Notes: a model not told the origin generated them from the letters alone. A stretch of 64,000 bases of DNA from Thermogemmata fonticola (GCF_013694095.1 NZ_JACEFB010000004.1:97638-161637); one strand, 5' to 3'; counted from the stretch's first letter, positions 1 through 64,000 are shown. Numbers and translations are program-made.

Positions 1-240
1 TGACGGATGGGTGTCATAGTGGGAGGTATGTCAGGCCGAAGCGGCAGGGGACCGCCTCCTGACCCGGCTTTTCCTGTCGCGGGCCGCTCCCAGGGGGGAA
101 GGGGTTCCTCTGCCTCACGCTGGCCGTGGCTCGGAAGTCTGTCTTCCGCCTCACTTTGGCCCTGGCCTTGAGGTACAATACGCACAAGCGGTGAAGACGC
201 GGGTTTCCGCAACGTGAGGAAAGCGGGATGGTGCGTCCCT

Positions 241-1836
<1,596 letters not shown>

Positions 1837-1878
1837 CCGTCCTGGCACACCCGAAGCCCCAGCGCCTGCGACAGCCCC

Positions 1879-2784
1879 ATGACACCCCCCCGGCCTTCGC
1901 TCGTTCCCCCGCCGCCCTGGCCGACCGAGGATCCCCAGCGGCATTTCGCCCAGGCTGCCGAACGGCTCCTCTTCCAGGCCCGGCTGGAGGTGCTTGGCCA
2001 GCCCTGCCGCCTCGTCGAGATCGAGTTTTACTGGTACAGTGCCAGCCATCCTGATCCCTTCTGCCACCGCCATCCTCTGCAACGGGAGCCGGGCCGGTGG
2101 TACTTTCACCGCATGGGGGAGGCTTACCGCGGCGGCTCCTTCAAAGGTTTGGACATCACCTTCAGCGACGGCCAAGGCTGGGGCGGCATTCTGCTGCGCG
2201 GGCTGCAACTGCCAGATGGCACCATCACCTCCGGTCCATCCCGGCTGGTCGATGCGGTGTTGCGCCTCGCGGGACAGCGGCAGGCAGCCGATTTGGACCG
2301 CCTCTTACAGGGGCGGCATGCCGAAGACGTGACGGCACCGCTCTGCCTGCGCCGAAGCTCCGAGGCGGAGGGCCAGGGGAAGCCAGGCGATGCCTCGATC
2401 CGGGAGATGTATGCGACGGCGCGCGTCGGGCTGACCCTGCGTCGGGAACGGGCCTGTCCTGCCGGGCTGCGCTTCCTGCTCCGCCCCTATCGCTTTCTGA
2501 TTCAGCCCCGCGCCCTCGCCGCCGGCCGGCCCCAGCTCATCCTCGCCCTCTATCTCCAGGGGCACACTCCCGACCGCATCCAGGCGCTCACCGGCACTCC
2601 CGCCGCCGCCATCCGCCGCTACCTCCAGGCCTACCAGCAAGGCCAAAAAGCCCGCCCCACTCCGGCGCAGTTCCAGGCGCTGATCCGCCGGCCCCTCACC
2701 GGCCCGTCCTGGTGCTTCCTCAGCGGACTGCTGGCCCAGCTCGAAGCCTGGCCCGATGCCGCGCTAGCCCGGCTCTTCACCTGA
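1879..2784 (+). CDS. Putative 3-methyladenine DNA glycosylase (AAG/Mpg family) with C-terminal extension
   Basis: Blocks recalled from AAG: 'RLVEIEFY' (cf. 'RIVETEAY'), 'TSGPSRLVDAV' (cf. 'CSGPSKLCQAL') and 'ATARVG'. ATG at 1879. About 100 extra residues at the C-terminus. Confidence 0.45.
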   Translation: MTPPRPSLVPPPPWPTEDPQRHFAQAAERLLFQARLEVLGQPCRLVEIEFYWYSASHPDPFCHRHPLQREPGRWYFHRMGEAYRGGSFKGLDITFSDGQGWGGILLRGLQLPDGTITSGPSRLVDAVLRLAGQRQAADLDRLLQGRHAEDVTAPLCLRRSSEAEGQGKPGDASIREMYATARVGLTLRRERACPAGLRFLLRPYRFLIQPRALAAGRPQLILALYLQGHTPDRIQALTGTPAAAIRRYLQAYQQGQKARPTPAQFQALIRRPLTGPSWCFLSGLLAQLEAWPDAALARLFT

Positions 2785-2928
2785 AGAGCGCGCCCGGCGG
2801 CGGGTGGAGGAGGGAGGAGAGCAAAACAGGCCCAGCCGAAAACCGAGCGGGGAAGCAGAGCGTCAGGGCCGGACCAGCGGATGCTCCCCGGCGGAATGAC
2901 GCCGGCGGAGTGAAAGAAAGGCGGAGCG

Positions 2929-5598
2929 TCAGGGCCGGAACATCGGATGCTGCCGGTCGCCGCGGGACAGCATGTAGGCGAGCAGATCAAGGATTTCCTC
3001 CGGCTTGTAGGTGTCGAGCAGGCCGGCCGGCATCATGGAGATTTTCGAGGGCTTCATGCTCTCGATGTTGTTCCGGTTGACCGCGACGGTGGAACCGGGA
3101 TTGAGCATGTCGGTGTTGACCATGACGACGTCGTTGTTGAGGTTGACGATGCGGCCGACGACGACGCGTTCATCTTTGGTGAGGATTTCGACGGCCTGGT
3201 ACTGGTCGCTGATTTCCTTGCTGGGTTCGAGGATGGATTCGAGGAGGTCGCGAGGGCTGAAGCGTCCGGCGACGCCGGTCAGGTCCGGCCCGACGCTGCC
3301 GCCTTCGTTGTCGAAGCGGTGGCAGGCGAAGCATTTGGCGGTGGCGAAGATGCGGCGGCCGCGGTCAAAGTTGCGGCCCCGTTGCAAACCTTGATCCAGC
3401 AACGGCGTCAGGTCCTCCATCGTCCAGGCTTTGACGAAGGGGCGCGGGGCCTCCTCCGGCAGCTTGATCGTCGCGGGATTGGCCTGGAGGATGTCGGCCA
3501 GGGCTTGCTGTTCCGCCGGCGAGAGCGTGGCCACGGCATCCGCCTTGATCAGCTTGAGGAAGTTCGCAAAGCTGGCCCCGCCCTTGTAATTGGCCGCCTT
3601 GACGAACCAGAGGAAATACTGCCGCCGCAATTCGGGCGTCCAACCGGCCCGCAGCATGCGCAGGGCGCGGACATATTCCAGTTGCTCCTCCTGCGTCGGG
3701 GCTTGGGCCAGCAGCTTCATCGCCTTCGGGGCCGCCGTCTCATCCTGGAGATAGACCAGCACCTGGAGCAGCTCGCCGTCCACGTAGCGATCGCCGGTGG
3801 GGAAGAGCGGCCGGTACTTCTGGAGGTACGCCTCGCGTTCCTGGGCCGTGGGGGGGCCGAAACGGTTGAACAGCACATGATAAACGCGGATCAGGTCCAG
3901 CCGCTGGGCCGTGGTCAGGTCCGACCAGTTGATGCGGGCCAGGGCCTGGAGGATTTTGCCGCGCAGGGCGGGGTCCCCTTTCACCTTTTTCTCCCGCGTA
4001 TGTTCCGGGCAGGGGGCGGAGACGCGAATCAGAGCCAGCAGGGCGTGGGCCGCCTTGACCGGGTCGGTTTCCGCCAGGGCTTTTTCCGCCCAGAGTTTGG
4101 GGTCCTGATGTTCCAGCACCACGCGAGCGGCAAACTGGATGAAGCGGTCCGGGTTATTGAGTTCCTTCCACGCTGCTGTCACCGCGGCCTCTCCGACCGG
4201 GGCATGGTAGCGTTCCAGCTCCAGGCGGGTTTGCCGGGCCGCCGCGGCGCGGGCCTCTTCCGCTCCCGCATTCGCGGAACCCGAATTCGCTCCGGCATTC
4301 GACGAACCGGAACCAGGATTGGACGAACCGGAAGCGGCGTCTCCCACATAGGTCACGCGATACAAGCCGGACTTGGTCCGCCGCCCGCCGATGGTGAAAT
4401 ACATGGCCCCGTCGTGAGGGTTGATCACGACATCGGTCAGGGGCAGGGGAGTACCGGAGATGAACTCTTCCAGCTCGCCGGTGTAGGCGCTTCCCTGGGG
4501 TTTCAGATGGACGGCGTAGAGTTTGCCGTAGCTCCAGTCGCAGATGAAGAGCGCCTCCTGGTACTTGCGGGGGAAGCGGGCCTGATAGCCGAAGCAGACG
4601 CCGGTCGGCGAGCCGGGACCGACGTTGAGCACTGGCGGCAGATTGTCAGGATAGTACGGCGGATACTTCCCCGCGCCGTTGCGCCAGCCGAACTCGCTGC
4701 CGCTGGTGATCAGACAGACACGCGTGGGCCGGTACCAGGGCGTGTTCATGTCCCATTCCATGTCGGCGTCGTAGGTGAACAGGTCGCCGTTTTTGTGATA
4801 GGCCACGTCGTATTGATTGCGGAAGCCGACGCTGAACAACTCCCAGTGTTTGCCATCGGGGGAGACGTGATAGATGGCGCCGCCCGGTCCCAGCACGCCT
4901 TTCATGAAGCCGTTGCCATCGGGCAGGCGGGGCAGCAGATGATCCTCCCCCCAGACCGGCGGGACGCGGGTGGTGTCGTAGCGAGTCAGGCGTGTCTGGT
5001 TGCCGCAGACCACGGTCAGCCGCTTGCCATCAGGGTGAAGGACGACGGCATGGGGGCCGTGCTCTCCGCCGCCCCCCTCGAAGCGCCGCAACAATTCCAC
5101 CTGGTCCAGCGTGTCGTCCTGCCGCGAGGAGGTGACCCGGTACAAGCCGGCGTTGGCAGCGTTGACCACCACATAGAGGGAATCGAAGGCCCACAGCAGT
5201 CCCTGGGCGCTGCCAATGGGCGCCGGGACCTTCTCCACCTTCGTCCCTTCGCTCTGGCCGAGCGGCGGCGGGGTGACCCGATACAGCGGACCGTATTGAT
5301 CCGAAACAATCAGCCGCCCTTTGGGGTCCACGCACAGGCACACCCAGGAGCCTTGCTCATTCTTCGGCACCGAATAGAGCAGCTCGACGCGGAAACCCTT
5401 GGCCACTTTCATCGTCTTGGGATCGGTGGCCGGCGGCTCCGGCCCGGCCTTCTTCTTCGGCGGCTGGGTCCCCTTCTGGGCCGGTTGAACCGCTTTCTGC
5501 GCCGCCTGCCCCTGCCCTACGGCTCGCTCCCCCACCGGCACCCACAGGACTGCCCCGACCAGAACCACCACACCGGCATGAAAACTCCACCGCTTCAT
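2929..5598 (-). CDS. PVC-type heme-binding CxxCH protein (membrane-bound dehydrogenase-like beta-propeller region, HEAT-like repeats, C-terminal cytochrome c)
   Basis: Signal peptide 'MKRWSFHAGVVVLVGAVLW' (ATG verified as 'cat' at 5596-5598). C-terminal 'CFACHRFD...GPDL...M' class-I cytochrome c motif. Architecture typical of Planctomycetes/Verrucomicrobia. Confidence 0.7.
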   Translation of the reverse strand: MKRWSFHAGVVVLVGAVLWVPVGERAVGQGQAAQKAVQPAQKGTQPPKKKAGPEPPATDPKTMKVAKGFRVELLYSVPKNEQGSWVCLCVDPKGRLIVSDQYGPLYRVTPPPLGQSEGTKVEKVPAPIGSAQGLLWAFDSLYVVVNAANAGLYRVTSSRQDDTLDQVELLRRFEGGGGEHGPHAVVLHPDGKRLTVVCGNQTRLTRYDTTRVPPVWGEDHLLPRLPDGNGFMKGVLGPGGAIYHVSPDGKHWELFSVGFRNQYDVAYHKNGDLFTYDADMEWDMNTPWYRPTRVCLITSGSEFGWRNGAGKYPPYYPDNLPPVLNVGPGSPTGVCFGYQARFPRKYQEALFICDWSYGKLYAVHLKPQGSAYTGELEEFISGTPLPLTDVVINPHDGAMYFTIGGRRTKSGLYRVTYVGDAASGSSNPGSGSSNAGANSGSANAGAEEARAAAARQTRLELERYHAPVGEAAVTAAWKELNNPDRFIQFAARVVLEHQDPKLWAEKALAETDPVKAAHALLALIRVSAPCPEHTREKKVKGDPALRGKILQALARINWSDLTTAQRLDLIRVYHVLFNRFGPPTAQEREAYLQKYRPLFPTGDRYVDGELLQVLVYLQDETAAPKAMKLLAQAPTQEEQLEYVRALRMLRAGWTPELRRQYFLWFVKAANYKGGASFANFLKLIKADAVATLSPAEQQALADILQANPATIKLPEEAPRPFVKAWTMEDLTPLLDQGLQRGRNFDRGRRIFATAKCFACHRFDNEGGSVGPDLTGVAGRFSPRDLLESILEPSKEISDQYQAVEILTKDERVVVGRIVNLNNDVVMVNTDMLNPGSTVAVNRNNIESMKPSKISMMPAGLLDTYKPEEILDLLAYMLSRGDRQHPMFRP

Positions 5599-5868
5599 GA
5601 ACACTCTCCCTGAGACGGAAAAGTTGCTGGCACTTGCCTCAATTCGCCCCCGCAACGGGGCGGCACCCCTGGCTGGATCCAACTCTTCCCTGGCAGTATA
5701 AGACCTGCTTCTCCCTCCAGGCTACGGGATAACCGCCCTTGGCCGCCGTTGCCCCAGAAACCAGAGCCATCGGTATTTCCGCAGCATCGGGCCACGCCAT
5801 TAGCCCTGGAGATCAGGCCACGCCCATCAGCCCTGGAGGAAAAGCGCACGGGACGAGGGGGCAGCCCT

Positions 5869-6345
5869 TCAGCTTCCACTTCCTGCTGGCGGAGAAGCGG
5901 GGGAAGGAACGGCTGCGGCAGACTCCGCCGCCGGAGCACAGCGGGCACAGCGGTTGTCGAGACTGATCGGTCCCGGTCCCATGCCGACGATGAGCAAGAG
6001 GCCGCCGAGGATGGCCACATTCTTCAGGAACATGATCATTTGCAATTGCTGTTCCTGACCTTGCAAGGCCCAGAAATTGTGGAAGATCAGCGTGGCGGGG
6101 ATCAGGAAGAGGATGAGCAGGGCGGCCCCAAGGCGGGCGTGGAAGCCGAGGAGCACCGACAGGCCGCCGGCCAGCTCCAGCACGATCGCCCCGACCAGAA
6201 ACAGCGGCACCAGCGGCATCCCCTGGGCTTGCATGTATTGGGCCGTTTGCTCCCAGTTCGTGATCTTGTTGACCCCGCTGAGCAGAAAGATGGCGGACAG
6301 ACCAATGCGCCCCAACAGCGGCGCCCAACAGATGAGGCACTTCAT
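5869..6345 (-). CDS. DoxX family membrane protein
   Basis: Four hydrophobic helices. 'LLGRIGLSAIFLLSGVNKI' DoxX-like N-terminus. ATG verified at 6343-6345 (reverse complement). Confidence 0.6.
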   Translation of the reverse strand: MKCLICWAPLLGRIGLSAIFLLSGVNKITNWEQTAQYMQAQGMPLVPLFLVGAIVLELAGGLSVLLGFHARLGAALLILFLIPATLIFHNFWALQGQEQQLQMIMFLKNVAILGGLLLIVGMGPGPISLDNRCARCAPAAESAAAVPSPASPPAGSGS

Positions 6346-6566
6346 CGCACGTCTCCTCCTGCACGGACATGGGCGAAGGTGACAGAACAAAGGCAGGAAT
6401 CCTGCCTCCCCGGCCATTGTATGCCGCTTTCTGCCCGCCACGTCCGCCGGCCTTCTGACCTCTGAGCGGTCTGCCTCCGGTCCGGAGGGACTCTCCCCGT
6501 CTGCCCTTTTGACAGGGGAATGGAGCGGGGGTTATAGTGGAAGGGGAGTGACTATCCGGAGCAGTC

Positions 6567-6830
6567 ATGGTCTTCCCGGTCGTGGCGGCGGAGGGGAAGG
6601 AACCGTCCGCAGCGGCCAGTGTGAGGTACGAGGCACGAGGGAGGAGGCCAGCGGTGAACCGGAGCATCCGCAAGCAACGGCACGAGGTGGCCCGCAAGCG
6701 GCACCGGCAGCATCTCCACGAACTGGAGCGGGCCTTGGAGCGGCGCAAGCCGTCGCAGACGGCGGCGTGGGTCCTGGGGATCACCCTGACGCTCTTTCTG
6801 GGGTTTGTCATTTTGGTGCTGGTGTGGTAG
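6567..6830 (+). CDS. Small hypothetical protein with basic N-terminus and C-terminal TM helix
   Basis: ORF only. Overlaps the 3' end of the convergent hydrolase gene by about 20 nt. No recognisable family. Confidence 0.2.
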   Translation: MVFPVVAAEGKEPSAAASVRYEARGRRPAVNRSIRKQRHEVARKRHRQHLHELERALERRKPSQTAAWVLGITLTLFLGFVILVLVW

Positions 6831-7801
6831 CGGGTGCGGCGGGGTCAGGCGCCGCGGAGGCGCCGGCGGGCCAGTTCTCCCCTGTCAGACCATCGCCCTG
6901 TTGGGCCAGCCACTGCGCCAGGTCGTCCCACCAGGGGTGGTCCGCCGCCTCGAACTCTAGGGTGTGGTGCGCCTGGGGATACTCGCGGACAGTCAGCGGG
7001 CCGGGCACTGCTGCCAGGAAGGCACGTGTCGCCGCATTGTCGATGATCCGGTCCTGCCCCGCCAGGGCTAAATACACCGGCACCTGGACGTGCTTCCGCG
7101 CCCGGCGCAGATACACATCCAAGGCAAAGCTCTGGAAGAGGAAGCGGGCCGTCGCCTGCTGCAAACCGTAGCGATCCGCGGCGATGTACCGCTGCGCGGC
7201 GGGATCGGCGGTGAACAACTCCGGCTCGTTCAGAGGAATTGGGAAGCGTTTCTCCGGGCGCAGATGGGCGGCCAAGGCGATTCGCAGGCGCTGCATTGCC
7301 GGCGGTTGGACCCGCGGCTTCAGGCCCGGACAGAGAAGCACCACGGCCTGGACCAATCCCGGCTTGCGGTAGGGCAAGGCCAAAGCTAGCTTGCCGCCCC
7401 AGGAGATACCGCCCAGGATCAGGGGCAGCCAGGGCCGGTCCTGCCGCAGGTGCTGGACAAACTCGGCCACGTCGTCGAGCAGACGGCGGAAACTCGGCGC
7501 ATCCCCGCGCCAGGGCGTGTTCCAGCCCGCCCCCCGCCGGTCCAGAAAGTACGTCTCGTACCCGGCTTCGGCCCACCGGCGGCAGGAGCGCTCATACCAG
7601 CCTCCGTGGCTGCGGATGCCGTGGAGCCAGACCAGCCGTCCGCGTGGACGCTCCCCGCTCGCCGGATAGTACCGGTAATAAAATCGATAGCCGTCCGACG
7701 CCCGGAAGGTGCCCACGAGCGCTCCGCTGGCCGCCCCGGCCTCCCCGCCCCGGCCTCCGATTCCCCCGATCAGCGAACCCCACGCCGCCGATGCTGCCAT
7801 T
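6808..7801 (-). CDS. alpha/beta-hydrolase (lysophospholipase / monoacylglycerol-lipase-like)
   Basis: Nucleophile elbow 'GISWGG' (GxSxG) and 'HGIRSHGGWY' oxyanion region. ATG verified at 7799-7801 (reverse complement). Confidence 0.65.
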
Positions 7802-7828
7802 GCGCTGCCGCTCCGACCAGGAGGACCA

Positions 7829-9019
7829 TCACTCACTCTTACGGCCGCAACCGATGAGCATCTCGCGCCGGACAGCCACTACAGCCAGCCGCTGCGGTTC
7901 GATTGTCACCCCCAGACCGCAGCCCGCCAGGGCCGGCGCCCGCCCCCCCCAGCCGATGGTGATGTCCTCCCGGCTCAGCCATTCCCGTACCAGATACCGA
8001 TCGTAGCTGCCCTCCAGATAGCGCAGGCCGCCCACACTCGTCGCAAAATGCCGCCCCGCCGCCGATAGGATTGCCGTCTCCCCCACCTGGCAGCCCAACT
8101 GGCATCCCAGTCCATGCTGCCGGGCCAATTGCACCAGCCGCAGCGAAGGAATGAACCCCCCGCACTTCGACAGCCGGATGTTGAACAGGTCGCACCAACC
8201 GTGGCGAATGGCCAGCTCCGCATCCCGCAGGCTGCAAACCGATTCATCCAGCATGATGGGAATGCGCACCTGCCGCCGCACTTCCGCCAGGCAGGACACC
8301 TCTTCCTGCGCCACCGGCTGCTCCACGCAACTGATGCCGAACGGCTCCAACTCGCGGATACGCTCAATGACTTCCCCCGCCGACCAGGCCTCGTTGGCGT
8401 CCACCCGCAGATCGATCCGCCGCCCCAGATAGCGCCGCAGCACACTCAGCCGCTTGACCTCGTCTTCCCCCTTGATGCCAACCTTCACCTTGACGTGTTC
8501 AAAACCGGTCCAGCGGTACACCAACGGATACAGCCGGCGCTTCCAGCCGCGGGGATTGGCCAGAATGCCGCTATAACGCACCTGGGGGCGGAACTGGTAC
8601 AGCTCCGGTGCGAGGATTTCCGCCACCCGGCTCAGCGGTTCGCCAAAAGCTCGCCCGCAGGCGTCCAGCAGGGCCAGCTCCACCGCACAGCGTGTGGCCT
8701 TGCCGATAATCTGCCGCTCATCCTCCTCCACCGGCGCGATTTGCAAGCGCTCCGCCAGCCGGACCCCCGCCACAAAGTCCGGAATCTCCTCCCCCAGTTG
8801 TTCCTCCAGCGCACTGCGCCGCAGCAGTTCCCAGCACGTGTCGATCGTCTCGCCGGTCACATACTCCCGCGGCACCCCTTCCCCGTAGCCCACGGAACCA
8901 TCGGAGAGAATGCAGCGGACCACCAGGTTCTCCGTCTCGCTGCGGCTGTGTGAAGCGTGTGTCACCCGGCGCTTCAAGGGAATCCGCACCTGCAACGCTT
9001 CCAGTTCCACCACGCGCAT
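7829..9019 (-). CDS. Enolase-superfamily enzyme (mandelate racemase / muconate lactonizing / dipeptide epimerase-like)
   Basis: 'KVKVG', 'RVDANEAWS' and 'CVEQPV' metal-ligand/catalytic motif spacing typical of MR/MLE. ATG verified at 9017-9019 (reverse complement). Confidence 0.7.
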   Translation of the reverse strand: MRVVELEALQVRIPLKRRVTHASHSRSETENLVVRCILSDGSVGYGEGVPREYVTGETIDTCWELLRRSALEEQLGEEIPDFVAGVRLAERLQIAPVEEDERQIIGKATRCAVELALLDACGRAFGEPLSRVAEILAPELYQFRPQVRYSGILANPRGWKRRLYPLVYRWTGFEHVKVKVGIKGEDEVKRLSVLRRYLGRRIDLRVDANEAWSAGEVIERIRELEPFGISCVEQPVAQEEVSCLAEVRRQVRIPIMLDESVCSLRDAELAIRHGWCDLFNIRLSKCGGFIPSLRLVQLARQHGLGCQLGCQVGETAILSAAGRHFATSVGGLRYLEGSYDRYLVREWLSREDITIGWGGRAPALAGCGLGVTIEPQRLAVVAVRREMLIGCGRKSE

Positions 9020-9061
9020 GAGTCTGATCTCACTTTCCGCTGGCAAGGGGAAGGAGGCCGA

Positions 9062-10930
9062 TCAGCCCACACGGCCGCCGAGCAGCCCCAAAGCATTCTG
9101 GCACAGCCACAAACCCAGGCCGACCAAAAGCGCCGCACTGAACGTCGGCAGCATCCGGAACCACCGGCTCTCGGAGAAACGATGCTGCCCGGCCCGCAGA
9201 GCATACACTACCGCCACACCCAAACCCACCAGCACCGCCCCCAATCCCAGACTGAAAGCCAGCAACAGCGGAATCGCCGCATCCAGCCGTCCCAGCGCCG
9301 ACGCCGCCACCAGCAACAGCACGGCGTCCCAGCACGGCACCAGTCCGCCCCCCAAACCCATCAACACCACGCGCAGCCAGCCGATCGTCCCCTCATCCTT
9401 CTTCGCCGTCGAGGACGGTGGACCTGCCTGCGGACGGCGGCTTCCCTCCGGTGAAGCAAATGCGGGCGCATCGGAGAACGGTGAGGAACCAGGAAGCGGA
9501 GAGGAACCAGAGGGAGGCGAACTTGGGCCGGTTGAATGCGGCTCATCACGGGCAGGGGTGGAAGGATGCCCCTGGGCAGGCGAGTCTTCCGGCGCCTCGC
9601 TCGGCGACTGATCCCGGCCAGAAGCATGGACCCGCTCATGGACCTGAGAAGCGGACTGAGCATGGGCCGGAGGGGGGGAAAGAGGAGAGGAAAGAGAGTG
9701 CGAGTGGTGGTGATGGTCGTGATGATGATGGCCCTGGTGATGGTGATGATGGTGGTGATGGTGATGGCCGCCGAAGAGGTGGAAGTGATCGGCTTGACCG
9801 GCGAGGCGGCGCGAGAGAAGCCACAGGCCCACCCCCACCACGAGAAGCCCAGCGGCCAATTGCAATAGGCCGTGGGCCAGAGCCGGGATTTGCGTCCCGT
9901 AGATCAGCCACAGAACAATCGCCACCAGGAACACCGAGCCGGTGTGGGCGATCGTGGTAGCCAAAGCCAGCAGGCAAGCGTGGCGGACCGTCCCCCGTTC
10001 GCCGATGAGATAGGCCGCCACCAGGGTTTTGCCGTGGCCGGGCGTGAAGGCATGCGCCGCTCCGAAGAGAAACGCCGCCAACAGCAAAATACCCCAACCG
10101 AGGTGCGAATCGAACAGGGCAAGCAGCCCCCGTTCGTGCAAGTCCGCCCAGAGACTGGAAGACGGACCCTCCGGCAGCGGCTCCGTGGAAAGCTCGGATG
10201 GCCCTAGCTCTGGTACAGCGGAGGAAGGCCCCGCGGAAGGCGGTGCCGGCCGCTCCGCCGGCAGGAGCACCTCCGCCCGCGCGCGCCGCGCCTGGAGCGC
10301 CTCCTCTGCGGACAACTGCTCGATCGGCCGGGAACGCAACCGCAGCGGCGGTTCCTCCAGGTCCACAATCTCCACCTCCCCTTCCGTCCCGCGGGCCGCC
10401 ACCGTCAGATGCACCAGGCCGGGATACTCCTCAAATGTCCGGTCCTCGATCTCCACGAGGCGTTGCCGCCCTCCGTTCGGCCAGCGGCCCCGCAGCAGGT
10501 ACCGGCATGTCGGGTGATCGCTCAGCGTCACGTCCCAGTGGATCAACTCCAGTGCCAACGGCTGGCCATCCACCCGGACCTGCAACCGCCCCTGCACTTC
10601 CTCCACGGCCTTCCGGGCGTAGGCCGTGGCATAGCCGCGCCAGGTCCGCTCCATGCGGGCGATTTCCTCCGGTGCCAGCCGCCGGGCCGCGTCCAGATGC
10701 ATCCCAAGCACGCTGACATCCAGCGTGTACGTGACGTCCACCCCCGCCGCCGATAAGCGCACGGCAATCGTGCGGTCAAAACGGACCTCCGCCAGGGGAT
10801 GGGCCGACACCGGGGGAACCGACCCCATCCCCCCTGAGGCCAACTCCCATACCCCCGCCAGCAGGAGCAGCCCCAGGAACCGCCCGAACGGGAGGCCGCG
10901 CCGTCCTCGAAGAACGCTATCCCATCGCAT
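9062..10930 (-). CDS. RcnA-family Ni2+/Co2+ efflux permease with fused N-terminal periplasmic domain and poly-His loop
   Basis: 'FTPGHGKTLVAAYLI' and 'GGLVPCWDAVLLL' match RcnA signature blocks. Cytoplasmic loop 'HHHHHHHHHHQGHHHHDHHHH'. About 300-aa N-terminal signal peptide plus soluble domain. ATG verified at 10928-10930 (reverse complement). Confidence 0.65.
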   Translation of the reverse strand: MRWDSVLRGRRGLPFGRFLGLLLLAGVWELASGGMGSVPPVSAHPLAEVRFDRTIAVRLSAAGVDVTYTLDVSVLGMHLDAARRLAPEEIARMERTWRGYATAYARKAVEEVQGRLQVRVDGQPLALELIHWDVTLSDHPTCRYLLRGRWPNGGRQRLVEIEDRTFEEYPGLVHLTVAARGTEGEVEIVDLEEPPLRLRSRPIEQLSAEEALQARRARAEVLLPAERPAPPSAGPSSAVPELGPSELSTEPLPEGPSSSLWADLHERGLLALFDSHLGWGILLLAAFLFGAAHAFTPGHGKTLVAAYLIGERGTVRHACLLALATTIAHTGSVFLVAIVLWLIYGTQIPALAHGLLQLAAGLLVVGVGLWLLSRRLAGQADHFHLFGGHHHHHHHHHHQGHHHHDHHHHSHSLSSPLSPPPAHAQSASQVHERVHASGRDQSPSEAPEDSPAQGHPSTPARDEPHSTGPSSPPSGSSPLPGSSPFSDAPAFASPEGSRRPQAGPPSSTAKKDEGTIGWLRVVLMGLGGGLVPCWDAVLLLVAASALGRLDAAIPLLLAFSLGLGAVLVGLGVAVVYALRAGQHRFSESRWFRMLPTFSAALLVGLGLWLCQNALGLLGGRVG

Positions 10931-11152
10931 ACTGCTATCAAACAGGAAACGCCCCCTGCCTGCAATGGGGGGCGTCCTGTTCGGCAGCTTGCGGAGCCTG
11001 CACCGCTTATCCTGAGATAAGGATGGCCCTGCGGAGGGATTATCTTGAGGAAGGAAACCGCCGCCTCTCCCCACCGGACTCGCTCGCGGCCCGAAATCCG
11101 AGACCGACAAGTGACGGACGGCCAGCGGTCAGTTCCAGGGAGGCCTTTCGCC

Positions 11153-12313
11153 TCACTTCTTCGGCTTGCAGTACGACAGGGCCATCAAGGCATAGCCGGT
11201 AACCAGATTCGGATCCCCTTCCATCCAGCGGTCGTTCTCATTGACCCAGCTTCCATCGGGCCGCTGGCGTTTGGCCAGCGCTGCCAGCAGGTCGGCCCGC
11301 CAGTCGTGCTTGACACCTTGCGCATCGGTGAACGTATCTTCACCCAAGGCATCCATGCACTTGGCAAACGTGTGATAGTAGTAATACAGGCCACGCTGGC
11401 TGTTGGCGGCAGGCATCCCCGGATTGGCGTCGAGCGTGTAATTCTTGGCAATCCACTCCAGGGCCTTCTTCATCCGCGGATCGTCCTTACTCACCCCGCA
11501 GTAAATCATGCTCTTGATCCCGGCGTAGGTCATGCTGCCGTAGCCCGCCAAATCCCCCTTGGTGTCGTCCGTGCGGCGGTTCTCTCCCTGATTGGCTCCC
11601 GTATAGATGAAGCTGCCGTCGTTGTACTTCCCGGCCCATTCTGCTGTGTTAAATTCGCTCTTGAAGTTCTGACACCGGCTGACGAAAACGAGCGCCTTTT
11701 TGAACGCCGGATCGTTCTTGTCCACCCCCGCCTCCTTGAGCGCTTCCAGGAAAAAGGCCGTGTTGGACAGGTCCGGCCGCGACTTGTCCCCGGCATAGCC
11801 GGCCCCGCCATAGTAGGTATGGTCCGGCGTCACCCCCCGCGCCTCATCCCACTGATACGACTTGAGGTACTTCACCGCATTGCCAATCACTGCCCGGTAC
11901 TTCTCCTCCCGCTTCGCCGCTGCCAGTGCCATCACATTGACGCTCGTCACATAGTTGATCAACGTCGCTTTGGCGTCATCCCCGGCAATATGCCCCGACT
12001 TCGCGTTCACCAGGGACTCGATATACTTCAAACCCTTGGCGGTCGTCGGGTCCTCCGGCCCATAACCGGTGCGGATCAGGCCCGTCACCACGATGCCGGT
12101 AATGCCCCGGCTCATCGGCTCCCGGCTCCAGCTCCCGTTCTCATTCTGGCTTTTGCGCAGAAACGCCACGGCCTTCTCCACCGTGGTCTGCCAGAGCTTC
12201 GCCGCATCCTCTTGCTGCCCGACGGCTTGACCCCGCCCCAGTCCCAGTCCCACCGCGGCTGCCACACCGAGAGCTGCGGCCAGTACACCGCTCACACGCT
12301 TGCCTTTCCCCAT
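11153..12313 (-). CDS. Prenyltransferase/squalene-oxidase repeat (terpene-cyclase-fold) secreted protein
   Basis: Signal peptide, then repeated QxxxGxW-type motifs ('NENGSWSRE', 'SYQWDEARG', 'QRPDGSWVNE'). ATG verified at 12311-12313 (reverse complement). Confidence 0.55.
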   Translation of the reverse strand: MGKGKRVSGVLAAALGVAAAVGLGLGRGQAVGQQEDAAKLWQTTVEKAVAFLRKSQNENGSWSREPMSRGITGIVVTGLIRTGYGPEDPTTAKGLKYIESLVNAKSGHIAGDDAKATLINYVTSVNVMALAAAKREEKYRAVIGNAVKYLKSYQWDEARGVTPDHTYYGGAGYAGDKSRPDLSNTAFFLEALKEAGVDKNDPAFKKALVFVSRCQNFKSEFNTAEWAGKYNDGSFIYTGANQGENRRTDDTKGDLAGYGSMTYAGIKSMIYCGVSKDDPRMKKALEWIAKNYTLDANPGMPAANSQRGLYYYYHTFAKCMDALGEDTFTDAQGVKHDWRADLLAALAKRQRPDGSWVNENDRWMEGDPNLVTGYALMALSYCKPKK

Positions 12314-12650
12314 CGTTTCAGCTCCTTGTGCCAAGTAACCTCCAATCGGTAAACCTGTGGGGAATTCCCCCCATCTCAGGCCAGGGGTGAAATGTGCAAT
12401 TCCCAAGCCGTAAGAACCAGCCCGGGCATCTTTCATCACTCACCCCACTATTCTACGCTCCAGTCCGAAGGATCAGGCCCTCCCCCGCTGGTCATCCTTT
12501 GACCACGCCTGATCACGCCGTAGCCACGCCCAAGGGACCAAGCCGCCCTGACTTCTCCATCGTAACCGGCGGCCGGCTCCCCACGGATCACCCTTGACAC
12601 CTTCCGCCTCGCGCCCTCATGATGCCCGCCACGGTTGAGGAGGAACCGGC

Positions 12651-14249
12651 ATGGATGCTACGCTTGCTCCGGTCACACCGCTGCATGTCTTGCGGCACCT
12701 GGTCACAGCCGTCCTGTGCCCCAGCCGTCCTTGCCCGGACACCGCGCCGCGCCTCGCCTCGGCCCTGGTGCTCCTCCTGCTCCCCGCGGCCCTCCTCTAT
12801 CCGACGCTGGACTTCCACCTGCTCGAACCCGACGAGGGCCGCTACGCCCAGATTCCCAAAGAGATGCTGCAACAGGGCCAATGGATCGTTCCGACCCTGC
12901 AAGGAGAGCCGTACCTGGACAAACCGCCGCTGATGTACTGGCTGACCGCCCTGTCCTACTGGCTTTTCGGTGTCAGTGCCGCCTCGGCTCGCCTGGTTCC
13001 CGCCTTGGCCGTACATTTGACCATCCTGAGCGTCTATTTTCTCGGCCGCCGCAGTGTCGGAGAAAAAGCCGCGTTTTGGGCCGCCCTGATCCTGACCCTG
13101 GCACCCGGCTACTGTGCTGTGGCCCGCCTCTTGCTCCTCGATGGACTTTTGACCCTCTGCATCACCCTGTCCCTCCTCTGCGGTTATGAAGCCGTCCGCA
13201 CCGGCCGCTTCCGCCCCGGCTACTGGCTCGCCGCCGCCGTGGCCTCCGGCCTGGGCTTCCTCACCAAAGGCCCGATTGCGGAAATCCTCCTCTTCATCCC
13301 CCTCTGGATTTTCACCTTCTTGACACACGGCCCCGGAGCTAGTCGCGCCACTCCCCCTCCTGCGGCCGTCCGCCCCGTTTGGTACCTGCTCTTCTTCGCC
13401 ATTGTCGCTGTTGTCAACTTGCCGTGGTATGTGGCTATCTACCTCCAGCAACCCCGCTTTTTGTTCCACTTCTTCTGGCAGCACAATGTCCTGCGCTTCC
13501 TCCAGCCCTTCGATCATCTCGAACCGGTGTGGTATTACTTGCCCCTCCTGCTAGCCGGCCTGCTCCCTGCGACGCCGTTGTTTGTGGTCCACCTGTTCCG
13601 CCTCTTTCTGCGGCCCGCCCACGACCCCAGCCGCCCCGCTTTGCCCGAGTTTTTCTGGCTCATCACCGCTCTGTGGTGCCTCCTCTTCTTCAGTTGTTCC
13701 GGCAGCAAACTCCCCACCTACATCCTGCCGGCCTACCCCCCTCTCTGCCTGGCTCTCGGCGCCGCCGCCGTCCGCTATCGCTGGCATCAACTCCTTCTGC
13801 CGCGCCTCAGCCTCGCTGCGATGGCCCTCCTCCTGGCCTGCGCCTTCCACGTCCTCATCCCGCTTTATGCGCGCGAACGATCTCCTTATGGACGGCCAGA
13901 ACTGATTGATCCATTCGTCGCAGATAAAAGTCAAACTATCGTTTGCTTCTCACGCAATTGCGATTCCATCGCCTTCTACCTCGACCGCTCCGACCTGCGC
14001 TCCGTCCGCACGCGGGATGTCAATCATCTGTACGTCGCCTGCCACTTCCGGCCCCGCACCGTCATCCTCTTTACCCACCGCGAAGCTTTAGCGGGCTTCC
14101 GCAACGCCCTGCCGCCAAGCCTGATGATTGTGGAAACCGTCTCCCTCCGCCGCAGCTACGGCCACCCTTGGCTTGACAAAATCCTCGGCATCACACCGTG
14201 GGGACTCTGCGACATCGCCGTCATCGCCCCCCGCTCCCTCCAACCGTGA
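12651..14249 (+). CDS. GT39/GT83 family glycosyltransferase (ArnT/PMT-like, polytopic membrane)
   Basis: 'EPDEGRYAQIPKEMLQQGQW' DE-motif loop between TM1 and TM2. Ten or more TM helices. ATG at 12651 with 'gaggagg' RBS upstream. Confidence 0.7.
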   Translation: MDATLAPVTPLHVLRHLVTAVLCPSRPCPDTAPRLASALVLLLLPAALLYPTLDFHLLEPDEGRYAQIPKEMLQQGQWIVPTLQGEPYLDKPPLMYWLTALSYWLFGVSAASARLVPALAVHLTILSVYFLGRRSVGEKAAFWAALILTLAPGYCAVARLLLLDGLLTLCITLSLLCGYEAVRTGRFRPGYWLAAAVASGLGFLTKGPIAEILLFIPLWIFTFLTHGPGASRATPPPAAVRPVWYLLFFAIVAVVNLPWYVAIYLQQPRFLFHFFWQHNVLRFLQPFDHLEPVWYYLPLLLAGLLPATPLFVVHLFRLFLRPAHDPSRPALPEFFWLITALWCLLFFSCSGSKLPTYILPAYPPLCLALGAAAVRYRWHQLLLPRLSLAAMALLLACAFHVLIPLYARERSPYGRPELIDPFVADKSQTIVCFSRNCDSIAFYLDRSDLRSVRTRDVNHLYVACHFRPRTVILFTHREALAGFRNALPPSLMIVETVSLRRSYGHPWLDKILGITPWGLCDIAVIAPRSLQP

Positions 14250-14571
14250 TTCCACTGACTGCTCCGGCACTTCTCGGACGCCTCAAGCTGCCCTCCACAG
14301 CAGAGCACCTCCCCAGTCCGCGCTTTCTTTCTGGCTGAAAAAAAAGGCGCAGGCAAACAGCACCAATATCGACCGGCCCGGAAATTCCTCCTCTCCCCCG
14401 AAAAATCCAGGTTTTCCTGCCCATTTTCCGCCCTCCAACCTCTCGGCCTTGCCGCGAGCATTTGACCCGCAGATTTCTCCGTTCTAGGTTGGAGACGGTG
14501 TGCGGATCGCACCGGCACGCCCTGTCTTTTGGCGGAAAATCCCACAGACCTGTCGCCCACGGTGTGGACCC

Positions 14572-15096
14572 ATGCTAGCCCGACGACACCTGCAAGCCCG
14601 CCGCGGCGTCTCGGCCGTGGAAATGGCCGTAGTCACCGTCGCCATCCTCCTTCCCACCATCATCGGCCTGTGGGAAGTCGGACGGCTGATCTATGTCACG
14701 CAAGTCGTCAGCCATGCCGCACGGGAAGGCGCACGCCTTGCTGCACAGGCTTATACCATCAACTCCAGTGGTCAAGTCGTGGACATCCACCGCGCCACCG
14801 GCGTCCCCAATGTCGCCAGCACGGTCTACCAAGCCCTTCGCGCTGGCGGACTCGCCCAACTCCAACCCACGGATGTCGCCGTTGAATTCCAATTTACCAG
14901 TGGAGACACCAGCCGCACCGAACCCTACCAGGGAGAGCGCGGACAGACATTCTTCGTCCGGGTCACCGTCCCGTGGTCCCGAGTGCGACTCATCAACCTC
15001 GGACTGATCAACCCAACGCAAGTGCAATTCACCGCCCACTGGCGAATGTTAATCGACGAGCGATTTAGCATCAATGATCGATTACCAACCTGGTGA
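14572..15096 (+). CDS. TadE-like minor pilin/pseudopilin domain protein
   Basis: 'RRGVSAVEMAVVTVAILLPTIIGLWEVGR' TadE/TadF N-terminal motif. ATG at 14572. Confidence 0.6.
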   Translation: MLARRHLQARRGVSAVEMAVVTVAILLPTIIGLWEVGRLIYVTQVVSHAAREGARLAAQAYTINSSGQVVDIHRATGVPNVASTVYQALRAGGLAQLQPTDVAVEFQFTSGDTSRTEPYQGERGQTFFVRVTVPWSRVRLINLGLINPTQVQFTAHWRMLIDERFSINDRLPTW

Positions 15097-15101
15097 TAAC
15101 C

Positions 15102-15668
15102 ATGAAAGTCAACACCACCCATAATTTGCAAAAACGTAAAGGTGCGGCCATTGTGGAAATGGCCCTCGTCATCACCGTACTGGCGATGCTCTTATTCGGC
15201 ATCTTTGAATACGCACGCTTTTTGTTTGTCATGCACATCACACATAATGCCGCTCGTGATGCCGCTCGCTACGCCGCTGTCAATCTAGATAAACCCAGTA
15301 ATTTTGATACAACAAACTACACCAATGCCACAGGCACAACCTTTCTCTCCGTCCAAAATTATGCCCGCGAACGCATGGCCGGCGCTCACGGCCAACTTGT
15401 CAACTTCCAAGTCGCCGTCTATCCGGTAGATAATACAGGTCTTTATCTAGATCCACCTGTTATTCGGCCAAAATCTAAGACTCCTGGAACATACCCAGAT
15501 CCCTTCAATCCGAGCGACCCGAATCGTGTGCCTTGGAGCCAAGCGGACTATACAGAAAAAATTGCAGTGACTATCCGAGGTGAATTCAGGAGTATTTTAC
15601 CGAATCTCCTGTTGATGCCAGCTACGATACAGATTGAAATAACAGGTATGTCAGCCGCAGAAGGATGA
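15102..15668 (+). CDS. TadE-like minor pilin/pseudopilin domain protein (second copy)
   Basis: 'KGAAIVEMALVITVLAMLLFGIFEYAR' TadE-like N-terminus. ATG at 15102, 5 nt after the preceding stop. AT-richer codon usage than neighbouring genes. Confidence 0.6.
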   Translation: MKVNTTHNLQKRKGAAIVEMALVITVLAMLLFGIFEYARFLFVMHITHNAARDAARYAAVNLDKPSNFDTTNYTNATGTTFLSVQNYARERMAGAHGQLVNFQVAVYPVDNTGLYLDPPVIRPKSKTPGTYPDPFNPSDPNRVPWSQADYTEKIAVTIRGEFRSILPNLLLMPATIQIEITGMSAAEG

Positions 15669-15690
15669 TATATTCACCAGGAGATTAGCT

Positions 15691-18588
15691 ATGATCTGTC
15701 GGCAGAAATCACAGGCGCGTCGCGGGATCGCCATCCCAGTGATTGCCATCTGCATCATCGGGCTATTCGCCTTCGTGGCGTTGGCTGTCGATCTTGGCAT
15801 GTTGGCCATCTCCCGCACCCATGCTCAGAACGCTGCTGACATCGCTGCTCTTGCAGGCACCCGTCAACTCAGCAACCGTCCGGGCGTGGTCAACAGCAAC
15901 TTGGCCCAAGCCGTTGCTGTCGCTCGCGATGCTGCCACCAGTAACTTCCATCGGAACGAACAATTTACACTTGCTCAAATCGAGCGGATCGATGTTGGGC
16001 AATATCTTTATGATCCGGTAAGTCAACAGTTTCGCGTCTCGACATGGTACAACGCCGCTGAGAATCCCACCCCACCGAGCGGTTCTTGGACCGCAATGCG
16101 TGTCCGCATGACGGCACCCCAATCCACCTATTTCATGAGGATCCTTGGTGTCAACACAATGACAACCTATGCCGTCGCCACGGCTGTCTATCGACCGCGT
16201 GATATTGCCTTTGTATTGGATATGACCGGCTCTATGCAATTCAGCTCGTTATTCAATTATGGCTCAAGATCACACAATCCAGATACCTTGATTCCACGCT
16301 TCGGACATTACAGCAATTCTACGATTCAATCTCGGTTAATATCAACAACGAACTACTCTTCTGGGGCTTATACTTACGCCAGAAACAATTTCACCATTTA
16401 CACTCCTGGCGGTCCCCCCATCATCCGCAACTTTTACTTCGACCCCGCCAATCTGAGCAATCCTACGACGCCCGCCGTGGCGGTCAATCCCGCCAATCTC
16501 CGCAATGCTTTCCATCGTTGGAATCCTCCAGAAAGCGGGGCCAATTCCGATACCTACACACCGCCGACCTACGATTTCACCGGTTACGATGCCTTTGACA
16601 CCACCAACAGCCGTGGTCCCACACCCGCCCCGTACAACTTCCAGTACATGACAGATTCCGGTGGTATCACCTATGTGGGTGATCGCTGGCGCCGTGCTGA
16701 TGGTTCTATTAATAAAACAGATACAACATGGAGCACTAGCAGTACTTCAACTAAGCCTGCAACGACTTTGATTGAGCTATTAGGTTATAATATTAGTGGT
16801 TCTAATGTCCGTGGCGGAACCAGTGGAACAACTGTCATTACAACGATTGATCGATTCCGCGATCCCATTTGGGAACAATATGGATATGATTTGGATATTG
16901 TCGCCTATCGAGCCGCGAAGGGAAACGGTCCGCCGCTGAATCCTGGTAGCTTTTCGACTCTCGTTCCCCCCCAGGACCGCTTCAAGGGCTACTCCATGGG
17001 ACCGGGGTATTGGGGCAAGACCTTTTTCATCTGGCCTCCTGACCCCCGTGCTCCAGTCGGTAGTCCAGGAGATGCCAACTATGTGCCGGGAGATTGGCGC
17101 CGCCGGTATTTCCTGAACCGAAACGGTAATCCCTTCGATCCTCAGGTGGATAATAATCCCAGTACATCTCCGGGGGCAAGCACGGGTTTTGAAGGCATCA
17201 ATCAGGTATTGCTTAATAACGCTGCGAATCAATTGACTGTGGCTGGATTTGGTACGACCTCAAATCCCAATTGGCGAATCAATTATACAGCAGTCTTGAA
17301 ATGGATTAAGAGTGACCCACAAGTACTGCCACCTAATCTCCGAGCAGGTCGAATTGTATATTATACATCGATACCAGATGATGTTAATACTTCATCTGGT
17401 ACGACAGAACAAAGATTAGATAAAGTATTTTGGAAGAATTATATTGATTTCGTATTAGGATGGAATTATATAAATAGTGGTTATTTGTATGGTCTTGGTG
17501 ATAGTTGGTCAATTGCGGCAACAAGTATCTACCAGAATAATCTCAATACGTGGACCGGGCCATCGAATAACTGGCCTAGTGCACGTCCATATATGCGCTA
17601 TGACGATTCCCCGAATCGGCCCCGCTTGCATTTTTGGTTCGGTCCTCTCAGCATGGTAGCGTTCATCGCTCAAAGATACCAGGTAAGTTCCAACGTCAAT
17701 TGGCTCCCTGGAACATGCTATGAATCTCAATGCTGGCAACTTAAGGCCGGTATGAACTCTGTAGTTGATGACTTGCGGAACAATCGTCCCAATGACAATT
17801 TCGGTCTTGTCTTTTTCGCCGCTTCACATCAGAACGGCATTCGTGTACCCATGGGACAAGATTACACTGCATTAAAAAATGCATTATTCTATCCGAGATC
17901 ATTACTCAATGCTATCAATAGTGGTAATACAACATCAGAGATTCGTCCATACAACTTGAGTTTTTCTGACACTATCAGTCGGGCAGAAATACCTAACGCT
18001 GCTGGTAGTACAGACCCAGTTACTGGCTTCTCTTACGCTTTCAATTTGTTGTCTCCATCGACGTATTTGCCAGCAAGTACCTATGGAACCATTCGCGGCC
18101 GTCGTGGTGCCGCTAAAGTAGTTATCTTTGAAACTGACGGTGTACCTAATACGGTACGAGTATTCAACTTCCGGATGCGGGGATATGATAGCTACTATGA
18201 ATCTACAGATTCAGTATATGGTGTAGGCGATGGTGGAGCAGATTCCATGAATACGGCGTATGCCGTGGTGCAGCAGATTGTCAAGCCGATGGCCACGACG
18301 AATGCTTCGGGTGTGGACAGCGGGTTGAGTCTACCGAATGCGCCGGCGCGGGTGTATGCCGTGGCGTTCGGCGATTTGTTCGATCCGCTGAACAACTCGA
18401 CCTTCCGAACAACTGCGTTACAGTTTCTAGCGAATGTGGCGGCCTACGGCGGCACAGGCGAGATGGGAGCGACGACTATTCCTGACGATCAAATCATCAC
18501 GGGAACGTATCAGCAGCGTATCGACCGCTTGCGCAATTGCATGCAACGGATATTCAAGTCAGGTGTATCTGTCACTCTCATCGAATAG
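15691..18588 (+). CDS. TadG-like N-terminal domain protein with von Willebrand factor A domain (965 aa, Asn/Tyr/Thr/Ser-rich)
   Basis: 'RRGIAIPVIAICIIGLFAFVALAVDLGML' TadG-type N-terminus. 'DIAFVLDMTGSM' MIDAS-like vWA motif. ATG at 15691 preceded by 'ggagat'. Confidence 0.65.
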   Translation: MICRQKSQARRGIAIPVIAICIIGLFAFVALAVDLGMLAISRTHAQNAADIAALAGTRQLSNRPGVVNSNLAQAVAVARDAATSNFHRNEQFTLAQIERIDVGQYLYDPVSQQFRVSTWYNAAENPTPPSGSWTAMRVRMTAPQSTYFMRILGVNTMTTYAVATAVYRPRDIAFVLDMTGSMQFSSLFNYGSRSHNPDTLIPRFGHYSNSTIQSRLISTTNYSSGAYTYARNNFTIYTPGGPPIIRNFYFDPANLSNPTTPAVAVNPANLRNAFHRWNPPESGANSDTYTPPTYDFTGYDAFDTTNSRGPTPAPYNFQYMTDSGGITYVGDRWRRADGSINKTDTTWSTSSTSTKPATTLIELLGYNISGSNVRGGTSGTTVITTIDRFRDPIWEQYGYDLDIVAYRAAKGNGPPLNPGSFSTLVPPQDRFKGYSMGPGYWGKTFFIWPPDPRAPVGSPGDANYVPGDWRRRYFLNRNGNPFDPQVDNNPSTSPGASTGFEGINQVLLNNAANQLTVAGFGTTSNPNWRINYTAVLKWIKSDPQVLPPNLRAGRIVYYTSIPDDVNTSSGTTEQRLDKVFWKNYIDFVLGWNYINSGYLYGLGDSWSIAATSIYQNNLNTWTGPSNNWPSARPYMRYDDSPNRPRLHFWFGPLSMVAFIAQRYQVSSNVNWLPGTCYESQCWQLKAGMNSVVDDLRNNRPNDNFGLVFFAASHQNGIRVPMGQDYTALKNALFYPRSLLNAINSGNTTSEIRPYNLSFSDTISRAEIPNAAGSTDPVTGFSYAFNLLSPSTYLPASTYGTIRGRRGAAKVVIFETDGVPNTVRVFNFRMRGYDSYYESTDSVYGVGDGGADSMNTAYAVVQQIVKPMATTNASGVDSGLSLPNAPARVYAVAFGDLFDPLNNSTFRTTALQFLANVAAYGGTGEMGATTIPDDQIITGTYQQRIDRLRNCMQRIFKSGVSVTLIE

Positions 18589-18603
18589 GAATACCATACA
18601 AAA

Positions 18604-19371
18604 ATGGAGCGCAATGTGAATTGTGCTGTTCATTGGGAACATGTCAGCAAGTTCTATCCGGTCGGGCCGACAGGTTGGCGGCGGGTGACGGCGGTGGAGG
18701 ACATCACGCTGTCCGTTCCTTACGGCTCGGTTTTCGGACTCATCGGCCCAAATCGCGCGGGAAAGACGACGCTGCTGAAGCTCTTACTTTCGCTCACCTA
18801 TCCCAGTGCCGGGCAGATTTATCGTCTGGGCCGTCCAGCTCATGACATACATACATTATCTCGTGTTGGATATATGCATGAGAATCATGCATTTCCATAC
18901 TATTTGACAGCTTCGGAGATATTGTATCTTTATGGTGGTTTGACAGGCTTAGCGGGGGCGGAATTGCGGCGGCGAGTGGAGGAAGAATTGCGGCGCGTGG
19001 GCTTGGCCGATCGGCAACATGAGGCGATCCGCACTTATAGCAAGGGGATGCTCCAGCGGCTAGGATTGGCCCAGGCGTTGCTCGCGGAACCGGAGCTTTT
19101 GGTGCTCGATGAGCCGACGGAGGGGCTGGACCTGGCAGGACGGCAGTTACTGCGGCAGGTGGTGACAGCGATGCGGCAGCAGGGAAAGACGGTGCTGATG
19201 GTTTCGCATACCCTGGCGGAGATCGAGCAGTTGTGCGACCGGGTGGCAGTTTTGGTCGCTGGCAGACTCGCCTTTACGGGGACAATGGCTGAGTTGCAAT
19301 CGAACCATCTGGAGTATGATACCTTGGAGAAAAAATTGATGGCTATTTACGAACAGAGGATTGCTATATGA
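18604..19371 (+). CDS. ABC transporter ATP-binding protein (ABC-2 subfamily)
   Basis: Walker A 'GPNRAGKTT', signature 'YSKGMLQRLGLAQAL', Walker B 'LLVLDEPTEGLD'. ATG at 18604. Confidence 0.85.
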   Translation: MERNVNCAVHWEHVSKFYPVGPTGWRRVTAVEDITLSVPYGSVFGLIGPNRAGKTTLLKLLLSLTYPSAGQIYRLGRPAHDIHTLSRVGYMHENHAFPYYLTASEILYLYGGLTGLAGAELRRRVEEELRRVGLADRQHEAIRTYSKGMLQRLGLAQALLAEPELLVLDEPTEGLDLAGRQLLRQVVTAMRQQGKTVLMVSHTLAEIEQLCDRVAVLVAGRLAFTGTMAELQSNHLEYDTLEKKLMAIYEQRIAI

Positions 19372-20363
19372 CGGCCTTGCCTCTGGCTATACGCACAGTT
19401 CGTTGGATGATATGGGATACTTATCGTCAATCTCTGGCATCTCGTTTGTTATGGGTGATGCTCGGTTTGACTTTTTTATGCACTTTACTTTGCTTAAGTT
19501 TATCTGTCACTGGAGATGAATATTCGGCTAGCCATCCGTTTGAGTTGCCGATGTATGTCCCGGCAGCGGAGGCGGGGGAGGAGGTGCGGGCCGAGGGGAT
19601 TCGAGTCGTGTCGGGCGAGGTGTCGCTGGGGTTTGGGTTGGTGCGTTTTCCTGTGGGGCGGAGCCGGGCAGATGCGGTGCATTGGTTCCAGGTTTGGCTG
19701 GCTGGCGTGCTGGCGGACACGGTGGGAGTACTGCTGGCGCTGCTGTGGACAGCGGCGTATCTGCCACAGTTTTTGGAGCCGCAGTCGATCAGTGTGCTCT
19801 TGGCCCGGCCCACGCCGCGCTGGGCCTTGCTGACGGGCAAGTATCTGGGCGTTGTCCTCTTTGTGGGATTTCATGCATTTCTTTTTATATTCGCAACATG
19901 GTTTTCTATAGGATTAAAGACTGGTATTTGGGAAGTCCGTTATTGGTTCGCTTTGCCTATTTTGCTGATGAATTTTTCGGTGTTCTACGCATTCAGCGTG
20001 ATGCTTGCTGTATGTAGCCGCGGTGTTATGGTTCCGCTCTTTGGCACACTCTTGTTCTGGGTGCTATGTTGGGCGATGAATATCACGCGGCATACATTCC
20101 TGACGCTGGAGGCGGTGGAGTGGTCCACGCTGACGCCGCTGTTGGTGGAGGTGGGCTATTGGCTGTTGCCCAAGCCGCTGGATGGGAGCGGGCTGTTTTA
20201 CGAGGCGCTGCGGGCGGAGGGCGTAGCCGCTCCGGTCCCGGAGTGGGAAGCGGCGTGTGCGCGAGGAGCCGTCGTGCCGGAATTGTCCGTGCTGTCCTCC
20301 CTGCTCTTCGGCCTGGTCGTGCTGGTGCTGGCCGCTTGGGAGTTCCGCCGGGCGGAATACTGA
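19368..20363 (+). CDS. ABC-2 type transporter permease
   Basis: Six predicted TM helices. ATGA overlap with the upstream ATPase stop (translational coupling). Confidence 0.6.
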   Translation: MTALPLAIRTVRWMIWDTYRQSLASRLLWVMLGLTFLCTLLCLSLSVTGDEYSASHPFELPMYVPAAEAGEEVRAEGIRVVSGEVSLGFGLVRFPVGRSRADAVHWFQVWLAGVLADTVGVLLALLWTAAYLPQFLEPQSISVLLARPTPRWALLTGKYLGVVLFVGFHAFLFIFATWFSIGLKTGIWEVRYWFALPILLMNFSVFYAFSVMLAVCSRGVMVPLFGTLLFWVLCWAMNITRHTFLTLEAVEWSTLTPLLVEVGYWLLPKPLDGSGLFYEALRAEGVAAPVPEWEAACARGAVVPELSVLSSLLFGLVVLVLAAWEFRRAEY

Positions 20364-20621
20364 TCCTTTCCACCGCCTTTCGGGTTATCATACCGTTCTT
20401 ATCACCGAGCTTCCCAGCGTGAGAGTTTTCTTCCGCGCATCTTTGGGGGGCATTCTGGATTTCCCCGCAAAAGCCAAGGCGTGCCGGGAGGACGAAAAAG
20501 GGGGGGTCCGTGTTTGGCCCGTCCGGGGATTTCGCGGCAATTCGCTTGAATCTGGGCAAGTTGTGCGGTCGATAACAAGGGTGCGAAAAGCGCCGGACGG
20601 AGGGGCGCCGCAGGAGGCGAC

Positions 20622-23369
20622 ATGAGAAGCAGAAGGGGTAAGCGCGGTTGGGTGGCTGTGGCCGTGGCGGCGATGTTGGCGGTGGGGTGCACGCGGCAAT
20701 TTTTCCGGGAGCGGGCCGACGCTGACGTGGAAGGGATATTGACGCAGAAGAATGTATTTCCGGAATGGGCAGTGCAGAATTGGCACGTGTATCCGGACCC
20801 GCGGTCGCGCTTTGCCGATCCGTATTCGCCGGACCATCCGCCGTATCCCCCCGATGATTATGCAGCGCGCTTGCTGTCGCCGAATCCGCAGCGGCCGGGG
20901 AAGAAGAGCGGGGTGGGGCGTTACGAGGGGACGGGGTATTTGGCGCTGTTGGCGCAGTGGGATGCAGCCAATCGAGCGGAGGGGGGAGAGGAAGTCCGGC
21001 CAGCGGGGGGATGGGTTATGCCGGAGGAGGCGGTCCCTGGGGAAGCGAACGGCGGAGAAGGTGGAGCGGGAGCGGAAGACGCAGGCGAGGAGAAGAAGGC
21101 GGCTCCTCCGCGGGGGGGAGAGGCGGAGGCAGCGGATTATCAGCGGGCGCTGCGGAGCGAGCAGCGGGGGTACCGCATCAAGCTGCACCAGGCGGTGGAG
21201 CTGGGTTTGCTCAACAGCCGGGAATTTCAAGACCGGCGGGAGGATTTGTATTTGGCGGCGCTGCAAGTGACGCTGTCGCGGTTCAATTTTGCGGCCCAAG
21301 CGTTTTTCGCGGAGCAGGTGTTCCGCCGGTCGATCGGGCAGGATTTGGGCGGCGGGGAGCTGTGGGACATCAATACGACGGCGGGCGTGAGCAAGCGCTT
21401 TCCGAGCGGGGCAGCGCTTTTGATCCAACTGGCGAATCAGGTGGTCATCGACCTGGGTTCCAACCGTCCGGACATCGCGGTGTCGAATTTGACGTTGAGC
21501 GTGCTCCAGCCGTTTTTGCGCGGCGGGGGTTTGGCGGTGAATTTGGAGAATTTGACAGCGGCGGAGCGGAACCTGGTGTATGCAATGCGGTCGTATGCGC
21601 GCTTTCGCAAGATTTACTATGTGTCGGTGGCGGCAGGAGGCGGACTGACGAACAATCCTTACGGACTGCAAGGTCTGGCGCCGAATTTGGGACGCGGGAT
21701 CGGGGGAAATTTGACCTCGCCGAGCGTGGGGTTTCTGCAATTGTTGCAGCAGGCGGCGCAGATAGCCAATCAGCGGAAGAATGTGGCGGAGTTGGAGCGG
21801 CTGTTGCGGTTGTACCGGGCGTTTCGGGAAGGGGGCCAGCAGTCGGATTTGCAAGTGGGTCAGGTGGAAGTGTCGATGCTCAGCAGCCGGGCGAATCTGC
21901 TCAACGGGGGTGGAGGTGCGCCGGGTTTGCGGCAGTATTTAGATCAGTTGGACAATTTCAAGCTGCAATTGGGTTTGCCGCTGACGGTGGCGCTGGAGCT
22001 GGACGACGAGCCGCTGCGGCCCATTCGGGAGCAGTTGGGACGGTTCGAGGCGATCTATGCGGACCTGCGGGCGGTGGAGGAGGCGGCACGGCAGTTTGAT
22101 CCCCAGGAACCGGTGGAGCGGTTCCGGGAGCGGTGGCGGCGCTTGCTGACGGAGTCGGCCCTGGTGAAAGGAACCCAGTTTGCCCGCGGTATAGAGAGTC
22201 GCTGGGAGTCATGGCGGCGGCTGACCGAGGACCAGTGGCAAGAACGGATGGCCCGATTGCGGCGGGAGCGGACGGAGTTGCTCAATCGCCGGGCGGAGCG
22301 GCAGCAAAAGGGGGAAGCGGAACCGGCCGAGGAGGCGGCCCGGCTGGAGGCATTGGAGAATGAGCTGGCCCTGGGAACGTTCGAGCGGGCGGTGCGGCAA
22401 TACGAGCAGCAGCCGTGGTTGAAGGAGAAAGGCCCGCAGCGGGAAAGTGTGCAGGCGGTAGCGTTCCGGGAGGTGGTCAACAGTTTTTATCAGGTGGTGC
22501 TGGAGGCGCGGGGGGAACGTTTGGAGCGGGTGCGGGGGCAGTGGCCGGCTTTGCCGCCGGTGGTGGTGGACGGGGTGGATGTGCTGCAAGCGCCGCTGGA
22601 CGAGGCATACGCGGCGGGCATGGCCACGGCATTGACCCACCGGCTGGACCTGATGAACGCCCGCGCCCTGGTGGTCGATGCCTGGCGGCAGATTGCGGTC
22701 CAGGCAAATTCCTTGCAAGGGGTGTTCGATGTTCGCTATGATATGACAGCAAGCACCCCCGCGGGGGAAAGTCGGCCGTTTGCCTTCGCCGCCGACCGAA
22801 CCCGCCACCAATTGACCTTCCGGGCCGAGTTGCCCCTGGTCCGCCGAGCGGAGCGGAACAACTACCGGGCGGCGCTGATCAGCTATCAACGGCAGCGGCG
22901 CACCCTGATGGCCTTCGAGGACAACATTGCCAATGACGTGCGTGCAGACATTCGCCAGTTGCGCACGTTGGCAGAGCTATACCGGATTCAGCAACGGGTG
23001 GTGGAGCTAGGCTACTCGCAGGTGGACAACGCCCAGGCGGTGCTGTTGCAGCCGCCGGACCCGCAGGCCCGGACCGACGCTGGCAGTGCCGCCGCCCTGA
23101 CACAACAGGTTCTGCAAACGCAAAGCAGCCTGCTCGCGGCTCAGAACCAGTTGTTCACTCTGTGGGTCAGCTATCTGACGGCCCGGATGCAACTCTACCT
23201 GGATTTGGAATTGTTGCACCTGGACGAGCGAGGAGTCTGGAACGATGACGCCGAGCACGGAATCGATGAGCCGGTCCGAGCCGTTCCCCGCCGTTGGCCT
23301 GCCGAGCGGCTCCCCCTCCCCCGGCCTGCCGCCGAGCCACTCCCCACTGCTCCCCGCCCCGCCCAGTAA
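20622..23369 (+). CDS. TolC-like outer-membrane efflux lipoprotein with long N-terminal low-complexity extension
   Basis: Lipobox 'LAVGC'. Coiled-coil/heptad-rich 900-aa body with two repeated halves, as in outer-membrane factors. 'aggagg' RBS and ATG at 20622. Confidence 0.55.
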   Translation: MRSRRGKRGWVAVAVAAMLAVGCTRQFFRERADADVEGILTQKNVFPEWAVQNWHVYPDPRSRFADPYSPDHPPYPPDDYAARLLSPNPQRPGKKSGVGRYEGTGYLALLAQWDAANRAEGGEEVRPAGGWVMPEEAVPGEANGGEGGAGAEDAGEEKKAAPPRGGEAEAADYQRALRSEQRGYRIKLHQAVELGLLNSREFQDRREDLYLAALQVTLSRFNFAAQAFFAEQVFRRSIGQDLGGGELWDINTTAGVSKRFPSGAALLIQLANQVVIDLGSNRPDIAVSNLTLSVLQPFLRGGGLAVNLENLTAAERNLVYAMRSYARFRKIYYVSVAAGGGLTNNPYGLQGLAPNLGRGIGGNLTSPSVGFLQLLQQAAQIANQRKNVAELERLLRLYRAFREGGQQSDLQVGQVEVSMLSSRANLLNGGGGAPGLRQYLDQLDNFKLQLGLPLTVALELDDEPLRPIREQLGRFEAIYADLRAVEEAARQFDPQEPVERFRERWRRLLTESALVKGTQFARGIESRWESWRRLTEDQWQERMARLRRERTELLNRRAERQQKGEAEPAEEAARLEALENELALGTFERAVRQYEQQPWLKEKGPQRESVQAVAFREVVNSFYQVVLEARGERLERVRGQWPALPPVVVDGVDVLQAPLDEAYAAGMATALTHRLDLMNARALVVDAWRQIAVQANSLQGVFDVRYDMTASTPAGESRPFAFAADRTRHQLTFRAELPLVRRAERNNYRAALISYQRQRRTLMAFEDNIANDVRADIRQLRTLAELYRIQQRVVELGYSQVDNAQAVLLQPPDPQARTDAGSAAALTQQVLQTQSSLLAAQNQLFTLWVSYLTARMQLYLDLELLHLDERGVWNDDAEHGIDEPVRAVPRRWPAERLPLPRPAAEPLPTAPRPAQ

Positions 23370-25377
23370 CCCGCCGCGCTTGCCGCCCCCGGCGTCCAGC
23401 CGCCGTCGGCCCCTCTGGCTTTTCGCTGGCTTCCTCCTCCTCGGCAGCATCGCCGGAACCACCTACTACTACACCCGGCCCGAAGCCGCCCCAGAAGGCG
23501 TCCTGCTCTACACGGTCAAGAAAGAGTTCCTCCACGTAACGGTGGTGGAGAAAGGAACGCTGGAGTCGGCGGACAATCGGGACTTAGTCTGCCGGGTGCG
23601 CGCCGGCAGCCGCGGCTTTGCTACCTCCATCAACTGGGTCATCGAAGATGGCGCCCGCGTCCGCCCCGGCCAGCTCCTCATGATCCTCGATGATTCCGCC
23701 CTCAAGGAACAAGAGGATAACCAAAGCGTCGTGGTCAAACGCGCCCTGGCGGCCAAGGTGAAAGCCGAAAAGGACTACGAAATCCAGATCAAAAAGAACG
23801 AAAGCCTCATCGCGGAAAAAGAGGCAGCTTACCTGCTGGCCCAAATCGAGCTGGACAAACTCACCGGCCTGAACGTGGACCCCAAGCGGCTGCCCCTGGC
23901 GGCCCTGGCCAGCCTGCCGGCCTCCTTAGTGGAAGGCGGTGCCTTCCAACAGCAACTCGACGACCTGACCGGCCAAATCTCCCTGGCCCGCTCCGATGTG
24001 GAACAATACCGCGAACGGGTGCACTGGGCTGAGCGCATGGTCAAAATGGCCTACATGAGTCCGGCGCAAGCCCAGGCGGAACGCTCCAAGCTCGACAGCG
24101 CCCTGGAAAAACTCCGCAGCCTGGAAGCCCAGCGCAAGCTCCTCATCTCCCACGACCGGCGGCAGAAAATCACCCAGTTGACCAGCGAACGGGACAACGC
24201 CCGCCGCGCCCTGGAACAAGCCCGCCTGGAAGCGGAAGCCCTAGAAATCCAATACCGCACCGAAATGGAGACCACCACCTCCATCTACGAACAGGAATTG
24301 GAAAAGCTGGAGGACATCCGCCGCCAGCGCCGGGAATGCCGCATCCACGCCCCGGAGGACATCCAGGATGGCTCCATGGTCGTGTACTTCAAGAACGAAA
24401 CCCGCCGCTTCAGCAGCAGTACTGACGGCCTGATCGAACAGGGGGCCCAGGTCAAAGAAGGGCAGAAACTCCTGCGGATTCCCAATCTGAGCGTCATGCA
24501 GGTCAATACCAAAGTGCACGAGGCGATGGTCTCGCGCCTGCGGGGAGAAATTCGGGTGCCGACCCGCATCGTGGAGTTCACCCAGATCGGCCTGCTGACC
24601 AATCCCCACCTCCTGGGCCGCATGGTAGCCACCCGCCCGGAAATCGTGGAAGACCTGCGCCACCGCTTCCGCCAGTACGAGTACCGCAAGATCGCTGACG
24701 GCCAGCGGGCTTACATCCGCATCGACGCCATGCCCGACCGGCAATTCGTCGGCTATGTCCGTTCCGTCTCGGCCGTTGCCAGCCAGGCGGACTCCTGGTT
24801 CTCCGACGTCAAGGTGTACCAGACCAATGTCCGCATCGAAGGGGAATTGCTGCCGGACGGCCGGATTGCCCCTCTGGAAGGGGAAATCCTCAAGCCCGAT
24901 ATGACTGCTGAGGTGACCATCCACGTGGAAGCCTCCAAGGAACCGGTACTGGTCGTGCCAATCCAGGCGATCATCGGCGGCGCGGAGATGGGCGCGGTGA
25001 GGGAGGTATTCGTCAAAACGGACAACGGTTACGAACGTCGCCAGGTTACCCTCGGCCTCTACAACGAGAGGATGGTCGAAATCCGCTCCGGACTAAGCGA
25101 AGGGGAACAGGTGGTGATCAACCCTCGCGTGCTGCTTGGCGATAGCAAGACCCGGACCCGCGAAGGACTGGAGAACACCAAGAAAGGGATGCGGGAACGG
25201 GGAGAGAAAGGCGGCGGAGAAGGGAACGGCGGCCCCAACGGCGGCGCTCCCGGCGGCGCTCCCGGCGGACCGAATGGGAGCGTTCCAGGGGCTGCTCCCG
25301 GCGGCAAAGGTTTCAAAGGCGGCAAGAAAGGCGGCGGCTTCTCCGGTCCTCCGCCGGCGGGCGCGCCGGGACTGTAG
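23266..25377 (+). CDS. HlyD-family membrane fusion (periplasmic adaptor) protein with Gly-rich C-terminal tail
   Basis: Single N-terminal TM ('LWLFAGFLLLGSIAG'), long coiled-coil hairpin, beta-barrel/lipoyl-like C-terminal region. C-terminus 'GGGEGNGGPNGGAPGG...'. The start overlaps the end of the OMF gene. Confidence 0.65.
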   Translation: MSRSEPFPAVGLPSGSPSPGLPPSHSPLLPAPPSNPPRLPPPASSRRRPLWLFAGFLLLGSIAGTTYYYTRPEAAPEGVLLYTVKKEFLHVTVVEKGTLESADNRDLVCRVRAGSRGFATSINWVIEDGARVRPGQLLMILDDSALKEQEDNQSVVVKRALAAKVKAEKDYEIQIKKNESLIAEKEAAYLLAQIELDKLTGLNVDPKRLPLAALASLPASLVEGGAFQQQLDDLTGQISLARSDVEQYRERVHWAERMVKMAYMSPAQAQAERSKLDSALEKLRSLEAQRKLLISHDRRQKITQLTSERDNARRALEQARLEAEALEIQYRTEMETTTSIYEQELEKLEDIRRQRRECRIHAPEDIQDGSMVVYFKNETRRFSSSTDGLIEQGAQVKEGQKLLRIPNLSVMQVNTKVHEAMVSRLRGEIRVPTRIVEFTQIGLLTNPHLLGRMVATRPEIVEDLRHRFRQYEYRKIADGQRAYIRIDAMPDRQFVGYVRSVSAVASQADSWFSDVKVYQTNVRIEGELLPDGRIAPLEGEILKPDMTAEVTIHVEASKEPVLVVPIQAIIGGAEMGAVREVFVKTDNGYERRQVTLGLYNERMVEIRSGLSEGEQVVINPRVLLGDSKTRTREGLENTKKGMRERGEKGGGEGNGGPNGGAPGGAPGGPNGSVPGAAPGGKGFKGGKKGGGFSGPPPAGAPGL

Positions 25378-25454
25378 GCTTTCCCCGCGCCCCGGCCTCC
25401 GGGCTTCCCCCGCCGTCCCTGCCCTTCACCGCTTGGCCCTGTGGGAATCATCGC

Positions 25455-26171
25455 ATGCCTGCCCTCGTGCAACTCGTGGACCTGGTCAAAAACTACTACA
25501 TGGGCACGCAGACGGTCCACGTCCTCAAGGGTTTGAACCTGTCGTTTGACGAGGGGGACTTTATCGCCCTGATGGGGCCGTCCGGTTCCGGCAAATCCAC
25601 GCTGCTCAACATCCTTGGCTGCCTGGACCGGCCCACCAGCGGGCGCTACTATCTGGCCGGCATGGATGTGTCCCAAATGGATGACGATCAGTTGTCCGAA
25701 ATCCGCAGCTCTTACCTGGGGTTTATCTTTCAATCTTACAATTTGCTGCCGCAGTACACCGTGGTAGAAAACATCGAACTGCCGTTGCTGTATCAGGGGG
25801 TCCGGCTGGACGAGCGGACGCGGCAGCATTGCATTGCCCTGGCGGAGATGGTGGGCTTGGGGGATCGGCTGGATCACCGGCCGCTGCAATTGTCCGGCGG
25901 GCAGCAGCAGCGCGTGGCTATCGCCCGCAGCCTGGTCAACAACCCCCACCTTATCCTCGGCGACGAACCGACCGGTAACCTCGACACCCGCACCAGCATC
26001 GAAATCATGCAGATGCTGCGCGAACTCAACCGCCTGGGGAAAACCATCATCATGGTGACCCACGAAAATGACATCGCAGCCTGGGCACGGCGGGTCGTGC
26101 GGCTGCGGGATGGACGGGTGGAATCGGATACCCGCAACGATAGCCGCACCGTGGTCGAGCTGCACGCGTGA
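25455..26171 (+). CDS. MacB/LolD-type ABC ATP-binding protein
   Basis: Walker A 'GPSGSGKST', Q-loop, signature 'LSGGQQQRVAIAR', Walker B 'ILGDEPTGNLD'. ATG at 25455. Confidence 0.85.
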   Translation: MPALVQLVDLVKNYYMGTQTVHVLKGLNLSFDEGDFIALMGPSGSGKSTLLNILGCLDRPTSGRYYLAGMDVSQMDDDQLSEIRSSYLGFIFQSYNLLPQYTVVENIELPLLYQGVRLDERTRQHCIALAEMVGLGDRLDHRPLQLSGGQQQRVAIARSLVNNPHLILGDEPTGNLDTRTSIEIMQMLRELNRLGKTIIMVTHENDIAAWARRVVRLRDGRVESDTRNDSRTVVELHA

Positions 26172-26293
26172 GCCTCGTCCGCTCCGCCAGGTTGTTGCGC
26201 CCGCCCCCGCAGTGGGAGAGGGTCCGCCGCGGGAGCCGGCAGCAGAGGCCGAGCAGGCGGAAGAGGAGCGGTGGGAATCAGCGCAAGCGTGTC

Positions 26294-26986
26294 ATGGAGG
26301 CGCCAGCGATGGGGAGCCATTCCAAGCAACCAGCGGCGGGGCGCGGAGGAGGAGGCGCGGCCTCCCTCAGTTTGGCGGTTCTGGTGCTCAGCACTGCCCT
26401 GTTGAGTGCAGCAGGGATTCCCCGGCTGAGCGCCCCTTCCCCTTCTTCTTTCTCAGCGATGACAGCGCAGAAGTGGTTCGAGAAAGCGGTCAGCCGCCTG
26501 GAGGCGTCTTTCACTCCCGCGCAAGCCCGGCGGGGGCAAACCGTCACGTTCACCCTGACCCTCCAGTTGCAGGAGGGTTACTATACCTATCCGACGCGGC
26601 AGAGCGATCCACAGGCCGCCGCCTTAGTCAACGACCTCCGCTTCCCCGATCCGCAGGAGGTAATTTTCGTCGGTACGGTGGAAGACCCGAAAAACGTCCG
26701 GGTCAAGGCGGAACCGCAAGCCGGCATCCAGAGCCTGCGTTACTGTACGGGGACGGTCACTTACACCCGCGCCGCCGTGGTTCATCCGCAGGCCCGTCCG
26801 GGTCCGGTGACTGTCCGGCTTCCCAGGGTTCGGCTCAACATTTGTGATGCGAGCACCTGTTTCCCAGCCAAGGAAGTCGCTGTGGAAGCGGCCTTGACAA
26901 TCCTGGATGGCCCGCCGCTGCCTGTGGAAGAGCGCTACGCCGAGGAGGTCCGCCGCGTGCTGGAAAAGTCCCCGGCGCGCAAATGA
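26294..26986 (+). CDS. Stand-alone DsbD N-terminal (alpha) domain-like secreted protein
   Basis: Signal peptide, then 'AQARRGQTVTFTLTLQLQEGYYTYP' paralogous to the N-terminus of the downstream DsbD. Retains Cys pair 'CDASTC'. ATG verified at 26294. Confidence 0.5.
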   Translation: MEAPAMGSHSKQPAAGRGGGGAASLSLAVLVLSTALLSAAGIPRLSAPSPSSFSAMTAQKWFEKAVSRLEASFTPAQARRGQTVTFTLTLQLQEGYYTYPTRQSDPQAAALVNDLRFPDPQEVIFVGTVEDPKNVRVKAEPQAGIQSLRYCTGTVTYTRAAVVHPQARPGPVTVRLPRVRLNICDASTCFPAKEVAVEAALTILDGPPLPVEERYAEEVRRVLEKSPARK

Positions 26987-27100
26987 AGCTTTCCGCGCCC
27001 CCACGGGCTTCCACACCCTACGGGCAAAGAGAGTGAGACCCCGACCGCCGCGGCCCGGAGTTTGGCGTCCGGGGGAGCAGAATCGACGGGAGAGTTCGGA

Positions 27101-29461
27101 ATGATGGGAAACCGATGGCTCTGGTTCGGTGCACTGGCGGGGCTGCTGGGTCTGGATGTGTCTGCGACCGCTCAGGTGCCGCGGAAGTTCGCCGACATTG
27201 CCGAAGTCAAGGCGGAGATCGTGCCGGCGCAAGCCCGCCGAGGCCAGACCGTCACCTATCGCCTGACGGTGGCTCCCAAGCCCGGCGCCTGGACCTATCC
27301 CATCGCTCCCAAGACAGGACAGGCGTCTGTCACCAAGCTGGTGGCGCCGCCGCCGGGTGTGCTCATCTTCGTGACGCCCCCCGCCGATCCCCCCAATCAT
27401 CCCTGGAAGACCAAGACCGAGCCGGACGATCCGCTGCAAACCATTCAGTACAGTCCGACTCCGGTGACGTGGGAGTTGAAAGCGGTGGTTTCCCCCCAGG
27501 CCCCGGCGGGCCGGCATGCCGTCAAGCTCGATCGGCTGACGCTGCTGTCGGTGTGCAATGACTACGGTTGCGTCAACAGCCGTCCAGATGGGCGGGACCT
27601 GCCCGTGGCGGAGTTGGAAGTGCGCGATGAGCCGGCGGTTGCAGTTGAGGAAGCCTACCGGGCCGCGGTGGAAAAGGTGGTGGGACCGCTCGCGCCGTCG
27701 GGGCCAGCTCCGTCGCCCGCCCCTGGTGGTCCCACGCCGGGTCCAGGAACGGGGCCGTTGCCTCCGGCCCCTTCGCCGGGACCTTCTCCGTCGGGTCCCA
27801 CCTCCCGCCTGCGCCCCGCCAAGCCCGTGGAACAGTACGAAGCCGAGTTGGACGCTCTGCGCCAAGCCCTGCGGTTTGCTGAGGATACAGCGGGGGAAAG
27901 TGGACGCCGTACCGGTCTGTGGGGCTTTCTTCTGACCGCCGCCGCTTGGGGGTTGATCACGCTGCTGACGCCCTGTGTCTTCCCCATGATTCCGATCACG
28001 GTCAGCATTTTCCTCAAGCAAGGGGAGCAGTCGCCGCGGCGGACCTTGCTGCTGGCCGGGGTGTACTGTCTCACGATCATCGCCGTTCTGGGCGTGTCGG
28101 CCTTCTTCCTGCTTTCCACCTTCGTCGAGCTGAGCACCGATCCGTGGATGAACCTGGGGCTGTGCCTGCTGTTTGTGGTTTTCGCCCTGAGTTTGTTCGG
28201 GATGTATGAGGTGACGCTCTCGACGGTGCTGCTATTGGGGGGCGGGATGGCGGCCCTGGTGCTGGCCCCGCGCCTGGTCGACCGCTATGGCCTGGAGGCG
28301 GCGCTGCTGCTGGGAGGTGGTGGGGCCGCCGTCGCCATTCTTCTGTACGCGTGGGTCCGGCGCAGCGGCGGGGAAAGCGTGCTTTTGCGCTATTTGCAGC
28401 ACAAGCAAAGCGGGGGCGGCATCCTGGGAACCATCTTCGGGGCGATCGCGTTCACGCTGGTCGGTTTCACCTGTGTGGCGCCGTTTCTGGGGGGCTTTGC
28501 GGGTCTGAGCGCCTCGGGCCAGTTCAGTTCCGGGGAGCTGATGCTGGGGGCGTTGGCCTTTTCCGGGGCCTTCGCCGCTCCGTTTTTCCTTCTGGCGTTG
28601 TTTCCGAGTTTGCTGCGCCGCCTGCCGCGCTCCGGACAGTGGCTGGACACGATCAAGGTGGTCATGGGATTTTTGGAGCTGGCCGCCGCTGCCAAGTTCC
28701 TGCGCACGGCGGAGCTGCGCTGGCTGCCCGAAGCGGCTTATTGCACCTACGACGCTGTGCTGGCGGGCTGGATCGCTTTGAGCGCCGTCTGCGGCTTGTA
28801 CCTGCTCGGCCTGTTCCGCCTGCCGCACGATGAGGAAAGCCATCCCATCGGCGTGCCGCGCCTGCTCCTGGCCCTGGGCTTTCTGAGCCTGGCAGCCTAC
28901 CTGACCCCAGCGCTGTTTGTCGGCCCCGATGGCAAGCCCCAGCGGCCCCGCGGCGCCGTCTTCGCCTGGATCGATGCTTTCCTGCTCCCTGAACCGAGCC
29001 GGGAAGGCGAGCTGCCCTGGTCCTACGACCTGCCGGAGAGCGTCCAGCGCCTCGTTCAGGAAGCCCGCAAGAGCGGCCGGCCCCAGCCCCTGTTCCTGGA
29101 CTTCACCGGCGTGACCTGCACCAACTGCAAGTACAATGAGTTCCAGGTCTTCACCCAGCCGCGCATCCGCCAATTGCTGGAACGCTATCACCGCGTGCAG
29201 CTTTACACCGACGAAATCCCCGCCTCCCTCTACGCCGTCGACCCCGGCAGTTATGACCGCACCCGCGAAGCCCAAGCCAACCGCCTCTTCAAAATCGACC
29301 TTTTCGGCAATGACCAACTCCCGCTGTATGTGGTCATGCACGTGCTTCCTGATGGCGGCGTCCGGGTGTGGGGAGCTTACGATGAAGGCAAGATCAACGA
29401 GCCGGAACGCTTCGCCGCCTGGCTCGCCGCCGCTCTCGACGGCACCCCGCCCGCCCCGTGA
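27101..29461 (+). CDS. dsbD: Thiol:disulfide interchange protein DsbD (alpha domain + CcdA-like membrane core + C-terminal thioredoxin)
   Basis: Alpha domain 'VCNDYGC'. Membrane-core Cys 'TPCVFPMIPITVSIF' and 'GFTCVAPFLGG'. C-terminal thioredoxin 'GVTCTNCK'. ATG verified at 27101. Confidence 0.75.
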   Translation: MMGNRWLWFGALAGLLGLDVSATAQVPRKFADIAEVKAEIVPAQARRGQTVTYRLTVAPKPGAWTYPIAPKTGQASVTKLVAPPPGVLIFVTPPADPPNHPWKTKTEPDDPLQTIQYSPTPVTWELKAVVSPQAPAGRHAVKLDRLTLLSVCNDYGCVNSRPDGRDLPVAELEVRDEPAVAVEEAYRAAVEKVVGPLAPSGPAPSPAPGGPTPGPGTGPLPPAPSPGPSPSGPTSRLRPAKPVEQYEAELDALRQALRFAEDTAGESGRRTGLWGFLLTAAAWGLITLLTPCVFPMIPITVSIFLKQGEQSPRRTLLLAGVYCLTIIAVLGVSAFFLLSTFVELSTDPWMNLGLCLLFVVFALSLFGMYEVTLSTVLLLGGGMAALVLAPRLVDRYGLEAALLLGGGGAAVAILLYAWVRRSGGESVLLRYLQHKQSGGGILGTIFGAIAFTLVGFTCVAPFLGGFAGLSASGQFSSGELMLGALAFSGAFAAPFFLLALFPSLLRRLPRSGQWLDTIKVVMGFLELAAAAKFLRTAELRWLPEAAYCTYDAVLAGWIALSAVCGLYLLGLFRLPHDEESHPIGVPRLLLALGFLSLAAYLTPALFVGPDGKPQRPRGAVFAWIDAFLLPEPSREGELPWSYDLPESVQRLVQEARKSGRPQPLFLDFTGVTCTNCKYNEFQVFTQPRIRQLLERYHRVQLYTDEIPASLYAVDPGSYDRTREAQANRLFKIDLFGNDQLPLYVVMHVLPDGGVRVWGAYDEGKINEPERFAAWLAAALDGTPPAP

Positions 29462-29649
29462 TCATGATGACCTCGCCTTTCTTCCCCGCAGCTCCTTTGA
29501 AATGAGGAACCCCCCTAGCCCAACGGGCTTTTGATATAGCCTCCTCTCCTTGTCCTTGGGTAGAGTCTCCGGACCTTGTGGCTGTCATTTCCAGCCGGTA
29601 TCATGAGGCAACGGCAACCGATGACGGAGGGATTCTTCCAGAGGGTGTC

Positions 29650-30273
29650 ATGCCCGCATTTTCCTGTCCGGGGTGCAGGCAACTTTATGAGTATGCGGAA
29701 AGTGACAGCGGCCGACCCTTTATCTGCCCGCAATGTCGCACCCAGGGCCACCTGCCGCGCGAGGAGGAGGTGGAGTTGGCCGCTCCCTCCAGTCCGGCGG
29801 AGTGGCATGCCGCCTGCCCCCGCTGTTCCAGTTCGCTTCCCCTGGCCTGGCGTGCCCTGCACCGCTGGGTGCGCTGCCCGGTGTGCCAGTTGCTCTTTGT
29901 GGCCCGCCAGACGGTCAACCCTGCCCCCGCCGCCATCCCGATCAGTCCGCCTTCTGTTCCCCCTTCTTCCCAGCGTACTTCCAACCGCACTCTTGTCGGC
30001 GGTCTGCTGCTCGCAGGCGGCATCTGCGCCATCCTCAACGTCGCCGTGGCGGTGCTCTTCAGCGTTTTTCTCTGCTGTTTGTGGCCGGGAGTTTATCTGG
30101 CTCTGGGCTGGAGCATCGTGGCCATTGTCCGCGGCAGCCAAATGTTGAGTGTCGATTATCACGGTCCGCCGCCTCGCCTCCTGGCCATCCTGCAAATCCT
30201 TCTCATCATCAATCTCGATGTAGTGAACCTGATTCTGGGCATCGTCAACCTGGTCTCTTTGGAGAAATGGTGA
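29650..30273 (+). CDS. Hypothetical double zinc-ribbon membrane protein
   Basis: Two CxxC...CxxC pairs ('CPGC...CPQC', 'CPRC...CPVC'), Pro/Ser linker, two C-terminal TM helices. ATG at 29650. Confidence 0.4.
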   Translation: MPAFSCPGCRQLYEYAESDSGRPFICPQCRTQGHLPREEEVELAAPSSPAEWHAACPRCSSSLPLAWRALHRWVRCPVCQLLFVARQTVNPAPAAIPISPPSVPPSSQRTSNRTLVGGLLLAGGICAILNVAVAVLFSVFLCCLWPGVYLALGWSIVAIVRGSQMLSVDYHGPPPRLLAILQILLIINLDVVNLILGIVNLVSLEKW

Positions 30274-30362
30274 CGGGCCAACGTGGGGCGACAGGCCAAC
30301 GCCCAGCGGATCCCTGGGGGAGAAATGGCGAGCGGTGCAGGAGGCCGGAGGGCAAGAAACTC

Positions 30363-33300
30363 TCAGCGTGAGGAGGGGGGGTGATCCGCGGCGGGGGGCT
30401 GCTGGGGGAGGGGGAGCAGTTCGGGGTCGAGGAGGAAGAGCTGGCGTTTGCCAGCAGGTAGGCCGTCGTCGAGGAGGATTTTGTCGCGTTGGCGCAGGGC
30501 GTCAGCGGCAGCCCAAAGGGCCAGGCGGGTGTCGATGAGGAAGCGGCGCTGGGCGAGCAGATGCTGGCGGCGGCGCTCCAGATCGGCTTCCACTTCGGCG
30601 GGCGATTCCCCCTGTTGTAAGCGGCGGCGGCGCTCCTGGGCCAGTTGTTCCTCCTGGTGGGGCGAAAGGGCCTGGCGGGCGCGGACCCAGGCGAGGAAGG
30701 CGTCGTGATCCGCTTGGGCCGCTTGCCGGCGGGCCTCGGCCTCCGCTTCGGCCTGCCGCAGCAGCCGCTCCGCCTCTTCCCCGGCGCGGCGGACCAGGCG
30801 CAGGGCATCAGTGCGAGCTTCGTTGATGAGACGGTCCCGCTCCTGAATGGCCCGCGCCACGGCGTGATACGCCGGCACGACTTCCGGCGGGGGGTGCAGA
30901 TCGTGCAAAGTCAGACCCTCGATGGCGAGGCCGAAACTGGCTGCGTCGAGCTGGGCCAGCCGGCGGCGCAGACGCTGAAGGGCCTCCGCTTCCAACTCGC
31001 CGCGCCGCCGCGTCAGAATTTCCTGGAACGAACGGAGGGCGAACAGTTCCCGAAGTTGGGCTTCCAGTTCCCCGCGCAGCAGGTGGTCCGCGGACGCGAC
31101 TTCAAAGAGGAAGCGTTGCGGGTGCGCAACCCGGTAACGCAGCGTGGCGAAGACTTCGATGAGTTCGCCATCGGCGGTGATCATGAGGGCTTCGTCGGTC
31201 CGGGGTACGATCGGTCCGCCATGCGCGCTGGACCAGGTGAAGGCGGGGTCCGCCACGGGTTGGCGGCTGGATGCCGCGCCAAGTTCGCGGAAGCCCAGGG
31301 TCACGGTGCGTGTCCGATCCGGCGGCAGGCGGAGCACCGTTTCCACCGGCCAGGGCCAGCGCAGGTGCAATCCCGGTGTCAATTCCGCTACGGGCCGGCC
31401 CCAGCGCAGGACGATCCCCACCTCATCCGTAGCAATCGCCGTCAGGGTGGAACCGGCCCACAGTCCGCCGCCGAGCAATCCTGCGCCGAGCAATAGGACA
31501 CGCCAATGATGGGCGGCCGCGTGCAGCAGTTCTTCCACCGACCAGTTGTGCCAGCGGCGCTCCCACGCCCGCAGCCGTTGGAGCCACCGTCCCCACGCGG
31601 TCGTCGCGGGCCGTTCAAATGCCAGCAGACGCATCGCATTGAGGAGCACCAGCAGCGAGCCGAGTTGGTGATAAATCACGCCCAAAAGCGGCGCCTGGAG
31701 GAGGGCTTCCGGATGCGGCGCGAACCAGGGCCAGAGCCAGCCCGTTAGCAATACGCCCGCCAGATTGACGCCGAAGGCGAAGACGTAAAGATTCTGGCGG
31801 ATGATGCGCACCGTCTGGCGAGACAGGCGAACGAGAAAGGGCAAGGGGCGCAGCGGCTCGCCCATCAGGACGATGTCGCCCGCCTGAGCAGCCAGGTCGG
31901 TCCCGCTGCCCACCGCTATGCCGACGGTGGCACGGGCCAGGGCCGGGGCATCGTTGATCCCATCGCCGAGAAAGACAACGCCCCGTGCCGCATGCTCGGC
32001 CACCCAAGCTGCCTTGTCCGCCGGTAGCATGTCGGCGTGGACTTCCGTGACCGGCAGCTCCGCGGCGATCGCCGCCGCCACCGCCTGGCGATCCCCCGTC
32101 AACAAGGCCAGGGGAGAAAAGCCCAGCTCGCGCAGTTCCGCCAAAACCGGGGCGGCTTCGGAGCGGAGGCGGTCCTGGAGGCCGATCAGTCCCAGAATGG
32201 TCTGGTTCCGGGCGACGAGCAAGGCGATCTGCCCGCGGGCATCGGCCTGATCCAGAGCGTGCCGGACCTGGTCTTCCGCGATGCAACCCAGGGCGGTGAG
32301 GAAGCGGAGATTGCCGACGGCCAGGCGGCTGCCCTCCGCGGTCGTCGCAATGACTCCGCCGCCCGGCTGGGTGGACACCGGAGTGACACTGCTGTCCGGA
32401 CTCCAGCCGCGCTGCCGGGCCGCAGCCAGCACCGCCTGTGCCAAGGGGTGTTCGCTTCCCTGCTCAGCCAGGGCCGCTTGCCGCAGAAGTTCGCCTTCAT
32501 CCACGTCCGGAGCGAGGGGTTGCAGATAAACCACATTCAGCCGTCCCTCGGTCAGAGTGCCGGTCTTGTCGCAAGCCCAGACTTGGGCCGAAGCCAGACG
32601 TTCCAGGGCCGAACCGCCTTTGAGCAGGACACCGCTGCCCGCCAGGCGTCCCAGAGCCGCGATGACCGCTGCCGGAGTCGCCAGCACAAGCGCGCAGGGG
32701 CAAGCCACTACCAGCACGCCCAGGGCGGGATACAGAGCGCTGATCGCCGCGGCACGCCAACTCGGCGGGGGTAGATCAGGAGCACTAGGGGCGGACCAGC
32801 GCTGCAAGAGCAGATTGGCGGCGAAGGTGAGAAGGGCCAGGGCCACGACCAGGGGGAGGAAGTAGCGCGCCCAGCGGTCCGCTTGCCGTTCTAGGGGGGC
32901 TTTGTCCCGCAGGGCCTGCACGGTCAGTTCGATAAGTCGGCCGGCGACAGTGTCCTTGCCTGTCTGGCGGGCCTCAATGGTCAGGGGCGCGTCGCAGACA
33001 ATACTGCCGGCCAGGACTTTGTCCCCCTCCTGTTTTTCCACCGGCACGCTTTCACCGGTCAAAGCACTGACATCGACCGCCGCCCGGCCCGCTACCACGA
33101 CTCCATCCACCGGCACTCGCCCGCCCGGCTTGACCACCACGCAATCGCCCACCTGCACATCGGCCACATACGCCCGCACTTCCTGCCCATCCCGCAGCAC
33201 CCAGCAGCGGCGCGGAAACAACTCCGCCAGGCGGCCCAACGCCCGTTGCGTCCGGCCAAACACCCAGGCTTCCAGGCATTCCCCGATTAGGCCGATGGCG

Positions 33301-33638
33301 GTCACCTCCGCGGCGACCAGCACTTCACCCAAGGCCAAGGCCGCCAGCACCGCGACGGCCAGCGCCAGGTCCACCCCCACGCGCCCCCGCAGAAGGGCTT
33401 CCAGCGACAAATACAGAATCCGCCCACCGCCGAGCAAAGCCGCTAGCATCGCCCAGCGCATGCCCCCCACGGTCCGCGGCCAGGTGTAACTGCTGATGCC
33501 CCAGGACGTGAGCTGTTCCGCCACCCACGGCCAGAGGTCCGCCAGCAGCAAACCCGTCACCACCCCGGTGACCAGGTATAGCCCCCAGGGCGCCTCCACA
33601 CGGAACGGATCATGACTCGCCGCTGCTTCCCGATGCAT
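30363..33638 (-). CDS. P1B-type heavy-metal translocating ATPase fused to C-terminal HflK/HflC-like SPFH (band-7) domain
   Basis: ATPase motifs 'TGES', 'CPC', 'DKTGTLT', 'SEHPLA', 'GDGINDAPAL'. No N-terminal HMA domain. After the last ATPase TM pair come an extra TM and 'VGIVLRWGRPV...PGLHLRWPWPVETV...LHDLHPPPEVVPAYHAVARAIQERDRLINEA' (SPFH/HflK blocks), then a long coiled coil. Single uninterrupted 1091-codon ORF. Confidence 0.8.
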   Translation of the reverse strand: MHREAAASHDPFRVEAPWGLYLVTGVVTGLLLADLWPWVAEQLTSWGISSYTWPRTVGGMRWAMLAALLGGGRILYLSLEALLRGRVGVDLALAVAVLAALALGEVLVAAEVTAIGLIGECLEAWVFGRTQRALGRLAELFPRRCWVLRDGQEVRAYVADVQVGDCVVVKPGGRVPVDGVVVAGRAAVDVSALTGESVPVEKQEGDKVLAGSIVCDAPLTIEARQTGKDTVAGRLIELTVQALRDKAPLERQADRWARYFLPLVVALALLTFAANLLLQRWSAPSAPDLPPPSWRAAAISALYPALGVLVVACPCALVLATPAAVIAALGRLAGSGVLLKGGSALERLASAQVWACDKTGTLTEGRLNVVYLQPLAPDVDEGELLRQAALAEQGSEHPLAQAVLAAARQRGWSPDSSVTPVSTQPGGGVIATTAEGSRLAVGNLRFLTALGCIAEDQVRHALDQADARGQIALLVARNQTILGLIGLQDRLRSEAAPVLAELRELGFSPLALLTGDRQAVAAAIAAELPVTEVHADMLPADKAAWVAEHAARGVVFLGDGINDAPALARATVGIAVGSGTDLAAQAGDIVLMGEPLRPLPFLVRLSRQTVRIIRQNLYVFAFGVNLAGVLLTGWLWPWFAPHPEALLQAPLLGVIYHQLGSLLVLLNAMRLLAFERPATTAWGRWLQRLRAWERRWHNWSVEELLHAAAHHWRVLLLGAGLLGGGLWAGSTLTAIATDEVGIVLRWGRPVAELTPGLHLRWPWPVETVLRLPPDRTRTVTLGFRELGAASSRQPVADPAFTWSSAHGGPIVPRTDEALMITADGELIEVFATLRYRVAHPQRFLFEVASADHLLRGELEAQLRELFALRSFQEILTRRRGELEAEALQRLRRRLAQLDAASFGLAIEGLTLHDLHPPPEVVPAYHAVARAIQERDRLINEARTDALRLVRRAGEEAERLLRQAEAEAEARRQAAQADHDAFLAWVRARQALSPHQEEQLAQERRRRLQQGESPAEVEADLERRRQHLLAQRRFLIDTRLALWAAADALRQRDKILLDDGLPAGKRQLFLLDPELLPLPQQPPAADHPPSSR

Positions 33639-33852
33639 GCGCGTGCACTCGTGCTAATTCCCCCACGCCTTTTGCAGCACAGGGCCTATCCCCCTTCTAT
33701 CTCCCTTCTCTTCCCTTGACCATCTCCCTTCTCTCTCGACTCCGAGACGTTTCCCGCTGCACTCTCGCCCCCATTCTTTCCCCCAGGATTCCAAGTCCTT
33801 TTCGACTTCAACCCAGGGAGGAACCAGGTGCACCAAAGTCAGGGAACCGGGT

Positions 33853-34812
33853 TCACCAGTAGAGGCGGTCGAGGGTGACGTTGCCGCCGCTGAGAACGAC
33901 GCCGACGGTGGAAAGACCCGGCAAGGCACGGAAGGCTTCGCTGAGGACCACCGCCGCCGGCACCGCCCCGCTCGGTTCCACGATCAACTTGAGGCGTTCC
34001 CAAAGGAAGCGCATGGCCGCCCGGATTTCATCGTCGCCGACCGTGAAGACCCGCTCGACCCGGTCACGGATGACCGGCCAGGTGAGCTGCCCGGTGCTGG
34101 TGAGCAAGCCATCGGCGATGGATTGGGGCTGGAGCTGCGGCAGCCATTGACCGGCGGCCTTGGACCGGGCTGCGTCATCCGCCCCCGCCGGTTCCGCCCC
34201 GAAGATACGCATCGAAGGACGTACCCCCTGCGCGGCAATGGTGCAGCCAGCGATCAACCCGCCGCCACCGATCGGAATCACCAGCGCCTCCAGCTCCGGG
34301 GCTTGTTCCAAAAATTCCAGTGCGACCGTTCCCTGACCGGCGATGACATCGGGATGGTCGAACGGCGGGATGAGCACGGCTCCGGTGCTCGCCGCGATGC
34401 GCGCCGCCGCTTCCTCACGGGCTGCCAGGGTCGGTTCGCACAACGTGATCTGCCCGCCATAATCGGCGACCGCTTGGCGCTTGACTAGCGGGGCGGTATG
34501 GGGCATGACGATATAGGCGGGGATGCCGCGTTGCCGGGCCGCCAGGGCTAGCGCCTGGGCATGATTGCCGCTGGAGTGCGTCACCACCCCGCGCCGGGCC
34601 GCCGCTTCGGGCAAGAGCCGCACCGCATTGGACGCCCCCCGAAACTTGAACGCCCCGACCTTTTGAAGGTTCTCGCACTTGAAGAGAACGCGCCGGCCCG
34701 CCCGTTGATCGAAACTGCGCGAATGCATCACCGGTGTGCGATGCACCACCCCGTGCAGGCGGTTCGCCGCCGCTTGCACCGCGGCCAGATCGCAGGCATA
34801 CTCCCCGCTCAT
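33853..34812 (-). CDS. PLP-dependent threonine/serine dehydratase (serine-racemase-like fold type II)
   Basis: 'FKCENLQKVGAFKFRGA' PLP-lysine motif, 'SSGNHAQA', Gly-rich 'GGGGLIAG'. ATG verified at 34810-34812 (reverse complement). Confidence 0.8.
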   Translation of the reverse strand: MSGEYACDLAAVQAAANRLHGVVHRTPVMHSRSFDQRAGRRVLFKCENLQKVGAFKFRGASNAVRLLPEAAARRGVVTHSSGNHAQALALAARQRGIPAYIVMPHTAPLVKRQAVADYGGQITLCEPTLAAREEAAARIAASTGAVLIPPFDHPDVIAGQGTVALEFLEQAPELEALVIPIGGGGLIAGCTIAAQGVRPSMRIFGAEPAGADDAARSKAAGQWLPQLQPQSIADGLLTSTGQLTWPVIRDRVERVFTVGDDEIRAAMRFLWERLKLIVEPSGAVPAAVVLSEAFRALPGLSTVGVVLSGGNVTLDRLYW

Positions 34813-34959
34813 GATGTTGCCCGACTACCCGTATATAGCAAACTCATGATCCCACCTTGGCCCCCGTTCCGCCCTCCCCGTCCGCTGTTCCGTATCGATC
34901 TGCTGTTCCGTATCGACATGGTGCTACACGGCGCTGGGCCTACCCCATCCCTAAAACTT

Positions 34960-36519
34960 TTACACCGGCGTGGTGGTCGGGGACTGCCCCGCCGGCTGTT
35001 CCGCGGAGAGATCACTAGGCCGGTCCGCAATCCGCTCGGAGGTACGCTCACCAGGCCGCTCAGAGGAACGCTCGGCAGCCTGCTCTACGGTCGAGGCCAC
35101 CGATCGCTCACTGGTCCGTTCGGCCGGGGAGGCTGTCAAGGGAAGCGCCCGCGGCAGGGTCACCCGGAAGGTCGTACCCTTGCCGACCGTACTACTGGCG
35201 CGCACCTGGCCTTTCATCGCCTGGACCAAGTGCTTGACGATAGCTAATCCTAAGCCGGTGCCGCCGACGGCGCGGCTGCGGGCCTTGTCCACCCGGTAGA
35301 ACCGCTCGAAGACTCGCGGCAGGTCCGCCGCCGGGATACCGACACCCGTATCTTCCACCTCAAAGCTGACGGTATCCGCCGTGCCACTCCAGCGAATGGT
35401 GATGCGGCCGCCGTTGGGAGTATATTTGATGGCATTGTCCACGAGGTTGTCCAGTATCTGGCGCAAGGCGTCGGGGTCCGCCCAGACCGCGAGATCGGCG
35501 GGACCGTCCTTGGGCGGCTTTTCCACCAAAGTCAACGTCTTGCTCTCCGCGCGGGGATGGTGCCGCTCCAGGCATTCGCTGATCGCCCGCTCCAGGGGGA
35601 TGGCTTGCGGTTCTAAGCGCAGATGCCCCGACTCGATCCGCGCCAGGCTGAGTAGGTCCTTGATCAGTTCTTCGAGCCGGTCGGCTTCGCGGACAATCTG
35701 CTGGAGGAACAGATGCCGGGATTCCGGTTCTTCCGCCGCTCCGTCCACCAGGGTTTCGACGCTGGATTTGATGACGGCCAAGGGGGTTTTCAACTCGTGG
35801 GAAACGTTGGCGACGAAATCCTGGCGCAAGCGCTCCGCCTGACGCAGCTCGGTGGTATCGTGCAGGACAATCACCGCGCCAGGCATGCCGTGGCCCTGAA
35901 AGCGGGAGACGTACACTCCCAGGCTCCGCGGCGGCGGACCTTTCCATTCCAGCTCCTCGCGGTACGGCTCGCTAGCCGCCAAACCCTTATGGATGATCTC
36001 CAGCAGCCCCGGCTGGCGCAACGCCTGCTCCAGGGATTGGTGCACCACGGCTTTGCGATCGAAACCCAGGAGTTCCCCGGCTCGCTGATTGGCGAAGACG
36101 ATCCGGTGCTGCTCGTCGATGGCCACCACGCCTTCGACCATGCCGGAGAGAATAGCGCGGAGCTGTTCCCGGTCGTGTTCCAGCAAGTTGAAGGTTTCCG
36201 CCAAACGGCGGCTCATGGCGTTGAAGGCCTCGGCCAAGGCGGCCAATTCCCGCGGTCCCCGGCTGCGAATCTGATGCTGAAAATCGCCGGCGGCGATCCG
36301 CCGGGCGCCATCCATTAGGGCCTGCAACGGGCGGGTGAAACGCCGGGCCAGCAGATAGGCCGCGCCGGCCGCCAGACCCAGCACCACCACGACGATCGCC
36401 GCCACTTCCTGCACCGACTCGTAAAACAAAACTTCCGCCCGCTGATATAAAGCAATACCCACCAAACCCACCACCGCGGCGACCAGCAACAGATAGGTGG
36501 CGAACAGGCGCCAGAACAT
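34960..36519 (-). CDS. Sensor histidine kinase (2 TM, HAMP, PAS, HisKA, HATPase; PhoR-like)
   Basis: H-box 'SHELKTPL', N-box 'DNAIKYTP', G-boxes 'DTGVGI' and 'GGTGLGLAIV'. ATG verified at 36517-36519 (reverse complement). C-terminal 'ER[ST]SER' repeat tail. Confidence 0.8.
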   Translation of the reverse strand: MFWRLFATYLLLVAAVVGLVGIALYQRAEVLFYESVQEVAAIVVVVLGLAAGAAYLLARRFTRPLQALMDGARRIAAGDFQHQIRSRGPRELAALAEAFNAMSRRLAETFNLLEHDREQLRAILSGMVEGVVAIDEQHRIVFANQRAGELLGFDRKAVVHQSLEQALRQPGLLEIIHKGLAASEPYREELEWKGPPPRSLGVYVSRFQGHGMPGAVIVLHDTTELRQAERLRQDFVANVSHELKTPLAVIKSSVETLVDGAAEEPESRHLFLQQIVREADRLEELIKDLLSLARIESGHLRLEPQAIPLERAISECLERHHPRAESKTLTLVEKPPKDGPADLAVWADPDALRQILDNLVDNAIKYTPNGGRITIRWSGTADTVSFEVEDTGVGIPAADLPRVFERFYRVDKARSRAVGGTGLGLAIVKHLVQAMKGQVRASSTVGKGTTFRVTLPRALPLTASPAERTSERSVASTVEQAAERSSERPGERTSERIADRPSDLSAEQPAGQSPTTTPV

Positions 36520-36819
36520 GCCGCCCTTTCCTCCCCAAGGACTAGCTTCCCCTCCCGAAGTTTCCTCTTCGGTCCTTCGGCTGTCCTCGTTACTCCCCCG
36601 TCCTGGTTATCATACCGCGGAAAAAATGGGCTGGCCCCGAAGCGGACGCGAACCCGCTCCTTATACCGAACCCGCTCCTCACACCGAACGGGGTCTGACA
36701 CCGGACGTGCCAGCCGAAGCCAGCCGTGAGCGTAGGGCTGCTATCCTCTCCAGCAGACCAAGCGTCCAGGTTTCGAGCCGAGGAGCGGGTCTTCAACACC
36801 GGCTAGAGACGGCGAGCGC

Positions 36820-39318
36820 TCAATGGCGGAAGAGAAACTCGCGCGTGTTGATGATGGCCCAGAGCACATCCTCCCAGGCCTTGCGGCGATCGGGATTTTT
36901 GCGCAGGTGTTCCTGGACCTTGCTCCGTTCCTCCGCCGTGGGCAGGCGGCAGTAGGCGGCCAGGTACAGCTCATCGAGAATGGCCTCATCGCTGGCATTG
37001 GCGGCCAGCAGCTTGCCCAAGCGGTTATTGGGATTCCGCACCTTTTCGTTGACGGTCGGCCCGTTGATCAGTTGCAGCGCTTGGCCCAAGTTCCCTTCGC
37101 TTTCCCGTTCGCATTCGCAGGCCAGTTCCCGCGCCGGCTGGCCGAAGGCCTTGAGGAATGGATGGTTCACTTCGCCATCCGGCAGTTGCACGGCGCGCGT
37201 CCCCAGGGGCAGGCCGGCGAACTTCTCCGGCACGCCGGTCAGGTCGCACAGGGCGTCCAGGAGTTGCTCTGCCGTCAGCAGTTTTGTCACCGCCTTGGAG
37301 AAGTATTTGTCGTCATCGGCGTTGAACTCGTTGGGCTGGGCCGACAACTGGTAGGTCCGGGACTTCAGAATGGTGCGGATCAGGTGTTTGAGGTCGTATT
37401 TGTGGGCGGCGAAATCGGCAGCCAGTGCTCGGAGCAGCTCGTCATTGCTGGGGGGATTGGAGTCGCGGAAGTCGTCCACGGGATCGACGATCCCCTTGCC
37501 CATGAGGTGGAACCAGACGCGGTTGACGACGGAGCGGGCGAAGAAGGGGTTATCGGGAGCGGTGAGCCAGGCGGCTAGGAGGTCGCGGCGGTCCTGGCTG
37601 GGGTCCACCTCCTTTTCGCCGGCGCCGAGGAAGCGCGGCTTCATGACCCGTCCACTGCGCGGTTGTGTCACTTCCCCCGACCGCTCGACATAAACCACTT
37701 CCGCCGCTGGAGGGCCATTGGGCCGGCTGCCAAGCACCGGTTCCGGCCGCAATTTCACGCGGGCAAACCAGGCCGCAAAACCGTAGTAATCGTCCTGCGT
37801 CCAGCGCTCGAAGGGATGATTGTGGCACTTGGCGCACTGGAGGCGGATGCCGAAGAACAACTGAGCTGTGGTCTCGGCCAGGCTTTGCGGATCGCGGGCC
37901 ACTCGGTAGTAGTTGGCCGGCGGATGGCTGAAGGTATTCCCCGTGGCGGTGAGCAGCTCCCGGACCACTTCATCCCAGGGGGTATTGCGCAAGAGGTGGC
38001 CGCGCAGCCAGGCTTGCAACCCTTGGCTGCCCTTGAGTTGGATCGTCTTGCGGCTGCTGCGGAGCACATCCGCCCATTTGAGCGCCCAGAAGTCCGCGAA
38101 TTCCGGCATCTCCAGAAGCTGGTCGATCAGCTTCTCCCGCTTGCGCGGGTCGCGATCCTGGAGGAAGGCTTGAGTTTCCGCCACCGTGGGCAGTCGGCCG
38201 AGCACATCAAGGTAGACCCGGCGGACAAAGTCCCCATCGCGGCTTAGCTCCGAAGGCGCCAGGTTCATCTGCCGCAGCTTGGCGTACACATGCTTATCGA
38301 TGAAATTGTGCTCCGGCGGGTTGGGCCAGCGGAATCCCTCCTTCGGTTCCAGATAGGTCAGGCGGACGGAGACGAGTTGGTCGAGATAGCGGACGAGGAT
38401 GGCCACTTCCCCGCCGCGTTTGAATTCGACCAGGCCGTTCGGAGAGACCTCCGCAATCGACGGGTCACTGCTGGAGTAGTTGCTCAAGCGGGTGACGTCG
38501 CGCTGGTGGCCATCGGCGAAGCGGGCCAGGACGGCCAGTTGCTGCCAGCGGGCCGGCGCCGTCTGGACGCGCGGTCCCGGTTGCACCCGCACCTCCTGCA
38601 AGGGGGGCAGGTTCGCCGGATCGTCCCGCAATCCTTCCGAGAGCCAGGCCAGCAGCATCTCCGCCGCCAGACTCGACGGACTGAACCGCTGCCCGCCTTC
38701 ATGGGGCACGCGTCCGACGCCTTTGAGGAAGATGAGGCTCTGCTCGGCGTTGTGCCGGCCCGTCCGCCGCCCGAATTGTTCCCGCGTCAGTTGGGCATAA
38801 TCGAAGCTCGGATCATCTCCGCGCAGGGAGAGGCGAAAGCCGTTTTTGCCGCTCGGTGTGCCGTGGCAGGCCCCCATATTGCAGCCGCCGACGTTGAGCG
38901 CTGCCACCACATCCCGCCGGAAACTCACCGGCTGGTCCTGTTCCATCCCCTGCACAGTGACTGGCAGCCGGACCGTTTGACTGCCCGCCTGCACGATCAG
39001 CGTCGCGCTTCCATTCTGCCGCGGGCGGAGGAACAGCCCCTCCTGCACCTCCACAATCCCCGCCGGTTCCACACGCACCGCCGCCGCGTGGGTCAGGTCC
39101 CGCACCGAACCATCCGCATACTGGCCGCTGACGAGCACCTGCTGGGCGGAGCGCCGACCCTGGAGCGTTACCGCTTCCGGCGCCACCACCAGCCGCACCG
39201 GCTGCCCGATCACACGCTGCCGTTCCTCCGCCTCCCGCGGCGGCGCCCCCCAGGACCACCCCAGGCTCCCCAACCACAGCACGGCTGCCACACCGGCACT
39301 CAACACACGGCGATCCAT
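36820..39318 (-). CDS. DUF1549/DUF1553 (PSD1/PSCyt-like) domain protein with N-terminal Ig-like domain
   Basis: Signal peptide, 'GCNMGACHG' PSCyt-like motif, 'QCAKCHNHPFERWTQDDYY' DUF1549 block, long DUF1553-like C-terminal region. ATG verified at 39316-39318 (reverse complement). Confidence 0.75.
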   Translation of the reverse strand: MDRRVLSAGVAAVLWLGSLGWSWGAPPREAEERQRVIGQPVRLVVAPEAVTLQGRRSAQQVLVSGQYADGSVRDLTHAAAVRVEPAGIVEVQEGLFLRPRQNGSATLIVQAGSQTVRLPVTVQGMEQDQPVSFRRDVVAALNVGGCNMGACHGTPSGKNGFRLSLRGDDPSFDYAQLTREQFGRRTGRHNAEQSLIFLKGVGRVPHEGGQRFSPSSLAAEMLLAWLSEGLRDDPANLPPLQEVRVQPGPRVQTAPARWQQLAVLARFADGHQRDVTRLSNYSSSDPSIAEVSPNGLVEFKRGGEVAILVRYLDQLVSVRLTYLEPKEGFRWPNPPEHNFIDKHVYAKLRQMNLAPSELSRDGDFVRRVYLDVLGRLPTVAETQAFLQDRDPRKREKLIDQLLEMPEFADFWALKWADVLRSSRKTIQLKGSQGLQAWLRGHLLRNTPWDEVVRELLTATGNTFSHPPANYYRVARDPQSLAETTAQLFFGIRLQCAKCHNHPFERWTQDDYYGFAAWFARVKLRPEPVLGSRPNGPPAAEVVYVERSGEVTQPRSGRVMKPRFLGAGEKEVDPSQDRRDLLAAWLTAPDNPFFARSVVNRVWFHLMGKGIVDPVDDFRDSNPPSNDELLRALAADFAAHKYDLKHLIRTILKSRTYQLSAQPNEFNADDDKYFSKAVTKLLTAEQLLDALCDLTGVPEKFAGLPLGTRAVQLPDGEVNHPFLKAFGQPARELACECERESEGNLGQALQLINGPTVNEKVRNPNNRLGKLLAANASDEAILDELYLAAYCRLPTAEERSKVQEHLRKNPDRRKAWEDVLWAIINTREFLFRH

Positions 39319-39674
39319 GACTCGTTCCTCACGAACTTGCAGGCGGGAATGCCATCGTTCAGTCGGCAGGCCGGACGCTTCCGTCCGGGTCTTCAGGAGG
39401 GACCGAAAAGCTCACGCTTTCGGCGAATACGTCGAGATTAGTTTATCCGATCCACCGGTCGAATGCGAGAGAAAAAATTTTGCCCGCCATTCTGCACTAC
39501 GAAGGAAAGCCCAGAGCACCGCCTTTGCGCCGAGCGGATCAGCACCGCGGCCTCTCCACCGCGCTAGCCCTGCCACAGGGCAAAAAGTGGCTGCGCCACG
39601 GGGGTCCTTGTTTCTCCCTGGTAGGTCCTGTTTCCCGGAGTCCTTTTCCCCCCAGCAAAGATAATCCCGCATCC

Positions 39675-39748
39675 GAATGCACCCGGAGGGAGTCGAACCC
39701 CCAACCCTCGGTTCCGAAGACCGATGCTCTGTCCAGTTGAGCTACGGG
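39675..39748 (-). tRNA. tRNA-Arg (anticodon TCG)
   Basis: Hand-folded cloverleaf: acceptor GCACCCG/CGGGTGC, D-arm GCTC-AACTGGACA-GAGC, anticodon stem TCGGT/ACCGA with loop CTTCGGA, T-arm GGGGG-TTCGACT-CCCTC, discriminator A. No CCA encoded. Confidence 0.75.
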
Positions 39749-40395
39749 TGCCTACCGGCGGCTGGTTGCTCCTCGCCAGCCGGGGACTAACCGCGCCGGG
39801 GAAAGTCCCATCCGACTTCGGGAATCCGGATTTTGATTCGGAACTCCCGCTTCAAATCGGGAAATCCCCAGCCTGAATCCGGCACATCCCTCACCAGAGC
39901 CGAGGAAAATCGCCCCGTTATTTCAGTGTAAGAGGCAGCGGTGTTGGACTCAAGAGGCAGGTCAAGCAACGGGCAGGGCGGGGTGCAACTAGATTCTCTG
40001 GGGGTGGGGGCTGAAGCCGCGAGGTGTTTCCCCAGACTAGCAGAGCTGCCCGGCAGGGAACTCCCAGAAAATCTGGCTGCCCCCTTGCGAACAGTTCCTC
40101 CCAATCGCTCTTGGCGGGGGTTGGGCAGTGGCGTTACAGTCAGCGGTGTGCGATCCCCCCTTCGGGATTCCGGTGGAGTAGAGTCAAGTTAAGCATCAGC
40201 AGACGGATCAAAAGGAGTAATGGCGAGGGGATCAGCGGAGGAGCAACCAGAAGAATCGGCGGAAGAATGATGGGAGGGGTCAGCGGCGGGGGAACGGTCG
40301 CGCCAGTTGAGAGAAGCCGGCGGTTTCCTGGCGTGAGATAGAGCGGCCGCCTTCCCTTCCCAGCCTACCATCTGTCGGGCAGAGGCCATGTGGGC

Positions 40396-43341
40396 ATGAG
40401 TGGGTGGACCGAGCAGCAGCGGGAAGCAATCACGCGCCGGAATACCTCGGTGGTGCTCTCGGCGGGGGCGGGGTGCGGGAAAACATTCGTGCTCACGCAG
40501 CGGTACGTCAGCCATCTGGAATCGGATGGGGCGACGCCGCGGCAAATAGTGGCCATCACCTTCACGGAACGGGCCGCGCGGGAAATGCGGGAGCGCATCC
40601 GGCGGGAATTGCGCCAGCGCTGGCAGCAAAGTTGGCAGCAAAACGATCCGCAGGCATTCGCCCGCTGGCAGACCCTGCTCCTGGAGCTGGAACAAGCCCA
40701 AATCACCACCATCCACGCGTTTTGCTCCGCTCTGCTGCGCCGCTATGCCATCCCCGCGGGTCTGGACCCCTCCTTCACCGTCCTGGACGAACTCCAAGCC
40801 GTCACCTGGCAGCAGGAACATATCCGGGAAACCCTACCCCGCCTGCTGCTGCACTCCCAGGCTTCCGCCGCAGAGAGTTTGCGCCAACTTCTGCACTATT
40901 TCAGCTACTCGGAACTCCTCCGAGCCATCGAGGGATTGCTCGCGCAAGAGGATTGTCCGGCCTGGGAAGAATGGCTGCGACGTTCCCCGGAGGAGATCGT
41001 CGAGTTTTGGCGGGAGCAGGCGGTGCATCTGCGGAGTCTGTGGGTCCGGCACCTGCGGCGAACCGATCCCCGCTGGGTGGCCGTCGAACGGCTGCTGCCC
41101 CGGCTCGCGGTTCACTCCAACTCCCTGGGCCGACTAGCGCAGACGCTGGGGCAACTTCTGAAAGAACTGAGCCAGCCGTCCGCCTCCCCGGACACCCTGG
41201 ATCGCCTCCGCGAGGCCGCCCGCATCCAAGGCATCCCCCGCAAAGACTGGCCGGATGACACTCTCAAGGAACAAACCAAGACAATCCTGGCGGACTTCCG
41301 CGAGGCCCTGAAGCGTGACGCCGAGACGTTCGACTCCCAGCTCTGGCAAACCGAGGCCGAGGGAATCCTCCAGGCCGCCCGGATCAGCCAGCACTGGCTA
41401 GCGGTCGCTCTCTGGGTCGCCAAAGACGCCCACCGGCGCAAAAGCCAAGACGATGCCCTGAGCTTCCAGGATCTCCTCCTGCGCTGCCGCGACCTGGTCC
41501 GCGACCACCCCAACATCCGCAAGGAACTCCAAGATCAGTACCGCTTTCTGCTCCTGGACGAATTGCAAGACACCGACCCCGTCCAGATGGAATTGATCAA
41601 GTGTCTCTGCGGGGATCAACTGACGAGCGGCAAGCTCTTCGCCGTCGGGGATCACAAGCAATCGATCTATCGCTTTCGGGGTGCGGAGGTGGAGTTATTT
41701 CTCCAGTTGCGCCAGCAGATGCCGCCGGAGGGCCGACTCGATCTGACACGCAATTTCCGCTCCCAGGCCGGGGTGCTGCACTTCGTCAATGCCCTATTTC
41801 GCCAGCATCTGAGCGAGTATGTACCGTTGGAGGCGCACCGAAGGACCGAGGGGAGCGAGGTGCCGGTCGAGTTTCTCTGGGTTGTACCGGCGGTGGCGGA
41901 TCAAGCCGAGGGGAAAGCCGAGAGCAAGGAACAGGAGGAGGAAGCGGGGAAGAAGCCCAGCGAGGAGGGGGAGGAAGACGGGGAACACGAGGGTCCGGCG
42001 AGGCAGCGGCGCCGCCTGGAGGCCGCCGCCGTCGCCCAGCGCATCCAGGAGCTGCTCGCCGATCCGACTCCCCGGCTCTGGGGCCGGGACACCCAGCCGC
42101 GCCGCCTGAGACCGCGGGACATCGTGCTCCTGTTCCGCGCCATGACCCACGTGGACATCTACGAAGCCGCCCTCCAGGAAGCGGGGATCGATTACTACCT
42201 GGTCGGCGGGTGGGCCTTCTTCGCCCAACAGGAGATTTACGACATCCTCAACGTGGTACGAGCTATCGAGAATCCGCACGACAGCATCCCCCTGGCTGGC
42301 GCCCTGCGCTCCCCCCTGCTCCAGGTGTCGGATGACAGCCTGGCGATCCTGGCCCAGCATCGGGACGGCTTATGGGGCGGCTTGCGGGACGCCGCCTGGC
42401 AGCAACAACTGCCTGCTGCGGAACAGGAGGTGGTCCGCCGGGCCGCCCGCCTCTTGCAGCAGTGGCAACGGCAGAAGGACCGCTTGCCCTTAGCCCGGCT
42501 GTTAGGGCAGATTGTGGCCGACACCGCCTACGACGCTGCTTTGCAATTCGAGCCGCTGGGGGAACGTAAGCTCGCCAACCTCTGGAAGATTCTCGATCTG
42601 GCCCGCGAGTTTGAGCAAGGCGGCCTCTTCGGCCTCCATGAGTTCGCCGACCGCCTCCAGGACCTCATCGCCCGCCAGCCGAAGGAGGAGCAAGCCGCCA
42701 CCGTCCCTGAAGAGGCGGATGTCGTCCGCTTGATGAGCATCCATCAAGCCAAGGGCTTGGAGTTTCCAGTGGTGTTCCTGCCGGACCTGGCCGGTGCGCG
42801 CCGCAGCGGCTGGACCGCCCCCGTCCGCTGGCACCGCACCCTGGGATGCCTCGTCCAACTCCCCAGCGAATGGAAAATGCTCCCGGAGGGCCAGGAAACG
42901 CTTCCCTTCTCCCCTCTGCCCTGTCAACTTGGCCAGAAATGGGATGCCCTGGCCGACACCGAGGAAGAATGGCGCATCTTCTACGTGGCCTGCACGCGTG
43001 CCGCCGACCGTCTCATCCTCTCCGCCGCCCTTCAACGACCCCTCGAACCCCACGAGTCTACCTTGCCCCTTCAGCACAACCCCTGGACCCTCTTGCTGGA
43101 GGATCGCTTCGACCTCATCCATGGCGTATGCCGAGACCCGGCGGAGTCCCTCCAGGTCCGCGTGCGTTTCGTGGAAGCCCGCCAACTTACCGCTTCACCC
43201 CTCGACATCACTGCGGGCACCCACCCCAACTCGGCCACCGAAGCTCGCTCGGAAATCCCCGCACGGGGAATGCCCGCAGAGATAAACCCTAACGTGGCTA
43301 CGGAACCCAACCCCCTCCGAACCGATCCCTTCGCCTCGTGA
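40396..43341 (+). CDS. UvrD/PcrA/AddA-like superfamily-1 DNA helicase
   Basis: 'EQQREAITRRNTSVVLSAGAGCGKTFVLTQR' Walker A, 'FTERAAREM' motif Ia, 'LLLDELQDTDPVQ' DExx motif II, 'VGDHKQSIYRFRGA' motif III, 'MSIHQAKGLEFPVVFL' motif V. ATG at 40396 (alternative GTG at 40390). Confidence 0.75.
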   Translation: MSGWTEQQREAITRRNTSVVLSAGAGCGKTFVLTQRYVSHLESDGATPRQIVAITFTERAAREMRERIRRELRQRWQQSWQQNDPQAFARWQTLLLELEQAQITTIHAFCSALLRRYAIPAGLDPSFTVLDELQAVTWQQEHIRETLPRLLLHSQASAAESLRQLLHYFSYSELLRAIEGLLAQEDCPAWEEWLRRSPEEIVEFWREQAVHLRSLWVRHLRRTDPRWVAVERLLPRLAVHSNSLGRLAQTLGQLLKELSQPSASPDTLDRLREAARIQGIPRKDWPDDTLKEQTKTILADFREALKRDAETFDSQLWQTEAEGILQAARISQHWLAVALWVAKDAHRRKSQDDALSFQDLLLRCRDLVRDHPNIRKELQDQYRFLLLDELQDTDPVQMELIKCLCGDQLTSGKLFAVGDHKQSIYRFRGAEVELFLQLRQQMPPEGRLDLTRNFRSQAGVLHFVNALFRQHLSEYVPLEAHRRTEGSEVPVEFLWVVPAVADQAEGKAESKEQEEEAGKKPSEEGEEDGEHEGPARQRRRLEAAAVAQRIQELLADPTPRLWGRDTQPRRLRPRDIVLLFRAMTHVDIYEAALQEAGIDYYLVGGWAFFAQQEIYDILNVVRAIENPHDSIPLAGALRSPLLQVSDDSLAILAQHRDGLWGGLRDAAWQQQLPAAEQEVVRRAARLLQQWQRQKDRLPLARLLGQIVADTAYDAALQFEPLGERKLANLWKILDLAREFEQGGLFGLHEFADRLQDLIARQPKEEQAATVPEEADVVRLMSIHQAKGLEFPVVFLPDLAGARRSGWTAPVRWHRTLGCLVQLPSEWKMLPEGQETLPFSPLPCQLGQKWDALADTEEEWRIFYVACTRAADRLILSAALQRPLEPHESTLPLQHNPWTLLLEDRFDLIHGVCRDPAESLQVRVRFVEARQLTASPLDITAGTHPNSATEARSEIPARGMPAEINPNVATEPNPLRTDPFAS

Positions 43342-43414
43342 CGGAAGTATGGAGGCGTCCCCGACAACTTTCCAGCTTCGACACCAGATTCTGAAAACGG
43401 CGGGCACCGCGGCT

Positions 43415-44806
43415 TCAATACTCAGCGTGTCCCGGATAGCGTGGGAAGGGAATGACATCGCGGATGTTGGTCAAGCCGGTGAGGAACAGGAGGGTCCGCT
43501 CCAGACCCAAGCCGAAGCCCGAATGGGGAACGGAGCCATAGCGGCGCAGGTCGAGGTACCAGCGATAGGCCTCGCGGTCCAGCCCTTGCTCTTGCAAGCG
43601 TTCTTCCAGGACCTCGTAGCGGTCCTCGCGCTGGCTGCCGCCGATGATTTCTCCCACACCGGGAACCAAGACATCCATCGCCCGCACGGTCCGGCCATCG
43701 TCGTTGACCTTCATGTAGAACGGCTTGATGGTGCGGGGATAGTCGTAGAGGATGACCGGGGCGCGGAAGTGTTCCTCGGCCAAGTAGCGCTCGTGCTCAC
43801 TCTGGAGGTCCTTGCCCCATGCGATGGGGAACTCCCAGACGCGGCCTGCCCGGCTGAGGATGTCCACGGCTTCGGTATAGCTAATCCGCTGGAAGGGAGT
43901 TTCCAGCACGTGTTGAAGCCGGGGTAGCAGATGCGGATCGACCCGCTCCTGGAAAAACTGCATATCCTCGGCGCAGTCCCGCAAAGCATCGGCGATGATG
44001 CGCTTGAGGAAGGCTTCGGCTAGGTTCATGTTGTCGGCCAGCTCGTAGAAGGCCATTTCCGGTTCGACCATCCAGAACTCGGCGAGGTGGCGGGTGGTGT
44101 TGGAGTTCTCTGCCCGGAAGGTGGGGCCGAAGGTGTAAACCTTGCCCAGGGCGCAGGCATAGGCTTCCGCCTGCAACTGCCCGCTGACGGTCAGATAGGT
44201 CGGCTTGCCGAAGAAATCCTGGGTGTAGTCCACCCGTCCCTGCTGCCGGGGAAGGTGCTCCAGGTCCAGGGTGGTGACGCGGAACAGAGCGCCGGCCCCT
44301 TCGCAATCGCTGGAGGTGATGATGGGGGTGTGAATGTAGTAAAAGCCGTTCTCGTGGAAAAACTGGTGAATGGACAGGGAAACGCGGTGGCGGAGGCGGG
44401 TCACCGCACCGAAGGTGTTGGTCCGGGGCCGCAGGTGGGCAATGGTCCGGAGGAACTCGTAAGTGTGGTTCTTCTTCTGAAGCGGGTAGGTGTTGGGGTC
44501 GGCATCTCCGAGCAATTCCACCTGTTGGGCCAATAGCTCGGTGGCCTGTCCCTTGGCCGGGGAAGCCTGAATCACCCCTAGCGCCCGAATGCTCGCCCCG
44601 GTGTGCAGATGCTTGACGACTGTTTCATAGTTAGGCAGACTCGCCGGCGCCAGCACCTGTAAGTTGCCCAAACACGAACCATCATTGACCTCGATGAAAC
44701 TCAAGCCCGCTTTGGAATCTCGCCGCGTCCGCACCCAACCCCGGATGCACACCTCCCGGCCGATCGCCTCCGGACGCCGCGCCTCGACGACACGTATCGT
44801 TTCCAC
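43415..44806 (-). CDS. asnS: Asparagine--tRNA ligase
   Basis: '[25 protein letters not shown]' N-terminal anticodon-binding OB domain. Class-II motifs 'FRAE', 'GGSQRE' and '[10 protein letters not shown]'-type C-terminus. GTG start at 44804-44806 with 'aggagg' RBS 6 nt upstream. Confidence 0.9.
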
Positions 44807-45760
44807 AACCTGCCTCCTGGAAATGTCTGGAAAACCTCACCCACCAGTTTCCTCGGTGGTTCGAACCAACCCTTCCACCCTTTCCCAGCGGATGGCTCTG
44901 TTGAAACTCTTCCCTCCCCGAACGGGAAATCTCTCCTCAGCCCGACGGAACGAGAACGAGAATGAGCCAGAAGGCGAGAGAGATTACCGCCTGCCATCAG
45001 CCTAGCGGACAGCACTCGTGAGGAAAAGCTGCTTCCCTGCTGCCGCGATGTCTCGCCATTCCTCATCTTACCCCACCTGAAAACCCGAAACTTCCCCACT
45101 ATCTTTCAAAGGGTTGTACCGAACTTTCGGGAGGGTTGTATCAAAACCCAGAGTCTCGCCTCTGGAACCCGGAGTCTCCCCTTCTGGAAAGGTCAAGGAG
45201 GTGGAATGGCCAGCAAGCGGATAAAAAAGTCAGATTTGTCCCCTTGCTCCAAGGGGAAGGGGGGGTATAAGGTGACTTTGTGAAAAGAGCGGCAAAGTAG
45301 GGTTGACGTTGCCCGCGTGCCAGCATAAGCCAGCAGCAGCCGCCGCGGTGTGAGGTGAGCGTACACGACGGTTCGGGAGGAACAAGAGAAGCCGCGAGAA
45401 GGTTTTATCCGGTGCGCCGCCGGTGAGCCAGGAGGTGCACCCAGCCATCGCGGCGAGTTTTTTCGCCAGGCTTGTCGCAAAATTCACAAGCCCCTGTTGC
45501 CGCCGCGGAGCGAGATACGGTTAGACTTTCAGCCGGAGAGATGGCACCGCATTCTCGGCTAGCAGCAGGGTAGGCTCCGAACGAGGTGAACCGGCGGACG
45601 GAAGACCTCCCAGCAAACTCCACGGTCTGTGCCGGCCAGATGAAGTCGAGCCAGCCAGACGGAGTCGAACCAACCCAAAAGGAATGTTCAGCTCGCGCTC
45701 TCGGCGGGAGCGGCTAGGCTATCTCGGACCGAAAATCGCCTCGATTCCTACGGCTGGCGG

Positions 45761-46132
45761 ATGAGCCGGTTGTTGTGCCGAGGTTCGCGGGGTCGGGTGC
45801 TTCAGGGAGAGAACGACGTGGAACCGGACATTACGGCAGCGTCCCGTTACGGAAACGATCCCAACGCTTCGTATGTGCTACGCGGCCTGGCCGGGGCTTC
45901 GTGCGGCATGGGATTTTTCAGCCTGATTGTGTTCTGGTGGACGCCATTTGGCGGTTTTCTGGCCACGGTGGGTCTCGCTTTGGGCCTTTTCTGCTTGTTC
46001 CGAGGCGTGCGGGGTGGACTGCGCGGCGAGCGCTACGCCCTAGCCGGGACCGCCCTCTGCGCCACCAGCCTACTGATTGCCTTGAGCCTCAATCAGGCCT
46101 TGCGCTACATGATGTGGGACAGCACGTGGTGA
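45761..46132 (+). CDS. Small hypothetical membrane protein (two TM helices, DUF4190-like)
   Basis: ATG at 45761. Gly-rich hydrophobic helices 'GMGFFSLIVFWWTPFGGFLATVGLALGLF'. Confidence 0.35.
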   Translation: MSRLLCRGSRGRVLQGENDVEPDITAASRYGNDPNASYVLRGLAGASCGMGFFSLIVFWWTPFGGFLATVGLALGLFCLFRGVRGGLRGERYALAGTALCATSLLIALSLNQALRYMMWDSTW

Positions 46133-46330
46133 CCGCGCATGCCACCGCAGAGGATAGCCCCTGGCCGCGTGGAGGCTTGAGTGGGGGATGGCATGCGGTC
46201 TGAATGACGAGGATTAAGTTGGAAGCGGAACAGCCGGCGGTGCAAGCGATCCGATGCCAGGGCCGGGGTCGTTCCGCAGGACGGGAATCAGGCGTCCGCT
46301 CCCTCCGGGAGTGTTTCGAGGTGGCCAGCT

Positions 46331-47071
46331 ATGCCGCAGATTTTCCCCAAAGCCGTCAATCCGATCGCGCGGGTGGTCGTGCTGGGCTTCCCGTTGCTGC
46401 TCGGCTCCGCGGGTCTGACGGGGGCCGCCTTCTACCGGTCCTCCTACGCGACGGGAGTCGATGAAATCTTGCCGCAGCCGGTGGCGTTTAGCCATGCCCA
46501 CCATGTGGGCCAGCTCGGCATCGACTGCCGCTACTGCCATACTTCCGTGGAGCACTCCAGCTCGGCCAATATTCCTCCGACAAAGACGTGTATGAATTGC
46601 CATCAGCAAATCTGGCAGGGGGCGGATATGCTGGCACCGGTGCGGGAAAGCTACCGCCGGGATCAACCGATCGAGTGGAACCGCGTGCACAACGTGCCTC
46701 ACTATGTGTACTTCAACCATTCCATCCACATCGCCAAGGGGGTGGGATGCGTTGAGTGCCACGGCCGAGTGGACCAGGTGAATCTGACCAAACAGCACGC
46801 CACGCTGCTGATGGAGTGGTGCATCGATTGCCACCGGCAGCCGGAGAACTTCCTGCGTCCGCGCAGCGAGGTCTTCAGCATGACCTGGACGCCGGCCAAA
46901 GGGGGCGTGTGGAAGCCGGAAGACTTCTTCCATCCCGAATCGGAGGCGGCCCAGAAACTCATCGGCCAACCCCGCCCCACCACCCAGCGGGAACTGGGAG
47001 AACTACTCAAGGAACAGTACAAGGTGCGGGACAAGGTCACGCTGACGAATTGCTCGATGTGCCACCGTTAG
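46331..47071 (+). CDS. actA: Alternative complex III subunit ActA (pentaheme cytochrome c)
   Basis: N-terminal TM anchor and five CxxCH motifs (CRYCH, CMNCH, CVECH, CIDCH, CSMCH). Directly upstream of actB through actF. Confidence 0.8.
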   Translation: MPQIFPKAVNPIARVVVLGFPLLLGSAGLTGAAFYRSSYATGVDEILPQPVAFSHAHHVGQLGIDCRYCHTSVEHSSSANIPPTKTCMNCHQQIWQGADMLAPVRESYRRDQPIEWNRVHNVPHYVYFNHSIHIAKGVGCVECHGRVDQVNLTKQHATLLMEWCIDCHRQPENFLRPRSEVFSMTWTPAKGGVWKPEDFFHPESEAAQKLIGQPRPTTQRELGELLKEQYKVRDKVTLTNCSMCHR

Positions 47072-47215
47072 GAGCGTGGCCAGGTTCAGGAGGTGAGCCA
47101 GTAGCACTAGCAGGGTGAGTTGTCCTACGAGGAGCGAACACAGGCGGGGCAGGACAGGATCGCGCGTTTGGCGGCCAGTCTTCCCTAAGCGAGAGATTGC
47201 GGGAGAGAGGTGGAC

Positions 47216-50200
47216 ATGAGCCAGGAGCGGACGGAGCAGCAGCGCGTGGAACTGGGGGTGGTGCCCGCCGGCGAAAGTCAGAGCGCTGCCGCTGAAGCGG
47301 AGCCTTGGCGGGACGAATTCCCCCCCGGTGCGATGGAATGGACCGATGAGGTCAGCCGCCGCCATTTCCTGACGCTGATGGGGGCTTCCCTAGCCCTGGC
47401 GGGCGCTGCCGGATGCAACGTCCGCCCCGCGCCAGCTCGCAAAATCCTTCCTTACACCGTACAACCCGCCGAGATCACGCCGGGCGTGCCCCTCTTTTTC
47501 GCCACCGCCCATCCGCTGGGAGGCTACGGCACCGGCATCCTTGTTCGCAGCAACGAAGGCCGACCCACCAAGATCGAAGGCAACCCCGACCACCCCTCCA
47601 GCCTGGGCGGCACCGATGCCATCGCTCAAGCCAGCCTCCTGGACCTCTACGACCCGGACCGCTCGCAAACCCCCACGCATAATGGCCAGCCGATCGGCTA
47701 CGAACAGGTGATCCAGGCGGTGCGCAAGGAGCTGTACGTTCTGGGGGAACCGAAGAAGAGCGTCCGGCTGCGGATTGTGACGGAAACGGTGACCTCGCCG
47801 ACGCTCGGTGCGGCTATCACCCGCCTGCTCCAGGATTTCCCCCAGGCCAAGTGGGTGCAGCATGAGCCAGTCAGCCGGGAGAATGTCCGGGAAGGCAGCC
47901 GCCTGGCCTTTGGCCGCCTCGTCCACACCCTCTTCGACTTCACTCAGGCGGACGTGGTCTTAGCCCTGGATGCGGACTTCCTCGGCTTCGGCCCCGGCCA
48001 TGTCCGCTATGCCCGCGACTTTGCCCGGCGGCGCAAGGTGCGGACCGACCCCCAGGACGGCGTCAAACCGGAGCAGATGAACCGGCTCTACGCCGTGGAA
48101 TCGATGCCCAGCAGCACTGGCTCGGTGGCGGACCACCGCCTGGCTCTGCCTAGCTCGATAATAGAGTCGTTCCTGCGTGATGTGGCGCGCGAAGTGGGGC
48201 TGCCGAATGTCCCACCCTCCGGGCCGCTGCCGCCGGTGGTGCAAAGCAGCGTCCGGCCCATCGCCGAGGACCTCAAGAGCCGTCAAGGCCGCGTGGCTAT
48301 CGTCGTCGGAGAACACCTGCCGCCTTCCGTGCACGCCCTAGCCCATGCCCTCCATGTCCACCTGGGCGCGGTCGGCAAGACAGTACGTTACACCGAACCG
48401 GTGGAAGTCCTCCCCGAACCCGCCCGCCGGATCGATCTGAAAACTCTCGTGGCGGAGATGCAGCAGAAGCAGGTGGATGTTCTGCTCATTCTCTCCAGCA
48501 ATCCCGCCTACACCGCTCCGGCGGATGTTCCCTTTGCCGAAGCCCTGCGTTCCGTGCCTTTCAAGTTGCATCTGGGCACCCATCAGGACGAGACAGCGGT
48601 GCTCTGTCCCTGGCACGTTCCGGAGGCACATTATCTGGAAACGTGGGGGGACATCCGCGGACACGACGGCACCGTGACGATCCAGCAGCCACTGATCGCG
48701 CCCCTCTACGGCGGCAAGTCGGCCCTAGAGCTGCTCGCGGACATCACCGCCGCCCCCTATCGGGAAGGGTACGACATTGTGCGGGACTATTGGCGCAAGC
48801 GCTTCCAAGCCGAGAAGCGCAGCGGCATCTTCGAGGTGTTCTGGCAGGAGTCGGTCCGGCGCGGGACAGTCGCAGGGACGGAGGCTCCCGCCGTCACGCC
48901 GACTCTTCAGAAGGATTGGCTAGCGCAAGCCTCCGTGCCTCCGGGGCCGCCCGTCGAGGGGCAATTCGAGTTGAACTTCCGCCCCGATCCGCTGCTTTAC
49001 GATGGCCGTTACGCCAACAACGGCTGGCTCCAAGAATGCCCCAAGCCGGTCACCCGCATGACTTGGGACAACGCTGTGTACATGAGTCCGAACACGGCGC
49101 AAAAGCTCGGCGTGAAAGTCAACTTCCGCTGGACGGGGGGCGAACATGGCCGAGCGGAAGTGACGGTCGTGGAATTGAAGTATCGGGACCGGACAATTCG
49201 CGCGCCGGCGTGGATTCTGCCTGGCCATGCCGACGGCTGCCTCACAGTGCACCTGGGGTTTGGACGCACGCGGGCCGGCAAGCACGTGGCCAGCTCCCCG
49301 CAGGAACCGAACGCTGAAGGCAAGCCGGTCCGCGGCTTCAACGCCTACGCCTTGCGCACCTCGGACGCTCCCTGGGGAGGCCGCGGCGCCACCGTGGAAC
49401 GCACATCCCAAACCTACTACCTCGCCTGCGTCCAGGGGCGCTGGTACTCTGCCCAGCGTGATCCCATCTCCGGTCTGGAAATGGACCGCAAGCCCGTCCG
49501 CTACGGCACCCTGGACGACTACCGCCGCTTCCCCCAGTTTGCCAAAATCCCGCCGATGGCCACAGGCGAATGGGAACTGATCAACGAAAACGTCCCCATG
49601 CCCAAGGGGTACTCGCCAACGGGCCATAACGGCCACAGCCACACCGGTCACAGCCACAACGGCCATGACCACGCTCAGCAGGGACATAAGGGTGAGCACA
49701 ACGGCAAGGCGGGTCACGGCACCGACACCCATCAGCATGATGAAGACAACCACCACGATCCCCGCCTGCGTCCTCTGACGATGTACCACCCGATGGAGAC
49801 GCTCGCGCCAGACCTACGCCCGGAACAGCGGCGGCGCTGGGCCATGGCGGTGGACCTATCGGCATGCAGCGGCTGCTCGGCCTGCGTCATCGCGTGTGTC
49901 AGCGAGAACAACACACCCGTGGTCGGCAAGTACGAGGTGACGCGCGGGCGCCTCATGCACTGGATCAACATTGACCGTTACTACGTGGGACCGGAAGACA
50001 AGCCGGAACAGTTGCAGACCTACTTCCAGCCACGCATGTGCGTGCAATGCGAAAATGCCCCCTGCGAGGTGGTCTGCCCGGTGGGAGCGACGGCGCACTC
50101 CAGCGACGGCCTCAACGACATGGCCTACAACCGCTGCGTCGGCACCCGCTACTGCTCCAACAACTGCCCGTACAAAGTGCGGCGGTTCAACTTCCTGACC

Positions 50201-50557
50201 TATTCGGACTGGTCCACGGGTACCCTCAAGCTGGGGCGCAATCCGGAGGTAACCGTCCGCAGCCGCGGCGTGATGGAAAAGTGCACATTCTGCGTGCAGC
50301 GGATTCGCTATGCCGAGATCGTGGCGGAGCGCGAAGGGCGGAGCATTCGGGACGGGGAGATCGTGACGGCCTGCCAGGCGGCCTGCCCCTCCGGAGCCAT
50401 CGTCTTCGGTGATCTCAACGATCCGGACAGCGTAGTGTCCCGCTGGAAGAAGGAACCGACCAACTATGGTTTGCTGGCGGAACTGAATACGCGGCCACGC
50501 CTGACCTATTTGGCGGCGCTGCGTAATCCGAATCCCGCCATGCCGAAGGGGGCATGA
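47216..50557 (+). CDS. actB: Alternative complex III subunit ActB (molybdopterin-oxidoreductase-like + 4Fe-4S ferredoxin fusion, Tat-exported)
   Basis: Twin-arginine signal 'SRRHFLTLMGASLALAGAAG'. C-terminal FeS motifs 'CSGCSAC', 'CVQCENAPCEVVCPVGA', 'CSNNCPYK', 'CTFCVQR'. 1115 aa. Confidence 0.85.
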   Translation: MSQERTEQQRVELGVVPAGESQSAAAEAEPWRDEFPPGAMEWTDEVSRRHFLTLMGASLALAGAAGCNVRPAPARKILPYTVQPAEITPGVPLFFATAHPLGGYGTGILVRSNEGRPTKIEGNPDHPSSLGGTDAIAQASLLDLYDPDRSQTPTHNGQPIGYEQVIQAVRKELYVLGEPKKSVRLRIVTETVTSPTLGAAITRLLQDFPQAKWVQHEPVSRENVREGSRLAFGRLVHTLFDFTQADVVLALDADFLGFGPGHVRYARDFARRRKVRTDPQDGVKPEQMNRLYAVESMPSSTGSVADHRLALPSSIIESFLRDVAREVGLPNVPPSGPLPPVVQSSVRPIAEDLKSRQGRVAIVVGEHLPPSVHALAHALHVHLGAVGKTVRYTEPVEVLPEPARRIDLKTLVAEMQQKQVDVLLILSSNPAYTAPADVPFAEALRSVPFKLHLGTHQDETAVLCPWHVPEAHYLETWGDIRGHDGTVTIQQPLIAPLYGGKSALELLADITAAPYREGYDIVRDYWRKRFQAEKRSGIFEVFWQESVRRGTVAGTEAPAVTPTLQKDWLAQASVPPGPPVEGQFELNFRPDPLLYDGRYANNGWLQECPKPVTRMTWDNAVYMSPNTAQKLGVKVNFRWTGGEHGRAEVTVVELKYRDRTIRAPAWILPGHADGCLTVHLGFGRTRAGKHVASSPQEPNAEGKPVRGFNAYALRTSDAPWGGRGATVERTSQTYYLACVQGRWYSAQRDPISGLEMDRKPVRYGTLDDYRRFPQFAKIPPMATGEWELINENVPMPKGYSPTGHNGHSHTGHSHNGHDHAQQGHKGEHNGKAGHGTDTHQHDEDNHHDPRLRPLTMYHPMETLAPDLRPEQRRRWAMAVDLSACSGCSACVIACVSENNTPVVGKYEVTRGRLMHWINIDRYYVGPEDKPEQLQTYFQPRMCVQCENAPCEVVCPVGATAHSSDGLNDMAYNRCVGTRYCSNNCPYKVRRFNFLTYSDWSTGTLKLGRNPEVTVRSRGVMEKCTFCVQRIRYAEIVAEREGRSIRDGEIVTACQAACPSGAIVFGDLNDPDSVVSRWKKEPTNYGLLAELNTRPRLTYLAALRNPNPAMPKGA

Positions 50558-51993
50558 CCGTGGCGACGACTGTGGAACTGGATCACCGCAAGCGCCCGCC
50601 GGCCGGCTCTGGGCTGCCGCTGGAACCGGAGATGCACCCGCTGGTGCAGCGGCCCCACACGTTGGTGTCGGTGGGTGAGGCCCTGGGAGATGTGGTGTTC
50701 AAGCCCCACCCCCGCGGCTGGTGGCTCGGCTTTCTCGCTGGCTTCGCCTTGCTCCAGATGCTGCTGGTGGCCATCGCCTGGCTCTTCTACATGGGTGTGG
50801 GCATCTGGGGCATTAACGTTCCCGTGGCTTGGGGATTCGCCATCGTCAACTTCGTCTGGTGGATCGGCATCGGCCACGCGGGCACCCTCATCTCCGCCAT
50901 CTTGTTGCTCATGCATCAGAAATGGCGGACCAGCATCAACCGCTTCTCGGAAGCTATGACCATCTTCGCCGTCATGTGCGCGGGGATGTTCCCCCTGCTG
51001 CACATGGGCCGGCCGTGGTTCTTCTACTGGCTTTACCCCTTCCCCAACGTCGCCGGTGTCTACCCGCAGTTCCGCAGCCCGCTGACCTGGGACGTGTTCG
51101 CAGTCACCACCTATTTCACCGTCTCGCTGGTCTTCTGGTACATTGGGCTGATCCCGGACCTGGCCTCGCTGCGGGACTCGGCGCCCAAGCGCATCCAGCG
51201 GATCATTTACGGCATTTTAGCGCTGGGATGGCGCGGCTCGGCCATCCACTGGCGGCGCTACGAGAAGGTGTATCTGCTACTGGCCGGCCTCTCCACGCCG
51301 CTGGTCTTGTCCGTGCACACGGTGGTGAGCTTCGACTTCGCCGTCTCCATCGTGCCGCTCTGGCATGCAACCATCTTCCCCCCCTTCTTCGTAGCCGGGG
51401 CGATCTTCTCTGGATTTGCCATGGTGGTGGCTTTGGCCATTCCGGTCCGCCGCTGGTACCACCTGGAAGATTTCATCACGGACCACCATCTGGATTTGTG
51501 CGGCAAGGTGATGCTGGCGACCGGCATGCTGGTGTGCTACGGCTACTTCAGCGAAGTCTGGATGGCCTGGTACGGCCACTCCCTCTACGAATGGGGCACG
51601 ACCATCGAGCGGCTCTTCGGCCCTTACGGCTGGTCGTATTGGTGCTTGATCTTCTGCAATTTGGTCGTGCCGCAGATTCTCTGGTCCCGGCGGGCACGTC
51701 GCAGCGACTTCTGGCTGATGGTGGTGTCGATCTTCGTCCTTATTGGCATGTGGTTTGAGCGGTACGTGATCGTGATCACGCTCAGTCGCGAATATATTCC
51801 GGCGGCCTGGGGCCGTTATGCACCGACGGTGTGGGATTACGCCACGATGCTCGGCTCCCTGGGCCTGTTCCTGACGTTATTTTTCCTATTCGTGCGGTAC
51901 TTGCCGATGATCTCAATGGCGGAAATGCGGGAACTGCTGCCGAAACGTCAGGGCGGCGGCGGTGGCCACTCGATTATGGAGAACGCTCCGTGA
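50554..51993 (+). CDS. actC: Alternative complex III subunit ActC (NrfD/PsrC-like polytopic membrane quinol-interacting subunit)
   Basis: Ten TM helices. ATGA overlap with the actB stop. Position within the act operon. Confidence 0.8.
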   Translation: MTVATTVELDHRKRPPAGSGLPLEPEMHPLVQRPHTLVSVGEALGDVVFKPHPRGWWLGFLAGFALLQMLLVAIAWLFYMGVGIWGINVPVAWGFAIVNFVWWIGIGHAGTLISAILLLMHQKWRTSINRFSEAMTIFAVMCAGMFPLLHMGRPWFFYWLYPFPNVAGVYPQFRSPLTWDVFAVTTYFTVSLVFWYIGLIPDLASLRDSAPKRIQRIIYGILALGWRGSAIHWRRYEKVYLLLAGLSTPLVLSVHTVVSFDFAVSIVPLWHATIFPPFFVAGAIFSGFAMVVALAIPVRRWYHLEDFITDHHLDLCGKVMLATGMLVCYGYFSEVWMAWYGHSLYEWGTTIERLFGPYGWSYWCLIFCNLVVPQILWSRRARRSDFWLMVVSIFVLIGMWFERYVIVITLSREYIPAAWGRYAPTVWDYATMLGSLGLFLTLFFLFVRYLPMISMAEMRELLPKRQGGGGGHSIMENAP

Positions 51994-52559
51994 ACCCAGC
52001 CGAGACTCCCTCTGGAGCGGGTCTGACCCCGGCGAAACTCTACGGCTTGCTGGCCGAGTTTGAAACCAGCGAGCAGATGGTCGAGGCGGCCCGCCGTGCC
52101 AAAGAGAAGGGGTACACCTACCTGGACTGCTACAGCCCCTATCCGGTGGGGGAAGCCGCCGATGCCCTGGGCTTCCCCAAATCGGAGATGGGCACCGTGA
52201 TGTTCCTGGGCGGCCTGACCGGCGCCGTCTCCGGCTTCCTGATGCAATACTGGGCCAATGCCTACGGCTACAGCCTCAACATCGGCAGCCGGCCGTATTT
52301 CAGTTGGCCTTCGTTTGTGCCGGTCACCTTCGAGATGATGGTGCTGACCGCGGCCCTGACCGGCCTGTTCGGGCTGATCGCCATCTGCGGCCTGCCCTGC
52401 TATTACCATCCGCTGTTCCATAGCGAACGGTTCGCCCGGGCGACACGGGATCGCTTTTTCCTGTGCATCGAGGCTAGCGATCCGCGCTTCGATCCGGTGG
52501 CGACCCGCGAATTCCTCCAGAGCCTGCAACCGCTCTCGGTTGAGGAGGTGCCGGAATGA
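51990..52559 (+). CDS. actD: Alternative complex III subunit ActD
   Basis: GTG start overlapping the actC stop (GTGA). Two C-terminal TM helices. Position and size match ActD (DUF3341). Confidence 0.6.
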   Translation: MNPAETPSGAGLTPAKLYGLLAEFETSEQMVEAARRAKEKGYTYLDCYSPYPVGEAADALGFPKSEMGTVMFLGGLTGAVSGFLMQYWANAYGYSLNIGSRPYFSWPSFVPVTFEMMVLTAALTGLFGLIAICGLPCYYHPLFHSERFARATRDRFFLCIEASDPRFDPVATREFLQSLQPLSVEEVPE

Positions 52560-53410
52560 CGCCGCTATTGCCGCTCTTAGACCGCTTTGCCGCTCGGCTG
52601 CGCCGGCTCCCCCGTTCGGGTCTGCTGCTTTTGGCCGCTTGCGCCTGGGCGAGTCTGTCCAGCGGCTGCCGCCAGAAAATGGCCGACCAGCCCTATTACC
52701 GGCCTTACGAACCGAGCGACTTTTTCGCCGATGGCCGCTCCGCCCGGCCCCTGGAGCGCGGCGTCATTCACCGGGCACAGTACCTGGAGACTGACCCCAT
52801 CGCTACCGGCTTGACGCTGGAAGAATGGCAGCGGGCCTATGCCTTGGCCGCCAATCCGACCGTGGACCTGAAAACGCCCACGCCGATAGAGAATCGGGAC
52901 CTGGCGGTCGGTGCGCCGCGCTTCGATCCGCGAGACAAAGACAAACCGAAGGTGTACGTGGAGGAGTTTCCTTTCCCGCTGACGGAGGCCGATCTGCGTC
53001 GAGGCCAGGAGCGTTACACCATCTACTGCGCGGTGTGCCACGGTCCCCTGGGCAATGGACAGGGGAAAATCTGGGAGCGGGGCTACTTGACGCCCACCTC
53101 CTTCCACACCGAGAAAGTCTCGCCGCAGGAAATCGACGTGCCCAATCCCTCGGACATTCCCCTGGGATATTCCCGCGGCTATGCCCTGTGGGGGATCAAA
53201 ATCCCTCTGCGGGAAGCTCCGATCGGCTACTATTTTGAGGTGATTACCAAGGGTTATGGGGGCATGCCCAGCTACGCAGCCCAGATAGCACCGGCGGATC
53301 GCTGGCGGATCATCGCCTATATCCGCGTGTTGCAATGGAGCCAGCGTCTGCCGGCGGACTGGCTGCCCCCGGATGTGCGCTCCCAACTGGACGCGGGAGG
53401 TCAGAAGTGA
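52556..53410 (+). CDS. actE: Alternative complex III subunit ActE (monoheme cytochrome c lipoprotein)
   Basis: Lipobox 'LSSGC'. Single 'CAVCHG' heme motif with downstream Met. ATGA overlap with the actD stop. Confidence 0.7.
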   Translation: MTPLLPLLDRFAARLRRLPRSGLLLLAACAWASLSSGCRQKMADQPYYRPYEPSDFFADGRSARPLERGVIHRAQYLETDPIATGLTLEEWQRAYALAANPTVDLKTPTPIENRDLAVGAPRFDPRDKDKPKVYVEEFPFPLTEADLRRGQERYTIYCAVCHGPLGNGQGKIWERGYLTPTSFHTEKVSPQEIDVPNPSDIPLGYSRGYALWGIKIPLREAPIGYYFEVITKGYGGMPSYAAQIAPADRWRIIAYIRVLQWSQRLPADWLPPDVRSQLDAGGQK

Positions 53411-54933
53411 GTCACGATCCCGCCTTGCACGCAGCGCCGGGTAACAACGGCAACACCGGCAACGGCCCTGGAGAGGCTCCCGAAGCCTTCGCCAGCCTCA
53501 AGCGCCTGGCCTTGTCGGCCCTGATCGCCGGAGTGGCCTTGTATCTGGTCACTGGCGTGGCGTACCAAGCCTCTCTCAGCAGCGACAGTCCGGCCCGGCA
53601 TACGGCCCAGCAGCGCTTCGCCACCGCCTTCCTGACCAGTTACATCTACTGGCTCAGCCTGCCCATCGGAGCGATGACCCTGCTGATGATCTCCTACCTG
53701 GTCAAAAGCTCCTGGGGTGTGCTGCTGCGTCGGTTCCTGGAGGCGGCCACGCGCACCTTCCCGCTCTTCGTCGTGCTGTTCATTCCCTGGGCTTACATTG
53801 CCAGCACGGACCTGTCCCCCTACTGGTGGACCAAGCCGCACGAAGCCCAGCCGCCCGAAGGCGCCGCGGCTAGCCCCCAGCAACAACTCGCCACCGGCAA
53901 CCCGGACAAGCGCCAGCTTACGGAAGATGTCGGCAAGGCGATGATCCGCCGGGCGATCGAAAAAGAGCGCGAACTGCGGGAAAAAGGCACCTTCAGCTTC
54001 CTTTCTCTGCCAGCGTTCATCGGTACCGCCATCGTTCTGTTCGCGATCTGGGGCACGCTCATTTACCTGCTCAACCGCTGGGGCCAGGAGGCCTCTACCC
54101 TTCCGGACAATCCCAATAATCCGGAGGAAGTGCAAGCGGCGCAGGATAAGGTCGATGCCGCCCTGGAGAAGCTCAAGAACATCTCCGGGCCGGGGATCAT
54201 CATCTACGCCCTGACGATGACCGCAGGGGCGACCCATTGGGTCATGTCCCTGGAGCCAAGCTGGTCCTCCACCATGTTCCCGGTGGTCTTCGGCATCAAT
54301 CAATTCCTGACCTGCTTCGCCCTCTGCCTGGCGAGTTTCCTCTACTTCTCCCCTTATTCGCCGATCCGCGAGGTGCTCAAACCCAAGTTCCAGCTCGATA
54401 TGGGTTCGCTCATGCTGGCCATGACCTTGCTGTGGTCCTACACCTCGTTCTCCCAGTTCATGCTGGTGTGGATCGGCAACCTGCCGGAGGAGATTCCCTT
54501 TTATCTCAAGCGTTCCGTGCCGCAGTACGGGCTGTGGTGGTGGGTCTCGGTCATTCTGATCTTCTTCCACTTTGCCCTGCCGTTTGTGCTGCTGTTGTTC
54601 CGCAAGATCAAGCTGCATCCGGTGCGTCTGCGGCTGATGGCCATCTACCTGTGCGTGATCTGCGCGATCGACGTGACGTGGTGGATTGAACCGGTCCTGC
54701 TTCACGAGGGAACCTTCCCCTTCTGGCTGATGGATGTGGGAGCGATCGTCGGCCTGGGCGGTCTGTGGGGCTGGCTGTGGCTCTACTTCCTCCAGCAGCG
54801 GTCGCTCGTGGTCCAGGCGCAAACCTTCTGGCTGCCGGAAGCCCACGCCCATGTGGCCGACCAGCCGGAGCATGCCGCCCCAGCCGGACATGGACATGGA
54901 GACCAAGCCCATGCCATACCGGAGGGACATTGA
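53407..54933 (+). CDS. actF: Alternative complex III subunit ActF (second NrfD-like membrane subunit)
   Basis: GTG start overlapping the actE stop (GTGA). About ten TM helices. Paralogous topology to ActC. Confidence 0.7.
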   Translation: MSHDPALHAAPGNNGNTGNGPGEAPEAFASLKRLALSALIAGVALYLVTGVAYQASLSSDSPARHTAQQRFATAFLTSYIYWLSLPIGAMTLLMISYLVKSSWGVLLRRFLEAATRTFPLFVVLFIPWAYIASTDLSPYWWTKPHEAQPPEGAAASPQQQLATGNPDKRQLTEDVGKAMIRRAIEKERELREKGTFSFLSLPAFIGTAIVLFAIWGTLIYLLNRWGQEASTLPDNPNNPEEVQAAQDKVDAALEKLKNISGPGIIIYALTMTAGATHWVMSLEPSWSSTMFPVVFGINQFLTCFALCLASFLYFSPYSPIREVLKPKFQLDMGSLMLAMTLLWSYTSFSQFMLVWIGNLPEEIPFYLKRSVPQYGLWWWVSVILIFFHFALPFVLLLFRKIKLHPVRLRLMAIYLCVICAIDVTWWIEPVLLHEGTFPFWLMDVGAIVGLGGLWGWLWLYFLQQRSLVVQAQTFWLPEAHAHVADQPEHAAPAGHGHGDQAHAIPEGH

Positions 54934-55221
54934 CACCGGAGGAACATTGACGTTACGGACCCCAAGGGCCAGACACAAGCCCCCACCGGCTAGAGTGGAT
55001 CCGGCATAGCCGGACGTTGACCCCGAAAGCCGGACGTTCACCCCAAAGGCCATACACCTAGCCGTAGGAGGAAAAATGAGCCGGGGGTGGGAGAATAAAA
55101 AGGTTCGCAGAAAGAGAAATCCTCTGGGACACGGAATGCCATCCGCGGTAAGCCGCCGCTTGGAGGAAGGAGTACCGAGGGTTCCAGAGCCAAAGCGGGA
55201 ACTGTGGGAGAAGGGAAGATC

Positions 55222-56049
55222 ATGACGAGCCGTGAGTCAGAGCGTTCGGGCCACGAGGAGCATGGCGGTCCAGTCCTGGCGCAGCCTGCCCCCGAAGTGA
55301 TCGCCCGCGGTCACGAGGAGGACGGGTACGATCCAGTCAGTGTTTGGAGCGTTCCGCTTCTGGTGGTGCTGTTTTTCGTGCTGGCGTTCGTGACCACGAC
55401 GATCCTGTTTTACTACCTGGCGCCCCAGCCGGCGCAGCCGGAGACTCATCCCCTGGCGGCCGAGCGGAACAAGGCCCCGCTCGAGGAGCGCTTGGCCCGG
55501 ATCACCCGCGGCGGGGAGGTGGACCAACCCCGCTTGGAGCCTCTGCGCATCCGCACGGGCGATGCCCGAGCTATCACCCGGCCCGAAGCCCCGGTCGGCA
55601 ATTCGCCGGAGATTCACCCCGAAGACTTGCGTCCCTCGCCGACCACCACGCCGGACCTTTACCGCAGCGGCTGGCTGGACCCCAACAAGAGTGTGGCGCG
55701 TGTAACCATTGATCAGGCCCTGCGTCTCTCTCTAGAGAGGAATCTTCTGCCGGTGCGCAAGGAAGCGATGGCGCCGTGGCGTTCGACGCAACTGCCCACC
55801 GCAGCTAACGCCGGCCGGGGCCAAACGGGGGAGACCTCGGCCTCCGAAGGTCGCCGCTCCGGAGCGCAGGCCCCCTCTGGAAAGCCGCCCGGCAGTGCGC
55901 CCCCAGTTACGTCCACGGGCAAGAAGACACCGGAAGACAAGGCACCGGATAAGAAGGCGGCTTCCCCCGGCAGTGAGACGCCCCAGGGTTCCAGCCGCTC
56001 GCCGGAGCCGACCCTGCCGCAGGCCCCTGCGCCGCGGCCCAACCAATGA
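55222..56049 (+). CDS. Hypothetical single-TM membrane protein with Pro/Ser-rich C-terminus (ActG-position gene between actF and sco)
   Basis: ATG at 55222. TM 'VWSVPLLVVLFFVLAFVTTTILFYYL'. Its stop overlaps the sco ATG (ATGA). Confidence 0.4.
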   Translation: MTSRESERSGHEEHGGPVLAQPAPEVIARGHEEDGYDPVSVWSVPLLVVLFFVLAFVTTTILFYYLAPQPAQPETHPLAAERNKAPLEERLARITRGGEVDQPRLEPLRIRTGDARAITRPEAPVGNSPEIHPEDLRPSPTTTPDLYRSGWLDPNKSVARVTIDQALRLSLERNLLPVRKEAMAPWRSTQLPTAANAGRGQTGETSASEGRRSGAQAPSGKPPGSAPPVTSTGKKTPEDKAPDKKAASPGSETPQGSSRSPEPTLPQAPAPRPNQ

Positions 56050-57053
56050 CTCCAGCACGGACACCCCACGAGATGAACTCCATGCTCCGCGGTTTCTTCG
56101 GCTTACTGATCGTGCTCATGGTGGCAGCCCTTTTTGCCATCGCCCGCGCCCAACCGCGCGTGGAAGCCGGAGTCGATGAACGCATCGGCGTGCAGGTGCC
56201 CCTCGATTTGCCCCTGCGAGATGAACAGGATCAGCCGATCACCCTCCGGGAGTGCATGGCGGGCAAGCCGACGATTCTGGTGCCGATGTACTACCGCTGC
56301 CCGATGAATTGCAACCTCATTCTGCGCGGCCTGGTGGAGACGCTCCGCGAGATGCCCCAGAACTTCTCGGTGGGCCAGCAATTTCACGTCGTCTGCCTGA
56401 GCTTCGACCACCGGGAGCACGGCGACCTGGCCCGCGCCAAAAAAGAGGTCACCCTCCAGGAATACGGCCGGCCCGGCGCGGAAAGCGGCTGGCGCTTCCT
56501 CACAGGCAGCCAAGAGTCCATCGCCCAGACCATGGACGCCATCGGCTACCGCTTCGAGTTCGATAAAGCCTACAAGGAATACAACCATCCCAGCGCCATC
56601 ATCTTGCTGTCCCCGCAGGGGTTAACCACTCGCTACTTTTACGGTTTCAAATACGACGGAGAAATTCCCGTCCAGGGCGACATGATCGAATTGCCGGATG
56701 GCACGCGCAAAGTGCCGACGACCACGCTGCGGCTGTCGATCATCGAAGCCGCCGAGGGCAAAGGCGGTTCGGTCCTGGACCGCTTGATTCTGCTCTGCTA
56801 CCGCTTCGATCACTTGAACAAAGGATATTCGCTCAACGTGCTGCGTGTGGTGCAATTCGGGGGACTGCTGACTCTGGGGCTGCTGATTGTGGGGGTGGGG
56901 CTAGCCCTGTGGCGGGAGCGTCGCCAGGCGCCGGCCGCTGCAACCCTCGCCGCGGTGCGCAACCCACCGGCTGTCGGCCCCTCTGTTGGCTCCCCCTGGG
57001 CATCCCCCCAGCCTGATTCCAGTGACGGCAAGCCGTCAGGAGGTTCCGCGTGA
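56046..57053 (+). CDS. SCO1/SenC family copper chaperone with C-terminal TM anchor
   Basis: N-terminal TM, 'YYRCPMNC' CxxxC copper-binding motif, thioredoxin-like fold. Directly upstream of coxB. Confidence 0.75.
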   Translation: MTPARTPHEMNSMLRGFFGLLIVLMVAALFAIARAQPRVEAGVDERIGVQVPLDLPLRDEQDQPITLRECMAGKPTILVPMYYRCPMNCNLILRGLVETLREMPQNFSVGQQFHVVCLSFDHREHGDLARAKKEVTLQEYGRPGAESGWRFLTGSQESIAQTMDAIGYRFEFDKAYKEYNHPSAIILLSPQGLTTRYFYGFKYDGEIPVQGDMIELPDGTRKVPTTTLRLSIIEAAEGKGGSVLDRLILLCYRFDHLNKGYSLNVLRVVQFGGLLTLGLLIVGVGLALWRERRQAPAAATLAAVRNPPAVGPSVGSPWASPQPDSSDGKPSGGSA

Positions 57054-58144
57054 GCTACCTGCTGCCTTTCATTCCGGAGCGCGCCTCGGTTCTGGCGGAC
57101 CGCTTTGAAGCCCTCTTCTGGTACATCACCCTGACCACGGCCACGGCTGGCCTTCTGGTCTACGCCTTCATCGTGTACTGCTGCATTAAGTACCGGCGCT
57201 CCGTCTCGCCCGGCACCACGCCTCGCATTCTCGGCTCGCATCGGCTGGAGATTGCCTGGACCATCATCCCCACCATCATCTTCTTCACCTTTTACGGCTG
57301 GGGAGTAGCGGTGTATAACTACGCCTTCCATCCGCCGGAAGATGCCCTGGAGATTTTCGTCATCGGCAAGCAGTGGATGTGGAAGGCCCAGTATCCGACG
57401 GGCCAGCGGGTGATCATCGGCGGCAATCCGGCCAACATGACCGAAGCGGAACGTGCCAGCATCGGCCGGCTCGTTGTGCCCATCAACCGCCCCATCAAGG
57501 TCACTCTGACCTCGGAAGATGTGATTCACAACTTCGGCATTCCGGCCTTCCGCAGCAAAATGGACGTTCTGCCTGGACGTTACACCACCTCCTGGTTCCA
57601 ACCGACGAAACTGGGAGAGTTCCACATCTACTGCGACCAGTACTGCGGCACGTGGCACTCCCTGATGGTGGGGAAAGTAGCCGTGGTCACGCAAGAGGAG
57701 TTTGAAGACTTCCTTCTGGGCGCGAAAAATCCCCAGGGGAGCGAGAATGCGGTGGACGGCTCTCTAGCCGCCCAAGGCCGGCAATTGTTCCTGAAGTTGC
57801 AGTGCAGCACTTGTCACACGGCCAAGCCGACCGCCCGTGCCCCCGTGCTGGAAGGACTCTACGGCAGCAAAGTCCCCCTCAAAGGCAACCGCACGGAAAT
57901 CGCCGACGAACAGTACATTATCGAGTCGATCCTCAAGCCACGGGCCAAAGTCGTCGAGGGCTGGGAACCGATCATGCCCTCCTACGAAGGGCAGGTGACG
58001 GCTGAGGACCTGGCGGCCCTGGTCCAATATATCCGCAGCCTCAAGCGCGGCACCACGCCGGACCGCACCGAAGACTTCCCGGTCCCCGTGGGCGCTCCCA
58101 CCGAGCGGCCTGAACCCATCTCCCCAACTAAGGAAAAGAAGTGA
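57050..58144 (+). CDS. coxB: Cytochrome c oxidase subunit II with fused C-terminal cytochrome c (caa3-type)
   Basis: Two N-terminal TMs. CuA ligands 'HNFGIPAF...YCDQYCGTWHSLM'. C-terminal 'CSTCHT' heme-c motif. GTG start overlapping the sco stop. Confidence 0.85.
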   Translation: MSYLLPFIPERASVLADRFEALFWYITLTTATAGLLVYAFIVYCCIKYRRSVSPGTTPRILGSHRLEIAWTIIPTIIFFTFYGWGVAVYNYAFHPPEDALEIFVIGKQWMWKAQYPTGQRVIIGGNPANMTEAERASIGRLVVPINRPIKVTLTSEDVIHNFGIPAFRSKMDVLPGRYTTSWFQPTKLGEFHIYCDQYCGTWHSLMVGKVAVVTQEEFEDFLLGAKNPQGSENAVDGSLAAQGRQLFLKLQCSTCHTAKPTARAPVLEGLYGSKVPLKGNRTEIADEQYIIESILKPRAKVVEGWEPIMPSYEGQVTAEDLAALVQYIRSLKRGTTPDRTEDFPVPVGAPTERPEPISPTKEKK

Positions 58145-58367
58145 GAAGGGAGGACGGCAGGAAAAAAGAATTGAGACAGAAACACCGGAAGACAGGGAAC
58201 AGACGAGGAGCAACCCCAAGCCCCCCGCTACCTGATCCTGGAGCGGGAGCGGAGAGAGCCGCGGAGGACACGCCTGGGGACCGCGACACAGGAAGGCTGG
58301 AGTTGCTGCTACCTTTGTTCAGGCAGTCCGACAAATGCGGTCCGGTCCGGCTGACATGGGGAATACG

Positions 58368-58430
58368 TGAGGGAACGACGCAGGAACGACTGCGAAATTG
58401 AGGAACGATAGCGAAACGAAGGGAACCGCG
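58368..58430. repeat. Short direct repeats (GGAACGA x3-4) in coxB-coxA intergenic spacer
   Basis: 'gggaacgacg caggaacgactg ... gaggaacgatagcgaaacgaagggaacc' read directly from the sequence. Confidence 0.5.
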
Positions 58431-58471
58431 CCCCTTACCGGGAGCGGCATAGCATAGCGAGGGACTGATCG

Positions 58472-60235
58472 ATGAGCGCTACCACCGTTTGGGCTACTCC
58501 CACCACTACTCCGCCTCCGGAACCTCCTCCGGCGGAGCCGAATTATCTCAATCACAACTACAGCATCTGGTCGTGGCTGTTGACCACGGATCACAAGCGG
58601 ATCGGGATTCTGTACTTGATCTCGATCACGCTCTTTTTCGTGGGAGGGGGAATCGCCGCCGGTGTCGTGCGGCTCAATCTGTTGGCACCCAATGGGGCCA
58701 TTGTCACGGAGGACGTGTACAACCGGGCGTTCACGGCGCACGGGGTGCTCATGCTTTTCTTCTTCCTGATCCCTGCCGTTCCTGCGGTGTTCGGCAACTT
58801 TTTCATCCCGATGATGATCGGGGCGAAGGACCTGGCCTTCCCGAAGCTGAACCTGGCGAGCTGGTACGTGTTCATGATCGGGGCGGCGTGTGCGGCCTGG
58901 TCTGTGCTGGTTGGCGGCATCGACACAGGCTGGACGCTCTATCCGCCGTACAGCACGCGAGCCAGTCAGGCTAGCGTCATTCCCGGCGTGCTGGGGGCCT
59001 TCATCTCCGGCTTCAGCTCGATCATGACCGGCCTCAACATCATGGTGACGATCCACAAGATGCGAGCGCCCGGACTGACGTGGAACCGCCTGCCGCTGTT
59101 CGTTTGGGCGCTGTATGCCACCAGTCTGATCCAACTTTTGGCCACGCCGGTGGTAGCGATCTCCCTGGTCTTGATCATGGTGGAGCGGGCTTGGGGCGTC
59201 GGCATCTTCGATCCGAGCATCGGCGGCGACCCGCTGCTGTTCCAGCACCTGTTCTGGTTCTACTCGCATCCGGCGGTGTACATCATGATCCTGCCAGGGA
59301 TGGGAGTTATCAGCGAGGTGATCACCTGCTTCAGCCGCAAAAACATTTTCGGTTACGCAGCGGTGGCCTGGTCGAGCATGGGGATTGCGGTGGTCGGCTT
59401 CCTGCTCTGGGCGCACCACATGTTCGTGGCGGGGATCAGCTTCTACGCGGCCCTGCTCTTCAGCTTCCTCAGCATGCTGGTGGCGGTGCCGTCGGCCATC
59501 AAGGTGTTCAACTGGACGGCGACGCTTTACCGCGGCTCCATCACCTTCCAGGCGCCGATGATCTTCTCGCTGGGGTTCATCTTCCTGTTCACCATCGGCG
59601 GGCTGACCGGTCTGTACCTGGCCACCTTGGGCACGGACATCCACCTGCACGACACCTACTTCGTGGTGGCCCACTTCCACTTCGTCATGGTGGGAGGGAT
59701 GGTCATGGCGTACTTCGCTGCCCTGCACTACTGGTGGCCGAAGATGTTCGGGCGCATGTATTCCGACTGGTGGAGCCGCGTCGCCGCCATGATCATCATC
59801 GTCGGCTTCTTCCTGACCTTCATTCCGCAGTTCGTCATGGGCTACCACGGCATGCCGCGCCGCTATCCGAACTATCCCGCGGAGCTGCATATTCTCAACG
59901 TGATGTCCACAGCGGGCAGCTCCATCCTTGGCCTGGGCTATTTGCTCCCCGCGATCTACCTGACTGTGTCGCTCTTCAACGGTCCCAAGGCGGGAAGCAA
60001 TCCCTGGAGCGCGACCGGTTTGGAATGGCAGACGCCCAGCCCGCCATCGATCCATAACTTCGAGGAAACCCCGGTGGTGGTCTGCGGACCTTACGAATAT
60101 GCAATTGGCGTCGATCAAATGGGGCGGCCCTTGCCGGAAGGACCGGGAGAAGGCGGACCGATCGATCCGGCTTCCCACGCCGGCCACCCCTACCCCGCGG
60201 GACCAGCCCCCAAGGAAACTGAAGTGGTCGGGTGA
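58472..60235 (+). CDS. coxA: Cytochrome c oxidase subunit I
   Basis: Twelve TMs. '[18 protein letters not shown]' (HPEVY-type), 'HHMFVAG' and 'HFHFVMVGG' His ligand blocks. ATG at 58472. Confidence 0.9.
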
Positions 60236-60337
60236 TCCTCCGAAAGCCCCGCTGCTGGCCGAGGATGACCCCAGACCCTAGCCCAGGGCTGCTGCCGGAC
60301 CGAAAAAAGCCACACATAGCGTCGGCGGGCAGTCCCT

Positions 60338-60448
60338 AGGGTTTCTGGAACAACAGAGTTTCTGGGATAATGACCTGAACCCGGTTTCGGAGAACAACAA
60401 CCTCCCGGTTTTCTGAGATAGCAAGCCCGAATTGTCCCCGATAGCAAG
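60338..60448. repeat. Four to five degenerate direct repeats (GGTTTCTGG/GAGA...CAA) in coxA-coxC intergenic spacer
   Basis: 'gggtttctggaacaac', 'gagtttctgggataatg', 'ccggtttcggagaacaac', 'ccggttttctgagatagcaag', 'ccccgatagcaag', immediately upstream of the coxC RBS. Confidence 0.5.
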
Positions 60449-60461
60449 AAGGAGAGCAACG

Positions 60462-61298
60462 TTGTCGGCCCACACGCATAGCTCAGTGCTCAAGCACCAC
60501 TTCGATCACCTCGAGCAGCAGCATGCCTCAGAACGACTGGGGATGTGGATGTTTTTGGCCACGGAGATTCTCTTCTTCGGCGGCCTGTTCGGAGCCTATA
60601 CGGTCTACCGGCTCTACTACCCCACCGAGTTCGAGTTTGCCAGCTCCAAGCTCAACCGGGTGATTGCGACGATCAACACGCTGTTTTTGATCACCAGCAG
60701 CATGACCATCACCTTCGGCATCCGGGCGGCGAAGCTGGGGGACCGCGCGGGGTTGATCCGCTATCTGGTGCTGACCCTGCTTTTGGGCGGGGCCTTCATG
60801 GTGATGAAGGGGTTCGAGTACAACGCGGACTTTGAGGAGCGTTACGTCCCCGGCACGCTCTTCCGCAGCGAATACAATGCGGCCTTCGAGGCGGTCTTTC
60901 CGACCAGCCCGCTGCAACCGCCGCTGAGCAAGGAACAGGCCAAAGCTTACTTCGAGCAGGATGCCCAGAGCGCCCACCCCAAGCATCAGCACTGGGCTGC
61001 CGAGCTGGTTCTGCTCAACTACGGCAAGAGCACCAAGGACCCCGACTACATCGATCCGGGCAAGGTCCAGCTCTTCCTGAGCTTTTACTACATCATGACT
61101 GGCATCCACGGCATCCACATTCTGGTCGGCCTGGGATGCATTGTGTGGCTGATCATCGAAGCCGCCCGCGGCGCCATCCCGCCCGAAAACTACTCCACCG
61201 TAGAAGTCGTCAGCCTCTACTGGCACCTGGTGGACGGCATCTGGCTCTTCCTCATGCCGCTGCTGTACCTGGCCGGAGCCGGATGGGCAGGCCACTAA
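60462..61298 (+). CDS. coxC: Cytochrome c oxidase subunit III
   Basis: 'HHFDHLEQQHASERLGMWMFLATEILFFGGLF' conserved N-terminal block. Probable TTG start at 60462, 6 nt after 'aaggaga'. An ATG at 60540 is the alternative. Confidence 0.75.
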   Translation: MSAHTHSSVLKHHFDHLEQQHASERLGMWMFLATEILFFGGLFGAYTVYRLYYPTEFEFASSKLNRVIATINTLFLITSSMTITFGIRAAKLGDRAGLIRYLVLTLLLGGAFMVMKGFEYNADFEERYVPGTLFRSEYNAAFEAVFPTSPLQPPLSKEQAKAYFEQDAQSAHPKHQHWAAELVLLNYGKSTKDPDYIDPGKVQLFLSFYYIMTGIHGIHILVGLGCIVWLIIEAARGAIPPENYSTVEVVSLYWHLVDGIWLFLMPLLYLAGAGWAGH

Positions 61299-61364
61299 AA
61301 CGGAGGGGTTCCCCAAGATCATCGAAGGAAAACTGGTCAAACTCCACAGGCGAGGCGCAGGACT

Positions 61365-61700
61365 ATGGCTCACGAATCGCATCATCTCAAACCAGGAGCG
61401 CTGGAATTCGACCGGGAGACCGACAGCCCCAGCTTGCTGCTGGGCGTGTGGCTGGTCATCGTGTTGATGGCCTTGGCTTCGATCGGGCTTTCCAGTCTGG
61501 GACTAGGAAAGTATGCCCTGCCGGTGCAGCTCATCATCGCCTGCATACAAGCCGGTCTGGTGGCGTATTACTTCATGCACCTGCGGCAGAGCGACCGCGT
61601 CGTGATTCTGACAGCGCTGTCCTCGCTCTTCTGGATGGGCATCCTGTTCGTCCTGGTTCTGGCAGACTATCTGACCCGCACCCGGCATGTGGGGTGGTGA
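61365..61700 (+). CDS. Cytochrome c oxidase subunit IV (caa3-type small subunit)
   Basis: 111 aa, three TM helices, immediately downstream of coxC. 'HxxxxF' N-terminus typical of the CoxIV family. Confidence 0.55.
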   Translation: MAHESHHLKPGALEFDRETDSPSLLLGVWLVIVLMALASIGLSSLGLGKYALPVQLIIACIQAGLVAYYFMHLRQSDRVVILTALSSLFWMGILFVLVLADYLTRTRHVGW

Positions 61701-61905
61701 CGGCAGCGGGCGGCAGAAGTGGTGCGGGACGTTTATCAGAGCTGGGATCAAGCCGGGGGCAGCGGGCGCACCGGAGAAAGGGCGCCCGTTGTTGTTTCTC
61801 CCCGCAGCCGGGAAGAGCGAGCAGCTGAGAGCCTAGCGAACACCCGAAAGCAAACCAACGCTTGAAGTAGGGGGAAAGGGGAACGAGGGTTTCGGGGTCA
61901 AGCCG

Positions 61906-63162
61906 ATGATGGAGGTGCCAGCCAGGTCAGGGCAAGCGCGGGGGACGACGAGCGTATCCGCTTGCCCCGGTAGCCGAAATACCGGTGCTGGGCAGCGGCA
62001 GTTTCGTCGGTCAGGCCGCCTGACCCCCCTCGCACTGGCGCTGGTGATTCTGCTCTCCGGCTGCCAATCGTCTTCGGAGGAAACCGACTATGCCTTCCCC
62101 TCGCGGACGGATGCTTTGGTGCTCCGCCTGCCGTCTCAAGCACCGGATCAGCCGACCCAACCAGGCCAGTGGGAAGCGGAACTGGCAGCTCTGGCGGCTA
62201 AGGGAGGCCAGGTACTGTCTCCACTTCAGATTCCGGCGGATCAGCGAGCGGCGATCGATGCAGGCTTGCGGGAGTTGTTCGGCACACCCTCCCGGCCTCA
62301 TCTGGTGAGCCAACAGGCGGCAGTGCTGGAGCGCCTGGGGTTGAGCGAGGAGCGCCTGCGCCAGGGGGGGCAGTTGTATCGCCGCCATCGCTGCCTGCAA
62401 TGCCACAACTTGACGGGGGACGGGCGGGGACCTGCCGGGCAATGGGTCATCCCCTACCCGCGAGACTTCCGGCAGGGGGTGTTCAAATTCACAACTAGCG
62501 GCAACAGCAAACCCCGGCGGCAAGACCTGCTGCGCACCCTGCGGGAAGGCCTCAAAGGGACGGCCATGCCTTCCTTCGCCCTGCTGGCGGAGGCGGACCG
62601 GGACCTGCTGGCGAGTTACGTCACCTACTTGGCGATCCGAGGGCAGGTGGAGTTCGAGGCGCTCGTGGCCGTGGGTCAGGGTTCCGTACCGGAGATCGGA
62701 CCGTGGCTGGCCCAGCAGGCCGAAGTGGTGCTGCGGCAGTGGCAAGCCGCCGAAGAAGCTCCCCCGGTGCCTTCCCCTCCCGACGACGGCCCGCCCGGCT
62801 CCCCCCGCTATCAGGAGGCGGTGCAACGAGGCTTCGCCTTGTTCACCGCCGGAGGTGAAAACTCCTGCCAGAGCTGCCACGGGAACTTTGGCCGCCGCCC
62901 GCAGTTGCGTTATGAAGTTTGGGGAACCACGGCACGCCCGGCGAACCTGACGGAGCGCCCGCTCAAGAGCCAGCCACAGGCCGAGGATTTGTACGCCCGC
63001 ATCCGTTGGGGCATCCCCGCCGTGGGAATGCCGGCGCACCCGGAATACAGCGAGCGGCAGGTGTGGGATTTGGTCCGCCTGGTGCAGTCGCTGCCATTCC
63101 CGCGGGAGCTGCCGCCCCCGGTGCGCGCCGCCGTCTACCCAGAAAGTGGAGAGCTGCCATGA
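61906..63162 (+). CDS. Diheme c-type cytochrome lipoprotein
   Basis: Lipobox 'LLSGC'. Two heme motifs, 'CLQCHN' and 'CQSCHG'. ATG at 61906 or 61909; the true start may be further downstream. Confidence 0.6.
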   Translation: MMEVPARSGQARGTTSVSACPGSRNTGAGQRQFRRSGRLTPLALALVILLSGCQSSSEETDYAFPSRTDALVLRLPSQAPDQPTQPGQWEAELAALAAKGGQVLSPLQIPADQRAAIDAGLRELFGTPSRPHLVSQQAAVLERLGLSEERLRQGGQLYRRHRCLQCHNLTGDGRGPAGQWVIPYPRDFRQGVFKFTTSGNSKPRRQDLLRTLREGLKGTAMPSFALLAEADRDLLASYVTYLAIRGQVEFEALVAVGQGSVPEIGPWLAQQAEVVLRQWQAAEEAPPVPSPPDDGPPGSPRYQEAVQRGFALFTAGGENSCQSCHGNFGRRPQLRYEVWGTTARPANLTERPLKSQPQAEDLYARIRWGIPAVGMPAHPEYSERQVWDLVRLVQSLPFPRELPPPVRAAVYPESGELP

Positions 63163-64000
63163 ACCGCCTGGCATCCTCGCCAAGCGATCCCAGCGATTCC
63201 GTCCCAAGCTTGCCTAGCCTCCTGCGCGTCTGGGCCTGGCTGACCGTGGGGGCGACCTGCTGCCTATTGGCCCTGGGGCAACTCGTGACCAGCTTCCAGG
63301 CGGGCATGGCAGATCCCATCTGGCCCACCGAGCCGTGGTACCTGCTCCTGATCGACTGGCAAGAACCGAGTCCGGGTTATCTGATCGAGCACAGCCACCG
63401 GATCGCTGGCTTTCTAGTCGGCGGGCTGACAGCGGTCTTAGCTTTGGGGCTGTGGTGGACGCAGCCGCAGCGGTTCCTGCGTGGGGTGGGATTGGCGGCC
63501 CTGCTGCTGTTGCTGGCGGCCTACGGGCAGTTTCATGGCGCCTTAATGGCCCAACGGCATGTCACTCCGGAAGCGGTGCAGTGGCCGCGCTCAGCCACCG
63601 TGGGGTTATTGTTCGCCGGACTGCTGAGCCTTGCTTTGGGTCTGTGGGACGTGGGGCGCAGTCCGAGGGGTGCCGCCGTGCGCCTCTTGGGAATCCTGGC
63701 ACTGATGGCCGTGATGATCCAGGGACTGCTCGGCGGTTTCCGTGTGCTCTGGGATGCCCTGGCCGGGACCAACCTAGCGGCGATTCACGGCGTGTTCGCC
63801 CAATGCGTCCTGGGTCTTCTTGTGAGCGTAGCTTTGCTGGCCGGTGCTGTCCCCGCGCAGCGCCTGCCTTCGGGGAGCCTGGCCTTTTTCCGCCGCAGCG
63901 CCGTCCTGCTCGCCGTGCTGGTGTTTGTGCAGATCGCCCTGGGAGCATGGCTGCGGCATCACGTGAACCCTCTGGCCCAGCGGCTGCACGTGCTCACGGC
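63159..64000 (+). CDS. ctaA: Heme A synthase CtaA/COX15 (partial, runs off window end)
   Basis: ATG at 63159 overlapping the upstream stop (ATGA). Polytopic. 'HSHRIAGFLVG' and 'LRHHVNPL' His-containing helices typical of heme A synthase. Confidence 0.6.
   Translation, partial: MNRLASSPSDPSDSVPSLPSLLRVWAWLTVGATCCLLALGQLVTSFQAGMADPIWPTEPWYLLLIDWQEPSPGYLIEHSHRIAGFLVGGLTAVLALGLWWTQPQRFLRGVGLAALLLLLAAYGQFHGALMAQRHVTPEAVQWPRSATVGLLFAGLLSLALGLWDVGRSPRGAAVRLLGILALMAVMIQGLLGGFRVLWDALAGTNLAAIHGVFAQCVLGLLVSVALLAGAVPAQRLPSGSLAFFRRSAVLLAVLVFVQIALGAWLRHHVNPLAQRLHVLT

Follow-up and report, generated by a model that had tools for sequence, protein, structure and literature searches.

Five genes at positions 14572–20363 of the analysed stretch of Thermogemmata fonticola DNA (64 kb in all, hereafter the window) are one operon. 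They encode two TadE-type minor pilins (TadE1 and TadE2), a large TadG/CpaL-type protein with a vWA domain (TadG), and the ATPase and permease of an ABC-2 exporter. The first three proteins probably form the tip and initiation complex of a Tad (type IVc) pilus, encoded in a conserved operon that has been inherited vertically rather than recently imported. The features of the locus are the following.

14250..14571, + strand: intergenic region of 322 nt, 5′ of TadE1
14572..15096, + strand: TadE-type minor pilin 1 (TadE1), 174 aa; PF07811, E = 3.5e-11, 43.5 bits
15102..15668, + strand: TadE-type minor pilin 2 (TadE2), 188 aa, GC3 0.46; PF07811, E = 1.1e-12, 48.3 bits
15691..18588, + strand: TadG/CpaL-type large minor-pilin-like vWA protein (TadG), 965 aa, GC 0.49, GC3 0.49
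15691..16197, + strand: TadG residues 1–169, with leader, alpha-1 helix and pilin-like helix-plus-beta-sheet module (structure model, alignment A1)
16198..16248, + strand: first vWA segment, residues 170–186, with strand beta-1 and the MIDAS loop D177-M-T179-G-S181 (model, invariant columns)
16249..17715, + strand: conserved insert of ∼490 residues in the vWA fold, roughly residues 187–675 (alignment, model)
17716..18588, + strand: second vWA segment, residues 676–965, with MIDAS residues T774 and D816 (invariant columns, fold matches)
18604..19371, + strand: ABC ATPase of the ABC-2/type-V exporter class, 255 aa; PF00005, E = 1.5e-26
19368..20363, + strand: ABC-2 permease, NosY-like (COG1277), 331 aa; PF12679, 28.8 bits

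The gaps along the series TadE1-TadE2-TadG-ATPase-permease are 5, 22, 15 and −4 nt, and the first two match exactly the spacers given in the initial annotation. The next long gap (258 nt, 20364–20621) lies 3′ of the permease. Because the 322-nt region is the only long gap upstream, the promoter of the operon presumably lies within it; a search of this region for a sigma-70 site returned no convincing candidate. TadE1 is likewise 174 aa long in public assemblies, and TadG is identical to WP_194537513.1 (T. fonticola).

Both small proteins exceed the PF07811 gathering cut-off (43.5 and 48.3 versus 22.9 bits), and the two share 34% identity over 101 aa. Each carries a class-III signal, composed of a basic leader, Gly at −1, Glu at +5 and a hydrophobic helix thereafter (...QARRG/VSAVEMAVV in TadE1 and ...QKRKG/AAIVEMALV in TadE2). 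A motif scan of the window found such signals in the two TadE genes only. The G/xxxxE signal is kept in orthologues of both paralogues from the Gemmatales to the Pirellulales.

The N-terminus of TadG matches PF13400 (Tad) with 34 bits against a cut-off of 22.3, and the alpha-1 helix there is long and hydrophobic and is accompanied by a pilin-like beta module, as in TadG/CpaL-type proteins. Its leader is basic, ends in G12 and is followed by a conserved Pro16 (position +4), without Glu at +5. The structure model, which is of high confidence (pLDDT 90.5, pTM 0.87), comprises an N-terminal helix (alpha-1, residues 14–59, 46 residues), a beta-sheet module and a vWA domain in two segments; residues 55–165 also give a weak match to Tad_C (PF09977). 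In the vWA domain, strand beta-1 is modelled at residues 170–177, and alpha and beta elements alternate over residues 681–963. The insert that separates the two segments is rich in loops yet modelled confidently, and contains the motifs SMGPGYWGKTFFIWPPDPR, GDWRRR and PRLHFWFGPLS. The MIDAS is complete (D-x-S/T-x-S, T, D), as in a vWA fold: D177, S181, T774 and D816, the last within an invariant E-T-D-G motif, are invariant in 97 sequences, and T179 in 24 sequences from Gemmatales and Isosphaerales. The fold matches listed for the protein are to vWA domains only; none of those listed points to another fold for the insert. Pfam VWA families gave no match at E ≤ 0.01, because the ∼490-residue insert splits the domain; the fold evidence stands. 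Thus the identities proposed at the outset (TadE, TadE and TadG with vWA) hold, by PF07811 twice and PF13400, all above cut-offs, and by fold and MIDAS for the vWA domain; of the HMM searches then suggested, those for TadE and Tad returned matches and that for VWA did not. The profile of alignment A1 found no sequence-level match in the PDB. The closest structural match of TadG is the pilus minor pilin PilB, with 255 aligned residues that cover more than the vWA domain alone. Values of dN/dS are ∼0.04 for TadG and ∼0.04 for TadE2; therefore both are under strong purifying selection.

Alternatively, TadG could be a BatA/BatB-type membrane-anchored vWA protein of a Bat/MoxR aerotolerance-like system, in which case the TadE-like genes would encode unrelated small membrane proteins. 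We regard this as very improbable. The N-terminus matches Pfam Tad and not the BatA N-terminal domain, the PilB alignment takes in the pilin-like module, and the TadE genes, which encode pilin signals, are conserved alongside TadG. Neighbourhood analysis largely refuted the Bat reading, in that a MoxR ATPase, DUF58 and a TPR BatC-like gene are absent from the cassette and its conserved neighbours.

The order TadE-TadE-TadG-ABC ATPase-ABC-2 permease is found repeatedly in Gemmatales, Isosphaerales and Pirellulales, which answers in the affirmative the question of synteny in relatives raised by the initial annotation. The trio, described there as an orphan, belongs instead to a five-gene cassette conserved in these three orders. 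This cassette is kept across the class Planctomycetia and is commonly retained by planctomycetes; it is therefore inherited, and no recently imported orphan. Of 63 loci, 43 have the ABC pair directly 3′ of TadG, with cases in each of the four identity groups, and 20 lack it; an adjacent TadE pair is present in 47 of 79 loci. Among 28 Gemmata/Isosphaera-type loci, 22 carry TadG with the ABC pair but have no TadE pair next to them. In that group the exporter is therefore a closer companion of TadG than the minor pilins are, a pattern that a pure tip model does not predict. The initial annotation had placed the trio next to an ABC-2 exporter and a TolC/HlyD/ABC-ATPase set. The first adjacency is borne out, and the second set falls outside the conserved unit because it neighbours the cassette within the close clade only.

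The base composition of the locus is unusual. GC per kb over 15–20 kb is 0.505, 0.502, 0.445, 0.521 and 0.550 against ∼0.65 elsewhere, so TadE2 and TadG are indeed AT-richer than their surroundings, as first noticed. GC3 is 0.46–0.49 in TadE2 and TadG versus 0.75–0.85 in adjoining genes, and the minimum of the operon (0.17, per 60 codons) falls in the vWA insert. TadG is rich in Asn (8.1%), Tyr (5.5%), Thr (8.8%) and Ser (8.3%) relative to background values of 2.2, 2.7, 4.8 and 5.1%, respectively. The initial annotation had reported this enrichment correctly; its proposal that amino acid content drives much of the shift was wrong. Under host codon usage TadG would be expected to have GC 0.60 and GC3 0.79, as opposed to the observed 0.49 and 0.49; therefore the shift is mostly synonymous (∼70% of the GC drop).

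Such a composition might suggest that the trio was acquired horizontally from a lower-GC donor, as the initial annotation implied. The low GC3 is shared by no other of the ∼43 window ORFs, ISAZ013-type transposases flank the cassette in a more distant relative (L086), and dS of TadG is 0.88 versus 0.33–0.46 in the flanks, or about twofold higher. We nonetheless judge this origin quite unlikely. In five related lineages the cassette is found in one and the same slot, between a PMT glycosyltransferase and an OEP-like gene; flank and cassette genes share one topology, their trees being congruent; and the clade's ABC genes form a monophyletic group. Moreover, nearest-neighbour order is constant along the region (300-nt windows), GC rises and falls in parallel across all lineages at fine scale, and the shift begins and ends gradually and patchily, without sharp edges. 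At 4-fold sites the window lineage shows 22 GC>AT versus 24 AT>GC changes, a balance that carries no amelioration signal, and the nearest outgroup orthologues have normal GC. No integrase, other mobility gene, or direct or flanking repeat was found around the cassette, and no tRNA near it; the only tRNA of the window is at 39678–39751. Of the marks of a genomic island, then, the locus has deviant composition, without mobility marks, incongruence or patchy presence. Recent horizontal transfer of the cassette is not supported. The dip is limited to the T. fonticola clade, where three loci (L090, L089 and L087) show it and a fourth, L085, shows almost none of it, with the same synteny throughout; 67 other loci lack it. 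The L090 lineage has an excess of AT>GC changes (31 versus 9), and the locus may therefore be off stable equilibrium in some lineages. An ancient replacement of the cassette may have taken place in the clade's common ancestor. Our preferred account is that the low GC of TadE2 and TadG was inherited vertically at the same locus and probably reflects a locally weaker GC-favouring force.

The exporter pair has the hallmarks of the ABC-2/type-V (NosFY-like) class, an ABC_tran ATPase with a six-helix ABC2_membrane_2 permease. The ATPase (94 bits to PF00005) retains intact Walker A (GPNRAGKT), Walker B (LLVLDE) and H-loop (SHT) motifs, and its nearest solved relatives are ABCA NBD2 and NosF (E = 2e-42 for NosF). 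The permease matches PF12679 marginally (28.8 bits, cut-off 27.2), and its six-helix topology was read by eye from the translation. Its family, named multi-copper enzyme maturation permease by JGI, is constant in length at 331 aa with 55–63% identity. NosD, NosL and NosZ are absent from the cassette and its conserved neighbours. The NosFY-like exporter is a conserved, co-transcribed partner of the trio. In our literature search, no study connected Tad minor pilins with an ABC-2 transporter, a point that weighs against the pilus-tip reading.

This partnership raises the alternative, close to the idea of the initial annotation, that the five genes make up a self-contained envelope machine that operates without a Tad pilus. 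Here the NosFY-like exporter would power the extraction, assembly or exposure of the membrane-anchored TadG, whether or not the TadE pseudopilins take part, and the product would be a cell-surface adhesin or a short pseudopilus. TadG, ATPase and permease do form the most constant unit (the 43 loci above), with very short or overlapping gaps, and many Gemmataceae loci have TadG-ABC but no adjacent TadE genes. The ATPase is of the ABCA/NosF class, which in the Nos system works with a periplasmic partner, and the window is devoid of Tad machinery. Even so, we hold such a machine to be unlikely. To our knowledge, no ABC-driven pseudopilin system exists. The prepilin-peptidase signal of the TadE proteins, with Glu5, makes sense only for type IV filament assembly, the closest structural match of TadG is a true pilus minor pilin, and TadG occurs without the ABC pair in the remaining 20 loci. 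In addition, remote tip genes are already known for Tad pili (PMC12607857, PMC12075869).

As the initial annotation had stated, the window lacks Tad machinery, which counts against a Tad pilus tip: Pfam searches of its ∼43 ORFs revealed no Tad ATPase, no gene for a platform protein, secretin, CpaB, prepilin peptidase or Flp, and no Flp-like small ORF was found, so the window holds no complete Tad/Flp (type IVc) pilus locus. Nor are Tad machinery genes present among the conserved neighbours in ∼80 loci. In two cassette-bearing relatives, Limnoglobus roseus (PMC7397252) and Singulisphaera (PMC11279305), Tad machinery genes are reported elsewhere in the genome, including Flp, TadA, TadB/C, TadV and RcpA. 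From these relatives and from the peptidase signals, we infer a Tad system in T. fonticola itself.

Knowledge of Tad and other type IV filaments suggests how the trio might work. The motor, platform, secretin, prepilin peptidase and Flp major pilin would be encoded elsewhere in the genome. TadE1 and TadE2 would enter the inner membrane, where a TadV/CpaA-type peptidase would cut them after the conserved Gly and expose Glu5. TadG would contribute its long alpha-1 helix and pilin-like module without Glu5. The apical GspK of type II secretion pseudopili has been described with the same features, again without Glu5. The three alpha-1 helices would then form a bundle, and the trimer would prime Flp pilin polymerisation beneath it before being carried outward on the pilus tip. 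There, the vWA MIDAS (D177, T179, S181, T774 and D816) could bind a surface ligand via a metal ion, and the ∼490-residue insert would probably serve in ligand binding or force sensing. By analogy to CpaL and KilLMN, the complex is most likely located at the pilus tip. Caulobacter CpaL is predicted to cap the pilus with CpaJ and CpaK (PMC12607857), and Myxococcus encodes three of its four KilLMN tip clusters separately from the kil machinery (PMC12075869). Because CpaL has the same layout and the KilLMN sets are similar, a pilus tip fits better than a pilus-independent adhesin. The initial annotation had preferred the adhesin; these precedents, together with the TadE G/xxxxE signals and the pilin-like module, favour the tip.

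Comparison with known systems places the cassette near several of them. NosF/NosY of nitrous-oxide reductase maturation resemble the exporter pair, in that among solved bacterial relatives NosF comes closest to the ATPase, and the permease belongs to PF12679/COG1277; however, the pair lacks NosD, NosL and NosZ, and its conserved neighbour is a TadG-type protein. The classical TadE/TadF/TadG of Aggregatibacter and Pseudomonas share PF07811 and PF13400, the order small-small-large and G/xxxxE in the minor pilins. They are found inside a flp-tadV-rcpCAB-tadZABCD locus, whereas the 64 kb around the cassette contain no machinery, and unlike classical TadG the cassette protein approaches 1000 aa and has a split vWA domain. 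Streptococcus sanguinis PilB (PDB 7b7p) is a type IVa minor pilin with a vWA module, but it comes from a monoderm, is only 14–16% identical to TadG and, at 420 residues, is less than half its length.

KilL/KilM/KilN of Myxococcus xanthus likewise combine two small and one large minor pilin in clusters apart from Tad-like machinery (PMC12075869). Their TadG-like large subunit is a backbone with a modular C-terminal domain, and the minor pilins are processed by a prepilin peptidase encoded elsewhere (PMC12075869). The KilN module is described without a structural homologue, whereas that of TadG is vWA/MIDAS; Kil tips serve predation, and the description mentions no ABC transporter (PMC12075869). 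The likeness to CpaL of Caulobacter crescentus is drawn from its published description rather than from a sequence comparison. CpaL differs in its shorter insert (∼180 versus ∼490 residues) and in the F/E at +5 of its proposed cleavage motif, which TadG lacks. Furthermore, cpaL stands alone, while the three genes of the cassette are contiguous and co-transcribed with an ABC-2 exporter. Nevertheless, CpaL is an orphan gene product encoded outside the main pilus cluster; it combines a leader signal at the N-terminus with a pilin-like module, and inserted beta-rich domains split its vWA domain immediately behind the MIDAS loop (PMC12607857). Its MIDAS reads D-x-T-x-S...T...D (PMC12607857), its structural neighbours overlap those of TadG (SpaC, RrgA, Mfa5 and PilB), and like TadG it has two TadE/F-type partners, CpaJ and CpaK.

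The TadE and TadG genes of the window belong to a cassette of five co-directional genes. ORF listing and translation give intergenic gaps of 5, 22, 15 and -4 nt within it, and on either side of it the gaps are longer, at 322 nt and 258 nt. Two TadE-type minor pilins and a 965-aa vWA protein (TadG) are followed by a NosFY-like pair of ABC genes:

Genes of the cassette, with their Pfam matches
14572-15096, + strand: TadE1, matching TadE (PF07811)
15102-15668, + strand: TadE2, matching TadE (PF07811)
15691-18588, + strand: TadG, 965 aa, matching Tad (PF13400) at its N-terminus
18604-19371, + strand: ABC ATPase, matching ABC_tran
19368-20363, + strand: ABC-2 permease, matching ABC2_membrane_2

An NCBIfam search yields TadE-like matches below threshold only. 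TadG is an exact match to WP_194537513.1 of Thermogemmata fonticola, which belongs to the Gemmataceae and has been cultured, and several public assemblies show the same contig context. A promoter and terminator scan finds no convincing operon promoter or terminator for the cassette. Sigma-70-like promoter matches between 14000 and 21000 number 14 (5.5 ± 2.3 expected), most of them on the minus strand inside the AT-rich TadG gene, where antisense or spurious intragenic transcription is possible.

The TadE-TadE-TadG trio is best explained as a putative tip and initiation module of a Tad pilus, of the CpaJKL/KilLMN kind, encoded remotely from its machinery, and this tip module as part of a Planctomycetia-wide cassette that includes the NosFY-like ABC-2 exporter. 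The initial annotation described a trio with Tad domains, low GC and no Tad machinery in the 64-kb window, and read it as an orphan adhesin module. The description holds; the orphan-adhesin reading is not supported, given the Planctomycetia-wide cassette and the precedents of the CpaL and Kil tips. A Pfam scan of ∼43 window ORFs detects no T2SSE-type ATPase, T2SSF platform, secretin, CpaB, A24 peptidase or Flp, and G-x4-E class-III signals are confined to the two TadE genes in a six-frame motif scan. Pfam matches in the window comprise Hsp70, cytochromes, a P-type ATPase, a histidine kinase, UvrD, a tRNA synthetase, DsbD, an alternative-complex-III-like set, cytochrome oxidase and an OEP-like/HlyD-like/ABC-ATPase trio. 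The P-type ATPase, a 1091-aa protein (30363-33638, - strand), combines E1-E2 ATPase and HAD hydrolase domains with a C-terminal SPFH/Band 7 domain in what looks like an unusual fusion. Tad genes are reported in relatives that bear the cassette: Flp, TadA, TadB/C, TadV and RcpA in the genome description of Limnoglobus roseus, whose TadG-ABC locus is L059 of our survey (PMC7397252), and Flp, TadA/B/C/E/V/Z and RcpC, upregulated on chitin, in Singulisphaera (PMC11279305).

Database searches return 497 homologues of TadG. Those of Gemmata, Frigoriglobus, Singulisphaera and Isosphaera are 50-65% identical to it over the full length, and a Pirellulales subfamily of ∼830 aa, named ‘TadG-related’ by NCBI, is equally abundant. 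A TadG profile search of 1.84 billion cluster representatives returns 433 clusters (50% identity) at E ≤ 1e-30. We surveyed the neighbourhoods of 80 genome loci, reading related loci with ±10 kb. The ABC ATPase and permease lie directly downstream of TadG in 43 of the 63 loci with enough flank, every identity group being represented, and the TadE pair adjoins TadG in 47 of 79. All-against-all clustering of neighbouring ORFs reveals no further conserved partner, and our literature search found no paper on the TadE-TadE-TadG-ABC cassette in Planctomycetes. An upstream PMT glycosyltransferase and a downstream OEP-like/HlyD-like/ABC set adjoin the cassette within the Thermogemmata clade only. This downstream set (20622-26171), conserved in the close clade only, encodes a 915-aa protein, a 665-aa HlyD-like adaptor and a 238-aa ABC ATPase; the OEP/TolC match of the 915-aa protein is weak and confined to residues 667-806, and no MacB/FtsX-type permease is detected adjacent to the set. 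In some Gemmataceae genomes there is also a second TadG paralogue, ∼1085 aa long and with no ABC pair downstream (L052 vs L007, LR594584.1; L051 vs L016), consistent with a set of interchangeable tip proteins in each genome, like that of Myxococcus. In the more distant relative L086 (TadG 65% identical, JGI 3300076801), ISAZ013-type DDE transposase genes lie on both sides of the five-gene cassette (7245-17050 of that locus), which may sometimes move as a composite-transposon-like unit:

ISAZ013-type DDE transposase genes of L086
7245-8474, - strand
15819-17050, + strand

The TadE1 (RRG|VSAVEMA) and TadE2 (RKG|AAIVEMA) signals are Tad-type, with Glu at +5, as are those of their orthologues from all orders. 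In the alignment, TadG retains the Gly and has a conserved Pro at +4 but lacks Glu5. The apical minor pseudopilin of type II secretion, GspK, likewise lacks Glu5, and this likeness suggests that TadG may occupy an apical position. Pfam finds no VWA domain in TadG; nonetheless D177, S181, T774 and E814-T815-D816-G817 are invariant among its homologues (alignments of 24 and then 97 sequences), and T179 is invariant in the first 24. A first structure prediction from 24 sequences (pLDDT 59, insert unresolved) was superseded by a model built on the 97-sequence alignment, with Pirellulales added (pLDDT 90.5, pTM 0.87). In this model, the predicted N-terminal part is a 46-residue helix followed by a helix-plus-sheet module. 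The first strand of the predicted vWA domain ends at a D-x-T-x-S loop, from which an insert of ∼490 residues, conserved and confidently folded in the model, leads to the remainder of a Rossmann-like fold. Among the fold matches listed, none other than vWA domains was detected, and neither the TadG alignment profile nor the permease matches any PDB sequence.

The cassette ATPase is closest to ABCA NBD2 and NosF, and the permease, a NosY-like COG1277 protein, varies strikingly little in length. No Nos partners accompany the cassette; Nos and Bat/MoxR systems were both rejected on gene neighbourhood. We found no report in the literature that links Tad minor pilins to an ABC-2 transporter, for any Tad system. 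TadG and the NosFY-like transporter might instead be the conserved core of an autonomous, Planctomycetia-specific machine, in which the ABC transporter rather than a Tad ATPase and platform would energise the extraction or display of pilin-like proteins, or would export an adhesive substance in coordination with binding by the tip. We consider such a machine improbable; if real, it would assemble or service type-IV-pilin-like proteins in a way not described before. An exporter-dependent, pilus-independent role for TadG is also conceivable. Our preferred reading remains a remotely encoded Tad pilus tip. Between the window and the close Thermogemmata loci L085, L087, L089 and L090, the two ABC proteins are only 53-63% identical, against 78-93% for neighbouring genes, and they diverge within the clade about as far as from Gemmata orthologues. 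These identities prompted us to consider replacement of the ABC genes, a reading we rejected since both genes recover the clade as monophyletic. Their low identity, with monophyly on long branches, indicates that the exporter proteins of this clade have evolved at a strongly accelerated rate.

GC drops from ∼0.65 to 0.45-0.55 between positions 15 and 20 kb of the window. Background genes have a GC3 of 0.75-0.85, compared with 0.66 in TadE1, 0.46 in TadE2, 0.49 in TadG and 0.62 and 0.66 in the ABC genes; GC2 is flat across the shift. The shift had been taken as largely amino-acid driven. The Asn/Tyr/Thr/Ser richness of TadG is real, yet it is common to high-GC orthologues, and with host codon usage TadG would show a GC of 0.60 and a GC3 of 0.79, so ∼70% of the drop is instead synonymous. 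Elsewhere, positions 46331-61700 hold ordinary respiratory genes: an alternative-complex-III-like cluster, with a multihaem cytochrome c, an Fe-S subunit and an NrfD-like membrane subunit, and after it SCO1 and cytochrome oxidase subunits II, I, III and IV. The lower GC of this region (∼0.60) is driven by amino-acid composition, since GC3 stays at 0.79-0.85.

Recent horizontal transfer, which the initial annotation implied, is not supported. Gene trees share one topology for all genes, flank or cassette, and the dip lies in the same synteny in L090 (94% identity), L089 (89%) and L087 (83%) and is nearly absent in L085 (79%). No tRNA, integrase or island-type repeats flank the cassette; the sole match of Rfam and tRNA scans of the window is a tRNA-Arg at 39678-39751. 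The edges of the shift are gradual. In 67 other loci orthologue GC is in line with flank GC (mean difference -0.011). Polarised 4-fold-site changes are balanced in the window lineage (22 GC>AT vs 24 AT>GC) and so give no sign of amelioration; the L090 lineage has an AT>GC excess. Purifying selection on TadG is strong (dN/dS 0.04), yet the dS of this gene is about twice that of the flanks (0.88 vs 0.33-0.46). Patchy GC3 and high dS prompted us to consider mosaic recombination among Thermogemmata lineages, rejected because nearest-neighbour order is constant, with no switch in 300-nt windows; at fine scale, the GC profiles of the five lineages all run in parallel. Background GC3 in these closely related, fully syntenic lineages is ∼0.60 (L087), 0.67 (L089), 0.78 (L090), 0.80 (window) and 0.85 (L085), so genome-wide base composition has shifted quickly in Thermogemmata. 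Taken together, these data place the origin of the AT shift within the T. fonticola clade or its ancestor, with inheritance since then. The shift is consistent with a GC-favouring force that is locally weaker, which might be codon selection or biased gene conversion; an ancient replacement of the cassette in the clade's ancestor is conceivable. A vertically inherited composition anomaly can thus pass for horizontal transfer, and in this clade a local, vertical GC3 drop goes together with faster synonymous change in a gene that purifying selection strongly constrains.

Surface attachment is a known trait of planctomycetes and, to our knowledge, there has been almost no molecular study of their pili. 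It is only recently that the tips of Tad pili were recognised as modules encoded separately, which determine what a pilus attaches to or senses, as with CpaL in Caulobacter and the Kil tips in Myxococcus, and the cassette shows such a module to be widespread and strongly conserved in Planctomycetia as well. [quoted passage not shown] Myxococcus has four TadE/F/G-like tip trios, three of them, like the trio here, encoded away from the machinery (PMC12075869). Two features go beyond these known tips, the ∼490-residue insert within the vWA domain and the coupling, across orders, to a NosFY-like ABC-2 exporter, and either could guide experiments in a tractable planctomycete.

What the first reader, a model, noticed from the sequence alone, without database searches (positions are those of the whole stretch)
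30363..33638. Heavy-metal P1B-ATPase covalently fused to an HflK/HflC-like SPFH (band-7) domain
One uninterrupted 1091-codon ORF holds a complete CPC-type P1B ATPase: TGES, CPC, DKTGT, HP and GDGINDAP motifs, eight TMs, and no N-terminal HMA domain. It is followed by an extra TM and a roughly 380-aa module with unmistakable HflK/HflC blocks ('VGIVLRWGRPV', 'PGLHLRWPWPVETV', 'LHDLHPPPEVVPAYHAVARAIQERDRLINEA') plus a long C-terminal coiled coil. SPFH proteins normally scaffold membrane microdomains or regulate FtsH as separate polypeptides. A translational fusion to an ion pump suggests a self-scaffolding or oligomerising metal exporter. It may also indicate quality-control coupling, since HflK/C gate FtsH. 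I do not know this architecture as a described family.
Basis: partly seen in the sequence, partly recalled or inferred. Interest (0 to 1): 0.8.

Follow-up and report, generated by a model that had tools for sequence, protein, structure and literature searches.

The report
Metal pump fused to HflK scaffold
This gene really does encode a heavy-metal export pump joined in one protein to a complete HflK-type membrane-scaffold module, and it belongs to a widespread, apparently undescribed class in which three unrelated kinds of metal exporter are fused to HflK, usually in an operon with HflC and a second HflK.

Summary
ORF 30363-33638 (-) encodes 1091 aa: a complete P1B ATPase with no HMA domain, a 40-aa linker, a ninth TM helix, then a full HflK-type SPFH module. 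Pfam Band_7 scores 82.5 bits; Foldseek's best hits are HflK chains, E 2.7e-16.

It is not a frameshift artefact. All 120 best homologues (94-52% identity) and 80 of 80 species-level loci are colinear fusions.

New here:
- The same HflK-type module is fused C-terminally to two other exporter families: CDF and SO_0444 Cu/Zn efflux.
- In all six operons examined across the three exporter types, the fusion is followed by hflC and a plain hflK.
- The ATPase fusion occurs in Planctomycetota, Acidobacteriota, Abditibacteriales and Sumerlaeota.
- The window copy is a solitary Gemmata-type variant with no SPFH partner or ftsH in 64 kb.
- ATPase and CDF fusions share an SPFH1 insertion (W-x-S-x-H) that free HflK and HflC lack.

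Most likely mechanism (inferred): the pump is covalently anchored to an HflK/C-like periplasmic assembly, forming a scaffolded metal-efflux platform. Metal specificity, stoichiometry and FtsH involvement are untested. Seven literature searches found no description of this architecture.

The parts
30363..33638 (-). Whole ORF: 1091 codons plus stop, P1B-ATPase fused to HflK-type SPFH module
33264..33590 (-). N-terminal membrane helices MA, MB, M1, M2 (res 17-125); no HMA metal-binding domain before them
   Evidence: Hydropathy; AF2 helices 18-45, 62-83, 90-102, 106-140; no HMA hit in Pfam
32640..33221 (-). E1-E2_ATPase region (res 140-333): actuator domain with TGES 194-197, then M3 and M4
   Evidence: Pfam E 9.6e-54; TGES invariant
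32694..32702 (-). M4 metal-site motif CPC (res 313-315)
   Evidence: Invariant in 77 family members; xCPC in 34 of the 35 divergent full-length fusion representatives, one has CSC
31929..32576 (-). HAD-type P and N domains (res 355-570) with DKTGT 357-361, HP 397-398, GDGINDAP 558-565
   Evidence: Pfam Hydrolase 6.3e-25; motifs invariant
31632..31847 (-). M5-M6 helices (res 598-669) with N625 and Y656-H657-Q658-x-G-S661...N667, and a Trp-rich periplasmic loop (GWLWPWFAP)
   Evidence: family signature N-X20 (or X29-31)-H-[Q/E]-x-x-S; H657 aligns with the His of sCoaT's HEGST and with the Met of CopA's MxxSS
31506..31625 (-). Cytoplasmic linker (res 672-711), Arg- and His-rich, two short helices; R676 and H706 invariant
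31440..31505 (-). Ninth transmembrane helix (res 712-733), positioned like HflK's own membrane anchor
   Evidence: Hydropathy; AF2 helix 712-729; aligns with the end of the E. coli HflK TM helix and the start of its SPFH domain, though that short stretch is not significant on its own
30804..31436 (-). SPFH / Band_7 domain (res 735-945), predicted periplasmic
   Evidence: Pfam 82.5 bits; AF2 pLDDT above 90 over most of it; Foldseek best hits are HflK chains, E 2.7e-16
31200..31286 (-). Insertion in SPFH subdomain 1 (res 785-813) carrying T-W802-S-S-A-H806; shared by ATPase- and CDF-fused HflK modules, absent from free HflK and HflC
   Evidence: Alignment; motif counts 103/116 ATPase fusions, 83/83 CDF fusions, 0/66 SO_0444 fusions; W802 and H806 invariant; low model confidence here
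30489..30881 (-). Coiled-coil region (res 920-1050); about 55 residues longer than in E. coli HflK (a planctomycete-specific insertion at about 985-1040)
   Evidence: AF2 helices; alignment
30366..30488 (-). C-terminal tail (res 1051-1091) with R1051-D-K1053-I-L-L-D1057, matching E. coli HflK 'TRKVLVND'; the end is disordered
   Evidence: short strands in the AF2 model

Best explanation
The gene encodes an ATP-driven transition-metal exporter that is covalently anchored to an HflK-type SPFH scaffold.

Layout. The pump is a P1B ATPase with CPC in M4, H-Q-x-G-S in M6 and no cytoplasmic HMA sensor domain. After its eighth helix the chain runs through a 40-residue cytoplasmic linker and crosses the membrane once more (TM9). 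It then forms, on the periplasmic face, a complete HflK: SPFH1/2, a long coiled coil and the C-terminal cap motif.

Proposed mechanism, by analogy with E. coli HflK/C. The HflK modules oligomerise into a ring, arc or cage. Pumps are thereby stationed at the rim of an SPFH-delimited membrane patch, giving a built-in 'efflux platform'. Functionally this resembles the mycobacterial PacL-Ctp effluxosome, but with a fused, periplasmic and unrelated scaffold.

Wider class. The protein belongs to a class of [metal exporter-HflK]-[HflC]-[HflK] modules. In the operonic forms, the plain HflK and HflC would dilute the bulky pump-bearing subunit within a mixed assembly. The window's gene is a derived, solitary Gemmata-type copy that must either self-assemble or use partners encoded elsewhere.

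What is shown: domain architecture, HflK-type identity, fold, conservation, operon context in relatives, and recurrence across three exporter families.

What is inferred: periplasmic location, oligomerisation, the platform function, and a divalent-metal (Zn/Co/Cd-like) substrate.
For: Architecture and integrity.

Conserved fusion: 120 of 120 top homologues and 80 of 80 species-level loci matching across the junction. 35 full-length representatives at the 50%-identity cluster level share one pump signature.

HflK identity of the module:
- Only HflK matches among PDB sequences.
- Foldseek's top hits are HflK chains of the HflK/C-FtsH structures, over about 300 columns.
- In the tree, all fused modules group with E. 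coli HflK and operon gene 3, apart from the operon gene 2 sequences, 100/100 bootstrap, rooted on E. coli HflC.
- The C-terminal RDKxLxD motif is shared with E. coli HflK.

A genuine HflK/C system in relatives: 6 of 6 operons examined have gene 2 = HflC above the curated cutoff (157-223 bits against 134). Gene 3 = HflK is above cutoff in 5 of 6. 41 of 80 planctomycete loci have these partners directly downstream.

Link to metal export specifically: the same module is fused to CDF transporters with HxxxD/HxxxD sites and no cytoplasmic C-terminal domain. It is also fused to SO_0444-family Cu/Zn efflux transporters (NF033936, 327.7 bits against cutoff 300).

Adaptation specific to the fusions: the W-x-S-x-H insertion in SPFH1.

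Precedents:
- Clustering of P1B pumps by a scaffold is required for Cd tolerance in M. tuberculosis (PMC13460109).
- An SPFH cage (stomatin) encapsulates transporters (PMC12407830).
- The HflK/C cage has 12 HflK subunits and encloses membrane clients (PMC13220708).
Against: - No oligomer was modelled or observed; the AF2 runs were monomers.
- The window's module scores below the curated HflK equivalog cutoff (114.6 against 159.4).
- The gene has no hflC or hflK within 64 kb, and its 3' end faces a convergent gene. The partner requirement seen in relatives is therefore not met locally.
- A pump on every protomer of a closed HflK-like ring looks sterically difficult. This is my inference from the relative size of an 8-helix pump with its cytoplasmic head against one SPFH protomer.
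- Topology rests on hydropathy, homology to HflK and charge distribution; the charge bias right next to TM9 is weak.
- No expression, localisation or metal data exist.
- Relationships within the HflK clade are unresolved (support 12-18% for monophyly of the ATPase-fused modules). Single against multiple origins of the fusions is open.
Confidence: 0.55

Rival explanations
1. Built-in degradation adaptor. The HflK module places the pump inside or next to an FtsH-containing HflK/C cage. FtsH can then rapidly remove the exporter when it is not needed, or when it is damaged. On this view the fusion exists for regulated turnover or quality control rather than for clustering.
For: HflK is the subunit type that makes specific contacts with FtsH, and the cage is proposed to concentrate substrates around FtsH (PMC13220708). 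The fused module is HflK-type. [quoted passage not shown] FtsH-dependent turnover of the Mg2+ P-type ATPase MgtA is established knowledge from my own memory, not checked here.
Against: No FtsH-like ORF lies in the held flanks (up to 6 kb each side) of any of the 88 loci, or in the 64-kb window. This is weak evidence, since ftsH is also absent from the 6 kb around hflKC in E. coli. A constitutive tether to a protease seems a costly way to regulate a 1091-aa pump. Residues that contact FtsH were not compared. Nothing here tests proteolysis.
Confidence: 0.15
2. Periplasmic sensor or hand-off domain. The SPFH module acts in cis on its own pump, in particular through the fusion-specific W-x-S-x-H insertion and the Trp-rich M5-M6 loop. 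It would either sense periplasmic metal or membrane state and gate transport, or receive the released ion. This would replace the missing cytoplasmic regulatory domains (HMA in P1B pumps, the C-terminal domain in CDFs).
For: Both the ATPase and the CDF fusions lack their usual cytoplasmic metal-binding regulatory domains. They share an SPFH1 insertion with invariant Trp and His that free HflK and HflC lack. The planctomycete pumps have a longer, conserved periplasmic M5-M6 loop. SPFH proteins such as stomatin are known to regulate channels and transporters (PMC12407830 abstract).
Against: SO_0444 fusions lack the W-x-S-x-H motif (0 of 66), so it cannot be the general reason for the fusions. 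One His and one Trp do not make a metal site. The insertion is modelled with low confidence. The full coiled coil and cap motif, and the co-operonic hflC and hflK, argue for assembly rather than a purely cis-acting domain.
Confidence: 0.15
3. Evolutionary leftover. In the Gemmata-type lineage the hflC and hflK partners were lost. The HflK module is then a functionally neutral or merely stabilising appendage on an otherwise ordinary metal pump.
For: The gene is solitary in the window and in 23 of the 64 informative loci. The loci that rank closest to the window protein are solitary wherever enough downstream sequence is held. The module scores below the HflK equivalog cutoff.
Against: The module is strongly conserved along its whole length across solitary homologues down to 52% identity, including the cap motif and the W/H insertion. 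A neutral 390-aa appendage would be expected to decay or be truncated. The operonic planctomycete copy P0148 also scores below cutoff (124.4; its gene 3 scores 107.4), so the low score reflects lineage divergence rather than decay.
Confidence: 0.05
4. Assembly or sequencing artefact that joins two separate genes.
For: Read-level data for this window were not available.
Against: The fusion is colinear in all 120 best homologues and in 80 of 80 species-level loci from independent assemblies, with conserved linker residues.
Confidence: 0.01

Closest known systems
E. coli HflK/HflC-FtsH complex (PDB 7VHP/7VHQ, 7WI3, 9CZ2, 9PAW)
   Same: The C-terminal 390 aa have the HflK layout: one TM helix, SPFH, a long coiled coil and the C-terminal RDKxLxD-type motif. 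HflK is the only PDB sequence match (E 6e-13) and the best structural match. Relatives keep adjacent hflC and hflK genes.
   Different: HflK's short cytoplasmic N-terminal tail is replaced by a whole 8-helix ATP-driven metal pump. There is an extra W-x-S-x-H insertion in SPFH1 and about 55 extra coiled-coil residues. The score is below the HflK equivalog cutoff. There is no adjacent hflC in this window, and no evidence for or against FtsH binding.
Mycobacterial effluxosomes (PacL1-3 scaffolds with the P1B-ATPases CtpC, CtpG, CtpV; PMC13460109)
   Same: The concept is the same: P1B metal-efflux pumps held in membrane clusters by a dedicated single-TM scaffold encoded with the pump. Clustering itself is needed for metal tolerance.
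   Different: PacL is a small separate DUF1490 protein with a cytoplasmic EA-repeat region that binds the pump's N-terminal metal-binding domain. Here the scaffold is an unrelated SPFH/HflK module, predicted periplasmic and covalently fused, and the pump has no metal-binding domain. This is functional analogy only; there is no homology.
Classical P1B-ATPases: CopA (P1B-1), ZntA (P1B-2), sCoaT/CtpD (P1B-4), CtpC (P1B-6-like)
   Same: All catalytic motifs, eight TM helices and CPC in M4. The best PDB sequence and fold matches are CopA, sCoaT and ZntA. The protein passes TIGR01525 and TIGR01512.
   Different: No HMA domain. M5/M6 carry N-X31-H-Q-x-G-S instead of CopA's YN...MxxSS. TM4 has CPC where P1B-4 has SPC. 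The P1B-6 hallmark N-X18-H-N-X-(S/T) is not matched exactly. The C-terminal HflK fusion is unique to this clade.
Stomatin cage enclosing AQP1 and UT-B (PMC12407830)
   Same: An SPFH oligomer physically associated with membrane transporters. Stomatin is also among the top structural matches.
   Different: The association there is non-covalent, with clients inside a cytoplasmic-face dome. Here the link is covalent and the module is predicted periplasmic.
CDF-HflK and SO_0444-HflK fusion proteins (uncharacterised; annotated only as 'HflK' or as the exporter)
   Same: The same HflK-type module fused C-terminally through a linker plus one TM helix. The operon is the same: hflC then hflK. CDF fusions share the W-x-S-x-H insertion.
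   Different: The transporter superfamily and energy coupling differ (secondary transporters against an ATPase). They occur in other phyla (Eisenbacteria, Latescibacterota, Phycisphaerae, Deltaproteobacteria, Limnocylindrales). Their HflK modules score above the equivalog cutoff (169-222 bits).

Membership tests
P-type ATPase, subclass P1B (heavy-metal pumps) | Catalytic motifs: TGES (actuator), DKTGT (phosphorylated Asp), HP (N domain), GDGxNDxP (P domain) | tested here: met
   All present and invariant in 77 family members. TIGR01525 scores 545 bits against cutoff 346.
P-type ATPase, subclass P1B (heavy-metal pumps) | Cys-Pro-x metal-site motif in TM4 and an eight-helix membrane domain (MA, MB, M1-M6) | tested here: met
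   CPC at 313-315 is invariant. Eight helices by hydropathy and by AF2. The fold matches CopA, sCoaT and ZntA.
P-type ATPase, subclass P1B (heavy-metal pumps) | N-terminal HMA/ferredoxin-like metal-binding domain (usual, but not obligatory) | tested here: not met
   No HMA hit in Pfam at E <= 0.1. Only 17 residues precede helix MA.
P-type ATPase, subclass P1B (heavy-metal pumps) | Metal-dependent ATP hydrolysis and transport | not testable with these tools
   Needs biochemistry.
P1B-1 (Cu+ pumps, CopA type) | TM5 YN and TM6 MxxSS metal ligands; TIGR01511 at or above cutoff | tested here: not met
   In the alignment to L. pneumophila CopA (3rfu), YN aligns with VN, M with H657, and SS with G660-S661. 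TIGR01511 scores 382 bits, below cutoff 397.
P1B-2 (Zn/Cd/Pb pumps, ZntA type) | CPC in TM4 plus the ZntA-type TM5 Lys / TM6 Asp ligands (motif recalled from memory); TIGR01512 at or above cutoff | tested here: inconclusive
   TIGR01512 scores 419.7 bits, above cutoff 313.5, and CPC is present. However, M6 carries H-Q where an acidic ligand would be expected. The ZntA equivalog models score far below their cutoffs.
P1B-4 (Co/Ni/Zn/Fe pumps, sCoaT/CtpD type) | SPC in TM4 (PMC13460109); HEGxT-type motif in TM6 (from memory, and seen in the sCoaT alignment) | tested here: not met
   TM4 is CPC, not SPC. The TM6 motif H657-Q-L-G-S aligns in register with sCoaT's H-E-G-S-T, and some family members have HEGSS or HEGAS. 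This is resemblance in TM6 only.
P1B-6 (CtpC-like) | N-X18-H-N-X-(S/T) between TM5 and TM6 (PMC13460109) | tested here: not met
   The family has N-X20-H-[Q/E]-x-x-S, or N-X29-31 in the planctomycete type; the window has X31. Similar in kind, different in spacing and residues.
SPFH / Band_7 superfamily | Match to the Band_7 profile above the gathering score, and the SPFH alpha/beta fold followed by a coiled coil | tested here: met
   Pfam 82.5 bits against 23.6. AF2 model pLDDT 88.8. Foldseek hits to HflK, stomatin, erlin, QmcA, prohibitin and flotillin.
HflK (FtsH protease activity modulator) | Equivalog-level profile match (TIGR01933 at or above 159.4 bits) | tested here: not met
   114.6 bits. 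Fused modules of other lineages do pass: P0341 222, P0264 169, P0212 192 bits.
HflK (FtsH protease activity modulator) | Groups phylogenetically with HflK rather than with its paralogue HflC | tested here: met
   NJ tree, 100/100 bootstrap for the split between HflK-type sequences and the operon gene 2 (HflC-type) sequences, rooted on E. coli HflC. No hflC model hit at E <= 0.01.
HflK (FtsH protease activity modulator) | N-in single TM anchor with a periplasmic SPFH domain | tested here: inconclusive
   This is predicted from eight pump helices plus TM9 and from alignment of TM9 and the SPFH start with HflK (a weak stretch). There is no experimental topology.
HflK (FtsH protease activity modulator) | Encoded next to, and assembling with, HflC | tested here: not met
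   No second SPFH gene in the 64-kb window, and the downstream gene is convergent. The feature is met in relatives: 41 of 80 planctomycete loci and 6 of 6 examined operons. Assembly itself is not testable here.
HflK (FtsH protease activity modulator) | Binds and modulates FtsH | not testable with these tools
   No ftsH is linked in any locus. Linkage is not expected in any case, since ftsH is absent from the 6 kb around hflKC in E. coli.
PacL-Ctp effluxosome | DUF1490 (PacL) scaffold encoded upstream of the pump and binding its N-terminal metal-binding domain | tested here: not met
   No DUF1490 hit in the protein, the upstream gene is a PALP enzyme, and the pump has no metal-binding domain. 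The comparison is of working principle only.

The most novel reading that the evidence does not exclude
Bacteria from at least eight named lineages build HflK/HflC-type SPFH assemblies that carry a covalently attached transition-metal exporter. The exporter is a P1B-ATPase, a CDF or an SO_0444 transporter, fused to a specialised HflK paralogue and normally co-expressed with HflC and plain HflK. This would be a previously unrecognised metal-handling membrane microcompartment. It would also be the first natural case in which the client of an SPFH cage is written into the scaffold's own polypeptide. The Gemmata-type protein in this window would be a variant that has become independent of the operon partners.
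Probability: 0.4. Interest if true: 0.85.

Novelty: new variant of a known kind. Interest (0 to 1): 0.72.

Why it matters
What SPFH cages (HflK/C, prohibitin, stomatin, flotillin) actually do, and which membrane proteins are their clients, is still debated. Here evolution has hard-wired a client to the scaffold at least once, and possibly three times. In every case the client is a transition-metal exporter, and the usual partner genes are hflC and hflK.

That yields a concrete, testable hypothesis: metal efflux benefits from, or requires, an SPFH-delimited membrane patch. It also offers tractable constructs for cryo-EM, because the client stoichiometry is fixed by the fusion.

The finding generalises the 'efflux platform' idea, so far known only from mycobacterial PacL-Ctp effluxosomes, to an unrelated scaffold and to many phyla.

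It defines a P1B clade (CPC plus H-[Q/E]-x-x-S, no HMA) that fits none of the seven described subclasses and whose substrate is unknown.

On the practical side, hundreds of these proteins are annotated as only one of their halves: 'Cu+-exporting ATPase', 'HflK', or 'SO_0444 family Cu/Zn efflux transporter'.

Tried and rejected
- Frameshift or chimera artefact: rejected.
- A partner hflC, hflK or a second ATPase in the window: phmmer of both halves against all window ORFs found nothing but the gene itself.
- Linked ftsH: E. coli FtsH against all ORFs of 88 loci and the window gave no hit.
- Conserved synteny as a functional clue: only close relatives share the PALP, histidine kinase and DsbD-like neighbours. 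Frigoriglobus and a 2.3-Mb planctomycete contig (L004; its protein P0081 carries a Singulisphaera-related name) differ completely. There is no metallochaperone or metal regulator.
- Exact look-up of the window protein in the assembly index: not on record.
- Rfam scan for a metal riboswitch or other RNA near the gene: only one tRNA in the window.
- Promoter and terminator scans: uninformative, no more sites than in shuffled sequence.
- Filing the pump under P1B-1, -2, -4 or -6: none fits fully.
- A Biopython bootstrap timed out and a first distance run failed on saturated distances. I re-implemented it with capped Kimura distances. Resolution inside the HflK clade stayed poor, so I make no claim on single against multiple origins of the fusions.
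- The Foldseek search with the full-length model returned only pumps among the 50 listed hits, so the C-terminal module was modelled and searched separately.
- Seven literature searches for any exporter-SPFH fusion found none.

Full report
**1.

The window has one uninterrupted ORF at 30363..33638 on the minus strand, 1091 codons with an ATG start.

Pfam places three domains:
- E1-E2_ATPase at residues 140-333, E 9.6e-54.
- Hydrolase at 355-570, E 6.3e-25.
- Band_7/SPFH at 735-945, E 5.1e-23, 82.5 bits against a gathering score of 23.6.

NCBIfam gives TIGR01525 (heavy-metal P-type ATPase) 545 bits against a cutoff of 346, over residues 90-671. The hflK model TIGR01933 scores 114.6 bits on residues 735-983, below its equivalog cutoff of 159.4.

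All catalytic motifs are present, and all are invariant in a 77-member alignment: TGES 194-197, CPC 313-315, DKTGT 357-361, HP 397-398, GDGINDAP 558-565.

Hydropathy finds eight pump helices plus a ninth at 712-733. The AF2 model agrees (mean pLDDT 76.9). After helix 712-729 it shows an alpha/beta domain at 732-915 and helices at 920-989, 993-1008 and 1013-1050. No HMA domain is detected, and only 17 residues precede the first helix.

**2. It is a real, conserved gene**

The 120 best hits in a 5.8-billion-protein collection all carry the same three Pfam domains. All but one (a 979-aa fragment) are 1058-1163 aa long, and identity falls from 94% to 52%. They come from independent JGI, ENA, NCBI and Logan assemblies, including Mb-scale contigs. 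Named members include Thermogemmata, Gemmata, Frigoriglobus, Fimbriiglobus, Urbifossiella and Isosphaera, and one carries a Singulisphaera-related name.

Linker residues R676 and H706 are invariant and W712 nearly so.

A scan of one genome per species with a junction-spanning alignment found 260 relatives. All 80 retrieved loci match straight across M6, linker, TM9 and SPFH. A frameshift or chimera is therefore excluded. Read-level data for this particular assembly were not available.

**3. What the two halves are**

*The pump.* The closest solved relatives by sequence and by fold are CopA, sCoaT and ZntA. The metal-site signature is unusual: CPC in M4, N625 in M5, and Y656-H657-Q658-x-G660-S661...N667 in M6.
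- HMMER aligns H657-Q658 with the H-E of sCoaT's HEGST (a P1B-4 pump), and with the Met of CopA's MxxSS.
- All 35 full-length fusion representatives from an exhaustive search share xCPC (one has CSC) and H-[Q/E]-x-x-[S/A].
- The spacing is N-X20-H outside Planctomycetota and N-X29-31-H in the planctomycete type. The latter has an extra Trp-rich periplasmic loop.
- This matches none of the seven published subclasses exactly. P1B-4 has SPC in TM4, and P1B-6 has N-X18-H-N-X-(S/T) (PMC13460109). TIGR01511 (Cu) falls below its cutoff, while TIGR01512 (Cd/Zn family) passes.
- A divalent substrate (Zn/Co/Cd-like) is my inference. It has not been shown.

*The C-terminal module.*
- Among all PDB sequences, only HflK matches (E 6e-13), and the alignment starts at HflK's own TM helix.
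- Modelled alone with a deeper alignment (pLDDT 88.8), its best structural matches are HflK chains of the HflK/C-FtsH cryo-EM structures (E 2.7e-16, about 300 columns). Stomatin, erlin, QmcA, prohibitin and flotillin follow; all of these are cage-forming SPFH proteins.
- In a neighbour-joining tree rooted on E. coli HflC, every fused module groups with E. coli HflK and apart from the operon gene 2 (HflC-type) sequences, with 100/100 bootstrap.
- The C-terminal R-D-K-I-L-L-D motif corresponds to E. coli HflK's T-R-K-V-L-V-N-D.

The fused part is therefore a whole HflK from its membrane anchor onward. The pump takes the place of HflK's cytoplasmic N-terminal tail. Eight pump helices (N-in, C-in) plus TM9 predict a periplasmic SPFH module, as in HflK. 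This is inferred, not measured.

**4. The wider picture (new in this analysis)**

An exhaustive phmmer search with residues 676-1091 against 1.84 billion representatives gave 4925 hits, 115 of them at E <= 1e-30. The best 150 sort as follows:
- 35 are full-length ATPase fusions.
- 43 are N-truncated fragments of such fusions.
- 72 have no match to the pump; most of these are fragments that begin inside the SPFH module.
- Among those 72, nine representatives of 557-598 aa are Cation_efflux (CDF) + Band_7, and one of 739 aa is ArsP_1 + Band_7.

Both of the other fusion types are large families:
- CDF-HflK: 117 of the 120 listed clusters have both domains on record, and the other three are short fragments. 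Some are from Candidatus Eisenbacteria.
- SO_0444-HflK: 119 of the 120 listed clusters have both domains on record. Named members come from Phycisphaerae, Deltaproteobacteria, Latescibacterota and Limnocylindrales. The ArsP_1 part scores as 'SO_0444 family Cu/Zn efflux transporter' above the curated cutoff (327.7 against 300).

The CDF parts keep the HxxxD (TM2) and HxxxD (TM5) metal site but lack the cytoplasmic C-terminal domain.

The ATPase fusion also occurs outside Planctomycetota: in a Bryobacteraceae (Acidobacteriota) MAG, in Abditibacteriales and in Candidatus Sumerlaeota.

**5. Operon context**

In six operons, two for each exporter type (L005, L006, L007, L008, L091, L092), the fusion gene is followed on the same strand by two SPFH genes. 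The spacing is tight, and in several operons the genes overlap.
- Gene 2 scores as HflC above the curated cutoff in all six (156.6-222.8 bits against 134.4).
- Gene 3 scores as HflK above the cutoff in five of six.

The general module is therefore [metal exporter-HflK]-[HflC]-[HflK].

Among the 80 planctomycete loci, 41 have these partners directly downstream, 23 are solitary with at least 1.5 kb of downstream sequence visible, and 16 are undetermined. The loci that rank closest to the window protein are solitary wherever enough downstream sequence is held.

In the window itself:
- No other SPFH or P-type ATPase ORF exists in 64 kb.
- The gene's 3' end faces a convergent ORF.
- The neighbours are a PALP enzyme, a histidine kinase and a DsbD-like protein. 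This synteny is shared only with close relatives.
- No FtsH-like ORF lies in the window or in the held flanks of any locus.

**6. A fusion-specific feature**

ATPase- and CDF-fused HflK modules share an insertion of about 25-45 residues in SPFH subdomain 1, with a conserved W-x-[S/T]-x-H. The window has T-W802-S-S-A-H806, and CDF fusions have Y-E-W-E-S-R-H. The insertion is absent from E. coli HflK and HflC and from operon genes 2 and 3.

Motif counts are 103 of 116 close ATPase fusions, 83 of 83 scorable CDF fusions, and 0 of 66 SO_0444 fusions. W802 and H806 are invariant in the family. The loop is modelled with low confidence. Its role is unknown.

**7. Mechanism**

*Shown:* the architecture, the HflK-type identity and fold, conservation, co-operonic HflC and HflK in relatives, and recurrence on three unrelated transition-metal exporter families.

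*Inferred:* the HflK module assembles into an HflK/C-like ring, arc or cage and so stations pumps at an SPFH-delimited membrane patch.

Published work makes this plausible:
- E. coli HflK/C has 12 HflK subunits, encloses FtsH, and opens to admit membrane proteins (PMC13220708).
- Stomatin domes encapsulate AQP1 and UT-B (PMC12407830).
- In M. tuberculosis, the separate PacL scaffolds cluster P1B pumps into 'effluxosomes', and the clustering itself is needed for Cd tolerance (PMC13460109).

A pump on every protomer of a closed ring looks sterically strained. This is my inference. The plain hflK in the operons would be a natural spacer subunit. The solitary window gene must either self-assemble or use partners supplied in trans.

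Three rivals remain open: FtsH-coupled turnover of the pump, a cis-acting periplasmic sensor or hand-off role for the module, and a vestigial appendage. Strong conservation of the whole module argues against the last.

**8. Novelty**

The proteins are in public databases, but each is named for only one half ('Cu+-exporting ATPase', 'cation-translocating P-type ATPase family protein', 'FtsH protease activity modulator HflK', 'SO_0444 family Cu/Zn efflux transporter').

Seven full-text searches found no paper describing an exporter-SPFH fusion or the operon. The library does not include most subscription-journal papers, so a prior description cannot be excluded.

I rate it a new variant of known kinds (an HflK/C system with a hard-wired client, and a P1B clade with a new C-terminal domain), and of high interest for SPFH and metal-homeostasis biology.

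**9. Limits**

- There is no multimer model and no experimental topology, substrate, expression or FtsH data.
- The tree does not resolve relationships inside the HflK clade.
- Only the best 80 of 260 genome hits were inspected.
- 'Solitary' means no partner within the sequence held, which is up to about 6 kb on each side.

Noticed in passing
L007 6001-9003; L005 7001-8719; L091 6001-8172: Systematic half-annotation. PGAP names a 1000-aa Bryobacteraceae ATPase-HflK fusion simply 'FtsH protease activity modulator HflK'. CDF-HflK fusions are also named 'HflK', and SO_0444-HflK fusions are named only for the transporter. JGI calls the ATPase fusions 'Cu+-exporting ATPase', although the Cu-type model TIGR01511 is below its cutoff for the window protein.
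   Followed up: partly
window 14000-18600: A marked low-GC stretch (0.47-0.56 against about 0.65 elsewhere). It encodes two TadE-like proteins (14500-15096, 15093-15668) and a 965-aa protein with a Tad/TadG-like N-terminus (15691-18588). It may be a horizontally acquired Tad-pilus-related island.
   Followed up: partly
window 9062-11110 (-): A 682-aa ORF with a NicO (nickel/cobalt transporter) domain at residues 342-469, so a second putative metal transporter lies about 20 kb from the fusion gene. The ORF is much longer than the 287-position NicO profile.
   Followed up: no
window 29578-30273 (+): The convergent downstream ORF (231 aa) has several CxxC pairs (CPGC, CPQC, CPRC, CPVC; zinc-ribbon-like by eye) and a hydrophobic C-terminal half, but no Pfam match. 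It is absent at this position in the close relatives L001 and L002.
   Followed up: partly
window 20622-26171 (+): An apparent tripartite efflux cluster: an OEP/TolC-like protein (915 aa), an HlyD/membrane-fusion-like protein (710 aa, weak hits) and an ABC ATPase (238 aa). A second ABC ATPase plus ABC-2 permease pair lies at 18604-20363.
   Followed up: no
L001 and L002 807-2156: In the Thermogemmata-like relatives, an hflX-type GTPase gene lies about 6 kb upstream of the fusion gene. In E. coli, hflX sits directly upstream of hflK-hflC. This could be coincidence or a remnant of ancestral hflX-hflK-hflC synteny. No hflX was seen at the corresponding place in the window.
   Followed up: no
L028, L047, L058, L067: Four of the five contigs labelled 'uncultured Alcaligenaceae bacterium' (L047 included) carry Gemmataceae-type ATPase-HflK operons with 46-49% identity to the window junction. 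The bins are probably taxonomically mislabelled.
   Followed up: no
window 31728-31754 (res 629-637) and family alignment: Planctomycete-type fusion pumps have an M5-M6 periplasmic loop about 11 residues longer, with a conserved Trp-rich motif (GWLWP...W-Y-E-x-A-P). The non-planctomycete fusions lack it (N-X20-H against N-X29-31-H). It may contact the periplasmic SPFH module.
   Followed up: partly
window 27062-29461 (+): The DsbD_TM-containing protein is unusually long (799 aa). It has a roughly 280-aa N-terminal region that includes a Pro-rich stretch, and a C-terminal thioredoxin-like domain. It is a neighbour of the fusion gene in close relatives only.
   Followed up: no
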